This document shows positions 1 through 64,000 of a stretch of 64,000 bases of DNA, piece by piece. The translations under genes were made by a program, and so were the position numbers. The notes below the pieces were generated by a model. The model was not told the origin of the DNA. It was given only the letters and a program-made list of their open reading frames with translations, and searched no databases. Source of the DNA: Chrysomallon squamiferum. Lineage: Eukaryota > Animalia > Mollusca. Position 1 is the first letter of the stretch. Each line of letters opens with the position of its first letter. Where the stretch lies: the NCBI GenBank assembly GCA_012295275.1, contig CM022677.1, forward strand, positions 5,828,001-5,892,000, given 5' to 3'.

Positions 1-321
1 AAACTAGTAGCGACAATATTTTGAGCATAAGCACGCTCTAAGTTACTTGATGAGTAAGTAATGAAAATGTTTGTCATAATAAACAGTAAGTAAATTCATA
101 CACTAATAGTGACAATGTTCAGCATATAGTGGAACACTTATAATTAGTTTTGACACAAGAAGATTGAAAGAAAGAAGTAACAACACGTTTTTTAACATTA
201 CAATCAGATTTATTTACTAACACACACTGTGACATACAACATTGTGAACCTTAAGATTACAGTGAACTGAACTTTATTTTAACAAAATATGTTAATTTTC
301 CATTATTTTATGTGGCTTGAT

Positions 322-327
<6 letters not shown>

Positions 328-409
<82 letters not shown>
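328..409. repeat. (CT)n microsatellite
   Basis: Pure CT dinucleotide run; explains the SLSLSL ORF. Confidence 0.97.
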
Positions 410-416
<7 letters not shown>

Positions 417-1671
417 ATTTAATATTATTAAAATGAATTTACTTTTAATCTGTTTTACCCTTTACAGAAATATTATGCAGTCACTGAGGATAATATGTAA
501 GTAAACCTTTCAATTTTGTTAATATATTATCGTATTTAAATTAAATAACAGCGATAATAATTAATTAAAAAAAAAAAAAAAAAAAAAAAAATGATTCAAA
601 CTTGTAATAAAATAAATGAATAATAATAAGCAACACAAAAAAAAAAAAAAAAAATAAGGATGAAAAGCAATCATTTCTATTCTTAAAAGAAACAAGCAAA
701 AACAAAAACAAAAAACTATTTCTTGAGTTAAGAAATAAAGTTAAAATGAAGCCGATATATCATTTTATTTTATTTTATTTATTTATTTATTTATTTTATT
801 ATTATTATCGGAACACTGCAAAGCAGACGAAGAAACTAAGACGGCATTCGGGAAGTTTCGGAATAATCCGAATGGTCACGACCATACAATACTGGGTCAG
901 CGAGCCTCCCGGTTTTGTTTATCAAGACTACCGTTAAGTACAGTCATGTCCGGTCTTAAAAATTAGTGTTTATAAAAAGATGGTAAATTAAGGTAATCCG
1001 ATACGTCCAATTTATCGAACTAGGGGAAACCTTTTATGTGAAATAAAATCATTAATAGTGGCTCTTGTTGCCGAGACGGAACTTTGGTCGCAATTGACTT
1101 AATTTAAAATGTTAATTGTTATTATGTGTAAAAAACATTTTTATATATTAGGTAATAGGATTCCTGCTGGTATTTATATTATTTGGACATAAGAAAAAGA
1201 AAAAGAAACATTATTATTAAACACATTTTACATTTTATGTTTTGAAGATGCATAAATAAAATAAATTACTTTTCATTCTTCCTAAAGATTATCATTATTA
1301 TCAATTTTTTTATGTGAAATAATCTTTTTTAATAAAAATGTTTGACAAAATTACAGTTTTGTCACTAAATTGGAAAAAAACTTAAAGCATTCAGTTTCCT
1401 TTTTGTTGGTTATTATGAACAATAATAAAATACAGAAAAACCAGAGTAAAATAAATTTATTCTGACTAAATTATTTGTATTTTTAATATTTTAGGTAGAT
1501 TTAAATAGTAATTTGTTTTTGTTTCCAGAGATTACCAATGATAAATTTTATACTTTTTTTTTTAACCATAATTTTATTTATTAGAGCTATCAATAATAAA
1601 TGTTACATTTTTTTTTAGTTGACTCACTTTTTAAGGTTTATCAGTGATAAATGTAATTTATCACTTTACAG

Positions 1672-3549
1672 GATAAACAAGCTATTTCTGTCCAGACAAA
1701 AGGCCAGGATCCTTCAGGCCAAGGATGACCACTTGACCATGTGTGTAGTGCACAGTTCAGTGAAGAGCAATCACTTCTCCAGTCCTGACTTTTAAGAGAA
1801 ATTTGTACAGACTCAGACACTCAGATGTACTCAACATGTTTGTAAACAGATGCTGGGTATAATAGACAGGTAATTCAGTTTACTACCAGATTTTATAAAC
1901 TTTTAAAATAATAAATTACTTAATTTCACCTGAGAATGTTTTAATATTAATATTATTACATATATTTTTATTGTTTATTTGTAAATACAGACTTTGTCAT
2001 TGATTTAACAATTGTGATAACATAGCTGTAAGATGAAATAGTCAATTGAACATGTATTTTAGAAAGTTTAAATTTAAAATTTAGAATAAGATAAAGATTA
2101 TAGATTTTATTTGCTATCAGTTTAAAAAGGTAAAAAATAAAAATAAATAAAGTATATTTTATTATTAAAATTATTAGATTCATACTTACAGGTTCTGAGT
2201 TGATTTGTTCAAACTTGTGTTAAACACACACATCCATCCCCAGATAATCAAAACTACAGGAACAACAAGAAATATTTTAATAAATACAATTTGACTTTAT
2301 TTTATTTCATTTAAATTTTATTTCACTCGAGATATATATTCGTTGAAAATATCATTCCAAATTCAAATGAAGAAATAAAATTGTAATAGTTCTACGAAAA
2401 TGTACAATGTAATGTTTTATTTTCAGAAACAAGCTGGATGTTATATCAGAATCACCAGAGAGTACAGAAATCTATTTACATCAGATTCTTACAGCAAAGA
2501 AATCACAGGACAGTTACAGACCATCAGATGTTTTACATCAGTGCTGTTTTAACAGGCTCAGTGATTGGTAAGTAAACACTATGTACATCACATTTGTATT
2601 ACAGACATTTTTGTTTTAAATGTATGAATGTCATGTCTGATGTTTTGGACACAAGCTGGTGTTGTACACAGAGTACAGAAATCTATTTACAGCAGATTCT
2701 TCACATCATTTTGTTTAACTGTCTGGTAAATCAATGTAAATTTTTCTCTCACAATTTAAAATAAACTTTTCCCTAAGGCCTTTCGATAACCATGAAGTGT
2801 GAAAAATAATTTTAAATGGTCTGTTTCGGATGATAATTATTTATTATTATTTTTGATAATGACAGTGTAAGAAAAAAAACCTCTACATTTTCACTGTTAA
2901 TTAAGTCAGCTATTTTTATGTTCAATTTTCAGTGTACATTTTAATACATGAGTAACAGACTGCAGAATTCAAGATTGATACTAGAATCTGTTACTTCTCA
3001 TCTCAACTCTCTGCTTTTAAATCACAAAACATCACATTTGAATTTTACCTAGTCTTGATTTTACATGTCAAATTGTATAATACAAATTCAGAGGTAAATT
3101 TCATAATCAGGACATATTAATACTGTTTATACAATTCTGAATATTATTTTAGTTTTAGTAAAAACACATTTATTTTTGTTTTAAATTTTCAGGTTTGTTT
3201 ATAATAAGAAGTGTTAATGATAATCATCTGTTCATTCTAAATGGCTTCTTGAGTTTGTCTCCAAGTGATTCAAGTTTTCTGATCACACTGAACTAAGCAA
3301 GCAGAAGATGAAACATCTCTAAAAAAATAAAAAGAAGCTGAATGCTTGGAGAATATTGAGAACTTCTAGAAAAATCCACACCAAACAAAAGTTTAAAAAC
3401 ATTACTTGTGTGAGTCATGGACTACTTACTGAATAATTTATAAATCTGTGATTTCAGAATGAAAGTCACAATGTTCTTCATACAAGATATAGTTACATAC
3501 AGACCAATATACAAAATGTTTGGACCAGATACAGCACCAAGTTCAGTCA
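1672..3549 (+). pseudogene. Spliced fragment of an unidentified gene with in-frame stops; exons ~1672-1869, 2427-2567, 3193-~3549
   Basis: AG/GT-bounded exons with matching phase-2 junctions. They read INKLFLSRQKARILQAKDDHLTMCVVH..FSSPDF*EKF..MLGIID(R)NKLDVISESPESTEIYLHQILTAKKSQDSYRPSDVLHQCCFNRLSD(W)FVYNKK..VMDYLLNNL*ICDFRMKVTMFFIQDIVTYRPIY. TAA at 1793-1795, more stops in the third exon. Family not recognised. Confidence 0.6.
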
Positions 3550-5739
3550 GGTCTGTGTAAAAAAAAAAGACTTTAGTTTTTATAAATGATGTTAGAAATC
3601 CTTGATTACTGCTTTGAAAAAAAGTACACATTTTATATAAAGGTGTTTGATCCAGGGGAGATAATTTCATTTTTCTGTTTTATTTTTTGTATTTCTTAAT
3701 TTCATTTTTTTTTTTTTTAATCTACTGAATTATCTATACCAAGTATAAAATAACAAAGAACACTAAGACTTCTGGTAAAGATTTAGCCAATAAACTTATC
3801 TTAATAAAACATAAAATGGAAGTAGATAATTTTGTTTTTTTTTAAGATAAAATCAGAAATTATAAATTTTCTGAATAAATAATTTTCAGATTACAAGTTA
3901 TTTGTTATTTTTTTCTGTAAACAAATATCTTGGTATTTTTTATTTAATTAATTTGAATATTTTATTATTATACTTTTGTTGGACAGATCAGAAATCTTGG
4001 TATTTTTATATTTTACAGCACCCTTTGCTCTCATCTTTAAAACCTTATAAAACATTTTAAAACAAATTTAATTTAAAAGTTCAATTATACCATGCTTTTT
4101 TGAATTTGTAATTAAGGATTTTTATAACATTTTTCTAAAATTGTGTTTTTATATGAAAAAGTAGTTTTGATATAATTTGTTTTTTTGTCGTAATAAATAT
4201 TTCAAATTATTTTCTATTCTGTTTTGAATTTAATATTGTTAGCTAACATTATTAAACATCCTAAAGTGAGGAATATTTTTATTTACATAGTTTTGGTATA
4301 TTAACTGAAACTTGATAAACATTACAAATTCTTACATATTAGTAGCTGTACAAAATTATTTGAATTTTCTGATTCAGGTTGAGTGCATGAAATGTCCGTA
4401 ACACAGAGAGAAAAAAATCACATGCTAGTTTAGATTGTTTATTTTAAGAAAAGTAAATAAAATTTGATTACATATATTTATTTATTTATATTTCAAAAAT
4501 TGAAAAACAGATCTGTTAGGATATTTTCTTTACACTGTCAAACTAGAAGTGAAAACATCAGCCTAAGAGACACACACTGATGTACTGGGTGAACCAAAAC
4601 ATATTTTCTGAACATTAACACCTCATATTTCCTATGTCACAGTTTGATGTGTAGATTGGGAAAACAATTCCTGACTGCAGCACTGCGAGAAGACAGCAAC
4701 TGTTACAGTCTCTGATACTGCATTGTCCCACTCTGCTGTATGAGTCAGGTAAAGGACTAGCTCAGTCCTTCGTATCGTCAGTGTGGCGAGACATCACTCT
4801 CATGAAAACTGCCTTCCCAAGTTTCTGTCTCATCTTGTTCTGCTGTTTTCTTCTTTGTTTCCTTTCTCTTCTCGTCCAGCTTCAGTTTCAGACGTCACCT
4901 GCTCTTCAACTTCCTGGCTGCTGTGTTTGCCACCGTCATGCACTGTCCTCTCAGTCATCTGCCAAGTGCTTTCATTTGACAACATAACAAATGAAGTGTT
5001 TAAACAAACATCAGCTTATTTTCACAAGAACACAGACTTCAACAGCACTCTGCCGTTTACATGTTTCTGTCCATGTAAACCATCACAGAACCATCAACAT
5101 CGCTGTCTTCTGCAACAGGAACAGAGGGTAAGGAAACTTCAACACAAACATCCGGATTAATGTAAAACACTTCATAGCCTCTGTTTGCCATCTGACATTG
5201 ACCTTCACCTACATTATTTTCAGTTATCCGTGGTGTTAGCCGAGTGTCAGACAATGGACTGACACTTACTGGTTCATCTGACAGACAACTCTGTGTGGTG
5301 TTGAGGTCCAGAGAGGCAGTGGCTTCCGCAGTTATGTCCCCTTTGCTTGGAAATCCATCAGCTGTGACATGTGATGTATGAGGAAATTTCCTAGACATTG
5401 TTGGAGATGTTGTCCTGTTTCTTGGAGTTTTGTCTCTTTCCTGTGCTTTTCTTTGGCTGGTTTTAGCATTAAAGCTTCAAGTTTTTCTCCCTTATTGCTC
5501 ACATTTGACTGTTGAGATTGGTCACCTGGTGTAGTAACACTACAACTTCATGCTGACAGAGTTGTTGTAGTTGGACGTGGTCGGCTGCAGTGTGTGTTAC
5601 AAGTCAGGTAAACAAAACTGAGCTGCTCACTGGTGAAACTTTGACACAAGACTGCGTCGAATCTGATGTTGGACAAGAGCGAAAAACACACTGGTCTGAA
5701 TCTGACTGGTGAGAGCACCATCTCGTCTGTGTAAACAAA

Positions 5740-5895
5740 TAAATCAATAAAATACTGAATAAAATATTAAGTAAATAAACAAACATATAAAATACTGAAT
5801 AAACTATTAACTAAACAAACAAACAAATAAAATATTGAATAAAATATTAACTAAACAAACAAACAAATGAATAAAATAGTAAATAAAATAGTAAA
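5740..5895. repeat. Degenerate ~40-bp intronic tandem repeat
   Basis: aaatactgaataaaatattaa..aaacaaacaaa repeated about 4 times. Confidence 0.7.
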
Positions 5896-7047
5896 AAATG
5901 TATTAATCATTTTTCTTTCTTTCTCCCCCTGTTCAACTAACAACTATATTTTTATACTATTATTGTTATAACTACTACAACAAAAACAACTACTACTACT
6001 ACTACAACCACTACTGTTCCTGTTTCTACACCTACTTTTCATTTGACTTTTATAATTTCTCATTTAACTGTTATATACTCAAACTCCCTCTATTACTACT
6101 ACTATTGCAACAATAAATCTGCTATTAGTACTGCTCCTACTACTATAACTAGTACTATAACTAGTATGTTTCTGACTGAGTCACACAAGATTCATTATGA
6201 TCACAAAGCATCATCGGCTAAAATATCACCTATTAGTACAAACAAGAACTATTATTATTAAGTACTAATGCTATAACAACTACACTACTACAACAATGAG
6301 TTTACTACTACTACTGCTATTACTATAACAACAACAACAACCTCTGCAGATGATTCTGTTTCTGCCAGGCTAGTACAGATTCTGTGATGACATTTCTCTC
6401 CTGTGGTGAACTCACAGAATTACCTCTTCTTGTGTACTGAGCAGTTTCTGAAAAACAAGTTTTTATTTATTTACCTTTGTTGATACAAAATATTTCTCTT
6501 ACTCAATTCTTAGAATCATCAAATTATAGTGAAAACTAAGAGATGGCAAAATTAATTTTTAAACTTTCAGATAAAAACAAAATAAAGTGAACTGCATTCT
6601 GTGAGTTGAAAACAAAACAAGAAATGGTTTTCGTTACTCTTACTTGTGTCTTAGTACAAATATAAACTAACAAGAAATGAAACAATGCAAAAGGAAATAA
6701 GGAAATATGGAAGTAAACTAAGTTATCCTGCTATTTGTATACACAGTTAATTTACTTGTTATTGTAGACTATCCTTGCACTAATCTGTTTTTCTTACTCT
6801 GTATTGAGAATATTTCACCAATACCAAAACAGAGAAGAATGTCAGTAGATTGTTAAACAGAAAACTTAATGTGTGTGTTTTTCATACCAGTTTTTTTAGA
6901 AACTTCTCTGTCTGTCTGCTGTCTGTGTGTGTCCCATTCTGATGTTTAGGTAACAACACCTGTCTGTTTAGTGCTATGTTCCTATCAAGCAAAATAAAAA
7001 AATAAAAAATAAAAATTTTTAATGCCTTTATTAATAACATTATTTAC

Positions 7048-7081
<34 letters not shown>

Positions 7082-7921
7082 ATGCCATTTGCAGATACAA
7101 ATATATTTAAGCTATTTTATTTCAAATGTGCATGCATGCATTCAGACATACTGATGAACACATACAGTCTGAGGTAATGAATAATTAAAGATAAGTATAT
7201 TTTTAATATAGTCTAAACTCTTAATTTAAAAAAAATCGGTATCTTTTAAATATACATCATTATAACCTGATTATTGATAAATATAAATTCTGCTAAAATA
7301 AAGAAGAAATATTTTATTTAAGAACATACATCACATGTTTTTTACTAGTTCTTTGTATTTTAAAAGGCGAATAACAATAAAGCATTTAAAATTTTGTTTA
7401 ATATTAACTTTTGTTATTAGTAGCCTTCTCAAATACTGAACATTGTTTAAAGATCTTTCAAAGACTGAAATCATTCATTTTAAATAATAAAAATTGATTT
7501 ACATACATAAAAGCATCCCTCTAAATATACACTAAAACTGAATAGTATAAATCCCAATCTTTCCAGTACAATAATAAATTTCATAAATTAATATAATGAA
7601 AGATTAATTAAAAAATCTCACAAAACTTACTTTCTGCTTCCTGACCAATCAGAAGCTGTCCTGTCTCTGTCAGTTTTATCACTTCTATCCAGAAGAACTG
7701 CTCTGCAGGAAAGACTAACAGTTTTTCTCGTATTCTATCTCAGGTGTACAGGACGTCCTTGTAAGTGAAATTGAAAAATTGATGAGGCAAAGATTATATA
7801 AAGAATTAGGTATTCCTAACCCATCTTTCAAACATATGTCTAAGAAAAAATAAATAACAATCATGCAGTTAATATCTAATAATACAGGAAAAAATAAGGA
7901 GGATGATATACGACTGTGGAT

Positions 7922-7925
<4 letters not shown>

Positions 7926-8008
<83 letters not shown>
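7926..8008. repeat. (AG)n microsatellite
   Basis: Pure AG run; explains the ERERER ORFs. Confidence 0.97.
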
Positions 8009-8009
<1 letters not shown>

Positions 8010-10329
8010 ATGAAAATTTGTCTATACATTTTGTTGATTATAAAATTAAAAAACCAATGACAACTGTATATAAACTGTATATAAACATTCATAATTTAAT
8101 ATATGCTAAATTTTAAAGTTACCAACTGATTCATTATTTTATTTACAAAAGTTGTGTTTATTAAACTAACCATGAAAACTGAGAGGCTGCAGACAATAGA
8201 AACTACAGTACATTGTCTGCTATGTAACAGGAAAGTTAAACACTTTAAAATACTCATTCCTTTGTTTTAAAATACACAAATAAACATTTACAACAAAATA
8301 ACTGCATTTATATCAATGTAAGTATACGCATGTGTGTGTATGCATGTGTCTGTGGGTACGTGTATATGTCTCTGTGTTGGTGTGTGTATGTGTGTACTTA
8401 CTGATATATCATTTACAAACAGCAACTTCATATATTAAATTAAATTAAACTCCATTAGGTTTAGAATAATGAGAAATATAAAAGAAAACAAACTCAAATT
8501 CACCTGCTCAGAATTGTTCTCTTTTGCAATGGCAGCAGTACAAACTTTATTTAACCAGAAAATAACTGTGACCTCAGTGTCTGATGGAAGTTCACTGGAT
8601 GTGTTAAAAGTTGTAATTTGTCTGAAAGTTTAAAAATTTCTTGTTCAAAATGCTGAATGAAAAGTCTGAGGTGTCATTGCATATATGATAAATTATACAA
8701 AATGTGCAGCCCAGATTTCATTCTCCATCTCCCTCTGTTCTCTGTCTTTCCATCCTTCATCCTCTCTCCTTCCCTCATACATTCATACATTTACATATTT
8801 AATTGCAGTCATCATAATACTTCTCCTTCTTAGTGACCAAAGTAGAAGGATGAATGCCTTTAAATACACCTCAAAAATAAAATAAATTAACTTTAACACA
8901 CCCAAACAAACTCATTTTAATTAAAAAAATCATTCAAAGTTTAGCATTTAACAAGATAAAATTTTAAAAAAAATAAAGAAATAAATAAAAACAACATACC
9001 TGACAGCTTGAACAGCATGTTCTACTGAAACAATTTCACTGGCATATGCCAACATCAGCACATGAGTTAGAGCTGTACATGCATACCTAAAAAAGTAAAA
9101 AGCAATAATAAACAAACAGTTAGAAATAAATAATTAATACTTCTGACATGCTTTTGTGATTAATAAAGTATGTTACCAAGCAATGCAACAAAACAACAGC
9201 AAATAACTGATGATTATTACACTATTTTATAATTAATTAACAACTACTACAAAACTTATTTTACTCTCTAAGACACAAAAATAAAATAAACTTACAACTG
9301 AGAATGGTGCAGGCTACATGAGAATGGTTTCTGTAACAGCTGATTCATCCTTCTCCATGATGTAAATTCCCTTTCTAGACAACACCTGAATAATACTGCA
9401 GTGAGATACATAAAATATTTAACATCAATATTAAATATAAAGTTTAGTAATTTTTATAACAAAATGCATTTATCTGACAAATGTAGATCCATATATACAT
9501 ATATATAATTTTCTTTAATTATTGTTGCATAGATCAGTGCTTTTAAAGTTGCATTTTACTGCATGGTTTTTAGCATAATTGCTAAAGACAGATCTCTTCT
9601 CTCCAAAAAAGCTGTGGTTGGACTTACGTACCTTTGGCTGAACGAGATTACAAATTCAGGTGCTAAATTCAAACTAATATATGCTTGAAAAATAGTAAAT
9701 TAATGTTGTTGACCCTTATATTGCCTTAAGATGTTGTTTAGATTCTTGCTGAGAAATAGACTAAAAATGTATTTGTATGCAAACAAAAATACCAGCCAGT
9801 CTGTAGTTTTGTGTGTACTATGCTGCTGCAAGAGAAACAAATAACAAATAACTTGTATGTTACAAAATTTTCAAAAAAATAATTTTCATTATAAATTATG
9901 TATCAGAAAAAACAACCCAATAAAAACAGATTAAAATCACTCCAAGGTATCTTTGATAACTTTGATATGAAAAAGATTTTGAATATGTATCTGAATAAAA
10001 TTTACCTGCATTTTCCTTTCAAAATCAATGGAGAACCAGTAATTGATTTTGGTCATTTGACAACATAAACAAAGTGTATTATATACATATTAAAACCAAA
10101 GCTACATATATCCAAATAAAGCTTTTTATGCCTTCTAGAGCTGTAGTTACTTCCATTTGTTGATCTATTTCAATACAAACTTAGTGCTTTACCCATTCGC
10201 AAATTCGCTAGGTGGTAGTTTGTGCTTAGACATGAATGGCTCAGTCTTTGAGACAAGCATCTATGACTACTGGAAGGATCAACCAGATAGCTGCTCTTTT
10301 CTTTCTTTCTGGATTTTTTTTCTTTTCGT

Positions 10330-10650
10330 TTCGTTTCCGTGTGCCTGACCCGCGTCCAGCGAGGGGCACCCGTTGCAAGACCGTCGACGTGAGGTTTCGT
10401 TCCCTCGAACGCGCCGAGTACAGCGCAGTCATTCAGTCGAGTCGGCGGGCACGGTCCAGACCGAAGCGGGCTCCTGCGAATGGGGAGCGCTCGCGCCGAG
10501 TCTGTACCGAGCGTGCAGAGCCGGCCTCGCTGAGCGAGAGAGCGCGGAGATACATCTCCACGTCTTTAGGCTAATATTAGCAAACACTTCGCCAGACAAA
10601 GCTGTCTCGAGCCGAGTTCGTCTAAGCTGACCGCGAACGGTTTCTACGAA
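10330..10650 (+). other. GC/CpG-rich island, possibly an orphan terminal exon
   Basis: Abrupt GC- and CpG-rich block in AT-rich DNA, preceded by a pyrimidine tract, a cctgac branch-like motif and ccag (acceptor at 10358-10359). Two plus frames stay open to 10574 and 10630. No recognisable protein or RNA family. Confidence 0.35.
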
Positions 10651-11027
10651 TGTACTTGTGTTATGTTGTTATGTTATGTTATGTTTGTACGTATATTTGT
10701 GTTAGCGCGCGCGTGTGTGTGTGTGTATGTATGTATGTATGTTATTATTATTATTATTATTATTGCTGTTATTCTTATTATTATAACGTAAAATTGAATT
10801 GCCAGATCACGACGGCGCGATAATCAGTGTATTTTCATTTCAATTTTGTTTTTCTTCATTTGAAAATTAAATAAATAAACAAACAAATGAGTGAAAAACT
10901 AAACAAACAAAAACAGATAATAATAATAATGCCGTTGAAACCGATTTCTTCTCGGCAGGGCCAGGTTCTCCTTGACTCGACTCGTCGAACGAGAGAAAAC
11001 ACGTCGGGTTTGATCAGTCCGGTGGAA

Positions 11028-11435
11028 TTATTATTGTTGTTGTTGCTGTTGTTGTTGTTATTATCGTTATTATTTGTATTGTTATTGTTGTTGTTGTTGT
11101 TATTTGCATTGTTGTTGTTGTTGTTGTTGTTATTGTTGTTGTTGTTATTTGTGTTGTTGTTGTTATTATTATTGCTGTTACTATTATTATTATTATTATT
11201 GTTGTTACTATTATTATTATTATTATTGCTGTTACTATTATTATTATTATTATTGCTGTTACTATTATTATTATTATTATTGCTGTTACTATTATTATTA
11301 TTATTATTGCTGTTACTATTATTATTATTATTATAGTAGAGTGCCGTAGACACACACGCATACCTTTCTTTCTTTGAATACAACAACAGCAACACTGTTT
11401 AATCTGAAATTGACATCGGTATTGCACTATTACTG

Positions 11436-11527
<92 letters not shown>

Positions 11528-11566
11528 GCTACCACTACTAGTACTACCACTACTGCTACTACTACT

Positions 11567-11619
<53 letters not shown>

Positions 11620-11910
11620 CACTATCACCACCACTACTACTACTGCTACTACCACTACTACTACTACTACCACTATCACCACCACTACTACTACTACTAC
11701 TACCACTGGATTGTTTTCCAGTTTGTTAGTTTCAAAAAGATAAATAAAGAAATAAAGGAATAAATAATAGTAAGAAGAAGAAGAAGAAGAAGACAAAAAG
11801 TGAAAGTAGAAAAAAAGAACCACATTATCATTATAATAATATTATTATTAATATTGTTGTTATTGCTATTATTATTATTATTATTGTTGTTGTTGTTGTT
11901 GTTGTTGTCG
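11028..11910. repeat. Compound trinucleotide microsatellite (TTG/TTA, CTA/CCA, GAA)
   Basis: Successive triplet runs; source of the poly-N/L/V/C/Y ORFs. Confidence 0.95.
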
Positions 11911-12029
11911 ATGTTGTAATGTTCGTAGATTTACCGTTGTGAAATACAGACGCATGGAAAGTGTCATTCTTGATGTTATTTACTACAGACATTCCTTTTT
12001 TCAGTTTTATTTACCATAACATACATGTC

Positions 12030-12030
12030 A

Positions 12031-12078
<48 letters not shown>

Positions 12079-12209
12079 AGAATGAGATACAAACACAAAT
12101 ACACAGAAAGAGATAATACATATACAAACACACACATAGAAGACACACAAACACACACACAGACATACACAAAAACATACACAAGAGCGAGAATTAGAAA
12201 TATGTACAC

Positions 12210-12286
<77 letters not shown>

Positions 12287-12497
12287 TTTTAGAAGATTAG
12301 TTCTGAGTGTTTGACAATTTCAGGTTCATTTAGGTGTACACATGAGGTGTGATGTAAATCTTTTAAGTGTCACTTTATTAAAAGGAATACAATATCACAA
12401 ATATACGCAAACTTGAAATATAATTGTAAATTTGATACATTTTATTAATTTAATGACTAATTAATCTAATCTCTCTCTTTCTGAGCTAAACCTACAA

Positions 12498-12540
<43 letters not shown>
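12030..12540. repeat. (CA)n, (AG)n and (TG)n microsatellites
   Basis: Dinucleotide runs at ~12032-12071, 12218-12282 and 12499-12539. Confidence 0.95.
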
Positions 12541-12629
12541 AACCTGAGTAAAATTATAATTTTCTCTCAGCATAACTAAATTGATTTCCTGATGTTAATT
12601 ATTCTGTGAAGTGTGGTGATAATCTGCTG

Positions 12630-13100
12630 CTGATTCGCGCTCTGTTTATCTACAGCTTCGTGAATAAATGCAGAGAGAAGTGGACGGAATTTTTACTTAG
12701 CGCCATTTAATAGGTTATTTTGTATCTTTTTTGTTCCATTTCTTATAGCTTTTCACATCTCATTCGATTTCTTTACTGAAGCGAAACTTACTATGCTGCT
12801 TGTTTGCACGTGTGAACAATAACGAATATACGAGTGTTTTATAATTGTCGAGGACACACTCCACACACAGTCATATTGAAGATGTGATCGTTTTATTAAG
12901 TAATGAAATAAACTACAAGATTAGAAGTAAAGTTGTTTTAACAATGCACTGGGCAAGTCAAGTCGGCACCCATGTCCGTAAATATGTCACGTGATATTTT
13001 ATAGGAAGAAAAATATTAATAGTATTTTAATGTGAGTTATTTGACGTCAGCTGTTAGAAGATGATAACAAGATGATAACGAGGTTTCTACGTAAGTTGAT
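12630..13100 (+). promoter_or_regulatory. Putative promoter/first-exon remnant
   Basis: CpG-retaining patch with a GCGCCATTT (YY1-like) motif at ~12700, E-box GTCACGTGAT 12986-12995, CRE TGACGTCA 13042-13049, then donor-like tac|gtaagt at 13091. Motif-based only. Confidence 0.35.
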
Positions 13101-13714
13101 AATCTAGTGAAAATATTTCACGTACTTCAAAAATGTATTTTAATGTTTATTCAGTATATGCAGTTTTAATTAGATAGTCTTTCAATACTTTTGACATACT
13201 TAAAACAAATTCAGCTCAGACATTCATTTTACTCTTTCTATCGCCTTAACATCAACTGCATCTTGGTTTGGAAATCTTTTCAAAAACTATCTTTTAATTT
13301 ATTGTTTTCAATAATTGTAGTAATATACCAGAGTAAAATATTTCAGTTTTTAACAGTGATATTGAAAATGTTTAATTGTGCACACATGAATATAAGCAGC
13401 ATTGAATCATTAACATCCAATATCGCGTCTGATGTCTTTCTGTTATAGTGCCTTGTTTGTGAATTCAATAATAATAATAATAATAATAATAACAATAGTA
13501 ATACAATAAATAAATAAACTAAATTCTGACCATTCTGATTATAAAACAGTTTTATAAATTTCTCAGCATTGTTATATTCAGCTGTTAAATCTCAGTAGTG
13601 CACTTTTTAAAACCTTTCACTTCTGTGAAACAGCCATTTGTGTGATGTACGTAAAAACAAGAAAAAACAGAAATGTATTACTTCATTGACAGTTTATGCT
13701 TTTATTATTATTAC

Positions 13715-13766
<52 letters not shown>

Positions 13767-13830
13767 TTATTACACATTTTTTTCACTTTCAAAGGTAATT
13801 ACTATTTTAACTATTTTTTAGCACAATATG

Positions 13831-13861
<31 letters not shown>

Positions 13862-14629
13862 TGTTTTTCACTTTCAAATTGCAGTGTGTTTTTCTTGAAC
13901 AATACAGGAAATTTACTTTATCTAATGAAGAAAACAAAAGTAATATACATTTATAAAATATATTTATTATGTTAATTGAATTACAATACACTCTATAATA
14001 ATAACTGTTATTTTAAAATATTAGCAGCTTAATGGACTTTTACTATCAAGGGTTACTTACTTAGGTATCATCCCATTTGTTACACATCCATTTGTCACAG
14101 ACCTTGTAACAAAACAGTTCATAATCGAGTGAATTGGTAAATCAGATGCAGTTGATCCGTATTACAATTTAACAGAATTTTAAAAAACCCAACAACTTTA
14201 AACAAAGCAGTTTAAAGTGGTTTAAGTTGTTTTGGAAAGTTATTTAATTCCCCACGTCATTAATCCCAACCAAAACAACAGCTTAATAAAACTCTACTAT
14301 CACGTGACTTGCACAAGCAACCGCAACAAGTATTTTGTTAAACTGATTTCCTCTTTCTAAAAGTGAAAACAAAAATATCTTGTGACAATCGCAGAGAAAA
14401 TTTACTGTGGCACAAAAAGTACATAAAGTACATATACAGGTCTCAGGTATATACAAATTAGGATTTTCTTTCTTTCTTTCTGGCTATTATTATTATTATT
14501 ATTATTGTTATCACATTTGCTAATTTCTTTCTATTTGGTTATTCTATATCATCTTTGTATTTAGTAACTGAATAAAATGAAAAGTTAATATTATACACAC
14601 CGGCTTAATTAGTTCTTCAGCTGTAAGAA

Positions 14630-17100
<2,471 letters not shown>

Positions 17101-17616
17101 TAAGACGCCATGTAAGTAAGAGCTTGTATAAATGGTTAAAACAACAAAGTGACAGTCTGAGCCAGGACGTGACAAACAAGAAAATACACTCATGTACAGC
17201 AGTTATCAGATCTCTGTAAGTAACAGCTTGTATAAAACAAAGTGAGAGTCTGAGCCATCACGTGACAAACAAGAAAATACAGGCATGTACAGCAGTTATC
17301 AGATACCTGTAAGCAGTGAACTGAGCAGAGAATTGTGTATCACGTAGAAGACAGATGAGAATATATTTCACTATGTTCAACAGTGCAGTTAGAAGAATAC
17401 CTCTCACACAAGACATGACCGCTGTGTGACAAATACTGCAGTGATTCAGAATGCCTGGCTCCAGAAAGACAGAAAGATAAAGAAAGAAAGAGACAGCAGA
17501 GAGAACAAAATAATGAATTTAGCAGAAAAGCAAAGAGGAAAAAGAAGAAAAGATGACAGAGAGGAAACAAAAGGAAAGACTGAAAAAATACAACAGAACC
17601 ACACACCAAGTAAAAC

Positions 17617-18900
17617 ATGGACAAGTAAGGTAGATGTGTTAAACTAATAAAACAATTACTTATAGACAAGTAAGGTAGATGTATTAAACTAATAAAACTA
17701 TTACTTATAGACAAGTAAGGTAGATGTGTTAAGCTAATAAAACAATTACTTATAGACAAGTAAGGTAGATGTGTTCAGCTAATAAAACAATTACTTATAG
17801 ACAAGTAAGGTAGATGTGTTCAGCTAATAAAACAATTACTTATAGACAAGTAAGGTATTAAGCTAATAAAACAATTACTTATGGACAAGTAAGGTAGATG
17901 TGTTCAGCTAATAAAACAATTACTTATAGACAAGTAAAAAACTAATAAAACAATTACTTATAGACAAGTAAGGTATTAAGCTAATAAAACAATTACTTAT
18001 GGACAAGTAATAAAAAACTAATTTACTTATAGACAAGTAAGGTAGATGTGTTAAACTAATAAAACAATTACTTATGGACAAGTAAGGTATTAAGCTAATA
18101 AAACAATTACTTATGGACAAGTAAGGTAGATGTATTAAGCTAATAAAACAATTACTTATGGACAAGTAAGGTAGATGTGTTAAGCTAATAAAACAATTAC
18201 TTATGGACAAGTAAGGTATTAAGCTAATAAAACAATTACTTATGGACAAGTAAGGTATTAAGCTAATAAAACAATTACTTATAGACAAGTAATAAAAATA
18301 AAACAATTACTTATAGACAAGTAAGGTAGATGTGTTAAGCTAATAAAACAATTACTTATGGACAAGTAAGGTATTGTATTAATAAAACAATTAATAAAAA
18401 GGTAATTAAACTTATAAAACAAGTAAGGTATATTAAGCTAATAAAACAATTACTTATAGACAAGTAAGGTAGATGTGTTAAACTAATAAAACAATTACTT
18501 ATAGACAAGTAAGGTAGATGTATTAAACTAATAAAACAATTACTTATAGACAAGTAAGGTAGATGTATTAAGCTAATAAAACAATTACTTATGGACAAGT
18601 AAGGTAGATGTATTAAACTAATAAAACAATTACTTATAGACAAGTAAGGTAGATGTAAAACAATAAAACAATTACTTATGGACAAGTAAGGTAGATGTAT
18701 TAAACTAATAAAACAATTACTTATAGACAAGTAAGGTAGATGTAACTAATAAAACAATTACTTATAGACAAGTAAGGTATTAATGTATTAAAACTAATAA
18801 AAAACAATTACTTATGGACAAGTAAGGTAGATGTATTAAACTAATAAAACAATTACTTATGGACAAGTAAGGCAGATGTGGCTAATAAAAACAAGTAAGG
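17617..18900. repeat. Minisatellite, 45-bp unit with 39-bp variant (~29 copies)
   Basis: Unit gacaagtaaggtagatgtgttaagctaataaaacaattacttata; the variant lacks 6 bp. Produces the SISNCFISLTHLPYL ORFs. Confidence 0.97.
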
Positions 18901-19479
18901 CTTGTACAGAATAAGAATAATCAACTGTTTTAAGACATTAGAAAGGTTGCCACATCCTGGCTCATACTTAACTTTTAAAAACTAAAATTAACATAAACTG
19001 TAATTTCCTGCTGAATGGTATGTGATCTTCTGAAACAGACTGGGTAAACAACTACAGGATACATTTTATAAAGCACGTTACTTTCTATGAGAGCAGAGTT
19101 TTGGAATTAATAGTATGGTAAAAAAAAGTGATGTCCAAATTTTGTCACTTCCTGGTGTATTTTACTTTTAAATTACAGGTAAAATATTACGTCAGACAAA
19201 AACAGATATGAATTACTTATAGCAGCATGTTCATTGTCTCTATGAAAGGTCAAACATCAATCTATGAAGAGAGATTTTTAGTGACTAAAGAGTGAACATG
19301 TCACCTCCTGGCTGAAATTCTTACCATGGAATAATTATTATTATTGTTGTTGTTGTTGTATTCAGTAATTCACTTATTTAATGATTGATTGTTTGATTGA
19401 TTTTAATTCTTTATTATCACTGTATTAAATAAATGAATGAAATAACACTTGGTCACTGCTGACTACTACACTAATATTA

Positions 19480-22060
<2,581 letters not shown>

Positions 22061-22614
22061 ATAGAAACAATTTACAGTATCTAGATACACACAGACTACA
22101 CAGAATTATAGTTACACAAATCTACACTGCATTTAATTCATCACAATGCATTGGCTTATATATTTTATTTTGAAAATGTTATCTAGCTCAATAATTATAC
22201 TTTTCAGTTGAAAGGTTAAAACTGTACATAATACTTAACACACAATTACTTACACTGACACAACACTACAGTAAACATAAACACAAATGAAGCAGTTCAA
22301 AATAAAACTATATCAGGTAGAACTGTTTCAGGATGAAGTAGAAAATTAAGATCAGCTTTGTACCACAGAAATTAGAAATTTATATTTATTATGAACTTTA
22401 ATTTCATACTAAAATATTATTTTTGAGTAATTTTAAAATATTCTAACCAGGTATTCTTCCAATTACAAGTGACAGTCTGTATAGGTTGAAATGTTTAGGT
22501 ATTTTTTTATATTTTTTATATCAAATTGTATTTATCTCTTACTATTTTCAAAACCATGATCCAGTAAATAAAAAAGTTTCCTGTTTGATAAGAGGAAAAC
22601 TGCAACTCTTAGTT

Positions 22615-25600
22615 TTTCAAAAGCAGTTTCTAATGTTTACATCTACACCTTTTTCACTCAGTGCTGTCACAATTTCTGTATTTTCGTGTTCAGCTGCTAG
22701 GTGTAAAACAGAATTTTCATCATTGTCTGTTAAATTAGGATCAGCTCCATGTTCCAGTAAATACAAAACTACTTTGTTCAAATATTCATGTCCTACAAAA
22801 TATAAAACTACTTTGCAAGGTTCGTACTTAACAGCTGAAAAAAGAGGAGTTTCACCTCAGCTATTCTTAATATTTACATCAAAACCTCGTACCACAGAGT
22901 GCCTAATTAAAATAGGATCAGCTCCATGTTGCAATAAATAGAAAACTACTTGAAATTTTTCATTGTACAGAAACTTATCACGTTCATCGTAAGTAACAGC
23001 TGAAAAAAGTGGAGTTTCACCTTTGATGTTTTTAATATTTACATCAAAACCTATTTCAATCAGTTTTGCCACAACTTTTATTTTTCCATATTTAGCCGCT
23101 AGGTGTAAAACAGAATTGTGATCATTGTCTGTTACATTAGGATCAGCTCCGTGTTGCAGTAAATACAAAATTATTTTACACTGTTCATACTTCAGAGATG
23201 GGTTAAGGTAAGGCCAACTAAGTGCTGTTAAAATAGCAGTTTCACCTCGACTGTTTTTAATGTTTACATCTGCACCTTTTTTAATCAGTGCTGCCACAAT
23301 ATCCATAGATGCATATCTAGCTGCTAAGTGTAAAACAGAATTTTTATCATTGTCTTTTACATTAGGATCAGCTCCATGTTCCAGTAAATAAAAAGCTACT
23401 TTGTTGAAACGATCAAACTCAGTTAAACACCAAGCTGCTTGGGTATCTTCCCAATGAACAGCTCTAAAAAGAGGAGTTTCACCTTTGATGTTTTTAATGT
23501 TTACATCAAAACCTTTTTCAATCAGTAATGACACAACTTCTATATATCCATGTTCAGCTGCTAGGTGAAAACAGAATTGTTATCATTGTCTGTTACATTA
23601 GGATCAGCTCCGTGTTGCAGTAAATACACAACTACTTTGCTTATTCTATTCCTAGTAGATCTCTCTATATTTCCGTAAGCAAGAGCTACGGAAAGAGGAG
23701 TTTGACCTTGGCTGTTTTTAATGTTTACATCAACACCTCTGTCAACCAGTTCTGTCACAATGTCAATAAATCCACATTTAGCTGCTAGGTGTAAAACAGA
23801 ATTATTATCATTGTCTCTTAGATTAGGATCAGCTCCGTGTTCCAGTAAATAAAAACACAATCTGTTCATATGCTCCTGTCCTGTTTCTGATAGATAGAAA
23901 AAGCATGTCTTCGTTTCATATTCAAGAGCTCTAAAAAGAGGAGTTTCACCTCGGCTGTTTGTAATGTTTACATCAGCATCTTTTTCAATCAGTACTGTCA
24001 CAAGTTCTATATTTCGTTCTCCGGCTGCTACATGCAAAAGAGAATTCCCATCTATGTCTATTACATTAGGATCAGCTCCATGTTCAAGTAAATAAAAAAC
24101 TACTTTGTTCTCTTTATACGTAACAGCTTTAAAAAGAGGAGTTTCACCTCGGCTGTTTGTAATGTTTACATCAAAATCTTTTTCAATCAGTACTGTCACA
24201 AGTTCTATATTTCGTTGTCCGGCTGCTACATGCAAAAGATAATTCCCATCTATGTCTTTTACATTAGGATCAGCTCCATGTTCCAGTAAATAAAAAACTA
24301 CTTTGTTCTGTTTATTCTCAACAGCTCTAAAAAGAGGAGTTTCACCTCGGCTGTTTGTAATGTTTACATCAAAATCTTTTTCAATCAGTACTGTCACAAT
24401 TTCTATATTTCCTTCTCCGGCTGCTACATGCAAAAGATAATTCCCATCTATGTCTATTACATTAGGATCAGCTCCATGGTCCAGTAAATACAAATCTACT
24501 GTGTTCTGTTTATTCTCAACAGCTCTAAAAAGAGGAGTTTTACCTCTAGTGTTTTTAACATTCACATCAACACCTGTTTCAATCAGTTCTTTCACAATTT
24601 TTATGTTTCCATGTTTAGCTGCTAGGTGTAAAACAGAATTGTTATTATTGTCTGTTAAATTAGGATCAGCTCCATGTTCCAGTAAGTAAAAAGCTTTTTC
24701 GTTCCAACAATTAGATCCTCCTTGTTTTAGTACTGTTACCTCTACATCATTATCAACAGCACTGAAAAGAGGAGTTTCACCTTGGATATTCTTAATATTT
24801 ATATCAGCATCTTTTTCTATCAGTTTTTTCACAATTTCTATATCTCCATGTTTAGCTGCTTCATGTAAAACAGAATTGTTATCATTGTCTGTTAAATTAG
24901 GATCAGCTCCACACTCCAGTAAATACAAAGCTACTTTGGTTTGTTTATGCTTAACACCTGTAAAAAGAGGAGTTTCACCTTGGCTGTTTTTAATATTTAT
25001 ATCAATACCTTTTTCAATCAGTGCTCTCACAATTTCAATATATCCGTCTTTAGCTGCTATGTGTAAAACAGAATTTTTATCATTGATTGTTATATTATAA
25101 TCAGCTCCATGATCCAGTAAATATAAAGCTACACTACATTTTACACTATCTAGAGATGAATAATGCCCATGGTCAGTAAGAGCTGTAACAAGGGGAGTTT
25201 CACCTCGACTGTCTTTAATGTTTACATCAGCATCTTTGTCAATCAGTGCTGTCACAATTTCTGGACTTCCATGTTTAGCTGCTTGGTGTAAAACAGAATT
25301 GTTATCATTGTCTGTTAATTTAGGATCAGCTCCATGTTGCAGTAAATACACAGCTACTTTACATTTTTCATCCGTCACAAATGTCTCAAAACGACAGAAA
25401 GGTAAAATCCTATCGAAATATTTACATTTAACAACTGCAAAAAGAGGAGTTTCACCTCGGATGTTTTTAACGTTTACATTAGCACCTTTTTCAATCAGTG
25501 CTGTCACAAGTTTTATATTTCCTTGTTCAGCTGCTAAGTGTAAAACAGAATTGTTATGATTGTCTGCTGAATTAGGATCAGCTCCATGTTTTAATAAATA

Positions 25601-27361
25601 TAAAGCTATTTCAATTGAGTCATTTTTCAGATGTAGATAACATTTATTGTCCTTTTTACATTTCATAGCTGTAATAAGTGGAGTTTCATCTTTATTGTTT
25701 TTTATATTTACTTCAGCACCTTTTTCAGTCAGTGCTGTCACAATTTCTATATTTCCATGTTCAGTTGCTAGGTGTAAAACAGAATTGTTATAAATGTCTG
25801 TTAAATTAGGATCAGCTCCACATTCTAGTAAACGTAAAGCTATTTCAGGACTGCTGTTGTATAAGGACAAATGTAGAGGAGTTTGTCCTTCAGTGTTTTT
25901 TACATTTATTTCAGCACCTTTATCTAACAGCTCTTTCACCAGATCTATGTCAATTTTAGATGCTATGTGTAAAACTGAATTCTTTTGTTTATCTGTTATG
26001 TTAATATCAGCACCATTTTCCAGTAAGAACAAAGCTACTTCCTTTCTGTGTGTCACTGCTTTTAAAGTTTTATGAAGTGGAGTTTCTCCCTCACTGTTTA
26101 CTGCATTAACATCAGCATTTCTCTTTATCAGTGATTTTATCATATCTATGTCTCCACGCAGAACTGAAATGTGGAGCGGTAAATCGGAAGGCAACAGACT
26201 AGGTTTAACTTCAAGCGATTCAGTTTTGAGAGGAATGTTGATGTCTATGATCATGAATGCATCAGGGATGTCTGGTGACATAATTTGCTGTTCAAAGTAC
26301 TGAATCAATTTCTCATTAACAGGTGCATTCATGTTTAGATCAGCTCCTTTATCAAGAAGACACTGAACAACATCTACACTGTTAAACATCACTGCTACTT
26401 TCAGTACTTCACTTTTCTTCCACTTGTCATTACATCTCTGCTCAATGAGAAAATTCACTGTATCAATACATCCCCACATTGCTGCTGCTAAAAGTACTTT
26501 ATCTTTGTTCTCATCATTTAAACAATCAGGTTTCAGTTTTACTATTTCTTTTATAACACTTGAAGTACTCTGACCAGCTGCAACGATAGCAATGTCTTTA
26601 GTTTTGTTTATTATATCAATGGTAACCAGTTTCTTAAAAAGATGACTTACATCAACATCTTTAATAGTCTTTGCCTTTTCAAAATGCAAATCACATTCCA
26701 CAATATGCCTGTCATGTAACAGAAATTTTATTTTTCTAAGAAACCTAATCAACAACAGTTTTACAGCTTTTATCTTGATTTCACTGTTTTCTTCCTCTTT
26801 GTTTATCATGTCAGCCAACAGACAGGCAATATTCATGTTACGTGAACAAATAGAAATATGTAACAAGTCTGAAATTACACACAGTTTTGTTTTCTTTTTA
26901 TTCTTGAACAATTCTCTAAGTATGATAACATTGTCTGTTTTTGAACCAACAGCTGCACAGAATGCATCATGTGTTGGAACAACACCTGATTTTATCATTA
27001 TCCTCACAATATCTTCATCACCAAAGAAACAAGATAAAATTAAAACTTTGTTTTTCAAATCTGTTTGTTCCATTTTACACAGATTTGATGTGAAACATTT
27101 TGACAATGTTTTTAGTCCATTTACAATGCAACGACTTGTAATAGATGATGTCTCTATAAAATTTTCATGAGCTTTCAAATACAGTTTTTCTCTGGAGTCA
27201 AATTTTGAATAATTGTCAAGAAGACATGAAATACTGCAAAATATTTCATTAGCACTGGAAACATTTACAAAAGATATATAACCGTATGGATATTTATCAT
27301 CATCAGAAGTATTTAACCCATAACTTTTTTTATATGGTTTCCTATTTAGTATTTCAGACAA
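22615..27361 (-). CDS. Helical linker plus ankyrin-repeat array (~16 two-repeat units plus degenerate N-terminal repeats) of the STAND-ANK gene; disrupted in this assembly
   Basis: ORFs 23561-27361 and 22857-23534 carry repeated GETPLF.A / YLL.HGADPN..D..NSVLHLAA..G..EIV..LIEKGADVNIKN. A 1-nt deletion at ~23567 (ctaggtg-aaaac versus ctaggtgtaaaac in the other units) separates them. TGA at 22857-22859 replaces the CGA of KNSRGETP, and ANK sequence continues past it to NIRNCF* near 22615. Confidence 0.95.
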
Positions 27362-28595
27362 CCTACCATAAAATTTTTTTCCTTTATGAGATATTTCAGA
27401 AACTCTTCATCTTTCAGTGATGGATGTGAAATAATTTCTATGAAATTCTCTGATGCCAGCAGGTCAGTAAATCTGCGAGCAAGAAAATCAAAGCAGTCAG
27501 GTCTCACATTCATTGTAATGTCACTTTTATTAGACACTCCAGGCGTCACAACATATTCTAACAACATGGAAACAGGACACACTTCTAGCAACTCTGCTGC
27601 TTTCTTTGGAAACTCTGATGAAAACATCAGAAACAAACAGTCAAACACAGACTGGTGAATAAATGTGTATTTATTGTCACAACACTTCAAATAGGTACCA
27701 CACATTGCATCAGCTGTTTTCTTGATATCTGTAAGATTAGTGTTTTTTACATTCAGACAGACTTGCTCTAGTTGTCTTACTAATTTCATTATGTCAGAGT
27801 CATTTTTAAATGGATCCAGTGAATCAATGCTGAGACTGCCTTGTTTGAACAAAATCATCAGTAGAACCAGGTAATTGAGCTGTAAAGATTTGTCTTTTTT
27901 CAAATTTTCCAGCCCTTGTTTGAGATATTCTATAGGTTTCTTAAAAAAGTCAACTCCTCTTTTCTGTGCATCACTTGAATTAACATAATACAAACACACC
28001 TGAGGAAATCCTAACTCTGTACATGAACTGTAAATGACAGCCTTTTTATCAGTTTCATCCATTTTAACATCCTTTTGTTTGAGATATTTGTTTAGAATTT
28101 CTTCCTTTTCATCATAAGTCAGACAACAGTCTTCACTCTGCAGATCAAGAACATGATTCTTTCTAAACAGATCAAATTCCTTTAAACTAGTTTCACTTTC
28201 TGAATATATTTGTTTTTTTAAAGTAATAATGCATTTCAAAAAACTATTCTGAACAAGATTCGAGATCTTTGGAAATTTGAGTTTCCATGAGTCTATAAAA
28301 TCTTTAACAAGATTAGTCTTACCAAATATATCATCAATGAGAACAACACACTTCTTATCTGTAGATACAGGGATGTCACTGAATTCAGAGTGATGAGTCA
28401 GCAAGTAAGATTCTCTTTTTTCTTCATTTTCTATCTGTCTCATCATGCTCAAAGCTAGAGTTGTCTTTCCTGAACCTGGACATCCTACTACAATCACAAC
28501 ACCATTCTTCTTCAAAAGTGCAACACCTCTTTTCTCTGCTCTTGTTTTAACATAGATACTCCAGTCAAATGAGTTTAACAGGAACCTGGTAGACT
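27346..28595 (-). CDS. nSTAND3-type P-loop NTPase domain (start of the large exon of an NLR-like STAND-ankyrin gene)
   Basis: Acceptor tacag at 28596-28600. Translation YVKTRAEKRGVALLKKNGVVIVVGCPGSGKTTLA (Walker A), VVLIDDIFG (Walker B), IIT, VLDL..LTYDEKEEIL, GFPQVC, DFFKKP, YTFIHQSVFD, which is the motif order of the nSTAND3 domains expanded in molluscs. Joins the ANK ORF by one extra base at the A7 run 27374-27380. Confidence 0.9.
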
Positions 28596-28827
28596 CTGTA
28601 ACACAACATTAAAAAAGAAAAGATATCTGTTATTAACTGTTTAGAGCATATTTTACTATTTAAATACAAATGAGACAACTTTTAACTACATAAGATGTGA
28701 AGTTTAATAAAAAAAAAAGGCAATTGTTTGCTCTCATAATTTTAGATGGTGTAAAAGAAGATATATAATTATCTTGTTGTTAATGAATATCTTTGAAAAC
28801 TATTTAAACAATAATAATAAAAAATAC

Positions 28828-28860
28828 CTTTGATATTGGATGCTCGTTCACCAGCCTTTT
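28828..28860 (-). CDS. 33-bp coding exon of the STAND-ANK gene (EKAGERASNIKE)
   Basis: tttcag|...AAAG|gtattt; phase 1-1, in frame with the NTPase exon. Confidence 0.75.
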
Positions 28861-28974
28861 CTGAAATAATATAGAAATAAAACAAATAAGTTTATATGAC
28901 TGATGTTGAGTAAAAGAGAATGATTAAAATGATCTCTACAATAACTCAGCACTATTCACGAAATAGTAAACATA

Positions 28975-29014
<40 letters not shown>

Positions 29015-29565
29015 ATTTTTTTTATTATTGTAACTGCTTTTATATAATTACTGCTACTATAATGAAAACTACTGCTTGTTTGTTATCACTAAATTATTTT
29101 TTATTGTTATTATTGTTATTAATATTGTTGTTGTTTTGCTATGATTATTGTTGCTACATGTACTTTGCACATTTCAGTATTTACAGGTAATAATAATGAC
29201 AGGGATGTAGTGTTGTTTAATTCATACTGAATTATATCAATAGTTTAAGAAGAAAATCTAGATCAGTTTAACATACATACACTGTGTTCCATGTGAATAA
29301 TATACTTGTGAGTGTGTGTGTGTCTCTGTTCAATACGTTGTTCTGTTTGTCTGCAGATATATGTGTGTGTATGTATGCTTTCTGTGTACATGTTCAGTAA
29401 GGATACATGTACATATATAATGTATATATTGTGTCTATGTATGTATGAGCATGTTTATATGTTCTTCAGTTCAAAGTGATAGAAAAGTACTAATGACTAC
29501 TGAGATGTGCCTTCTGTTATTTATTAAGCAGGTCGAAAAAAGGAAACTTTCACCTTTTAACTTAC

Positions 29566-29678
29566 CGGTATTAATAATTTTTTGTTGTCCAATAACAAAA
29601 TTACTGTCGCCAGATGCAGTCACGGAATTCTGAGCTAAGCTGACACTTATATTTTCTACCCTGACGGTGTTCTTCCAA
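29566..29678 (-). CDS. 113-bp exon WKNTVRVENISVSLAQNSVTASGDSNFVIGQQKIINT (RHIM-like motif)
   Basis: ttactcag|...ACCG|gtaagt. Only one frame is open, and its phase-1 end matches the 33-bp exon. Confidence 0.7.
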
Positions 29679-30090
29679 CTGAGTAATAGAAATTATTTAA
29701 ACTCACAATTTATAAATATAATTTCTAAAAACATTTTTATCTACATTTAGAGATATGACAGTGTACAGTATTAATTCAGTCTATATTAATAGTATTCCTG
29801 AATGAAACAATACCTTTTTATGTTTAAAAAATATGTTAATATTTTCAACTAATTATTGCATAAAATCATCAAATAATAAGAGATGTGTATTTTCTAACAA
29901 AAAACAGAACAAAATCTTTGAATTCTTAATTTATTATGAATATAAAACAAAAAAGTGTCACTTCTGAAAGCCTAAAGAATAAATAAATAAAAAGAAAAAA
30001 GAGAAAAAAAAAAAAAAATAAATAAAAAAAAGAAAAGTAGACAACAGTTGAAATACTTTATTATTAAAGGTATAAATAATGTTGTCATAC

Positions 30091-30153
30091 CCTCAGAGGA
30101 AGAAACATCTGTGTCTTCAGACATTTCTGAACTCTTTTCCTTATCCATATTGG
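30091..30153 (-). CDS. Probable start exon (ATG at 30148; MDKEKSSEMSEDTDVSSSE)
   Basis: catctcag|CCAATATG...GAGG|gtatga. It ends in phase 1 while the next exon needs phase 2, so a microexon, alternative acceptor or indel is missing from the model. Confidence 0.5.
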
Positions 30154-30314
30154 CTGAGATGTAAAAAATAATATAATAATTACTAAATTAGATGAAAGAA
30201 AACAAATACTTATTTAATACATTGCATTCATTATTATTTGGGGTCAGATATGCAGATAAAGAAAATTCAGATAAGAGAAAAAAATATAAAGAAAGAAGAA
30301 AAGAACCCACTTAC

Positions 30315-30414
30315 ACCATTTCCTGGTATACTCTTTCTGATTAACAACAAGTGATATTTCATTTAGACCTACCCACAGATAGTACTAACTATAGCAGATA
30401 TCAGTTGTTGAGCA
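30315..30414 (-). other. Probable 5' UTR exon of the STAND-ANK gene
   Basis: ttttcattttaacag| ... GGT|gtaagt, strong splice sites, no long ORF. Confidence 0.5.
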
Positions 30415-32467
30415 CTGTTAAAATGAAAACAGCTCAGACTGTATTCTCAGCTTTTGTTCTATAAATATAATCTTGAAATATTTTATAAAATAATAAAATC
30501 TAACTAGATTTTAATAAAAGTCCTCATTTTCTAAATAGTGATGTTAGATTGTTATATAAAAATAGTCATGAAAACATAACTATCACAACACTGCTAAAGT
30601 GAAAACTTAATACTGTTGTAATTAATTACTCTTACATCATATTTGAATCAGTTCATTAGAAAAAATTTATAACAATTAACTGATAATTATCACAAAGCAT
30701 TTGTAGGATATTTCCTCAATTGCCGAACTAAATTATGATATAATAATTACCACAATAATTATTCTATGTGATAGTTTAGTTTTGCTCACTTGGATATCAT
30801 CAAACATTTTATACACAATGGAAGTGGAATCAGCTCAGCACTGGGAATGACTTCAGTGATCATTTGACAAATCTAACATTTAACTGGACAGATGAGTTGG
30901 ATGTTGAAGGCAGTTGAATGTTTAATTGCCATTGATTCCTTTAACAACAGATGTAATATATGGCTGCAACTTTACATTGTGCATGTCTGATAAATTTAAC
31001 AGAGACTGAGAGACTCCATCATAGAGGGATAATTAGAGGGATACAAGGGAAGATTTCAGCAATGGAATTATTTTTAAATTTAGTTTCCTAAACCTTTCAA
31101 CAATTTGAGTTAATAAACAAGAATTACATTGCAAACAGCTACTATGAACTGTTGGTATCAGAATATTTGTTTCCCCTCACTTTTTTCAGGTGTAGTTCTA
31201 TATTCTCTTTGTGATAACTACTGTGTACAGTATGTATCTACTGAACTGACTAAATATCACTGTAAATAGGGATTCATAAATTGTAGATAGGTGGATAAGT
31301 TGCTGAGGAATACATTTGTCTTGAGAATAGGGATATCTTAGATTTTTTTTTTTACATGAAAGTGAAAACATTTATCCCTAAATCCATATATCGTTGATAA
31401 TTATTTTCAAAGATGTTGCACTGCGCCCCAATATTGTAATGAAAGTGCTACAATAAAACAGTTTTTTATGTTTTTGTCAAAATGTCAGGATTGGAATCAA
31501 TGGTCTGAACATGAAGTATCAATATACGTCCATTGACAAGACCCTTCATTTTGATTAAATCAATGATTATAATGATGAAGATTAACAAGGTCCTGCCTAG
31601 GTAACTGAAGGAAAATAGCCTGAGGATTATGGGGAAAAACAGAAAACCTTAGAAAAGAATAATTTGCAAGCAGTCCAGAGCTATTCAGGAAAAGATGGAT
31701 TGCTACATTACTGTTTCTCTGTTGATACTACCACAGTGTAAGTAGTAAAAGTGTCCAAGAAAGCCAGGAGAATATATTTCCTAAGTGAAAATGTGGCAGA
31801 AATTAAGGAGCCATTATTATTATTATTATTATTTTTATTAAATTCTGGAAAGACATGAGTGATGATTGTAAGAACTATAATTCCAATTGTGAAAAGTGTA
31901 AAATGATAAAACAAATAAGTTAACAACTGCACCTTTATCTTTTCAAGTTTATTATATATGTTTTTTCTTTTTCAAACAAATACTGTTGGAAATGACATAT
32001 GTATTATCATGACCTCAGTCTTCTAAACTCAGGTGTGCATCCAGGAAATGTAAGAGGAGATGCTAAGTAACCTGAAGAGCAGATCGGCAACTAGTGGAAA
32101 ATGTTCAGAGGATGAGCGTGACAGACATCAAGTTCTGCTAGAAAATTTTGAAAACTTGGGTGTGTTTGGAGACAAAAATTTCAGTTTGAATGTAATGAAT
32201 ATCACTGACAGGTTTTGATGCTTGATTTTATCAAAGAATTATGCTTATCACAATGTTCGTAGTCGTAAGACTTTAGCAGTACTAACTTTCACCAAATATT
32301 AGTTTATCTAAGCGTGGGTGGCGGAAACAAATATTCGTTCACCCAGGGGTACAACCATTTGCCGAATAGTTGTTCCTAGTGGAACAAGTATTCTTTCGCA
32401 CCGGTGCTATTTTTGATTATCCTAATTCCCCGTAATCAAAAACAAAGAAAACTTGTCAAACATATCA

Positions 32468-32640
<173 letters not shown>

Positions 32641-33119
32641 GAATAGACAGAATCCAAGGAATTGTATGTTTATTCGAATAAAAAAGAAAATGCATTACCA
32701 GTTTTCTTTAACATTTTATTTTCTGATACTTCACTTAAGAACATGCCGACATTTTAAATCACGTGGTTCTGTTTAATCACGTAAAATATGGACCAGGTTG
32801 CGGCTTGAACCTGAAATCTTAGTTAATAGAAGCAGTCTTCCGATTAGGGCAAAAGCATGCAGTAACTTGTCAGTCTAAACATATATAAGAATGCATACTT
32901 CAAACCACAAACATGGGTAAGTTGATTGCGGGGGGGGAAACTGACTGAGTTCAGCTCACATGCAGGTTAAACAACAGTTCACTTCGCTAACAAATTCTGT
33001 AATATGAATAAAAGTACATTTCTTTCGGTTTTCCTCAAGGGAATTATGAAATTCTTGAGGATTATCCAGTTGCTGCATGCAGCCATTTGATATTAACATC
33101 AAAATATGCCAATTTATCA

Positions 33120-33646
33120 CGTGTTGTTCCCCTTGGGTGGGGCGTGCGGCACTTTCGACGTGTGCAAAACGTGCACGCCGTCGTGGCGAGTGTGGCAAAA
33201 ACGTTTCCAGCATTTACCAAAGGTGCTGCACCTTTTGAAAATGCGTTTGAAAAAAAAACGAGAAAATTTTCAAAAACATGTGCGTTTTTTGTGCACGTGT
33301 CCGAAACGAGTTGTTCCCCTTGGGTGGGGCGTGCGGCACTTTTGAACCATTGCCCCACTAACCCGATTTTTCCCACGTGCTCGGAAAAAGTTATTGCACT
33401 TTGAAAAAGGTACCCCTAGCATTTTCAACGAAACTTGAAAAAATTCGATTTTCAAAAGTTGAAAATCCGTGTGGCACTGTTCCGTTTGGTCGGGAAAAAT
33501 ATTTCGACGTGTGCAAAACGTGCGCGCCGTCGGGGCGAGTGTGGCAAAAACGTTTCCAACATTTACCAAAGGTGCTGCACCTTTTGAAAATGCGTTTGAA
33601 AATAAAACGAGCAAATTTTCAAAAACATGTGCGTTTTTTGTGCAAA
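33120..33646. repeat. CpG-rich composite repeat, A-B-A-C-B arrangement (probably transposon subterminal or satellite)
   Basis: A = ttgttccccttgggtggggcgtgcggcactt at ~33124 and ~33311. B = ~142 bp tttcgacgtgtgc...tttttgtgca at ~33153-33295 and ~33502-33644. Confidence 0.85.
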
Positions 33647-33671
33647 AAGCTTTTTCTTCGTATATACTTGC

Positions 33672-33705
<34 letters not shown>

Positions 33706-34231
33706 TGATGAAAACCTATGCAATTATTTAACAGAATGAACTGAAATGTAAGCCCAGAACAAATTAATTTTAAACTCAAAATCAAAATGGTTAAACTCAA
33801 CAACACGACCACAAATAACCTCCCTTGAATCACTAGCATCAACTACTTTGAACAAAAACTATTAGTATTTTTTTAACAAGAGGAGGTCAAATAAGTAAAG
33901 AAATAAGTTGTAAGAATTAAAAATATTATTGCCTTTGCTATTAATGTAACGCTTGATTCCATTATTTTCAATGTGATCTGTAATACTTTCCTTCACAACC
34001 CATACCCATCCACCTGCTTAGTGAGAACAAAGTTCACTTCTGAACAACGAATGACCGTCTTCTGTGGCTGCCCACATTTTCGCCGTGATATCCTCAGAAT
34101 AAAACTACGTGTTTTTTAGAAAGCGCAAAAACTGTTAATTTCATGAATTCTGCTTGACCAGGTATTTTTTTTTTTTTTTTTTTTTTTCGCAGAAAGAAAG
34201 AAAATGTTCAGCTTAAAAGCCTTTTAGTTTT

Positions 34232-34363
34232 TAAATTCCGAAACAAAGTTTTGTTCGAATTATGAAAGGAAAACATCATTTTGAAGTGAAATCTATGCTC
34301 TTTCAGATGAGATTACTTGAGCCTTTTTAACACGAATGAGAAAAACAATGCGGGCCAGAAACG
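34232..34363 (+). mobile_element. Fragment of the repeat also present at 45000 and 50160
   Basis: gaaacaaagttttgttcgaattatgaaagg...gcgggccagaaacg is nearly identical at three sites. Confidence 0.8.
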
Positions 34364-35665
34364 AAAAAAAAAAAAAAAAAAAAAAAAATTGAGATTACTC
34401 ACATCATATTAGAATGAATTCATTTGAAACATTTATGACAATTAACTGATACTTATCACAAAGTATTTGTAGGATGTTTTCTAAATTGAAGTTCTGAAAT
34501 ATATCTATAAAATAATTATCACAATAATCATACCATTGATATACTTTCTTTTATTTTAAGTATAATAATTAGTAGAATAATGATATCAATTTATAGCTCA
34601 GTTTTGAAGTAAATATAATAATTATACTAAGATATATATTAGTTTTGTAATCAATATTTATTTTATACTAAGATATATATTAGTTTTGTAATCAATAGTT
34701 ATTTTATGTTATATCTTAGTTTTGTAGTAAACGTACTAATTATCAGAACAGTTGTAGTAAATATGATAATTGTATCAATAATTAATCATAATTGTATCTT
34801 AGTTTTTTTCAATTGTAGTAAATATAATAATTATCACAACAGTTATATATTAATGTTGTAATAAATATAGTAATTATCAGAATTATTAGGAACAACTAAA
34901 TTATATTATTAGTGTTAACATTTGCATCAAATTACATATACAAAATAAATGTATAGATAATATCTGAATAGGTTTAATTATACTCTTACTGTAGTAATAT
35001 ATACCTGGAGAAAAGTTAAGCACTAAGATAATGAGTGACAACATGTAACAACTAATTACAACTATGTGAGAAGCCAGTGTATCAAGTCTCCATGTTTTTT
35101 CTCAAACTGCAGTATGCACAGATATCAAATATGGATTTTTGACTCAATAGCTCAATTATTCATAGTCAACTTGGCACAATGGTGGACATCAGAAACACAA
35201 AGGTGACAGATAATAAGAATACATTCAACAGGTCAAACCTACAGAACATCAGCTTGACAACAATTAACACTCATGAGTTCATTAGTGACCTCCAACAGGC
35301 TACATCCAAAACAAAGCTTTAACACTTCTGCCTTGGCCAGTCATGAGTCCACTTTTGAATCCACTTGAGCACATTTGTGTATATCAAACATTTTATATAG
35401 AATGAATGTGGAATCAGCTTAGCACTGGGAATGGCAATAGTTCATTTGACAAATCCAACATTTAACTGTAGACATGAGTTAGATGTTGAAGTCAGTTGAA
35501 TGTTTACTTGTCATTGAACCCTTTAACTACAGATGTAATCTAGAAACTCAAAGTAACATTTTCTCTCTAAAACAATTTCTTAAACTATTTTAATTCTGCC
35601 ACTCCACACTCTTGAATGATTTTCTTAGTGTTAAATAGTACTTGATAATTATGAGACAATACTGT

Positions 35666-35698
<33 letters not shown>

Positions 35699-37094
35699 AA
35701 ATCCTATATCCACTACTGGGATGCTTAATATTTTTTTTCAGGTGTATACTGATTTGTATTCAATTTAATTCTTAAAGTATTTCATAATATATTTACTTAT
35801 TTAGTGTTATAAGAAATTCTTAATCTACAAATGTTATGAAATAAATCACTATGAACATGGATACTACTATTAATCAATCTTACAAGTCTGTCATATCTGT
35901 TAAATAAATATTTCATCATTACTCTTCTCTACTGTGTCTGCTTGTATAAACATACTTTGACAATTTATAATATTCAGCTTTCAGTAATCTGATACATGTT
36001 TCATACCAAATCTTGGTTACTTTATGATTTCATGTTAATGTGCAGACACAGTTCATTTGTGTTTGAAACTGTCATCTTGACAAACAACCAACCCAGAATT
36101 AACATCTATAAATAGTAAAACATTCAACCATTATCATACTATGTACAAACTCTTTCTTTATGTACTATTTATTTTTTTAAAAATCATTTCTCTACACTAG
36201 ATCTACTTGTACATGAAATAAATAAATAAATAAAATATTTCATATATTTAAACATTATTCTACTATAATTATAACGTATCATTTTGTTTCGATATATATT
36301 CCTTCACTTAAATGTAAATGTATTTTCATAATAATACTAATAGGCATTATGCTATTATGTTCATAAATAGTTAAACAGTTTGCTGAGTAAAAATTATTGT
36401 ACAGTAAATATAATAATTTATGACAGATTGAAGATTTACATTCATACACAAACAGCTCCACTTGAAACAAATGTTTTCTTTGCTGTGTCAAGACAAAGTG
36501 AGTAAGAAACACTGTATTTATGTTTCAAAATGTTTGGATAAAAGTTAGTGTCAGCTAACTGGGGTTACTTGATTACATAATGCTTGCTGAAAACTGATTA
36601 AATATTTGAAGAAACTGAAACAAAAAAACATACCAACTTATTTTCTTTTTTAAATGAATGACAAGTGACAGAGAGATTTTGCTATATTGGAAAAATTAAA
36701 AAGACAAAACAAACATCATCAGAATTTCCAGTAACAGTTTCTGGTGTCAGAGAGAAGAATTAAATTTGCATACTGAACTCAGTGTTAGATATTTTATGTA
36801 AATCTTGAAAACTGCTAAACGTTAAAAACTAGTAAAGAAAGAATAATAAATAACAAACTACAACAAGACTGAAAAGTCATTTTTCAATAAAACCTGGACC
36901 CAGCTTGTGACTAGCTTTGACAACTGAAGTTTTATCAGTCTTCCACTGTACACTTATAATATTAAATTTTACTATTTTTACTGGCAATCACATTTATCAG
37001 ACTTGAATTTGAAATCTGTACATGTATGTGTGTTTATGTGTTTCTGCTTCTGTTTGTGTGTAAATGTAAGTAATTTGAACAAATAAAACATTTA

Positions 37095-37935
37095 CTTACT
37101 TATGTTGTTACAATTCAGTTTAACCCATCTTTAGATTTTAGCTGTTTCATGTTAAACCAGTTTTCTGACACTGACCATACAACTCTTCAATCCTGTCAAC
37201 AGAACAATACAAAACTTACATACTGATTTGTTTTGCTTCTTAAATTAATACTGTCAAGTATTACATTTTCTTTTATTATTATTATGAAATAATTGCTGTC
37301 ATATGCCCAAAATATTAATTAAAAATTTTAAAAAAAGTTTTAAAAATTAAAAATAAATGTGCTATAACAGCTGTCTTTCAAAGTATCAGAAATCATAAAC
37401 AGACTTAAAACTGATGCTTCAAATAAAATTGTATTTATTTATTTATTATCAATGTGCATGGCTCTGGTTAGTTTACAAAATAAAATTACATGAATCAAAT
37501 GTGATAAAATAAAGAACTCCAAACCTTTACAAAAACAGATCAGCACTACTTACTATTATATTTGTAACACTAGACTTGTTTCAGTCATTGTTTTGATTGC
37601 ACACACGTTACAGAGATAGCATTTTATACCTAAACCAAGTGAAAACTAAAACTGTTCATGAAAAATTGAGTGAATCTCTGCTGCCATTTAGAGATATAAA
37701 CTTAAAATTAACCACAGAAAAAGAGATGAATTCACATTTATAAATAATTTACTGATTTACTCATCAGCTCTGTTCGTTGTTCATTATAAAACTGACTGCA
37801 GAATCACATATATACATTACTCTCAAAATATTTACCTGCTTACAATTCAGTTTAACCCATCTTCAGTATGTTAAGCACGTTGTCTGTCACTGACTATACA
37901 ATTCTTCAGTCCTGCCAACAGAACAATACAAAATA
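37095..37935 (-). other. Two paralogous exon-like segments (~37100-37192 and ~37836-37911), possibly upstream UTR exons
   Basis: Both share ttttgtattgttctgttg(a/g)cag acceptors and gatgggttaaactgaattgtaa, and end at GT donors. Confidence 0.4.
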
Positions 37936-38910
37936 TATAATTTTTCAAATTATTAACGTATGTGTCAATTTTCATTCAGAAAATTAATTAAAATAAATCA
38001 ATCAAATATAATTAAAAAAAAACAAAAAAAAAAAACAACAACATTTTCTTTGAAGAAACAGCTCCAACAAAAACAAAAATCCAATCTCTCAGAAAATGGA
38101 AAGAGTTATACTTAGAAGAGACAGGATGAAATTTTGGAAGTTTTTCCATATCTAAATTGTTGTTACATTTAATATCACCGATGAAATAATTTTAACTCTT
38201 CCTACAGAGAATCTCAATTAATAAAAAGGAAAATAGTCACAAACAATCACTAATATTTATTTTTTTTTTTTTTGCAAAAAATCAAAATACGAAGATATCA
38301 AGAAAATCAAAATTACTAAGGAGAAAGAAAATAAAATGAACTAGAGAGTGAGAAAATCAAAATAACTATTCAGAAAGACTATGTGGTTTTGAAATGTAAA
38401 TTGCATGTGTGTGAAACTACAGTTATTATTATTGTTGTTGTTATTAATTCATTTGTTAATACTTGTTTAGGAAACTTTAAAAAAATATGTTTTTAACTCA
38501 CTATACTTTTTATTACTCTGTAAAACTACTGACTGGGCAAGCACTGTGGTATTTTGGGTCTAGTAATAAGGTTTGTAGTATGTAGTAATTCATTCAACCC
38601 ATTATAAGACAAATGTCAGCAATACAAAAAGCTTTGGCAGTAACAGAGGCAAGATGTAATGACTTAGATACATTTATTTTTAGGCACTCACTAAAACAGT
38701 GAAGTTTTTCATGATGGATGTGTGTTTACTTTGAAAAAGAATATATTTACTTACACACATATACAGTGTTCACAGTTACTTCTTTAAAGTTTAAGTGCTG
38801 GTTCAGGTCTTAAAAGACTATTTTGAAAACAATTTTCGTTTTAAGACAACATAAATTGTAGTTACTTAAAAAAATTACATTTTTCTTGATTTACAGTGAC
38901 AACAAAACCG

Positions 38911-38950
<40 letters not shown>

Positions 38951-39530
38951 TTTTTTTTATTTTATTTTTGTTGTTGTGATGTCTAAAGACTGTAACCAGT
39001 TATTTTCGACAAATATATGTGTGTCTGTGTGTGCGCGCGCATCTGTGTGCGTGTATGTGTGTGTGTAAATTTGTATGAAGTTGTCACTACAATCTTATTA
39101 AGATATATACATACATACATGCATACGAAAAGTCACAATTTATATGATCATGGTGACTATTTGACTGGTTAAGTATAATCGTGGTAAGACTGAAATGACT
39201 GGTGTAATAACATTACAGAACCCATAAAAATAAGGGAAATAACTCAAAAATAATAATTAAAATAGGTGTATTTTTGTTAATAATTGACCAATTAGCTTCT
39301 TAACTTTCCGTAATAATAGTTAAGCTCCACTTAAGTTCTGTACCCAGTATTGATATCTGTTGTATGATAAAGAATAGAGTGCATTCTCTGTAACACATCA
39401 CATAAACATCAGCAGAAAAACAAACATCTCACACTTAATATATATAACGTGAGTCAGAAATAGATAAATTTTATTTATTTATTATTTTAAACTGTTTCGT
39501 TTTTATTTTTCAATATTAATTAATTAATTA

Positions 39531-39580
<50 letters not shown>

Positions 39581-39759
39581 CATACAGATTCTCAATAAAC
39601 AAACACTACTTGCTTCTATCTGTGTATTATTGTTGTTGTTGTTTTTATTTATTTAGAAAATGATGAGACAAGTGTGTCCGATATTATATACTCTCTAACA
39701 TAGAGTTCTTATTAAAAAACATAGCTTTTTTAATATAAATATATTTTTACTGTTAAACA

Positions 39760-40822
39760 AATTATTATATGAAATTGTATTTGCATGTCTCATGTATTTA
39801 TCTTGTCAACTTTTTCTCGCATTTAAAAATATAGGATCACTACATTCAAATATACAGTGATATCATCTCCAATTTTGTTAAGATTACAAATATGACATTT
39901 TCTATTTTCTTTTAGAATATTAGACCATGGTCCACTTTTACTAGGAAGTTTAGCATTCGAGGTTCTAAATTTACATAACACATTAACTTTCTTTTTTTGA
40001 AAGTAAGATAGTTTTCTAATTTCAATCATTTTAAAAACAAAATATAATTAAAACCCTTTGAAGACGTGTCAGTTTGATTTTTCCATATTTGTTGATATTC
40101 ATCAGGTAAATATTTTGGATATCGTTTCACGTAACCATCTAACATTATCAAAGTTGTGATATGTCCATATATATGTTAAACCACAATCATCTAAAATATT
40201 TTTTACAAATCTGTTCAAGAAGAGTAGCTAACATGCATTAAATAATATAGGTGTGAGGAAATCTTGTTTTGGTTTTTCAAGTGCCTTCAAAAGGTTATCA
40301 TTCTTACATTTATAGAAATACAAAGAGGATACCGTCCTCGATCATAAACCAGGGGTACATTTAGTAACATTTAATAAATACTTACAAACTTTCATATGGA
40401 GTCTTTCTATTAGTTGTACATTTGCAAAACCCCATATTTTACAACCATACAATAAAACTCGCTGTATTAGTTTGTCAAATAAATGAAATACACAGTTGAT
40501 GGAGAGATTATTCTGACGACTTTCAGCTATTAGGCTATGCATAGCTTTCATTGCTTTGTTATATTGTTTTCTTACGCTGTAAATGAATAGACGGTTTCTT
40601 GTAAAATGTATGCCAATTATGTTTATAGTTATCTACTATATCAATAAACTCTCCATCAAATTTAAATATATAATCACTAGTTTTTCTCCTTTTACCAAAA
40701 ATCATTATTTTAGTTCTATTTGTATTAACTTTAAGTCTCCATTGTCGGCAGTAATTGGCAAAAATGTTAAGATTATGTTGTAGAGCATCCGGTGATTCTG
40801 CTAACAGTATTGTATCATCCGA
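39760..40822 (-). mobile_element. 5'-truncated, degraded non-LTR retrotransposon (LINE RT C-terminal half plus Cys/His motif; RTE-X-like, clade tentative)
   Basis: ORFs read SDDTILLAESPDALQHNLNIFANYCRQWRLKVNTNRTKIMIF, LFDKLIQRVLLYGCKIWGF..IERLHMKVCKYLL and LCKFRTSNAKLP..RKCHICNLNKIGDD; many frameshifts. Confidence 0.9.
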
Positions 40823-41267
40823 CGCAACATGCACAGGTTACACTGCATGATTTCTCTTCTATTTAACGTCACGCGTTCCACGTATGGTTTGCCTCGAAGA
40901 AAACCTCAGCTTGACAGTTTGACCTTTGACTTCAGCATTTAATAAAGATGTTTTATAATCCACACAATTTGTTTTTATCTTTGAGGTAACAGTTTCAGGT
41001 CGTGTCACACTCGAGTTGCCTCGGCTGAAATCTTAACACTTAGACTAAATAAAACAGATTTGCATACAAGGTAAGAAATAGATAAATAGAACATAGGGAT
41101 AGTGGGGCAGTATGTACCAACAACATACAATGAACAATAATATCTTGCTTACTCCAGAGTGTCAAATTAATCATTTAAATTTACTTACTTCAATCATGTT
41201 TAAGAATTTTGATTAAGCATTTAAGTAAGTAATGAAAAAAATTGATGTGCTAATGCCCAACAAATTC

Positions 41268-41361
<94 letters not shown>

Positions 41362-41727
41362 ATAGACATACCACACAAATCCGCATACATAAAGAAAGAG
41401 AGAGAGAAATATACTGTTGAACATTTTATTTTAAAAGCGTTCAACATTTTATTTTAAAAATGCACATTCATATCATATCCATTATATATATATATATATA
41501 TACAAACCTGTTTACATATACATAGATATAGATGTACATATTTGTTGTTATAAGTGTGCCTGTAAATGTTTTACGAAATGTATGTCTCTCCGCTTGTGCA
41601 AACCTGTTTGCGAGCCTTTAGTTTACAAAAAGAAACTCTTACATTAAAAGAACGAAGGACAAAACAAAAACGACAAAACATGCTAACAATTAATTTATAC
41701 ACAGTAAAAAATAAATAACAACAACAG

Positions 41728-41803
<76 letters not shown>

Positions 41804-42583
41804 GAAATATAATTTGATATTAAACTTTGAAATCTGACATACTGTTTTACAGAGAATACCGTGTAATGACATTTTTCTATTCTCAAACTATGAGCGTAAC
41901 AAAACAGGTTTCAGATTGACCTTGTTAACAACTTAACCGTGAAAACTATTAACCCGCGATCTGTTTTCATGTCTATACATATAATACACAGGGTAAACAA
42001 AAAATTAAGAATAAAAATAAAACTAATACTAATAATAATAAGAAAAAAAAAAAAAAAAAAGAGAAAGAACAACAACAACAACAAAACAATCTATACAGTA
42101 ACAGCTATGATAATACAATGAATAAAATAAACAAATGAAATAATAAAACCATATCAAAAACAAAGTTATAAATTTAATTCTTCTTCTGAAACACATAAGA
42201 CAGGAATGGAGTGATAACTTAAAATATACTTTTTCATAATATACCTATCATCTAGAGGTAACACACACAGAAACACATACACACACTCACGCACACACAC
42301 TCTCTCACACACAAACACAGTGTAATAAAAGAAGAAAAATATCACTTTTAGAAAAAAAATTAAAAGTACAATGTTACAGTACAAGACAGATAAAAGAAAT
42401 GATTTGTCAATCTGGTTGTAGTTTTTAAATTATTATACTTCTATAACTGTTTTCAACATTTACTAAACAAAATCCCTTACATTGACTTCAAAAAGCATCC
42501 TGTATTTCTCTGTGTCTAATACTGCAAACAGCTAATATCTAATAGAATTTTTGTTTTGTTTGTTTATTCATATGATGCTTTTA

Positions 42584-42639
<56 letters not shown>

Positions 42640-42917
42640 AAGCGGAGCAATCAACAATGTTGATGTTGGTGTTTTGTAGTCATTTAACTGGTGATTCAGA
42701 TATCATATATACAATTGCAGTTTAATAATTAGAGATTAAAGAGAACGATACTCAGCCTATTAGCCAGGATATCTGACAGTTAAAACAGGTAGGTAGTGGG
42801 GGAATTGTCACGAGTGGTAAATGATCTAGGGGGATATCACCTGACAGGGGGGAATTAATTGTAGGTAATATTTTAAATACAATTCCTGTTTATTATCTGA
42901 AATTCAACTGGTTAATC

Positions 42918-43038
<121 letters not shown>

Positions 43039-43148
43039 CATGCACCAGTGCAGAATCTATTCAGATGTACATAAGACAGAGAATATCAAAAATCTTAAAC
43101 TGCATAGGTACATACATACACACATACATACTTCCATACATACATACA

Positions 43149-43180
<32 letters not shown>

Positions 43181-43389
43181 CATATACATGCATACATTCT
43201 TCATCAAGAATAATCACGATACTCTCCATCATTGTACTGGCTACATCTATGGTAGTTTTAACGTCTGTGGTTGAGTAAATGTTAATGAGTGTGTAATTTA
43301 TTTTCTTTTGTGTATATGTTGTTAATTAAGTGTAAAAACACCCTGATGTGGACTATGTGTTCCCACACGAATGCATATATTATTGTTGT

Positions 43390-43431
<42 letters not shown>

Positions 43432-43436
43432 TAATA

Positions 43437-43508
<72 letters not shown>

Positions 43509-44690
43509 GTGGTTGTTATTTACATCTTCGGAACATAAGATTGAATCATTCGATATGTTTTTTTTACAAATGACAATGATATAGACGCATAATAATCTGA
43601 CTATTTTATAAGATAACTGAACATAGCATTCATTATTATTTTTACAAACTGCTCTTTTATCAACGTACACATCGCATCCATTATTGGTGTTTCGTTTTCA
43701 TTTTATGTTGCTGTTGTTGTTATAACCTGGTTTACTGTTAAACAGATACACAATCAACAGTCACAGCTAATAACAGTATAGTACAGACGTGCTTACCCGA
43801 GAAGAGATGGAAGTAAAACTGCAACTGCTTAGACTAACAAATTCACAGAAAAACATATGTCGTCTGCTTGTTCTGTCACTCATCAGCTTGAATACATTGA
43901 GTGATTTTGTTAAAAGACGACATGTCACAGGTTTGAGACTTACTATTATCTCTCTATCAAAAGTATTTTGGTTGCTGCTATTGTTTATGTTGTTATTACT
44001 GTTGTTGTTGTTTTGTTGATGTCATAATTAGTATTATTGTTGTTGTTTTTGTTATTATTATCATATTTGTTTATCTACCTACTTATTTGATTTTTTTATT
44101 ATTGTTTATTTTTTATTATATTTATTTTTGATATATACATCAGTCAAAAGACATATAAAACAACTACATATATATTCTGTTTATAGTCATACACATAAAA
44201 TAAAATAAACAAATAAATACCTCAAATAACAAAAGTATTCGAGGAAAAAAATTACGAAGTTCCTCAGACAGAAACGTTTCTGTGCTTTACTGATTGTTTT
44301 TCTATATTAATTAATTATTTTATCTACTTACTTAGTTACTTATTTATTAACTTATTAATTTAAATTCTATATTTCTACATACAACATGAATAACTGTTAC
44401 ACGACTAATTTGCACGTCTCATAGTTTTGACTCTGTATTTCCTAGTACAGTTCGTTCTCTATAAAGGTTTCACATTGTGTCCACAATCATCCACATCTGT
44501 TCTCTGGCTATTGAAGCTAAGAAAAGTTTTTGCATTATTTATTGCATGTTAAAAGCGACCCTGCAAACATACAGAAAATAAATCCTAGATCTGGACTTGT
44601 GTTTTTATTAATTTATTATTTTCATATTTCGTTTCATTTTATACATACATACATACATACATACATACATACATACATACATTCATACAT

Positions 44691-44734
<44 letters not shown>

Positions 44735-44999
44735 AGACCGTGTGTGTATATGTGTGTGTTTGCGGGTTATTTTCTGTCTACTTACAGTTGTTTTGTAGCT
44801 GTATGTTTTCTGCAATTCGTGTACATGTGTGTATGTTTGCTTATATTTGTGAATGTTATGTATGTATATGAGTTTCTACGGACGTGCTTCCGACCACTCT
44901 AGTTTAGAAAATTAAACAGTCACAGTAAATGAATGAAGGAAACGCAGACGGAAAATCAGAGTTTTTATACATTGTAAGAAAAATATAATGATGATATAT

Positions 45000-45312
45000 A
45001 AATTTCGAAACAAAGTTTTGTTCGAATTATGAAAGGAAAACATCATTTTGAAGTGAAATCTATGCTCTTTCAGATGAGATTACTTGAGCCTTTTTAACGC
45101 GAATGAGAACAATGCGGGCCAGAAACGTTCATTTTCTGATACGTAGAGAGGCATGCCACGCTGCTTGAGTGCGTGAAAGGTTGTGATTCTTCAAACAATA
45201 ATTAAAAATCACACATTTTCATAGAACAAAAACAAACACTGAAAGGAGGAAATGCGCAGTGCAGACGCCAATACCAAATTTATGCGTCTGCAAGAGGGAG
45301 TGATCCTTCTAG
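45000..45312 (+). mobile_element. Non-autonomous Helitron-like 3' terminus (second copy ~50160-50478)
   Basis: Stem-loop tgcagacgc-N15-gcgtctgca (45260-45292) followed 16 nt later by CTAG (45309-45312) and then T. The internal part is shared with 34232-34363. Confidence 0.5.
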
Positions 45313-45579
45313 TAAATTTCAGTATGTACATATTGTGATAAAAAAATTATTTTAATGGTTTTTCACTATTAAAAATATTATTTGTTATAATATTAATAAT
45401 AATAATAATAATAATTTTTCAAAGAAACTAGGAAAACATATATCCTTTACTATTATTATGATTATTATTAGTATTACTATTGTTGCTGCTGTTGTTGTTG
45501 TTACTGTTATTATTACTGACATCTTCCGAACAAATGATTGTACGATATCATTTTTTAAAATCTTCAAATGAAATTATAC

Positions 45580-45617
<38 letters not shown>

Positions 45618-46581
45618 AATAATAATAATAATTTAATAAATAAATAATTAAATACATTTTATTACACATTCTGAAAACAAACAGTATTTACTTTGATCTC
45701 GAAATTATTATTATTATTCAGAACATATGACTTTCTGTAGGATATCCTTTAAAAAAATATAAATGCTATATGATATGCATACATAATTAAAAAAAAAGAA
45801 TAATTATTTAAAAAAACATTAACATTTACAATTCAAAAACTCTTCACTGAATCATTTATTTATTTCAAAACCTATTTTATTATTTAATTAAGAAAATAAT
45901 AATCACTTGAAAAGTATTATTTTTTTTTTTTTTTTTTTTTTTGGCTTACTCGTGTCTACGTGACAAAACTCACGTTGTTTCTCAACTGTTTACGTCGCGT
46001 GACAATGATCTCACCTTAAAGTAACACTGACGTTGTTGATTTTTTCATTAAATTTTAATAATGAAAACGAATAATATTTATCCGTTGATTTAATTGATCG
46101 TATGGATGTAATTTAGTAAGTAACTCAATTTTGATTTTAAAAAAATCGAGACATTTGATAATGCGAAAGTTTCATAAACTTGTCCAAAATAATATTAATA
46201 AGAAGGAATTCCATACTAAACGATCAGAGATAAAGGGGGGGAGAAAAAAAAAAGCACTGTTAAAAAACCAAAAATGAATAAGAAAAAAAACAACAACAAC
46301 AAAAAAGACTAATAAACATACAGTAAAAGCCAGGAAGAAAAAAATAAAATAAAATAAAATAAAAAAGTAAATAAAGAAAAACAAAGAAAGATAAGTAATA
46401 AAGTTCATTTGACATATCTGTCCTGAATAAGAAACTAATCATGATTATTCTATACGTGTTTTAACTTCCTAAACCGACCCATTTACATCATTAATATTAA
46501 TTAATTTTAGTTTCCGTAGATATGTATTCCTCAAACGACTACTTTATGACATAACTGAACCACATATTTGATTGATTTATT

Positions 46582-46640
<59 letters not shown>

Positions 46641-46789
46641 CATCATCATCATACAACTTTTGTTTATACAAGATTTAGTATTATTCAATGAAAAAAAATA
46701 CAATAAAAGTTAATGAAACAAATAAATAATTATTTATTCATTTATTTATTTACTTATTTGTTCGTTTATTTGTTTTTTTATAATATATT

Positions 46790-47190
46790 TTAATTAGTTC
46801 GTAGCTGTTGATGTGAGTATTATTTTTAAATGAAAACGCAAACGTGAGCCATAAAAAAGAATAAAATAAAATAAAATAAAGTAATTAATTTTATCTTGAG
46901 AAATAAATAAACATTTAACAGTCACTACTAGTATTAGTGTAGTAAAATGTTTGCCTACCTGTGGATCGAAACTGAAGTAAAACTCGAATCTTGTCAACTA
47001 ACGAACTGACACAAACTCGACGCCGTCTGCTCGCTCTGTGAATCGTCCGCTTAGATACGTCATGTGATATTTTTGTAAAACGACACGTGACAGATTTATG
47101 CTTAGTGTGTTACTCTGGTTGCTTGGTGACAATGTAAACACGATCAGTTCTAATTACAGCATTTTTCAAACTGGTTTGTATACTTGCTCA
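46790..47190 (+). promoter_or_regulatory. Repeated promoter-like module A (E-box + RFX X-box-like + forkhead site); copies at ~51975-52370 and ~58005-58420, diverged at ~54175-54245 and ~57090-57190
   Basis: acgacacgtgac at 47080, gttgcttggtgac 47118-47130, tgtaaaca 47133-47140, then aaactggtttgtatac. The motifs are retained in the diverged 58-kb copy. Confidence 0.45.
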
Positions 47191-48070
47191 AAAAAATATG
47201 AGCAATATCAGTTTATTCTAGTAAGATAAATAAAGCTTAAAATAACAGACAGACAGACAGACAAACACAAACACAATTATAATTATTAACATTGATTTAG
47301 TACATCGAGCAAGGACGACTCCTCTGTTTTCGTGTTATAGAAGTCCGGGCAGACATTGTTTATTTTATTATTTATTTTATTTCTTTCTCACTTTGCGTTT
47401 AGTCTAGATTCAACCCTCTTGAAATGTTCCTACTAAGATACACTCGTAAAGATAATTTTATTTTATAACCTTCCATCCAACCCTACATTTCACATTAACT
47501 TATTCATTCATTCATTCATTCTTCAGTTAAATTATGTGCCAATTTCAGATAAAAATATTTGATACGCATATAATTGTAACAGTGATTATAATGATACATT
47601 TATTTTTTGTCGTACCAATATGCACCAGAGTTTCTTTCACTTTAAAGTGAGTCTGTGTCAATAAGAACAGATACTGTCTAGAAAAAAATCTTTTATGCAT
47701 CCAAGTTATTATTTGTTTGTTTAGAGCGACCTTTCATTACACAGAACAAAGTTTGACAATAACACTGTTACGAAACATTTGACTACTGTAGCTCCTCCCA
47801 GCTGAAATCGTAACGTTTTTTATTATTTTTTATTCTACACATTGTTGTCGTTCTGGGATATAGAACTTTTCATTATATGTATTTTGCTTCGTCGAATCAT
47901 AAATATTCGAAAAATAATATGTCTAAGTGATTTACATTTGTGAATTGTTGTATTTATATTTGTGACTTTCTTCAAACTGGCTCTTGAAAGAGAAAATCAT
48001 ATTCAATGTTGTTATTCTTGATTTTCAGACAATTTTATTCCTCCAAAAGTGAAATGTCTTTTTATACACG

Positions 48071-48103
<33 letters not shown>

Positions 48104-48342
48104 TGTTAGTGTTATTGTTATTATTATAAAGCCTGCAATAATAATAATAAATAAATAAATACACATCTCCTAGCAAATAAACTTTCTACCAACACGTGTT
48201 TATCTTTTTTAAATTATAATAAAGAGAAAAAAGAAATAACAAACATATTAAAAACAATAAGAATAAATTCCTCTGCTCATTTTGAATGCTTTAAAATCAG
48301 AAACTTCATTGTTGGAAAATAATGCGATTTCTTCAGTTGCGA

Positions 48343-50550
48343 TTTTTTACAAATGACAATGATATAGACGCATAATAAACTATTTAAAAGAAAAAATCAC
48401 TCTCGTAGCTCAACACAAAACGCTCCATTAAACCATTTATTTTTGCAACAAGTCAGATTTCATTTTCTATAATGAAAATAATAAACACTTATAAAACAAT
48501 AAAGTCTGTTTCTTTCCTAATTCATGTCTACCTGACAAAACTCACGTTATGTATTTTAAACTGGAGCGTGTCTAGATTTCGTGAAAATGATTTTGCTTCT
48601 TAATTGATCACAATACTGTATTTTAATAAATAATTTCATTTAATGAAAAGAAATTTAACAATAAACTAACTTGAATCTCTTATGACCGTTTGTCAAAAAT
48701 AATTTTGAAAAGTTAATTTCAGTTAGGTAGATTTTTAAATGGTCAGTTATTCCATAGACATTTTATTTCTCCATCGACTATTTTATAAGATAACTGAACA
48801 TAGCATTCATTATTATTTTTACAAACTGCTCTTTTATCAACGTACACAGCGCATCCATTATTGGTGTTTCGTTTTCATTTTATGTTGCTGTTGTTGTTAT
48901 AACCTGGTTTACTGTTAAACAGATACACAATCAACAGTCACAGCTAATAACAGTATAGTACAGACTTGCTTACCCGAGAAGAGATGGAAGTAAAACTGCA
49001 ACTGCGTAGACTAACAAATTCACAGAAAAACATATGTCGTCTGCTTGTTCTGTCACTCATCAGCTTGAATACATTGAGTGATTTTGTTAAAAGACGACAT
49101 GTCACAGGTTTGAGACTTACTATTATCTCTCTATCAAAAGTATTTTGGTTGCTGCTATTGTTTATGTTGTTATTACTGTTGTTGTTGTTTTGTTGATGTC
49201 ATAATTAGTATTATTGTTGTTGTTTTTGTTATTATTATCATATTTGTTTATCTACCTACTTATTTTATTTTTTTATTATTGTTTATTTTTTATTATATTT
49301 ATTTTTGATATACACATCAGTCAAAAGACATATAAAACAACTACATATATGCTGTTTATAGTCATACACATAAAATAAAATAAACAAATAAATACGTCAA
49401 ATAACAAAAGTATTCGAGGAAAAAAATTACGAAGTTCCTCAGACAGAAACGTTTCTGTGCTTTACTGATTGTTTTTCTATATTAATTAATTATTTTATCT
49501 ACTTACTTAGTTACTTATTTATTAACTTATTAATTTAAATTCTATATTTCTACGTACAACATGAATAACTGTTACACGACTAATTTGAAAGTCTCATAGT
49601 TTTGACTCTGTATTTCCTAGTACAGTTCGTTCTGTATAAAGGTTTCACATTGTGTACACAATCATCCACATCTGTTCTCTGGCTATTGAAGCTAAGAAAA
49701 GTTTTTGCATTATTTATTGCATGTTAAAAGCGACACTGCAAACATACAGAAAATAAATCCTAGATCTGGACCTGTGTTTTTATTAATTTATTATTTTCAT
49801 ATTTCGTTTCATTTTATACATACATACATACATACATACATACATACATACATACATACATTATATATATATATAAACACACACACACGAGACCGTGTGT
49901 GTATATGTGTGTGTTTGCGGGTTATTTTCTGTCTACTTACAGTTGTTTTGTAGCTGTATGTTTTCTGCAATTCGTGTACATGTGTGTATGTTTGCTTATA
50001 TTTGTGAATGTTATGTATGTATATATGAGTTTCTACGGACGTGCTTCCGACCACTCTAGTTTAGAAAATTAAACAGTCACAGTAAATGAATGAAGGAAAC
50101 GCAGACGGAAAATCAGAGTTTTTATACATTGTAAGAAAAATATAATGATGATATATAAATTTCGAAACAAAGTTTTGTTCGAATTATGAAAGGAAAACAT
50201 CATTTTGAAGTGAAATCTATGCTCTTTCAGATGAGATTACTTGAGCCTTTTTAACGCGAATGAGAACAATGCGGGCCAGAAACGATAGTACGTTCATTTT
50301 CTGATACGTAGAGAGGCATGCAACGCTGCTTGAGTGCGTGAAAGGTTGTGATTCTTCAAACAATAATTAAAAATCACACATTTTCATAGAACAAAAACAA
50401 ACACTGAAAGGAGGAAATGCGCAGTGCAGACGCCAATACCAAATTTATGTGTCTGCAAGAGGGAGTGATCCTTCTAGTAAATTTCAGTATGTACATACTG
50501 TGATAAAAAAATTATTTTAATGGTTTTTCACTATTAAAAATATTATTTGT

Positions 50551-50583
<33 letters not shown>

Positions 50584-51768
50584 TTAATTTTCAAAGAAAC
50601 TAGGAAAACATATATCCTTTACTATTATTATGATTATTATTAGTATTACTATTGTTGCTGCTGTTGTTGTTGTTACTGTTATTATTACTGACATCTTCCG
50701 AACAAATGATTGTACGATATCATTTTTTAAAATCTTCAAATGAAATTATACACAACAACAACAACAACAACAACAATAACAATAACAACAACAATAATAA
50801 TAATAATAATAATTTAATTAATAAATAATTAAATACATTTTATTACACATTCTGAAAACAATCAAAATATTTACTTTGATCTCGAAATTATTATTATTAT
50901 TCAGAACATATGACTTTCTGTAGGATATCCTTTAAAAAAATATAAATGCTATATGATATGCATACATAATAAAAAAAAAAGAATAATTATTTAAAAAAAC
51001 ATTAACATTTACAATTCAAAAACTCTTCACTGAATCATTTATTTATTTCAAAACCTATTTTATTATTTAATTAAGAAAATAATAATCACTTGAAAAGTAT
51101 TATTTTTTTTTTTTTTTTTTTGGCTTACTCGTGTCTACGTGACAAAACTCACGTTGTTTCTCAACTGTTTACGTCGCGTGACAATGATCTCACCTTAAAG
51201 TAACACTGACGTTGTTGATTTTTTCATTAAATTTTAATAATGAAAACGAATAATATTTATCCGTTGATTTAATTGATCGTATGGATGTAATTTAGTAAGT
51301 AACTCAATTTTGATTTAAAAAAAGTCGAGACATTTGATAATGCGAAAGTTTCATAAACTTGTCCAAAATAATATTAATAAGAAGGAATTCCATACTAAAC
51401 GATCAGAGATAAAGGGGGGGGGGAGAAAAAAAAAAGCACTGTTAAAAAACCAAAAATGAATAAGAAAAAAAACAACAACAACAAACAAACTAATAAACAT
51501 ACAGTAAAAGCCAGGAAGAAAAAAATAAAATAAAATAAAAGTAAAATAAAAAAGTAAATAAAGAAAAACAAAGAAAGATAAGTAATAAAGTTCATTTGAC
51601 ATATCTGTCCTGAATAAGAAACTAATCATGATTATTCTATACGTGTTTTAACTTCCTAAACCGACCCATTTACATCATTAATATTAATTAATTTTAGTTT
51701 CCGTAGATATGTATTCCTCAAACGACTACTTTATGACATAACTGAACCACATATTTGATTTATTTATT

Positions 51769-51818
<50 letters not shown>

Positions 51819-53251
51819 CATCATCATCATCATCATACAACTTTTGTTTATACAAGATTTAGTATTATTCAATGAAAAAAAATACAATAAAAGTTAATGA
51901 AACAAATAAATAATTATTTATTCATTTATTTATTTACTTATTTGTTCGTTTATTTGTTTTTTTATAATATATTTTAATTAGTTCGTAGCTGTTGATGTGA
52001 GTATTATTTTTAAATGAAAACGCAAACGTGAGCCATAAAAAAGAATAAAATAAAATAAAATAAAGTAATTAATTTTATCTTGAGAAATAAATAAACATTT
52101 AACAGTCACTACTAGTATTAGTGTAGTAAAATGTTTGCCTACCTGTGGATCGAAACTGAAGTAAAACTCGAATCTTGTCAACTAACGAACTGACACAAAC
52201 TCCACGCCGTCTGCTCGCTCTGTGAATCGTCCGCTTAGATACGTCATGTGATATTTTTGTAAAACGACACGTGACAGATTTATGCTTAGTGTGTCACTCT
52301 GGTTGCTTGGTGACAATGTAAACACGATCAGTTCTAATTACAGCATTTTTCAAACTGGTTTGTATACTTGCTCAAAAAATATGAGCAATATCAGTTTATT
52401 CTAGTAAGATAAATAAAGCTTAAAATAACAGACAGACAGACAGACAAACACAAACACAATTATAATTATTAACATTGATTTAGTACATCGAGCAAGGACG
52501 ACTCCTCTGTTTTCGTGTTATAGAAGTCCGGGCAGACATTGTTTATTTTATTATTTATTTTATTTCTTTCTCACTTTGCGTTTAGTCTAGATTCAACCCT
52601 CTTGAAATGTTCCTACTAAGATACACTCGTAAAGATAATTTTATTTTATAACCTTCCATCCAACCCTACATTTCACATTAACTTATTCATTCATTCATTC
52701 ATTCTTCAGTTAAATTATGTGCCAATTTCAGATAAAAATATTTGATACGCATATAATTGTAACAGTGATTATAATGATACATTTATTTTTTGTCGTACCA
52801 ATATGCACCAGAGTTTCTTTCACTTTAAAGTGAGTCTGTGTCAATAAGAACAGATACTGTCTAGAAAAATTCTTTATGCATCCAAGTTATTATTTGTTTG
52901 TTTAGAGCGACCTTTCATTACACAGAACAAAGTTTGACAATAACACTGTTACGAAACATTTGACTACTGTAGCTCCTCCCAGCTGAAATCGTAACGTTTT
53001 TTATTATTTTTTATTCTACACATTGTTGTCGTTCTGGGATATAGAACTTTTCATTATATGTATTTTGCTTCGTCGAATCATAAATATTCGAAAAATAATA
53101 TGTCTAAGTGATTTACATTTGTGAATTGTTGTATTTATATTTGTGACTTTCTTCAAACTGGCTCTTGAAAGAGAAAATCAGATTCAATGTTGTTATTCTT
53201 GATTTTCAGACAATTTTATTCCTCCAAAAGTGAAATGTCTTTTTATACACG

Positions 53252-53284
<33 letters not shown>

Positions 53285-53520
53285 TGTTAGTGTTATTGTT
53301 ATTATTATAAAGCCTGCAATAATAATAATAAATAAATAAATACACATCTCCTAGCAAATAAACTTTCTACCAACACGTGTTTATCTTTTTTAAATTATAA
53401 TAAAGAGAAAAAAGAAATAACAAACATATTAAAAACAATAAGAATAAATTCCTCTGCTCATTTTGAATGCTTTAAAATCAGAAACTTCATTGTTGGAAAA
53501 TAATGCGATTTCTTCAGTTG
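48343..53520. repeat. Copy 2 of the tandem segmental duplication
   Basis: Near-identical to 43560-48340, apart from an extra ~400 bp at 48379-48776, an 11-bp indel near 50284, scattered SNPs and microsatellite length differences. Confidence 0.97.
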
Positions 53521-53793
53521 TATCAAAAACGTTTCTAAATGTAGAAAATTCAGTGAACCTGAAAATACGTGTAATCATTCCTCAGGAACATTAAAATTTA
53601 AAAAAAAATAAATAAATAAAAATACACTTCATATTATTTTTTTCAACTTTTTTGTTCTAATCTTTTGTTATTTAATTATGTTGTTCCAGTAAATAAGATC
53701 ATTATTGAAGCTAGCCAGTGAATGTCAGTTATTTAATATTTACTATGTTATGTCATGGCTATGATCTTAATAATATCTATCTGTACGCGCGCG

Positions 53794-53830
<37 letters not shown>

Positions 53831-54027
53831 TATTCATGCTACAACATGCTGTAAATTCAGCAAGACAGGACAAACATTGTTTATTTAGTTTTTAATTTCT
53901 TTTCACAGCTGACACTAATTTAATACATTTCCACTCTTAATTACGTTACTGGATAAATACATTAATTATCCTAAACAAAGCTTTAGCTGAAAAAAAGAAA
54001 AAAAAAAAAAGAAAAAAAGAAAAAAAA

Positions 54028-54062
<35 letters not shown>

Positions 54063-54599
54063 TTGTTTCTACTTTTTTATTCTATTTCATGTTTATGTAC
54101 ATACTTTATTTCTTTTTTTATTATTATTATTTTTTTAATGCCCTGTTTCAGTTGTTTTCTCTGTAATTTCAGAAAGAGTCACGTGACTAACAGGCACCTG
54201 TTTATTTCAGTTCAGTGTTTATCTGGTTACCTCGTGACAATGTCAGAAGTATGAAATGTTTCTATGCAGTAGAGTCGTCCTGGGATGTAAACAAATTATT
54301 TTATTTAATATCTCTTCGTAGAACTATAAAAAGTCGTCGTTTAGATGTACATAATAGTAAATTTAAATGAAGACAAATTATAGCAGACAAACACTCCAAA
54401 GTGGGAGGGAGTAGCAAACATACAGAAAGAGAAAAAAATAAGAGGAATGACTGTGAATGTCGGTATTACCTAATAATAATAATAATAACAAGACGAATAA
54501 CAACAAGAACAAAAACAGTGATTATAATATTGAGAATAATAAAAATTATAAAAATAAATGAAACAAAGAAATTAAATAATAAAACCAGATCAAAAACAT

Positions 54600-54803
54600 A
54601 ATTATAAGTGAAATAAAATAATATGAACGAATGAAAATATAAAGAGTTTACTGAAGGTAAATGAAGGTGAAAAGTTACATACATACATACATACAAAGAT
54701 ACATGCATACATGCAATTCCATAAAAAGTCAACTTTTCTTCTGTAACACTTAACACAAGACATATTGCTGTTGTTGTTATTATTATTATTATTATTATTG
54801 TTA

Positions 54804-54847
<44 letters not shown>

Positions 54848-55900
54848 TATTTATTTATTAAAAAAAAAAACGGAAAAAAAAAAAAAATTTGTCAGATGGC
54901 CCCGAATATGCAAATTGATAATAACATATAAATATAAGTAGTTATGACTCAAACTTATTTATTTATTTACATATTTTTTATTTATTTCCTCATATTTTAT
55001 TTTTTTTATTTTTTATTAATTAATTAATTTAAGTTTTGCACTTCTTCGTACAAGATGAATAACAATTACAGGACTAAAACGCAAATCTCTCGTCGTTTTG
55101 ACAATGTACGTCTAAGTACAGTTCGTTCTGTAACCATGATAGTTGTTTATATTGATTTTAATAAACGTTTTACATTCTGTACATAATCATCCACATCTGA
55201 CTATGGACACTGACGACTGAAAAAAAGACTGGACAGCTGTGTTTAACTCAGTCGGTGATCTTTCAATACTGTCACTCATGTGACAGCACGTGCACAGGCG
55301 ACATTGCGTGATTTCTCTTCTAGCTGATATCAGATGATTCGCTTCAAATTTCAATAAAGAACTTTTAGGACCCACGCAGTTTGTTGTTATCTTTGAGGTC
55401 GCAGTTCAGGTCAACCATGTATTTGAGTACGGCTAGGTCGTTACGACTTTTACAATGCTTTTGAAACTGGTTTGCATGCAGGCCAACAAAGAGACGGAAA
55501 GAATGTGGGGGTAGCGGGATGGAAGGAACCAACTACGTGTACTAAACTGTAATATCGTGCTTTACAAAGTTCTCCAGAATATCGAATTAATATCTTAAAC
55601 AATTATTTACTTCTCTCAAGTTTAAGAATTGTGTAAGCAGTTAAGTAAGTAATGAGAAATTCGATGCTTTTAATACCCAAGAGATAGGTATTCTGCAGCT
55701 ATGGTGGTCTTAGCATGAATTTATCCATATAAAACACCACATTGCAAACATACAGGAAATAAACTCTAATAAATTTTATTTTAAAACCATTCACATTAAC
55801 ATTCATTTCTTTGTATTTATCATCTTTCTAACTCTTTTCTCAAAATACAGTTATCTGTAAATAACTTTAAGTCAACGGCAAATATCTCAATTCGGGTATT
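54600..55900. repeat. Diverged duplicate of ~62010-63480
   Basis: Shared collinear blocks gcaaatctctcgtcgttttgacaatg, ctatgg.cactgacgactga, gcacaggcgacattgcgtgatttctcttctagctga, gaggtcgcagttcaggtcaaccatgtatttgagtacggctag, caagagataggtatt. Confidence 0.9.
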
Positions 55901-55979
55901 ATTGCATAGATCTGAACTAACAGCTCCCTATTTCCTTCGGCTTTATTACGACTACTACTACTACTATTATTATTATTAT

Positions 55980-56027
<48 letters not shown>

Positions 56028-56609
56028 CAGTAGTAGAATGAGCAGAAATGTAACCTAAAAACAACTAATGTTAAAGGCAATCTGAAACTGATTAAAATGA
56101 TTAACACAGTGACCACAAATTACCTCCCTTGAAATCGGTAGCATCAATTTCCTCGAACAAAAACAATTAGTATTTTCGTTTTAATAATTTTATTTGGATT
56201 TATTTCTTGATGTCCTGTTGTAATTTTCTAACAATATCATGGATAAGAATCATGTGAATAACATCCAGATCTCTCATGTTTAATTTTGAAAGTAACTAAA
56301 CAAACAAAGAAACAACATTTAATATTTCTGATATCTGGCCGATATATTTAAGTTGTTCCTGTTTCTTTCTTTCTTTTTTTCTTTCTTTATATTTCCCAGG
56401 TAAAATGCGGCTTAACATTAATTATTGCCATAGTGAACATGACACAGACGGATACAAAACAATTTAACTCTCGTAAATTTTATATTGAAAGCTTTCATAT
56501 TGACGGTCATTTCTTTTCTTTCCTTGTTTCATCTATTTTCAACAAATTATAATTATCTGTAAATAACGCAAATATTTGATTGTTTGTTTGTTTGTTTCTT
56601 TATAAAAAC

Positions 56610-56962
56610 AAATATACAGCAGAAAAATGCACGTAGTTAGGTGAAGTTTGTCAGGTTAGGATAGTTATCGGTCCAGTTGTAAAATGTACTCTTAACGTGA
56701 TGGAAAGGGGGAGGAGACAGGGTTACTGAATGGTTTTGTGCTTAATTTTCCGAAATCCGAAGTACGTGGAGTCCAGTGCACACACACACAAACACACGCA
56801 GACACACACAAAAACACACAGACACACACAAACACACGCAGACACACACAAAGACACACAGACAGACATATAGATACATATATTGACATATATACGTTCA
56901 TTCAGACAGATAGATTGATTAAATATGTAGGTGTATACACACACACACACATGCACACACAC

Positions 56963-57008
<46 letters not shown>

Positions 57009-57010
57009 AA
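56610..57010. repeat. Repeat with CA-rich tail, duplicated at ~59325-59900
   Basis: ggtgaagtttgtcaggttaggat...gatggaaag.gggaggagacagggtta shared, followed by a degenerate (CA)n tract in both copies. Confidence 0.8.
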
Positions 57011-57635
57011 CACACATAATAAAACTCTGGACTAACACGCAGATGTTTCATGTTTAATCTTGTCTATGTACTTCTAACTGCAGTTCGTTCTAGGTCACCC
57101 GTTTATTTCAATACAGTGTATTGCTCTTGTTACCCTGTGACGTCACTGAATGTTCTAATATATCACGTTTCTGAAAACTGGTTTCAATACGAAGTCAGAA
57201 AGCAATAGAGCGTGACAGCGGGTTGGACTACATCAACGATTATAATAGATAATAATATCGTGTTTAGAATGAAGACAGAAATGAAATAAACATTTTAAAT
57301 TTACTTCTTTCTCTCATTCATAAGAATCTTTCCAAATTAATTAAACACACTACCTCACTTCTACTAAATTCACATTCTACATTATTTGATAATAAATAAA
57401 TAAAGAAATAAAGAAATAAATAAATAAAGAAGAAGAAGAAGAAGAAGAGCAACAACAGCAACACAATTTCAGTAACAAAATAACTTTTGCAAGGAAAGAA
57501 AGATGAGAAGCAAAAAAAAAAAAAAAAAAATACTTGTACAACACAGTCAATCAATGTAATTTAACGTGCAAAACATTCATCAAAATAGTTTTTAATAAAA
57601 AATGTAATCCATTATTCGAACTTTATCGAAGAGTT

Positions 57636-57940
57636 TAACACCTTTTAAGTTTCCACAATGAGCTGCTAGATGTAAAACAGAACTGTTTTTGTTCTCTGTT
57701 GTATTAAAAAGTGTCACACCTCTTTTCTCTGCTCTTGTTTAGTCATAGACACTGACTGCTACGCTCTGTATCACAGCATTTAAGAAAGTAATATCTATTG
57801 TTAACCGTTTTCAACATTTTTAACCTTTTAAATATAAAAAAATATGTTTTTACTTGACACCAGGGGTGAAGTTTTTTCTTTTGAAAAATGGAATAGTTTA
57901 TTGTCATAATTTTAGTTGATAAGAATTTCTTACGTTGTTA
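57636..57940 (-). pseudogene. Internally deleted remnant of a STAND-ANK paralog
   Basis: 57707-57940 matches 28513-28750 (acacctcttttctctgctcttgttt = TRAEKRGV, plus the acceptor and intron). It is joined directly to an ankyrin fragment NTTENKNSSVLHLAAHCGNLKGV (57636-57706). Confidence 0.8.
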
Positions 57941-58513
57941 TGAAGATCATGAAAAGTAATAATAATAAAAAAATCATTATTTATTTATTTATTTATTTTG
58001 TAAATTTATTAGTTCGTAGCTGTTGATGTGGTATTGTTTTTAAATGAAAACGCAAACGTGAGCCGAGTTTCTGATGTTAGAGACGGGTTTGCCGTAAATA
58101 GAACAATAAATAAAATACAACAAAATCGTTAAATGTATAAAGAATCAACAGAACTACTAACGTCTGTGAAGAAAAAGGTTTCCCTATCTTACAGTCGAAA
58201 CCGAAGTAAACCAGAATCTTGTCAACTAACAAACTGACACAAATTCTACGTCGTGTGCACGCTCTGTGAACAGTCTAGTTAGACACGTCAGGTGATATTT
58301 TTGTAAAACGACACGTGACAGGTTTACACGTAGTGTGTTAGTCTGGTTGCTTGGTGACAATGTAAACACGTTTTACATAAGTTCTAAGAATAACATTTGT
58401 CAAACTGGTTTGTATACTTCATCGAAAAGATATGAGCAGTATACAGGGGCGAGTAATATCTTATTGTCTTATAGTAAGCTAAAATATAGCTTAAAATAAC
58501 ACACAAACAAATG

Positions 58514-58577
<64 letters not shown>

Positions 58578-59939
58578 AAATTTATATTGTAAGACTACTC
58601 TGTTTTCGTGTCAGAGAAGTCAGGGTAGACATTGTTTATTTAATTATTTGATTTTATTACTAAATTTTATTTTATTTCTAACCTTGATTCAGCTATCTTG
58701 ATACACTATCTCGTAAACATAATTTTATTTTACAATATTTCATCCAATTATTTATTCATTTATTTACTTCTTTATTTACTTATTCTTCAGTTAAATTATG
58801 TGCTAGCTTGAGATTATATGTATTTAATTTTATTTGTGAATATAACAATACATTTACTTTCTATGTTTTACCAGTATACACCAGTGTATCTTCCACTTTA
58901 AAGTGAACTTGTCTGTGTCAATAAGAACAGATATTGTCTAGTAAATTCTAGTAAACTTCCAAGTTATTGTGTCTTTGTTTAGAGACACTTTTCATTACAC
59001 AACAAAGTTTAACAGGAACAATTACAAAACATTTGACGACTGTAGCACTTCTCAGCAGAGATCGTGACGTCATCACGTAATGAGACTGACTGGTCTAATT
59101 TTATACACAGTGGAGTCGTCTCGGGATGCAGAAACTTTTACTTTTTGTAATATCGCTTCTTAGAGTTATTAACATTCGGGTAGCACAAATATTAACACTA
59201 AAATCAACCGCAGTAGTAAATTTCAGAAAACATAGCAGCTATATAGTACAGTAACATAATGTAAGAAAAATGTACAGACATAAAAACAATGTAGATAAAT
59301 GTTATTCACTACATGTAAAGAAAAATATACAGCAGAATATGTAGTCTATGTTTGGTGAAGTTTGTCAGGTTAGGATGGTTAATGGTGCAATTGTAAAATG
59401 TTCTGTTAAGTTGATGGAAAGTGGGAGGAGACAGGGTTAGTGTCATCGTGCAGTAGCCTCGCAATAACTCAATGTGTTTAAAGGTAAAGTTTTAAGTGCA
59501 AAAGAAACAGAAAGTTGAAATTTTTTGTGATTTTTTAACTCATTTAGTCCAGATTTTCCCACATCCAAGATCCGTGGAATCCAGATTCCACTGTACACAC
59601 ATAAACAGATCTATGCATACTCACTCAGACACATACAAACACATAGAAAGACAAACAAACACACAAAAACATACACACAAAAGCACATACACAGAAACAC
59701 ACACCACAAACACACCAACAAACACACATACAGACACACTCTAAACACACACACACAACCACACACCCAAACACAAAAACAGACACAGACACATACACAC
59801 AAAGACACATACAAAGAGACACACAAACACACACATATACACACATACACACAAAGAGACAAACAGAAACACACACAAAGCACACACAAAAACATACATA
59901 TTTTCTTCATCGAACTGAAATAAAAAACATATATTAGAT

Positions 59940-61790
59940 ACCAGCCGATATATTTGGTCAAACTGATATCACACGAAAACAATTGTTTATAAATTTGAAA
60001 GACAGAGAAACTGTCAGAAGAAACTCTAAAGTTCTGAAAGGCTCGTTTTGGTGTCAGTGAAGAGCTTTCTCGCTAGTTTCTGAAACGCAGAAAACGTTTA
60101 AGGCCAAAGATGACTTAGACAAGAAGATTTGGACGCGGTGACACATTACTGGGTCACTAACTTTATTGGAAGGTAAACGATCGTTTCCAGATACTGAAAT
60201 ACAAGATAAACATATCGCATCTAACATTTGCAACTCTCAAATTATCAATCGAAACAAGCGTGTCCACAATTACTCCTCACTATGGATGACCACGCCTAGG
60301 ACAGTCCTAAGATCGACGCTGCTGCTAGTCAAACCGAACAGACTGAGTATCGAACAATTTCTGTTACACGTCCAGCTGTAAATATCGTATTTTTAAATGT
60401 CTCCAGTTTGACAAATAAACTGCATGTACGAAAGGTTTTAAACTGTTTTGATTCAGATAGGTAAACATTTCTTAATATGAACAGCTTAACGCCACGGTGA
60501 ACAGTATCAGTTACCAATTCGTGAACATCACAGTAAACACAGTTAGATAACCTCGAAGCAAATCTACCGCTAGGCGTGTAAAAATGACACGGTTTGGTTG
60601 TAATTCACATCATTCAGAAGAAAAGAAACAGATGCCAAAACATTTTAACAATAGGAAAACATAATAAAACAATAGAATGACTTATAAAGACCAGTAAGCA
60701 GTACAAGAATGTAATATTAAAACGGTTTAAGAAGACAAATCCGGAAAACAGAACAGAAGCTTACAATCTTAGCAAATAAACCACGTGAATATTTTAGGAT
60801 TGTAATCTATCTCCTTTAGAAACACTGTATCTATACTTCCCTGAAGTAAACATCAGTGATGACAGGCTCCACAATAAAAAATTACCACAGATTCAGAAAA
60901 TAATAGTTTCCTAAAAAACCCTATTTTAGAATGTAAAATACTCACAATTGTTAAAACTATCAAGACAACAAAACTTTGGGTCTAGACAATATAATTAATG
61001 AATATATTAAGCAAACTGTTGATTGTATGACACATTAGTATGCGAAACTTTTTAATTTAGTGCCTCAAAAGGGTATTATTCGTGGTTAGTTCGTATAATC
61101 AAGCCAATTTATAAAAGTGGTGAGAAAAATGATGCAGTATATTACAGAACTCTTATATTATTTACCTGCCTCGTTAAACTTTATCGCTGTGTTAAATAAT
61201 AGACTAAAGTTGCATCTTGAAACTAATGATCTGCTATCTGAAGTTCAATCATTAGGATTTATGGAGGATTATTGTATAAATGACCACGAATTGACATTAT
61301 ATGGATTAGCTAAGCTGATTAAAGCACGGAAGAAAAAACTTATTTGTACGTTTATAGATTTCAGCAAAGCTTTCTTGATTCAGTCTGGAGAAAAGAACTT
61401 TGAGGAACATTAATTAGAAATTTTATAAATGGTAAATGTCTGCAGGTAATTTACAATATGTATAGAAATATTAAATCTTGTGTCAGTGCACAAAACTCAT
61501 TAACAGGCTATCTCCCCTGCTAGTGAAAATTGATCTCCTTTACTATTTTCCTTGTATCTTAATGACACAAAAGATATTTTTAAAGTCCTGAATGCCACGG
61601 AATAAACAAAGATGAATTGTTCAGTGATTCTTTAATATGCACATAAAAAGTTTTTTATTTATTTATTTACTTACTTATTTATTTATTTTATTTCACTTTA
61701 TACCACTGATACTAGATCAAGAAGTGTCAAAATCTATAAATGTTTTTGATTCTTACTGCAATAAATGAAAATTAACAGAAAATTGATTCA
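59940..61790 (+). mobile_element. Highly degraded LINE: ORF1 remnant plus RT region
   Basis: ORF1-like TIVYKF..KDRETVRRNSKVLKGS..FGVSEE at ~59975-60070. RT-like GLDNIINEYIK, IIKPIYKSG, FIAVLNNRLK..GF..TFIDFSKAF, SPLLFSLYLND at ~60975-61570; many stops and frameshifts. Confidence 0.85.
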
Positions 61791-61865
61791 GGCCTTTCGA
61801 GAAGCCGCGCAGTGACAAATAACAAACTTTATACTTATGGCTTATGTATATTATAATTAATATTT

Positions 61866-61922
<57 letters not shown>

Positions 61923-62859
61923 CTAATGAATAAATATAATAATAATTATTCTATACAAAGTATATATTAAGATATAATTCTATTTAATAATAATAAAATA
62001 ATATTAAGTAATAAATATAAAATGAGTTTCTTGAAGCTAAACGAAGATGAAAAGTTAATTACATACATACATACATACATACACGCACACGCACACACAC
62101 ATATCCCTAAAAGTTAACTTTTCTTGTGTAAAATTTGACACAAGATTTATTATTATTATCATCATCATTACTATTATTATTATTATTATTGTTATTATTA
62201 TTATGATTATTATTATTATTATTTTATTTATTATTTTATTAACTTTATTTTATTTATTAATTTATTAACTTATCATTTTATTAACTTATTTATTTTTTAT
62301 TTATTATTATTTTTTGCGTAATAGTTTGGTCAAAGACGACCCCACATATGCAAATCAGTCAAAATATAAAATAAAATAAAAATCACCTACATATAAATAC
62401 ATGTAGTTATCAGTCATACACGTAATACAAAACTAAATAAATACCTCAAATAATATTAAAATTAAAATTCGTACAAAGAAGTAAATAAGTTGACAAATAA
62501 ATATATAAATAAATTAAAATCAATTAAACAGGGAGTTCCACATACTCAAACGTTTCTGTAGTTTAATTATTGTTCTTGTATGTTAATTAATTAATTTATT
62601 TTAGTTTTGTGTTTCTATATACTGTATGAATAACAGTTACAGGACTAATAGGCAAATCTCTCGTCGTTTTGACAATGAACGTCTAAGTACAGTTCGCTCT
62701 GTAACCACGTTAGTTGATTTTATTGATTTTAATAAACGTTTTACATTGTGTACAAAATCATCCACATCTGACCTCTGACTATGGTCACTGACGACTGACA
62801 AAAACACTGGACAGCTGTGCTTAACTCACTTGGTGATCTTTCAATACTGTCACGCATGT

Positions 62860-63250
62860 AACACCACGTGCACAGGCGACATTGCGTGATTTCTCTTCTA
62901 GCTGACGTCAGATGATTCGCTTCACGCTTTACAAAAAGCTTTTAGGACCCACGCAGTTTGTTGATATCTTTGAGGTCGCAGTTCAGGTCAACCATGTATT
63001 TGAGTACGGCTAGATCGTTACGATTTTTACAAACGTGTTGAAACTGGTTTGCATGCAGGGTAAGAAAGAGACGGAAAGAATATAGGGGTAGCGGGATGGA
63101 CAGTACCAACTACGTGAACTAAACAGTAACATCGTGCTTTACAAAGTTGCCCAGAATATCAAATTAATAACACATTTACTTACTTTTCTGAAGTCTAAGA
63201 ATATAGTAAGTAATTAAGTAAGTAATGAGAAATTCGATGCTTTAATACAC
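62860..63250 (+). promoter_or_regulatory. Repeated module B (CRE plus non-coding first-exon-like segment ending at a gtaag donor); copies at ~40830-41260 and ~55285-55680
   Basis: TGACGTCA 62903-62910 and aaactggtttgcatgcagg|gtaag at 63060. The paralog has tttgcatacaag|gtaag at 41071; the 55-kb copy has lost both the CRE and the donor. Confidence 0.45.
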
Positions 63251-63799
63251 AAGAGATAGGTATTATGCAGCTACGATGATTTTAGCATTAATTTATCCAT
63301 ATAAAAGAAGACACTGCAAACATACAGAAAATAAACACTGATACATTTGATTTTGAAACAATTCGTATTAACTTTCATTTCTTTATATTTTTCATCTTCT
63401 TCTTTCTCATTCTTTTCTCAAATTACAATTATCTAGAAATAAATGTAAGCCAACAGCAAATATCTCATTTCGGGTATTATTCTCGTTGTTTTGATAAAAT
63501 AAATTCAGAAACATGTACGTATGTATTTATATATTATGCGTGCGTATGTGGGGTAGTATTTGTTATTGGATGTCGACCTATATGTGTATATTGTCTGCAG
63601 TTCTTATACATGTGTATACTTATATCATGTATATCATTACGTTTGTGCAGATCTTTTTGCGAACACTCTGTTTTAGAAAATGAAACCGTCCACTAAAACA
63701 ACGAAGTAAAAAAAAGAAAGAAAATAACAGACAGAAAATTCATCAATAAACATTTAACAAATTTTATCTATTATTAATATGTGTGTCAACAAGAAAAAA

Positions 63800-63935
63800 A
63801 CAAAACAATCTTCAATCTAAAAAGCTGAAACAGTTGTAATTAGGACAAACAGGATGGAATCTTGGAAGTCTTTCCATATCAGAATTGTTGAACATTTAAC
63901 TTCACTGATCAAATACATTTACCTTTTTCCTATAC
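63800..63935. repeat. Paralog of ~38050-38210
   Basis: acaggatg.aat.ttggaagt.tttccatatc..aattgttg.acatttaa shared. Confidence 0.75.
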
Positions 63936-64000
63936 AGAAAGTGAAAAAATCCAAATACCTAGATAGTGAAAAAATCCAAATACCTAGAAAGTGAAAAAAT
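63936..64000. repeat. 25-bp tandem repeat running off the window end
   Basis: agaaagtgaaaaaatccaaatacct about 2.6 times; a degenerate relative lies at ~38275-38370. Confidence 0.85.

Follow-up and report, generated by a model that had tools for sequence, protein, structure and literature searches.

Gene architecture and the nSTAND3 NTPase

The window, the whole 64,000-nucleotide stretch of DNA analysed here, carries a minus-strand gene that encodes an nSTAND3 NTPase and, after it, 32 ankyrin units (Table 1). The domains and the repeat anatomy are directly established, as are the closest relatives of the NTPase-ankyrin core (Gigantopelta aegis paralogues, 46-48%) and one decayed paralogue that lies 29 kb from the gene. 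An earlier note on this DNA had named the NTPase as nSTAND3, and this is borne out: Pfam nSTAND3 (PF20720) matches with 92.1 bits (E 3.8e-26, cut-off 27.2), Walker A (GCPGSGKT) and Walker B (VLIDD) are intact, GxxGxGKT and DD are invariant in all five alignment rows, and the domain did not score as a non-STAND ATPase. A tree places the NTPase inside the Gigantopelta paralogues (support 0.995).

Table 1. Features of the locus and its surroundings in window coordinates
Feature	Position	Strand	Basis
Whole gene	22615..30153	-	
Ankyrin array, 32 units	22615..26185	-	Pfam and repeat anatomy
Collapsed A unit and in-frame TGA near 22858	22857..22925	-	Frame map, unit alignment
Frame shift 2, within ankyrin unit 25	23561..23579 (near 23570)	-	Frame map; error and real mutation both possible
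Helical linker (26-31% identity with Gigantopelta paralogues) containing degenerate ankyrin-like units	26186..27369	-	Homologue comparison
Frame shift 1, at a stretch of seven A; probable assembly deletion	27370..27385 (near 27377)	-	Contig and homologue comparison
First part of exon E4, with the nSTAND3 NTPase and subsequent helical region	27382..28595	-	Pfam, Walker motifs, fold search
Exon E4 acceptor	28595	-	Splice-site sequence
Exon E3, 33 nt, basic linker	28828..28860	-	AG/GT ends, predicted
Exon E2, 113 nt in window	29566..29678	-	AG/GT ends, predicted
Candidate RHIM-like beta-motif, core FVIG, glycine 55 residues ahead of P-loop	29570..29623	-	Profile and spacing comparison
Exon E1, 63 nt, acidic Ser-rich peptide, likely start ATG at 30148	30091..30153	-	AG/GT ends, predicted
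Second likely non-coding 5' exon, 78% like the exon at 37836..37911	37100..37192	-	Frames, read depth
Probable non-coding 5' exon, every frame interrupted by stops	37836..37911	-	Frame and homology check
Remnant of a collapsed paralogue, in which the intron end, the E4 acceptor and the first NTPase codons run directly into one ankyrin piece	57634..57918	-	Sequence comparison

The nearest folds to the NTPase model are Avs5 (Z 12.4, rmsd 10.7, 243 residues aligned), Dark (Z 11.9) and ZAR1 (Z 11.6). Beyond the NTPase, where helical and winged-helix domains would follow, model pLDDT is below 50 from residue 276 on; the Avs5 alignment runs over residues 1-281. DnaA (Z 11.9) ranks level with Dark and ZAR1. 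A PDB sequence search with the NTPase returned no relative, Foldseek gave generic AAA+/STAND matches only, two ESM Atlas searches gave no usable match and PADLOC weak matches only; metagenome scans yielded nothing beyond one distant locus, 24% identical and itself divided over two frames.

The ankyrin array and family expansion

Within the array, constant 33-residue A units alternate with B units that carry a variable loop of 5-23 residues after helix 1. The earlier estimate of some 30 or more repeats holds in that the array is present; 24 whole units precede the second frame shift, 30 precede the stop, and the count of 32 requires reading through both late breaks. The repeat block is built of 198-nt units with 89% matches. 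Near-identical repeat blocks beside variable positions, with repeat loss, are also features of the fungal HIC NLRs, which include NACHT-ANK proteins (PMC13449251). In the snail, in contrast, mean repeat identity is 0.60 and 0.67 (60-67%) at the amino acid level, a different measure from the T-REKS Psim of 0.7 or more used as the HIC NLR criterion, and long loops are inserted in every second repeat. The repeat frameworks contain no stops against 5.7 expected, and 14 of 61 codons are invariant against 4.7 expected; omega in the repeats is ~1.1. Codon models did not separate surface or binding-face positions from core positions (classes assigned by DARPin numbering), and positive selection is not shown. 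Among the 24 variant sites listed for E4, chosen by depth from 544, 18 are non-synonymous.

In two DNA runs the NTPase bins are 15-35 times deeper than the intron bin (a summed depth, not a copy number), and RNA/DNA depth is 0.33-0.67 for the NTPase bins against 0.0002-0.0003 for satellite. The family thus looks multi-copy and transcribed. The proposal of a non-canonical innate-immune sensor is supported to this extent, as an NLR-like member of an expanded, fast-changing family and not of a single-copy, slowly evolving one. Judged from its domains, the predicted protein would not be a canonical animal NLR (NACHT-LRR with a death fold): it has ankyrins instead of LRRs, its Pfam NACHT score is 21.1 bits (cut-off 26.7), and no upstream domain matched.

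Upstream exons and frame breaks

Spliced 5' exons leading into the NTPase exon had been proposed, and the predicted exons do have AG/GT ends and agreeing phases for E2-E3-E4. The E1-E2 join, on the other hand, is out of frame: E2 is one base short, and the frame coming from E1 meets a stop, unless the window has lost one base. In two RNA runs E1-E3 have little or no cover, and no joint of this chain was seen among the 15 of 110 splice joints listed; no short transcript-derived protein turned up in a search over the start of the NTPase. Bins over the nearer of the two non-coding 5' exons are multi-copy in the DNA runs and covered in the RNA runs. A candidate exon of 22 nt was also spotted by eye near 30336.

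As the earlier note had stated, neither a death fold nor a TIR domain was found ahead of the NTPase: these and HEPN had no match among 73 frames lying upstream as far as 47.1 kb (frames of at least 32 residues, low-entropy ones excluded) or by tblastn with 164 homologues, and an Avs5-type SIR2 effector was found neither at the N-terminus nor in the upstream frames. Might the gene nonetheless encode a non-immune ATPase scaffold, or begin further upstream with a folded domain? The fold search cannot tell STAND from DnaA/Orc-type AAA+, and an acceptor precedes E1, whose frame stays open ahead of the ATG. However, no domain matches upstream, stops interrupt every frame of the candidate upstream exons, and expansion with shuffled effector domains is typical of immune families; we regard this explanation as very improbable.

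The large coding exon E4 consists of three frames plus a tail rather than one open frame. Over 26942-27420, the span of shift 1, a contig from an RNA run (97% identity) has one extra base, and homologues are continuous across the region. Over E2, two DNA-run contigs from two studies have extra bases relative to the window. Because public contigs carry an extra base over both spans, shift 1 and the 113-nt length of E2 are probably assembly errors. Of the eight X1 pieces listed, three exceed the window by one base over 2,954 bases and none is shorter; indels were read from the best 12 of 50 rows, the exact positions of the extra bases not being among them. The TGA near 22858 is likely the protein's true end, with two orphan units left beyond it.

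The breaks would also fit a pseudogene of recent origin in a family evolving by birth and death, its shifts and stop being real and its leader motif decaying. Four lesions and a collapsed unit are consistent with this, as are an omega near 1 and the collapsed paralogue close by; the TGA and the unit deletion are not explicable as run-length errors, and the RNA contig over shift 1, being only 97% identical, may stem from a paralogue. Against it stand the extra bases over E2 in DNA contigs of two studies, a deletion bias elsewhere in the window, an open frame of 3.8 kb in DNA of 33% GC, and a stop that trims only the last two units. We consider a pseudogene unlikely, at something like one chance in four or five, and the exon chain with an intact protein of ~1,980 residues probable.

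A candidate RHIM-like leader

Other family members carry HEPN, death, caspase or SAM domains in the leader slot. Here the slot holds the E2 motif, with Ser/Glu/Lys-rich flanks by translation. A beta-type motif with a fixed glycine lies 50-64 residues ahead of the P-loop (55 here) in nine of the 12 gastropod and bivalve homologues chosen by hand, some with the cores IQIG, VQFG or TQIG; VQFG and TQIG are natural tetrads in RIPK3. The E2 motif aligns gap-free to three abalone proteins. A profile built without the window ranks the E2 exon sixth of 42,066 window peptides (9.8 bits; 38 of 5,000 shuffles), and a PDB search with the family profile has the RIPK3 RHIM as its sole match (E 1.0). The 12-13 profile rows were chosen by eye for RHIM likeness, so that the profile, PDB and spacing results are partly circular.

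Automated controls are weaker, with p ~0.01-0.1 for the family. In automatic runs seeded with RIPK3, 11, 1 and 2 of 100 shuffles matched the family; E2 was not significant in two of the three settings and reached 82 of 3,000 in the third. An unguided EM motif search overfitted (log-likelihood 223 against 204-218 in six shuffles). Compared pairwise with 79 leaders, E2 was equalled by 199 of 1,000 shuffles, and the RIPK3 probe alone chose a different register in it (p 0.05). The canonical RHIM tetrad is (V/I)Q(V/I/L/C)G and the cryptic core VxxG; FVIG matches neither and lacks the RHIM glutamine. The canonical tetrad occurs in 2 of 49 homologue clusters against 0.4 expected. Pfam RHIM gave matches in 0 of 7, 0 of 7 and 0 of 19, in searches whose HMMER filters drop weak short matches, and PDB sequence searches with E2, an E2 and abalone profile, and the best single RHIM look-alike found no RHIM. 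Motif and folded domain were not clearly exclusive (12 of 38 against 1 of 11, p 0.13). Among the top six-frame matches listed for the 64-kb window, no annotated partner with a matching motif appeared.

It is possible, though we think it doubtful, that the sensor is intact and its leader an ordinary disordered linker, the receptor acting through its NTPase oligomer or through a paired paralogue with HEPN, caspase or death domains, and the motif likeness reflecting composition. The missing canonical tetrad and Pfam match, the weak automated E2 scores, and the many homologue models with nearly no leader or a folded one fit a linker. Yet all three seeded runs picked the same E2 register, the spacing matches, the motif fills one exon whose donor is the strongest of the region, and it recurs across gastropods and bivalves. 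Homology of the E2 motif with the family motif is probable on sequence comparison. E2 is among the weaker examples; the IQIG, VQFG and TQIG homologues are better cases.

The RHIM-like N-terminus of the earlier note is retained as a position-matched beta-motif that recurs in mollusc nSTAND3 proteins, without the canonical core. Our preferred explanation, tentative and at slightly under even odds, is that the gene, in which an nSTAND3 NTPase leads into a long and variable array of ankyrins, probably belongs, intact or damaged only very recently, to an expanded gastropod family of NLR-like immune sensors, and that its short leader probably contains a divergent RHIM-like peptide that would recruit a partner by beta-strand stacking.

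Relation to known receptors and possible signalling

How would such a receptor signal? Fungal NLRs have been shown to pass signals from receptor to effector through amyloid, and the same has been proposed in bacteria. Going by known STAND proteins, binding of a foreign ligand to the ankyrin arm would be followed by exchange of ADP for ATP in the NTPase and by oligomerisation. Clustered leaders would seed a partner, e.g., a RIPK1-like kinase or CARD-RHIM adaptor, ending in NF-kB signalling or cell death; a working RHIM is reported for zebra-mussel RIPK1. The suggestion of an amyloid-templating sensor is better backed than from sequence alone because the motif recurs at a matching position in other mollusc proteins; set against the absent glutamine and the automated controls, amyloid signalling by the leader is plausible, unproven and perhaps a one-in-three prospect.

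Molluscan nSTAND3-ankyrin proteins have already been published, as has an amphioxus RHIM-NACHT protein, and the earlier description of a fungal or bacterial-style layout overstates novelty. The former, bivalve proteins among them, are catalogued in supplementary tables (Kaur et al., 2021, PMC8195603); these proteins (G. aegis XP_041355986.1 and paralogues) share the NTPase clade, ankyrin C-terminus, lineage expansion and swapped N-termini. The rows examined carry TRADD-N, and the passages and 12 of 13 files searched mention no RHIM-like leader. Amphioxus BF82280 and fungal NWD2/HET-S likewise have, where a death fold would sit, a disordered leader with a short motif, followed by a STAND NTPase and repeats (Kajava et al., 2014, PMC4262963). 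BF82280, however, is a NACHT protein, whereas the snail has nSTAND3, a non-canonical tetrad and no matching effector gene found in the window. Among animals, this amphioxus prediction (PMC4262963) is the only known case of a STAND receptor with a RHIM, and our literature search found no paper on a RHIM-like leader of molluscan nSTAND3-ankyrin proteins. With the mammalian RIPK1/RIPK3 RHIM and the arthropod cryptic RHIM (PMC13506858, PMC12119088) the snail core shares hydrophobic-x-hydrophobic-Gly and an Asn/Ser/Gln-rich beta pattern; it differs in having no glutamine and Phe first, and falls under every profile threshold.

More speculatively, and in our view unlikely as a whole, molluscs may possess a large undescribed class of nSTAND3-ankyrin receptors signalling by amyloid templating. 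In gastropods and bivalves alike, RHIM-derived leaders would stand in for death, HEPN or caspase domains, diverged variants such as the FVIG leader would wire receptor subsets to separate partners, and the loops in alternate repeats would supply antibody-like variability. If it exists, a phylum-wide leader set would be the missing intracellular sensor layer upstream of RHIM-bearing mollusc RIPK1 and would account for the CARD-RHIM gene in a bivalve virus. The leader hypothesis is testable with short peptides.

The top structural match, Avs5 (SIR2-nSTAND3-repeats; bioRxiv 2025.07.08.663546; PDB 9nc9, 9jap), shares the nSTAND3 switch and variable C-terminal repeats. It is bacterial, with a fused SIR2 enzyme and TPR/Sel1/PPR-type repeats, whereas the snail gene has ankyrins and no enzyme.

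Domain Architecture and Nearest Relatives

In this stretch of AT-rich animal DNA the gene is encoded on the minus strand, and its large exon E4 falls into three open frames. The first scores 92.1 bits with Pfam nSTAND3 (cut-off 27.2), staying under the Pfam cut-offs for both NACHT and NB-ARC, and its Walker A and Walker B motifs are both intact, which bears out the STAND NTPase of the earlier note; the remaining frames are ankyrin arrays (Pfam). A structural model of the NTPase region (mean pLDDT 57, low-quality beyond residue 275) has Avs5 as its nearest neighbor (Z 12.4), with Dark, DnaA and ZAR1 behind it and the four spanning roughly 1 Z unit. The top protein matches are Gigantopelta aegis paralogues (46-48%), and a FastTree analysis of 44 rows, our selection out of 164, places the NTPase inside them (clade support 0.995), which points to a related gastropod as the probable host. 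The locus is a real member of the mollusc nSTAND3-ankyrin expansion already known (PMC8195603).

Features of the window
Feature	Position	Strand	Content
E4 frame	27346-28608	-	open frame, nSTAND3
E4 frame	23561-27406	-	open frame, ankyrin
E4 frame	22857-23579 + short tail	-	open frame, ankyrin
Collapsed paralogue	57634-57918	-	copy of the end of the last intron plus the initial NTPase codons, fused directly to a single ankyrin piece; 67% to 28511-28748, ankyrin piece 79% to 24590-24662
Tandem duplication, ~4.8 kb	43595-48339; 48773-53520		97.9% identity
Satellite-like repeat	33100-33650		GC-richer, inserted upstream of E1
Reverse transcriptase scrap	40562-40837	-	RVT_1, E 2e-5; further related fragments around 55.3-55.7 kb and 62.9-63.2 kb
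Duplicated intron pieces, 5' region	30625-30960; 34394-34541 / 35369-35542		80-84%

Integrity of the Gene

All exon ends are proper (E1, 63 nt; E2, 113 nt; E3, 33 nt; E4). For the proposed splicing of 5' exons into the NTPase, E2, E3 and E4 would join in phase; the E1-E2 join is short by one base. E2 is covered end to end by a single contig in each of two DNA studies, and both are longer than the window there (274 letters on 273 bases in one; 494 on 492 in the other, where one surplus letter is shared with the neighboring intron piece). Shift 1 is located within a run of seven A, where an RNA-run contig aligns 480 letters to 479 bases at 97% identity to the window and homologues are uninterrupted. 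Of the eight X1 contig pieces listed, three are one letter longer than the window and none is shorter; one X2 piece is two letters shorter. The extra letters and the continuity of homologues through shift 1 favor assembly deletions in the spans of shift 1 and the short E2; this evidence does not bear on shift 2. Both the TGA and the collapsed unit ahead of it look real, and they cost the protein its last two ankyrin units only. Restoring three bases would yield a frame of 5,946 nt (~1,980 aa). Two look-alike exons farther upstream have stops in all frames, which suggests the E1 ATG as start codon. A domain search upstream of the gene found none, in agreement with the claimed lack of a death-fold or TIR domain. 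The copy in the window is probably intact.

The Ankyrin Arm

The array holds 32 units, as the claim of some 30 or more repeats would have it, although 24 are whole ahead of shift 2 and 30 lie ahead of the TGA. Constant A units of 33 aa alternate with B units. The loop that follows helix 1 in the B units ranges over 5-23 aa (at least 14 aa in 10 of 16) and differs in sequence nearly everywhere. Modeled from the single sequence, the arm is predicted to be a solenoid (pLDDT 79), and the stretches of low confidence mostly coincide with these loops. Such an arm of alternating, loop-bearing units is unusual. DNA identity between units is 70-97%, and a 198-nt block is repeated 3.9 times at 89%. With broken units excluded, the frameworks show 0 stops vs. 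5.7 expected and 14/61 invariant codons vs. 4.7 expected, so the array has diversified while still coding. Omega among frameworks is ~1.1, with 0.2 rejected, and diversifying selection is suggested; codon models did not separate face from core position classes.

A Recurrent Leader Motif

Among 79 non-bacterial leaders of at least 35 aa each (49 clusters), a hydrophobic-x-hydrophobic-Gly motif with an Asn/Ser/Cys-rich strand ahead of it recurs by eye in Gigantopelta, Haliotis, Potamilus, Sinanodonta, Solemya and scallops, and three abalone copies align gap-free with E2. Under a 12-row profile of hand-picked rows built without the window, E2 scores 9.8 bits (38/5,000 shuffles) and ranks 6 of 42,066 six-frame window peptides; leave-one-out recovered 8 of 10 training clusters. 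The motif glycine stands 55 residues before the P-loop in E2 and 50-64 in 9 of 12 homologues. A 13-row profile matched a sole PDB entry, the RIPK3 RHIM (E 1.0), and a RIPK3-only probe at p ≤0.02 found 4/49 leaders vs. 0/49 in two control regions (binomial p 0.017); at p 0.05 its 5/49 leaders were not significant.

Unguided motif discovery in the leaders failed. In seeded runs at three settings, shuffles were as good in 11, 1 and 2 of 100, E2 being significant in one setting with an identical register in all. Pairwise scores of E2 against the leaders were not significant, nor was exclusivity between motif and folded domains (12/38 vs. 1/11, p 0.13). The FVIG core of E2 matches neither the published RHIM tetrad nor the VxxG core (sources: PMC12452177, 10.1101/2020.01.06.895854, PMC13506858 and PMC12119088), and Pfam RHIM had no match in any run. 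By these measures the leader in the window does not belong to the RHIM family. What stands of the RHIM-like N-terminus is that the motif is probably a real family motif, RHIM-like in character, of which E2 appears to hold a divergent copy; that this leader is itself RHIM-like is likely, if weakly so. The family's best test case is the Solemya velum homologue P0122, whose leader of 80 residues contains both a VQVG and an IQIG tetrad, each canonical.

Proposed Mechanism

By analogy with characterized STAND receptors (for Avs5, 10.1101/2025.07.08.663546), a foreign ligand would bind the ankyrin arm and the NTPase would oligomerize, allowing the leaders, now clustered, to template a partner protein; we infer all steps beyond the domain anatomy in this way. 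Molluscs do have candidate partners: in the four sources cited above, a zebra-mussel RIPK1 is reported to require its RHIM for full NF-kB activation, and bivalve CARD-RHIM proteins are copied by an iridovirus. The top six-frame hits in the window included no annotated partner. The gene would work like NWD2 or the amphioxus RHIM-STAND-repeat protein (PMC4262963) only if the amyloid step holds. No description of RHIM-like leaders on mollusc nSTAND3 proteins was found among the papers listed by searches outside subscription journals; Figure 1 and the supplement of Kajava (PMC4262963) could include mollusc examples. Fungal NLRs with high internal conservation (PMC13449251) offer further comparison.

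Family and Paralogues

At E 0.001 a profile search for the family finds 4,456 cluster representatives; at 1e-30 it finds 473. Across 43 proteins scanned, homologue N-termini include HEPN, death, caspase, SAM and DUF4559 domains, and four probably bacterial matches carry restriction-endonuclease domains there. In P0032, a homologue, a caspase domain is fused immediately ahead of nSTAND3-ankyrin. Three homologous gene models (P0022, P0153, P0130) have two nSTAND3-ankyrin units per chain, which may be genuine doubles or tandem genes that annotation has merged. The Gigantopelta paralogue P0001 has at residues ~90-250 a leader of ~16 ten-residue Asn/Gln/Gly/Thr-rich repeats, a beta-solenoid or amyloid candidate.

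A single-copy family, named earlier as counting against the immune-receptor reading, is contradicted by NTPase bins 15-35 times deeper than the intron bin in two DNA runs (summed contig depth, not copy number). Their RNA/DNA depth is ~1000x that of the satellite, whose DNA depth exceeds 30,000 times the intron bin. Given both depths, sequences at least 90% like the NTPase are many and transcribed, and expression refers to the family, not to the window copy. Since the E2 bin is close to single-copy depth and one RNA contig places 178 letters on the NTPase start and its first 276 letters elsewhere, paralogues seem to have other leaders. Elsewhere in the window, the 4.8-kb tandem duplication is either recent or an uncollapsed haplotype.

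Follow-up and report, generated by a model that had tools for sequence, protein, structure and literature searches.

Why does an ankyrin-repeat gene of a mollusc, Chrysomallon squamiferum, carry inserts that differ from one repeat unit to the next? Molluscs are not known to have antibodies, and their recognition of intracellular microbes is poorly understood. A preliminary description of the locus had likened the inserts to antibody CDR3 and lamprey VLR inserts, reading them as protruding ligand-binding loops under diversifying selection. We analysed the locus in a window of 64 kb, that is, the whole 64,000-nucleotide stretch (contig CM022677.1, positions 5,828,001 to 5,892,000). All 11 peptides quoted in that description were located at 22760-26080 on the minus strand.

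The minus-strand gene at this locus encodes an nSTAND3 NTPase, which the preliminary description had left out, followed by an ankyrin array of about 32 repeats (Table 1). In a profile search the NTPase matched PF20720 over profile positions 1-154 of 155, with 92.1 bits against a gathering cut-off of 27.2, and both Walker A (GCPGSGKT) and Walker B (VVLIDD) are intact in the translation. A fold search of the array matched only ankyrin-repeat solenoids, as expected, and an Rfam search gave no matches. For the NTPase and the array to lie in a single reading frame, the run at 27374-27380 must have one more base than in the assembly. Within the window, the minus strand above 28600 gave no RHIM-like, effector or domain-sized exon, and no N-terminal signalling domain was found in the window; as a guess from its splice sites, the 63-nt candidate exon further upstream may be part of the gene. 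Superstructure-forming repeats C-terminal to an NTPase characterise NLR-like STAND receptors, whereas NLRs in the strict sense, a naming discussed in PMC4986451, carry C-terminal LRRs and the repeats here are ankyrin instead. The product is likely to be an intracellular NLR-like sensor.

Table 1. Features of the nSTAND3-ankyrin gene, in window coordinates.
Feature	Position	Strand	Remarks
Candidate upstream exon, 63 nt	30091..30153	-	phase-preserving, Ser/Glu-rich; sole match of splice-site scans
Predicted 33-nt micro-exon	28828..28860	-	AG...GT, phase 1; would carry the frame into the large exon (splicing inferred)
nSTAND3 NTPase and following helical region	27349..28595	-	large exon begins here; PF20720, Walker A/B
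Frameshift 1, T7 run	27374..27380	.	one more T in contigs of 3/4 runs; no listed difference at 97% likeness
Linker, degenerate ankyrin-like helices	26200..27348	-	common to the G. aegis-type family
Ankyrin array	22620..26190	-	16 two-repeat units, 198-nt core unit + insert, no introns
Unit 3 loop, +12	25610..25663	-	helix-2 likeness alone not significant, p=0.08
Unit 4 loop, +18 (two times 9)	25358..25429	-	long loop in model
Unit 5 loop, +9	25133..25177	-	3 differences in X1, amino-acid-changing
Unit 7 loop, +13	24698..24754	-	identical in X1, X3, X5
Recent 198-nt tandem block, units 8-10, no insert	23922..24692	-	89% match; terminates at unit 11 loop edge
Unit 11 loop, +15	23861..23923	-	decayed in-register helix-2 copy, 14/27 nt, p=0.004
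Unit 12 loop, +9	23636..23680	-	
Frameshift 2, A4 run	23568..23571	.	one more A in contigs of 4 samples
Unit 13 loop, +13	23400..23456	-	decayed helix-2 copy, 16/27 nt, p=0.0002
Unit 14 loop, +9	23175..23219	-	X1 differs from X5
Unit 15 loop, +9	22950..22994	-	
Unit 15 B repeat, 60-nt deletion	22857..22916	-	ends in TGA (22857-22859), CGA or CAA in most units; present in reads
Unit 16 loop, +13, behind stop	22773..22829	-	clearest helix-2 tandem copy, 20/27 nt, p=0.0002

A repeats (GETPL...YLL.HGAD) and B repeats (NNSVLH...) take turns along the array. Length variation is confined to the A repeats, at the junction of helix 1 and helix 2, and none of the B repeats scored in an insert survey, which recovered 9/9 window inserts, carried one. 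Insert lengths in units 1-16 are +2, 0, +12, +18, +9, 0, +13, 0, 0, 0, +15, +9, +13, +9, +9 and +13 residues. An insert of 9-18 residues is therefore present in 10/16 units rather than in every second repeat, as had been proposed; five units have none, one has two residues, and two of the quoted peptides, VKHKQTKVA and VENKQNKVV, are turns of ordinary length. The scaffold had been called nearly invariant; in the 12 complete units, compared over 60 scaffold codons, pairs share on average 64% of amino acids (53-92%) and 81% of nucleotides, and 15/60 columns are invariant. In units 8-10, each pair differs at one synonymous codon versus 8-13 nonsynonymous codons. The assembled array also holds a frameshift at about 23568, the 60-nt deletion and the TGA at 22857-22859, on which the preliminary description was silent and which together place unit 16 behind a stop.

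The reading frame is kept in 16/16 loops, in agreement with the earlier claim, and the ten long loops contain no stops in 180 codons, where base shuffles predict 15.4 (0/5000 shuffles lacked a stop); their other two frames contain 15 and 28. The reported richness in aromatic and Cys residues is also seen against the base-composition expectation, with F/W/Y at 15.6% in the long loops versus 10.0% (p=0.007) and Cys at 6.1% versus 2.6% (p=0.004). A decaying pseudogene, in which variability reflects lost constraint, would explain the two frameshifts, the 60-nt deletion and the stop, and 35 of the 40 differences listed among near-identical contigs are nonsynonymous, near or above the neutral share. 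However, such a dead copy is hard to square with the stop-free, saturated loop codons and the invariant scaffold columns. Both frameshifts are probably assembly errors: each is a run one base short, 3-4 samples have contigs with the longer form, and the same shortfall recurs in a run at 22569 that is non-coding. The late TGA is real, but it costs the last unit and a half only. Contigs from an RNA library (run X7) cover the locus, with depth 13-634 over the gene versus 0-4 in the flanks, which is not proof of transcription. We consider the pseudogene reading very unlikely; at most, decay would describe what has recently happened to one copy, and would not account for how the inserts arose.

The inserts had been said to differ completely. 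Equal-length inserts are indeed only 14% identical as protein, but as DNA they are 47% identical in register versus 28% in shuffles (p=0.0005). Decayed in-register copies of helix 2 were detected in 3/10 inserts (units 11, 13 and 16). A fixed-register test, devised after the result of a free search was known, gave a pooled helix-2 match for units 3, 7, 11, 13 and 16 of 69 versus 36.5 +/- 5.0, and of 49 versus 28.9 +/- 4.4 without unit 16. In the free local search of inserts against scaffold, unit 16 alone was significant, with units 7 and 13 near 0.05. A weaker signal, a 27-nt period, is present in the +9/+18 class (56 versus 43.8 +/- 5.4, p=0.015). Since equal-length inserts are homologous as DNA and three contain decayed helix-2 copies, the inserts are not foreign; they likely arose when short stretches were duplicated in tandem and then diverged by point changes, and they derive at least partly from the adjoining helix 2. 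A PHI-type test for recombination gave no significant result (p 0.08-0.79). Distances on the left of the loop were uncorrelated with those on its right (rho -0.11), a pattern compatible with reshuffling and with a star-like history alike.

In structural models, 7/9 modelled inserts mainly extend helix 2, so that the protruding loops envisaged earlier would for the most part be a longer helix rather than free, CDR-like loops. Most inserts are predicted to add 2-3 turns to the outer helix together with a short flexible turn. Because they occupy the equivalent position in every unit, they would lie in a row along one edge of the solenoid, next to the end of helix 1. In general ankyrin geometry, considered apart from the present models, this end is part of the usual binding face. 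The inter-helix region of ankyrin repeats is enriched in binding contacts (PMC4687027).

The contig comparison covered five samples, with runs X2, X4, X8 and X9 (4/9) left out, and summed contig depth in it does not equal copy number. The unit 7 insert region (24665-24874) was identical in contigs of 3/3 DNA samples (X1, X3 and X5). This argues that insert diversity is inherited, in support of the claim that it is germline-encoded. In X1, 3830 contigs match at 85% likeness, with loose ends at the insert edges 22775, 24304 and 25612. Insert-spanning contig joints are in frame in 10/10 cases, with lengths of 0 (four), +11 (four), +18 (one) and -3 (one), of which +11 and -3 are not present in the window. 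These contigs show a large paralogue family with additional in-frame inserts, consistent with the proposed repertoire. Protein searches gave no same-species paralogue: the best match among 120 listed long proteins had 35% identity, and no close fragment was present among 120 listed short proteins.

Copying of inserts from donor cassettes, or their somatic assembly, as in CDR3 or VLRs, would account for contig loose ends and joints clustering at insert edges, and for the unit 8-10 block terminating at a loop edge. The joints are, however, explained by the paralogue family. A donor search, which the preliminary description had suggested for the whole genome, gave no copy of an insert within the 64-kb window; the best matches outside the inserts span 11-15 nt, with E of 0.13 or more. 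Samples differ from one another by point changes, the differences listed at 97% likeness include none in length inside a loop, and the unit 7 insert is shared among samples. The helix-2 ancestry of inserts, models that lengthen that helix and the lack of any sign of somatic assembly speak against the antibody or VLR analogy, and we judge this origin highly improbable. On these window and contig data we do not class the gene as a VLR- or antibody-type system.

Are the inserts selected for their sequence, or merely tolerated? A turn that accepts slippage-made insertions could be under selection for frame only, its sequence drifting without a binding role; structure and recent unit duplication would then be what makes the scaffold look conserved. 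Insertions in ankyrin repeats are commonest at two sites, one of them the helix 1-helix 2 turn (PMC4687027), and four proteins among 200 scored entries also have at least 4 insert lengths at this turn. Loop pN/pS is 0.97-1.33 with intervals that include 1, and a pairwise codon fit placed insert dN/dS at 0.05-3.4. The pS values are higher in loops (0.42-0.57, versus 0.17), which older age or misalignment would account for without selection. In site models, run on a tree of low support, M1a placed 46% of scaffold sites at omega 0.16 and, having no positive class, was not rejected by M2a (p=0.10). In contrast, M8 placed 43% of scaffold sites at omega 1.64 and was favoured over M7 (p=0.010) and M8a (p=0.030). 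Fast scaffold sites include outer helix-2 positions as well as the binding face.

Among near-identical contigs, 11/11 listed loop substitutions change an amino acid, and all 16 changed loop codons among the listed contig differences (10 + 6) are nonsynonymous, with a probability of ~0.02 at 78% each; the unit 13 loop differs from a related contig at 6 codons, 6/6 amino-acid-changing. Of all listed contig differences, 27/31 in the array are nonsynonymous (neutral 78%, p=0.16), a share no higher than the 8/9 in the linker. Only 3/15 changed scaffold codons fall at conserved columns versus 48% expected (p=0.024). Difference density is 2.4-fold higher in loops (11 in 597 nt versus 20 in 2633, p=0.019), a figure that is biased and not used as evidence, because paralogue contigs mask scaffold differences. 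Positive selection is thus suggested by M8/M8a but not by M1a/M2a, and the wide insert dN/dS interval leaves the earlier claim of diversifying selection on the inserts unsupported. Tolerated filler would also leave unexplained the aromatic and Cys enrichment and the strict confinement to A repeats, and we regard it as unlikely.

The reading we favour, and hold to be rather probable, is that of an NLR-like sensor in which inserts born by helix duplication and altered by point mutation determine the binding partners of each family member. An insert would begin as a duplicate of 13 or 9 codons, versions that bear a stop or break the frame would be purged, and amino-acid changes would build up fast in those that stay. 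Unequal crossing-over of 198-nt unit copies may reshuffle units within and between paralogues. The variable inserts would then set the putative binding of each member and, by analogy with fungal NLRs, ligand binding would turn the NTPase on and an N-terminal domain would signal. More tentatively, the family could form an inherited, anticipatory library of intracellular binders, a possibility that we find doubtful: at least some tens of nSTAND3-ankyrin paralogues, with as many as ten different helical protrusions apiece, shaped by helix duplication, positive selection and crossing-over at insert edges, recognising microbes or symbionts. If true, such a library would parallel in nature the ankyrin binders that have been engineered to bear loops.

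Since an nSTAND3 NTPase points to an intracellular NLR-like protein, fungal STAND-ankyrin receptors are a better analogy than CDR3 or VLRs, and our verdict is that the gene is a variant on the diversifying kind of STAND-ankyrin sensor described in fungi. Fungal HIC-ankyrin NLRs, such as Podospora Pa_3_8560 (PMC4986451, PMC13449251), likewise combine a STAND NTPase with a C-terminal ankyrin array of similar repeats, with fast-changing surface positions and repeat duplication. Fungal NACHT-ANK proteins, Lactarius among them, carry an insert at the corresponding turn in alternate repeats. The fungal NTPase is NACHT rather than the animal nSTAND3, and fungal inserts are mostly +5 to +7, with Podospora repeats of 33-36 aa, compared to 0 to +18 here. 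HIC repeats exceed 85% identity across 100 aa (PMC4986451), whereas the mean here is 64% and units 8-10 alone approach that level (maximum 92%). Consensus similarity on scaffold columns, with loops left out and T-REKS itself not used, is 0.76, next to a HIC Psim threshold of 0.7 (PMC13449251). Positively selected sites in HIC NLRs are on the concave binding face; fast sites here are on both the hairpin/helix 1 and helix 2. As for the repeat-number polymorphism and exchange between genes that mark HIC NLRs, the window holds the recent unit 8-10 triplication, the contigs are shorter than the array and the PHI-type test lacked significance.

The nearest named relatives are seven Gigantopelta aegis proteins, with 39-48% identity over the NTPase region, followed by Haliotis (30-31%). 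These proteins (P0121-P0129) share the order of NTPase, linker and ankyrin repeats, but they have 0-3 scattered long inserts per protein at the corresponding turn, no regular homogenised two-repeat unit, and ankyrin regions only 24-30% identical to the C. squamiferum array. ANK proteins are listed with the immune-related families that have expanded in G. aegis (PMC7895826); nSTAND3 is absent from PMC8195603. Ectocarpus ROCO-LRR and NB-ARC-TPR candidate receptors (PMC3341825) also join an NTPase to repeats, with unit shuffling and positive selection, but each repeat there is a fixed-length exon, whereas here a one-exon array varies in length too.

Lamprey VLRs and antibody CDR3 share a variable protrusion on a repeat scaffold, which in VLRs is the LRRCT insert. 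VLRs are assembled in lymphocytes from donor cassettes and are surface-bound or secreted, whereas the present system is inherited, appears to stem from local duplication and is likely cytoplasmic. In engineered LoopDARPins a loop replaces the beta-turn, and the natural insert sits at the inter-helix turn, opposite. Both add a variable element to an ankyrin scaffold, a binding loop in the artificial case (PMC4384111), and the natural inter-helix set may be useful for ankyrin binder design. In fungal STAND-repeat sensors, repeat length is nearly fixed and variation comes from point substitution and the shuffling of repeats; the present animal family also varies in length and shape at one site, with a mutational source traceable to adjacent-helix duplication. 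This offers a testable model of receptor diversity without somatic rearrangement and, were the inserts neutral, would still be a clean example of repeat proteins gaining new structure.

The window is AT-rich animal DNA with many microsatellites. A single large exon on the minus strand, with its predicted start at 28595, encodes an nSTAND3 NTPase, then a helical linker and then an ankyrin array. The NTPase was assigned to PF20720 by profile search (92.1 bits; cut-off 27.2). Its closest named relatives, 10 matches from 6921 candidates, were seven proteins of Gigantopelta aegis (39-48%) and three of Haliotis (30-31%), all 10 of which have nSTAND3 and ankyrin domains. With the linker as query, the widest-covering matches were again these G. 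aegis proteins, together with two further proteins of G. aegis type. Judged by these homologues, the host is likely a snail. Four molluscan proteins of this kind (P0122, P0123, P0126 and P0128) carry short Gly/Asn/Val-rich stretches ahead of the NTPase that look amyloid- or RHIM-like by eye. In the gene studied here, a scan of the minus strand above 28600 revealed no amyloid-like upstream exon.

The array consists of 16 units, each with an A and a B repeat. The B repeats are without inserts. Counted relative to the canonical 26-residue span, the A-repeat loops of units 1-16 measured +2, 0, +12, +18, +9, 0, +13, 0, 0, 0, +15, +9, +13, +9, +9 and +13. A long insert is thus present in 10/16 units and not, as the preliminary description had it, in every second repeat, and two peptides quoted there as inserts are turns of ordinary length. 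All loops are in frame, as had been claimed, and the 10 long loops contain no stops in 180 codons compared to 15.4 expected. The reported richness of the inserts in aromatic residues (F/W/Y 15.6% vs 10.0%, p=0.007) and in Cys (6.1% vs 2.6%, p=0.004) was confirmed for the 10 long loops, in both cases beyond base composition. The scaffold, described as nearly invariant, is conserved yet far short of invariance: in the 12 complete units (1, 2, 12 and 15 being excluded as divergent or broken), 60 scaffold codons showed an identity of 64% at the protein level and 81% at the DNA level, and 15/60 columns were invariant.

Models made by AlphaFold2 from single sequences (mean pLDDT 78.4 and 82.0) showed a regular ankyrin solenoid, and a fold search returned ankyrins and DARPins. 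In seven of the nine modelled inserts (units 3, 5, 11, 12, 13, 14 and 15), the C-terminal part lengthens helix 2 to 16-19 residues and is accompanied by a short turn, often of low confidence; the inserts of units 4 and 7 were modelled as long low-confidence loops. Since the insert position is equal in every unit, alignment of the inserts along one edge of the solenoid is implied.

When the inserts were searched freely for local likeness to the helix-2 consensus, the unit 16 insert was the only significant one (p=0.003). A fixed-register test, devised after this result, compared the 27 nt lying where an insert-less unit has helix 2. With about 7 matches expected, unit 11 gave 14/27 (p 0.004), unit 13 16/27 (p 0.0002) and unit 16 20/27 (p 0.0002); the remaining 7/10 inserts were individually not significant in this register. 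Pooled in fixed register, the +12 to +15 inserts scored 69 compared to 36.5 +/- 5.0, and the +9/+18 inserts had a 27-nt period, though a less marked one (p=0.015). Among inserts of equal length, identity in register was 47% as DNA (shuffles 28%) and only 14% as protein, and no donor copies of the inserts were found within the 64-kb window. The simplest reading is that a few short stretches of flanking scaffold were duplicated in frame and then diverged heavily by point mutation. Three inserts show this origin; the other inserts probably arose likewise.

Site models were fitted with a custom implementation to the scaffold only of the 12 units, on a poorly supported tree. Omega was 0.76 under M0; under M1a it was 0.16 for 46% of sites and 1 for 54%, and M8 placed 43% at 1.64. 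Likelihood tests gave p=0.010 (M7/M8), p=0.030 (M8a/M8) and p=0.10 (M1a/M2a). The fast columns include outer helix-2 positions as well as hairpin and helix-1 positions, the latter corresponding, by DARPin positions, to the usual ankyrin binding face. Loop dN was about 0.9 compared to 0.14 in the A scaffold, but loop dS was raised too, and the interval for loop omega was wide (0.05-3.4). On balance, the evidence speaks for weak positive selection rather than drift alone, without being decisive.

Of nine public sequencing runs of one organism that contain the stretch, contigs of five were compared with the locus at 85% and 97% likeness. At 85%, 3830 (X1), 2326 (X3), 2192 (X5) and 1047 (X7, an RNA library) contigs fell on it, and summed X1 depth was 3,759-9,485 over the NTPase compared to 72-160 for locus-specific pieces, which is not a copy number. 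Together, these figures indicate a large gene family, plausibly of tens of copies or more. Loose contig ends fall at insert edges, and among the joints listed, all 10 that cross an A-repeat loop keep the reading frame (lengths 0, +11, +18 and -3). The unit 7 insert is identical across X1, X3 and X5. Among the differences at 97% likeness (40 of 42 listed), those changing an amino acid were 11/11 in loops, 16/20 in the scaffold and 8/9 in the linker; the contigs that differ could represent alleles or very close paralogues. Only 3/15 changed scaffold codons struck conserved columns (p=0.024), so the scaffold core is still constrained. Summed contig depth over the terminal repeat region was very high even at 97% likeness, and the family's last unit, here behind a stop, therefore seems strongly conserved or homogenised.

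The frame of this copy is probably intact up to its TGA, which would remove no more than the final one and a half units from the protein. The short forms of the two frameshift runs may nevertheless be real: at 97% likeness, no insertion was recorded at 23567 in X1 (depth 76) and no difference in the first frameshift run. A non-coding run at 22569 is likewise short relative to contigs of X1, X3 and X5. The 60-nt deletion and the TGA are present in reads: X7 record 25 spans both, its 4 differences lying elsewhere.

Features of the gene copy and of the rest of the window.
Feature	Position	Description	Contigs
Frameshift 1	27374-27380	homopolymer run one base short	longer form in X1, X3, X7
Frameshift 2	23568-23571	homopolymer run one base short	longer form in X1, X3, X5, X6
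TGA stop	22857-22859	as assembled, with 60-nt deletion	
Terminal repeat region	22650-22811		
Decayed paralogue fragment	57634-57918	partial ankyrin B repeat and upstream sequence like large-exon start, 67-82% to gene	
Satellite	17617-18890	downstream of gene; 45/129/180-nt periods; unit includes splice-like words AG and GTAAG	
Tandem duplication	43595-48339 and 48773-53520	about 4.75 kb, identity 97.9%	
Repeat	54997-55903 and 62567-63481	about 0.9 kb, identity 86%	
Possible decayed 18S rRNA 5' end	10170-10330 (minus)	by eye; no Rfam match at gathering score	
Possible LINE-type reverse transcriptase fragments	40386-40576 and 61099-61413	likeness of translations	

Of all insertion types in ankyrin repeats, the inter-helix type is one of the two most frequent; the inter-helix region is contact-enriched and insertions hold 15% of binding residues (PMC4687027). 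In our insert survey of 200 scored entries with at least 10 repeats, a sample biased towards this array, the array ranked first (6/21 repeats), and four other proteins likewise had at least four insert lengths. Each of the G. aegis-type homologues carries 0-3 inserts at scattered places, and fungal NACHT-ANK proteins have a near-fixed +5 to +7 insert in alternate repeats. Fungal NLRs with conserved ankyrin repeats are polymorphic in repeat number and positively selected on the concave face (PMC4986451). Receptors of this sort, including some that bear nSTAND domains, also occur outside fungi (PMC13449251). The design resembles that of fungal NLRs with high internal conservation repeats, but the repeats of the array, at 64% identity, are less alike than the strict threshold of 85% for that class. 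On the tests made, this is not a lamprey VLR or antibody-type system, the analogy first proposed. The feature is nonetheless real and unusual, a diversifying STAND-ankyrin sensor in which the length-variable inter-helix inserts of local origin are new; the literature searched, with most subscription papers outside its scope, held no description of such inserts in molluscan STAND-ankyrin genes. The protein has a putative binding and immune role.

Four other long ankyrin proteins (P0074, P0079, P0115 and P0116) form a family with several inter-helix inserts each, 6-21 residues long; the insert positions match between members while the sequences vary, and this family is possibly an independent case. 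Elsewhere in the window, the 4.75-kb tandem pair is either a real duplication or unmerged haplotypes.
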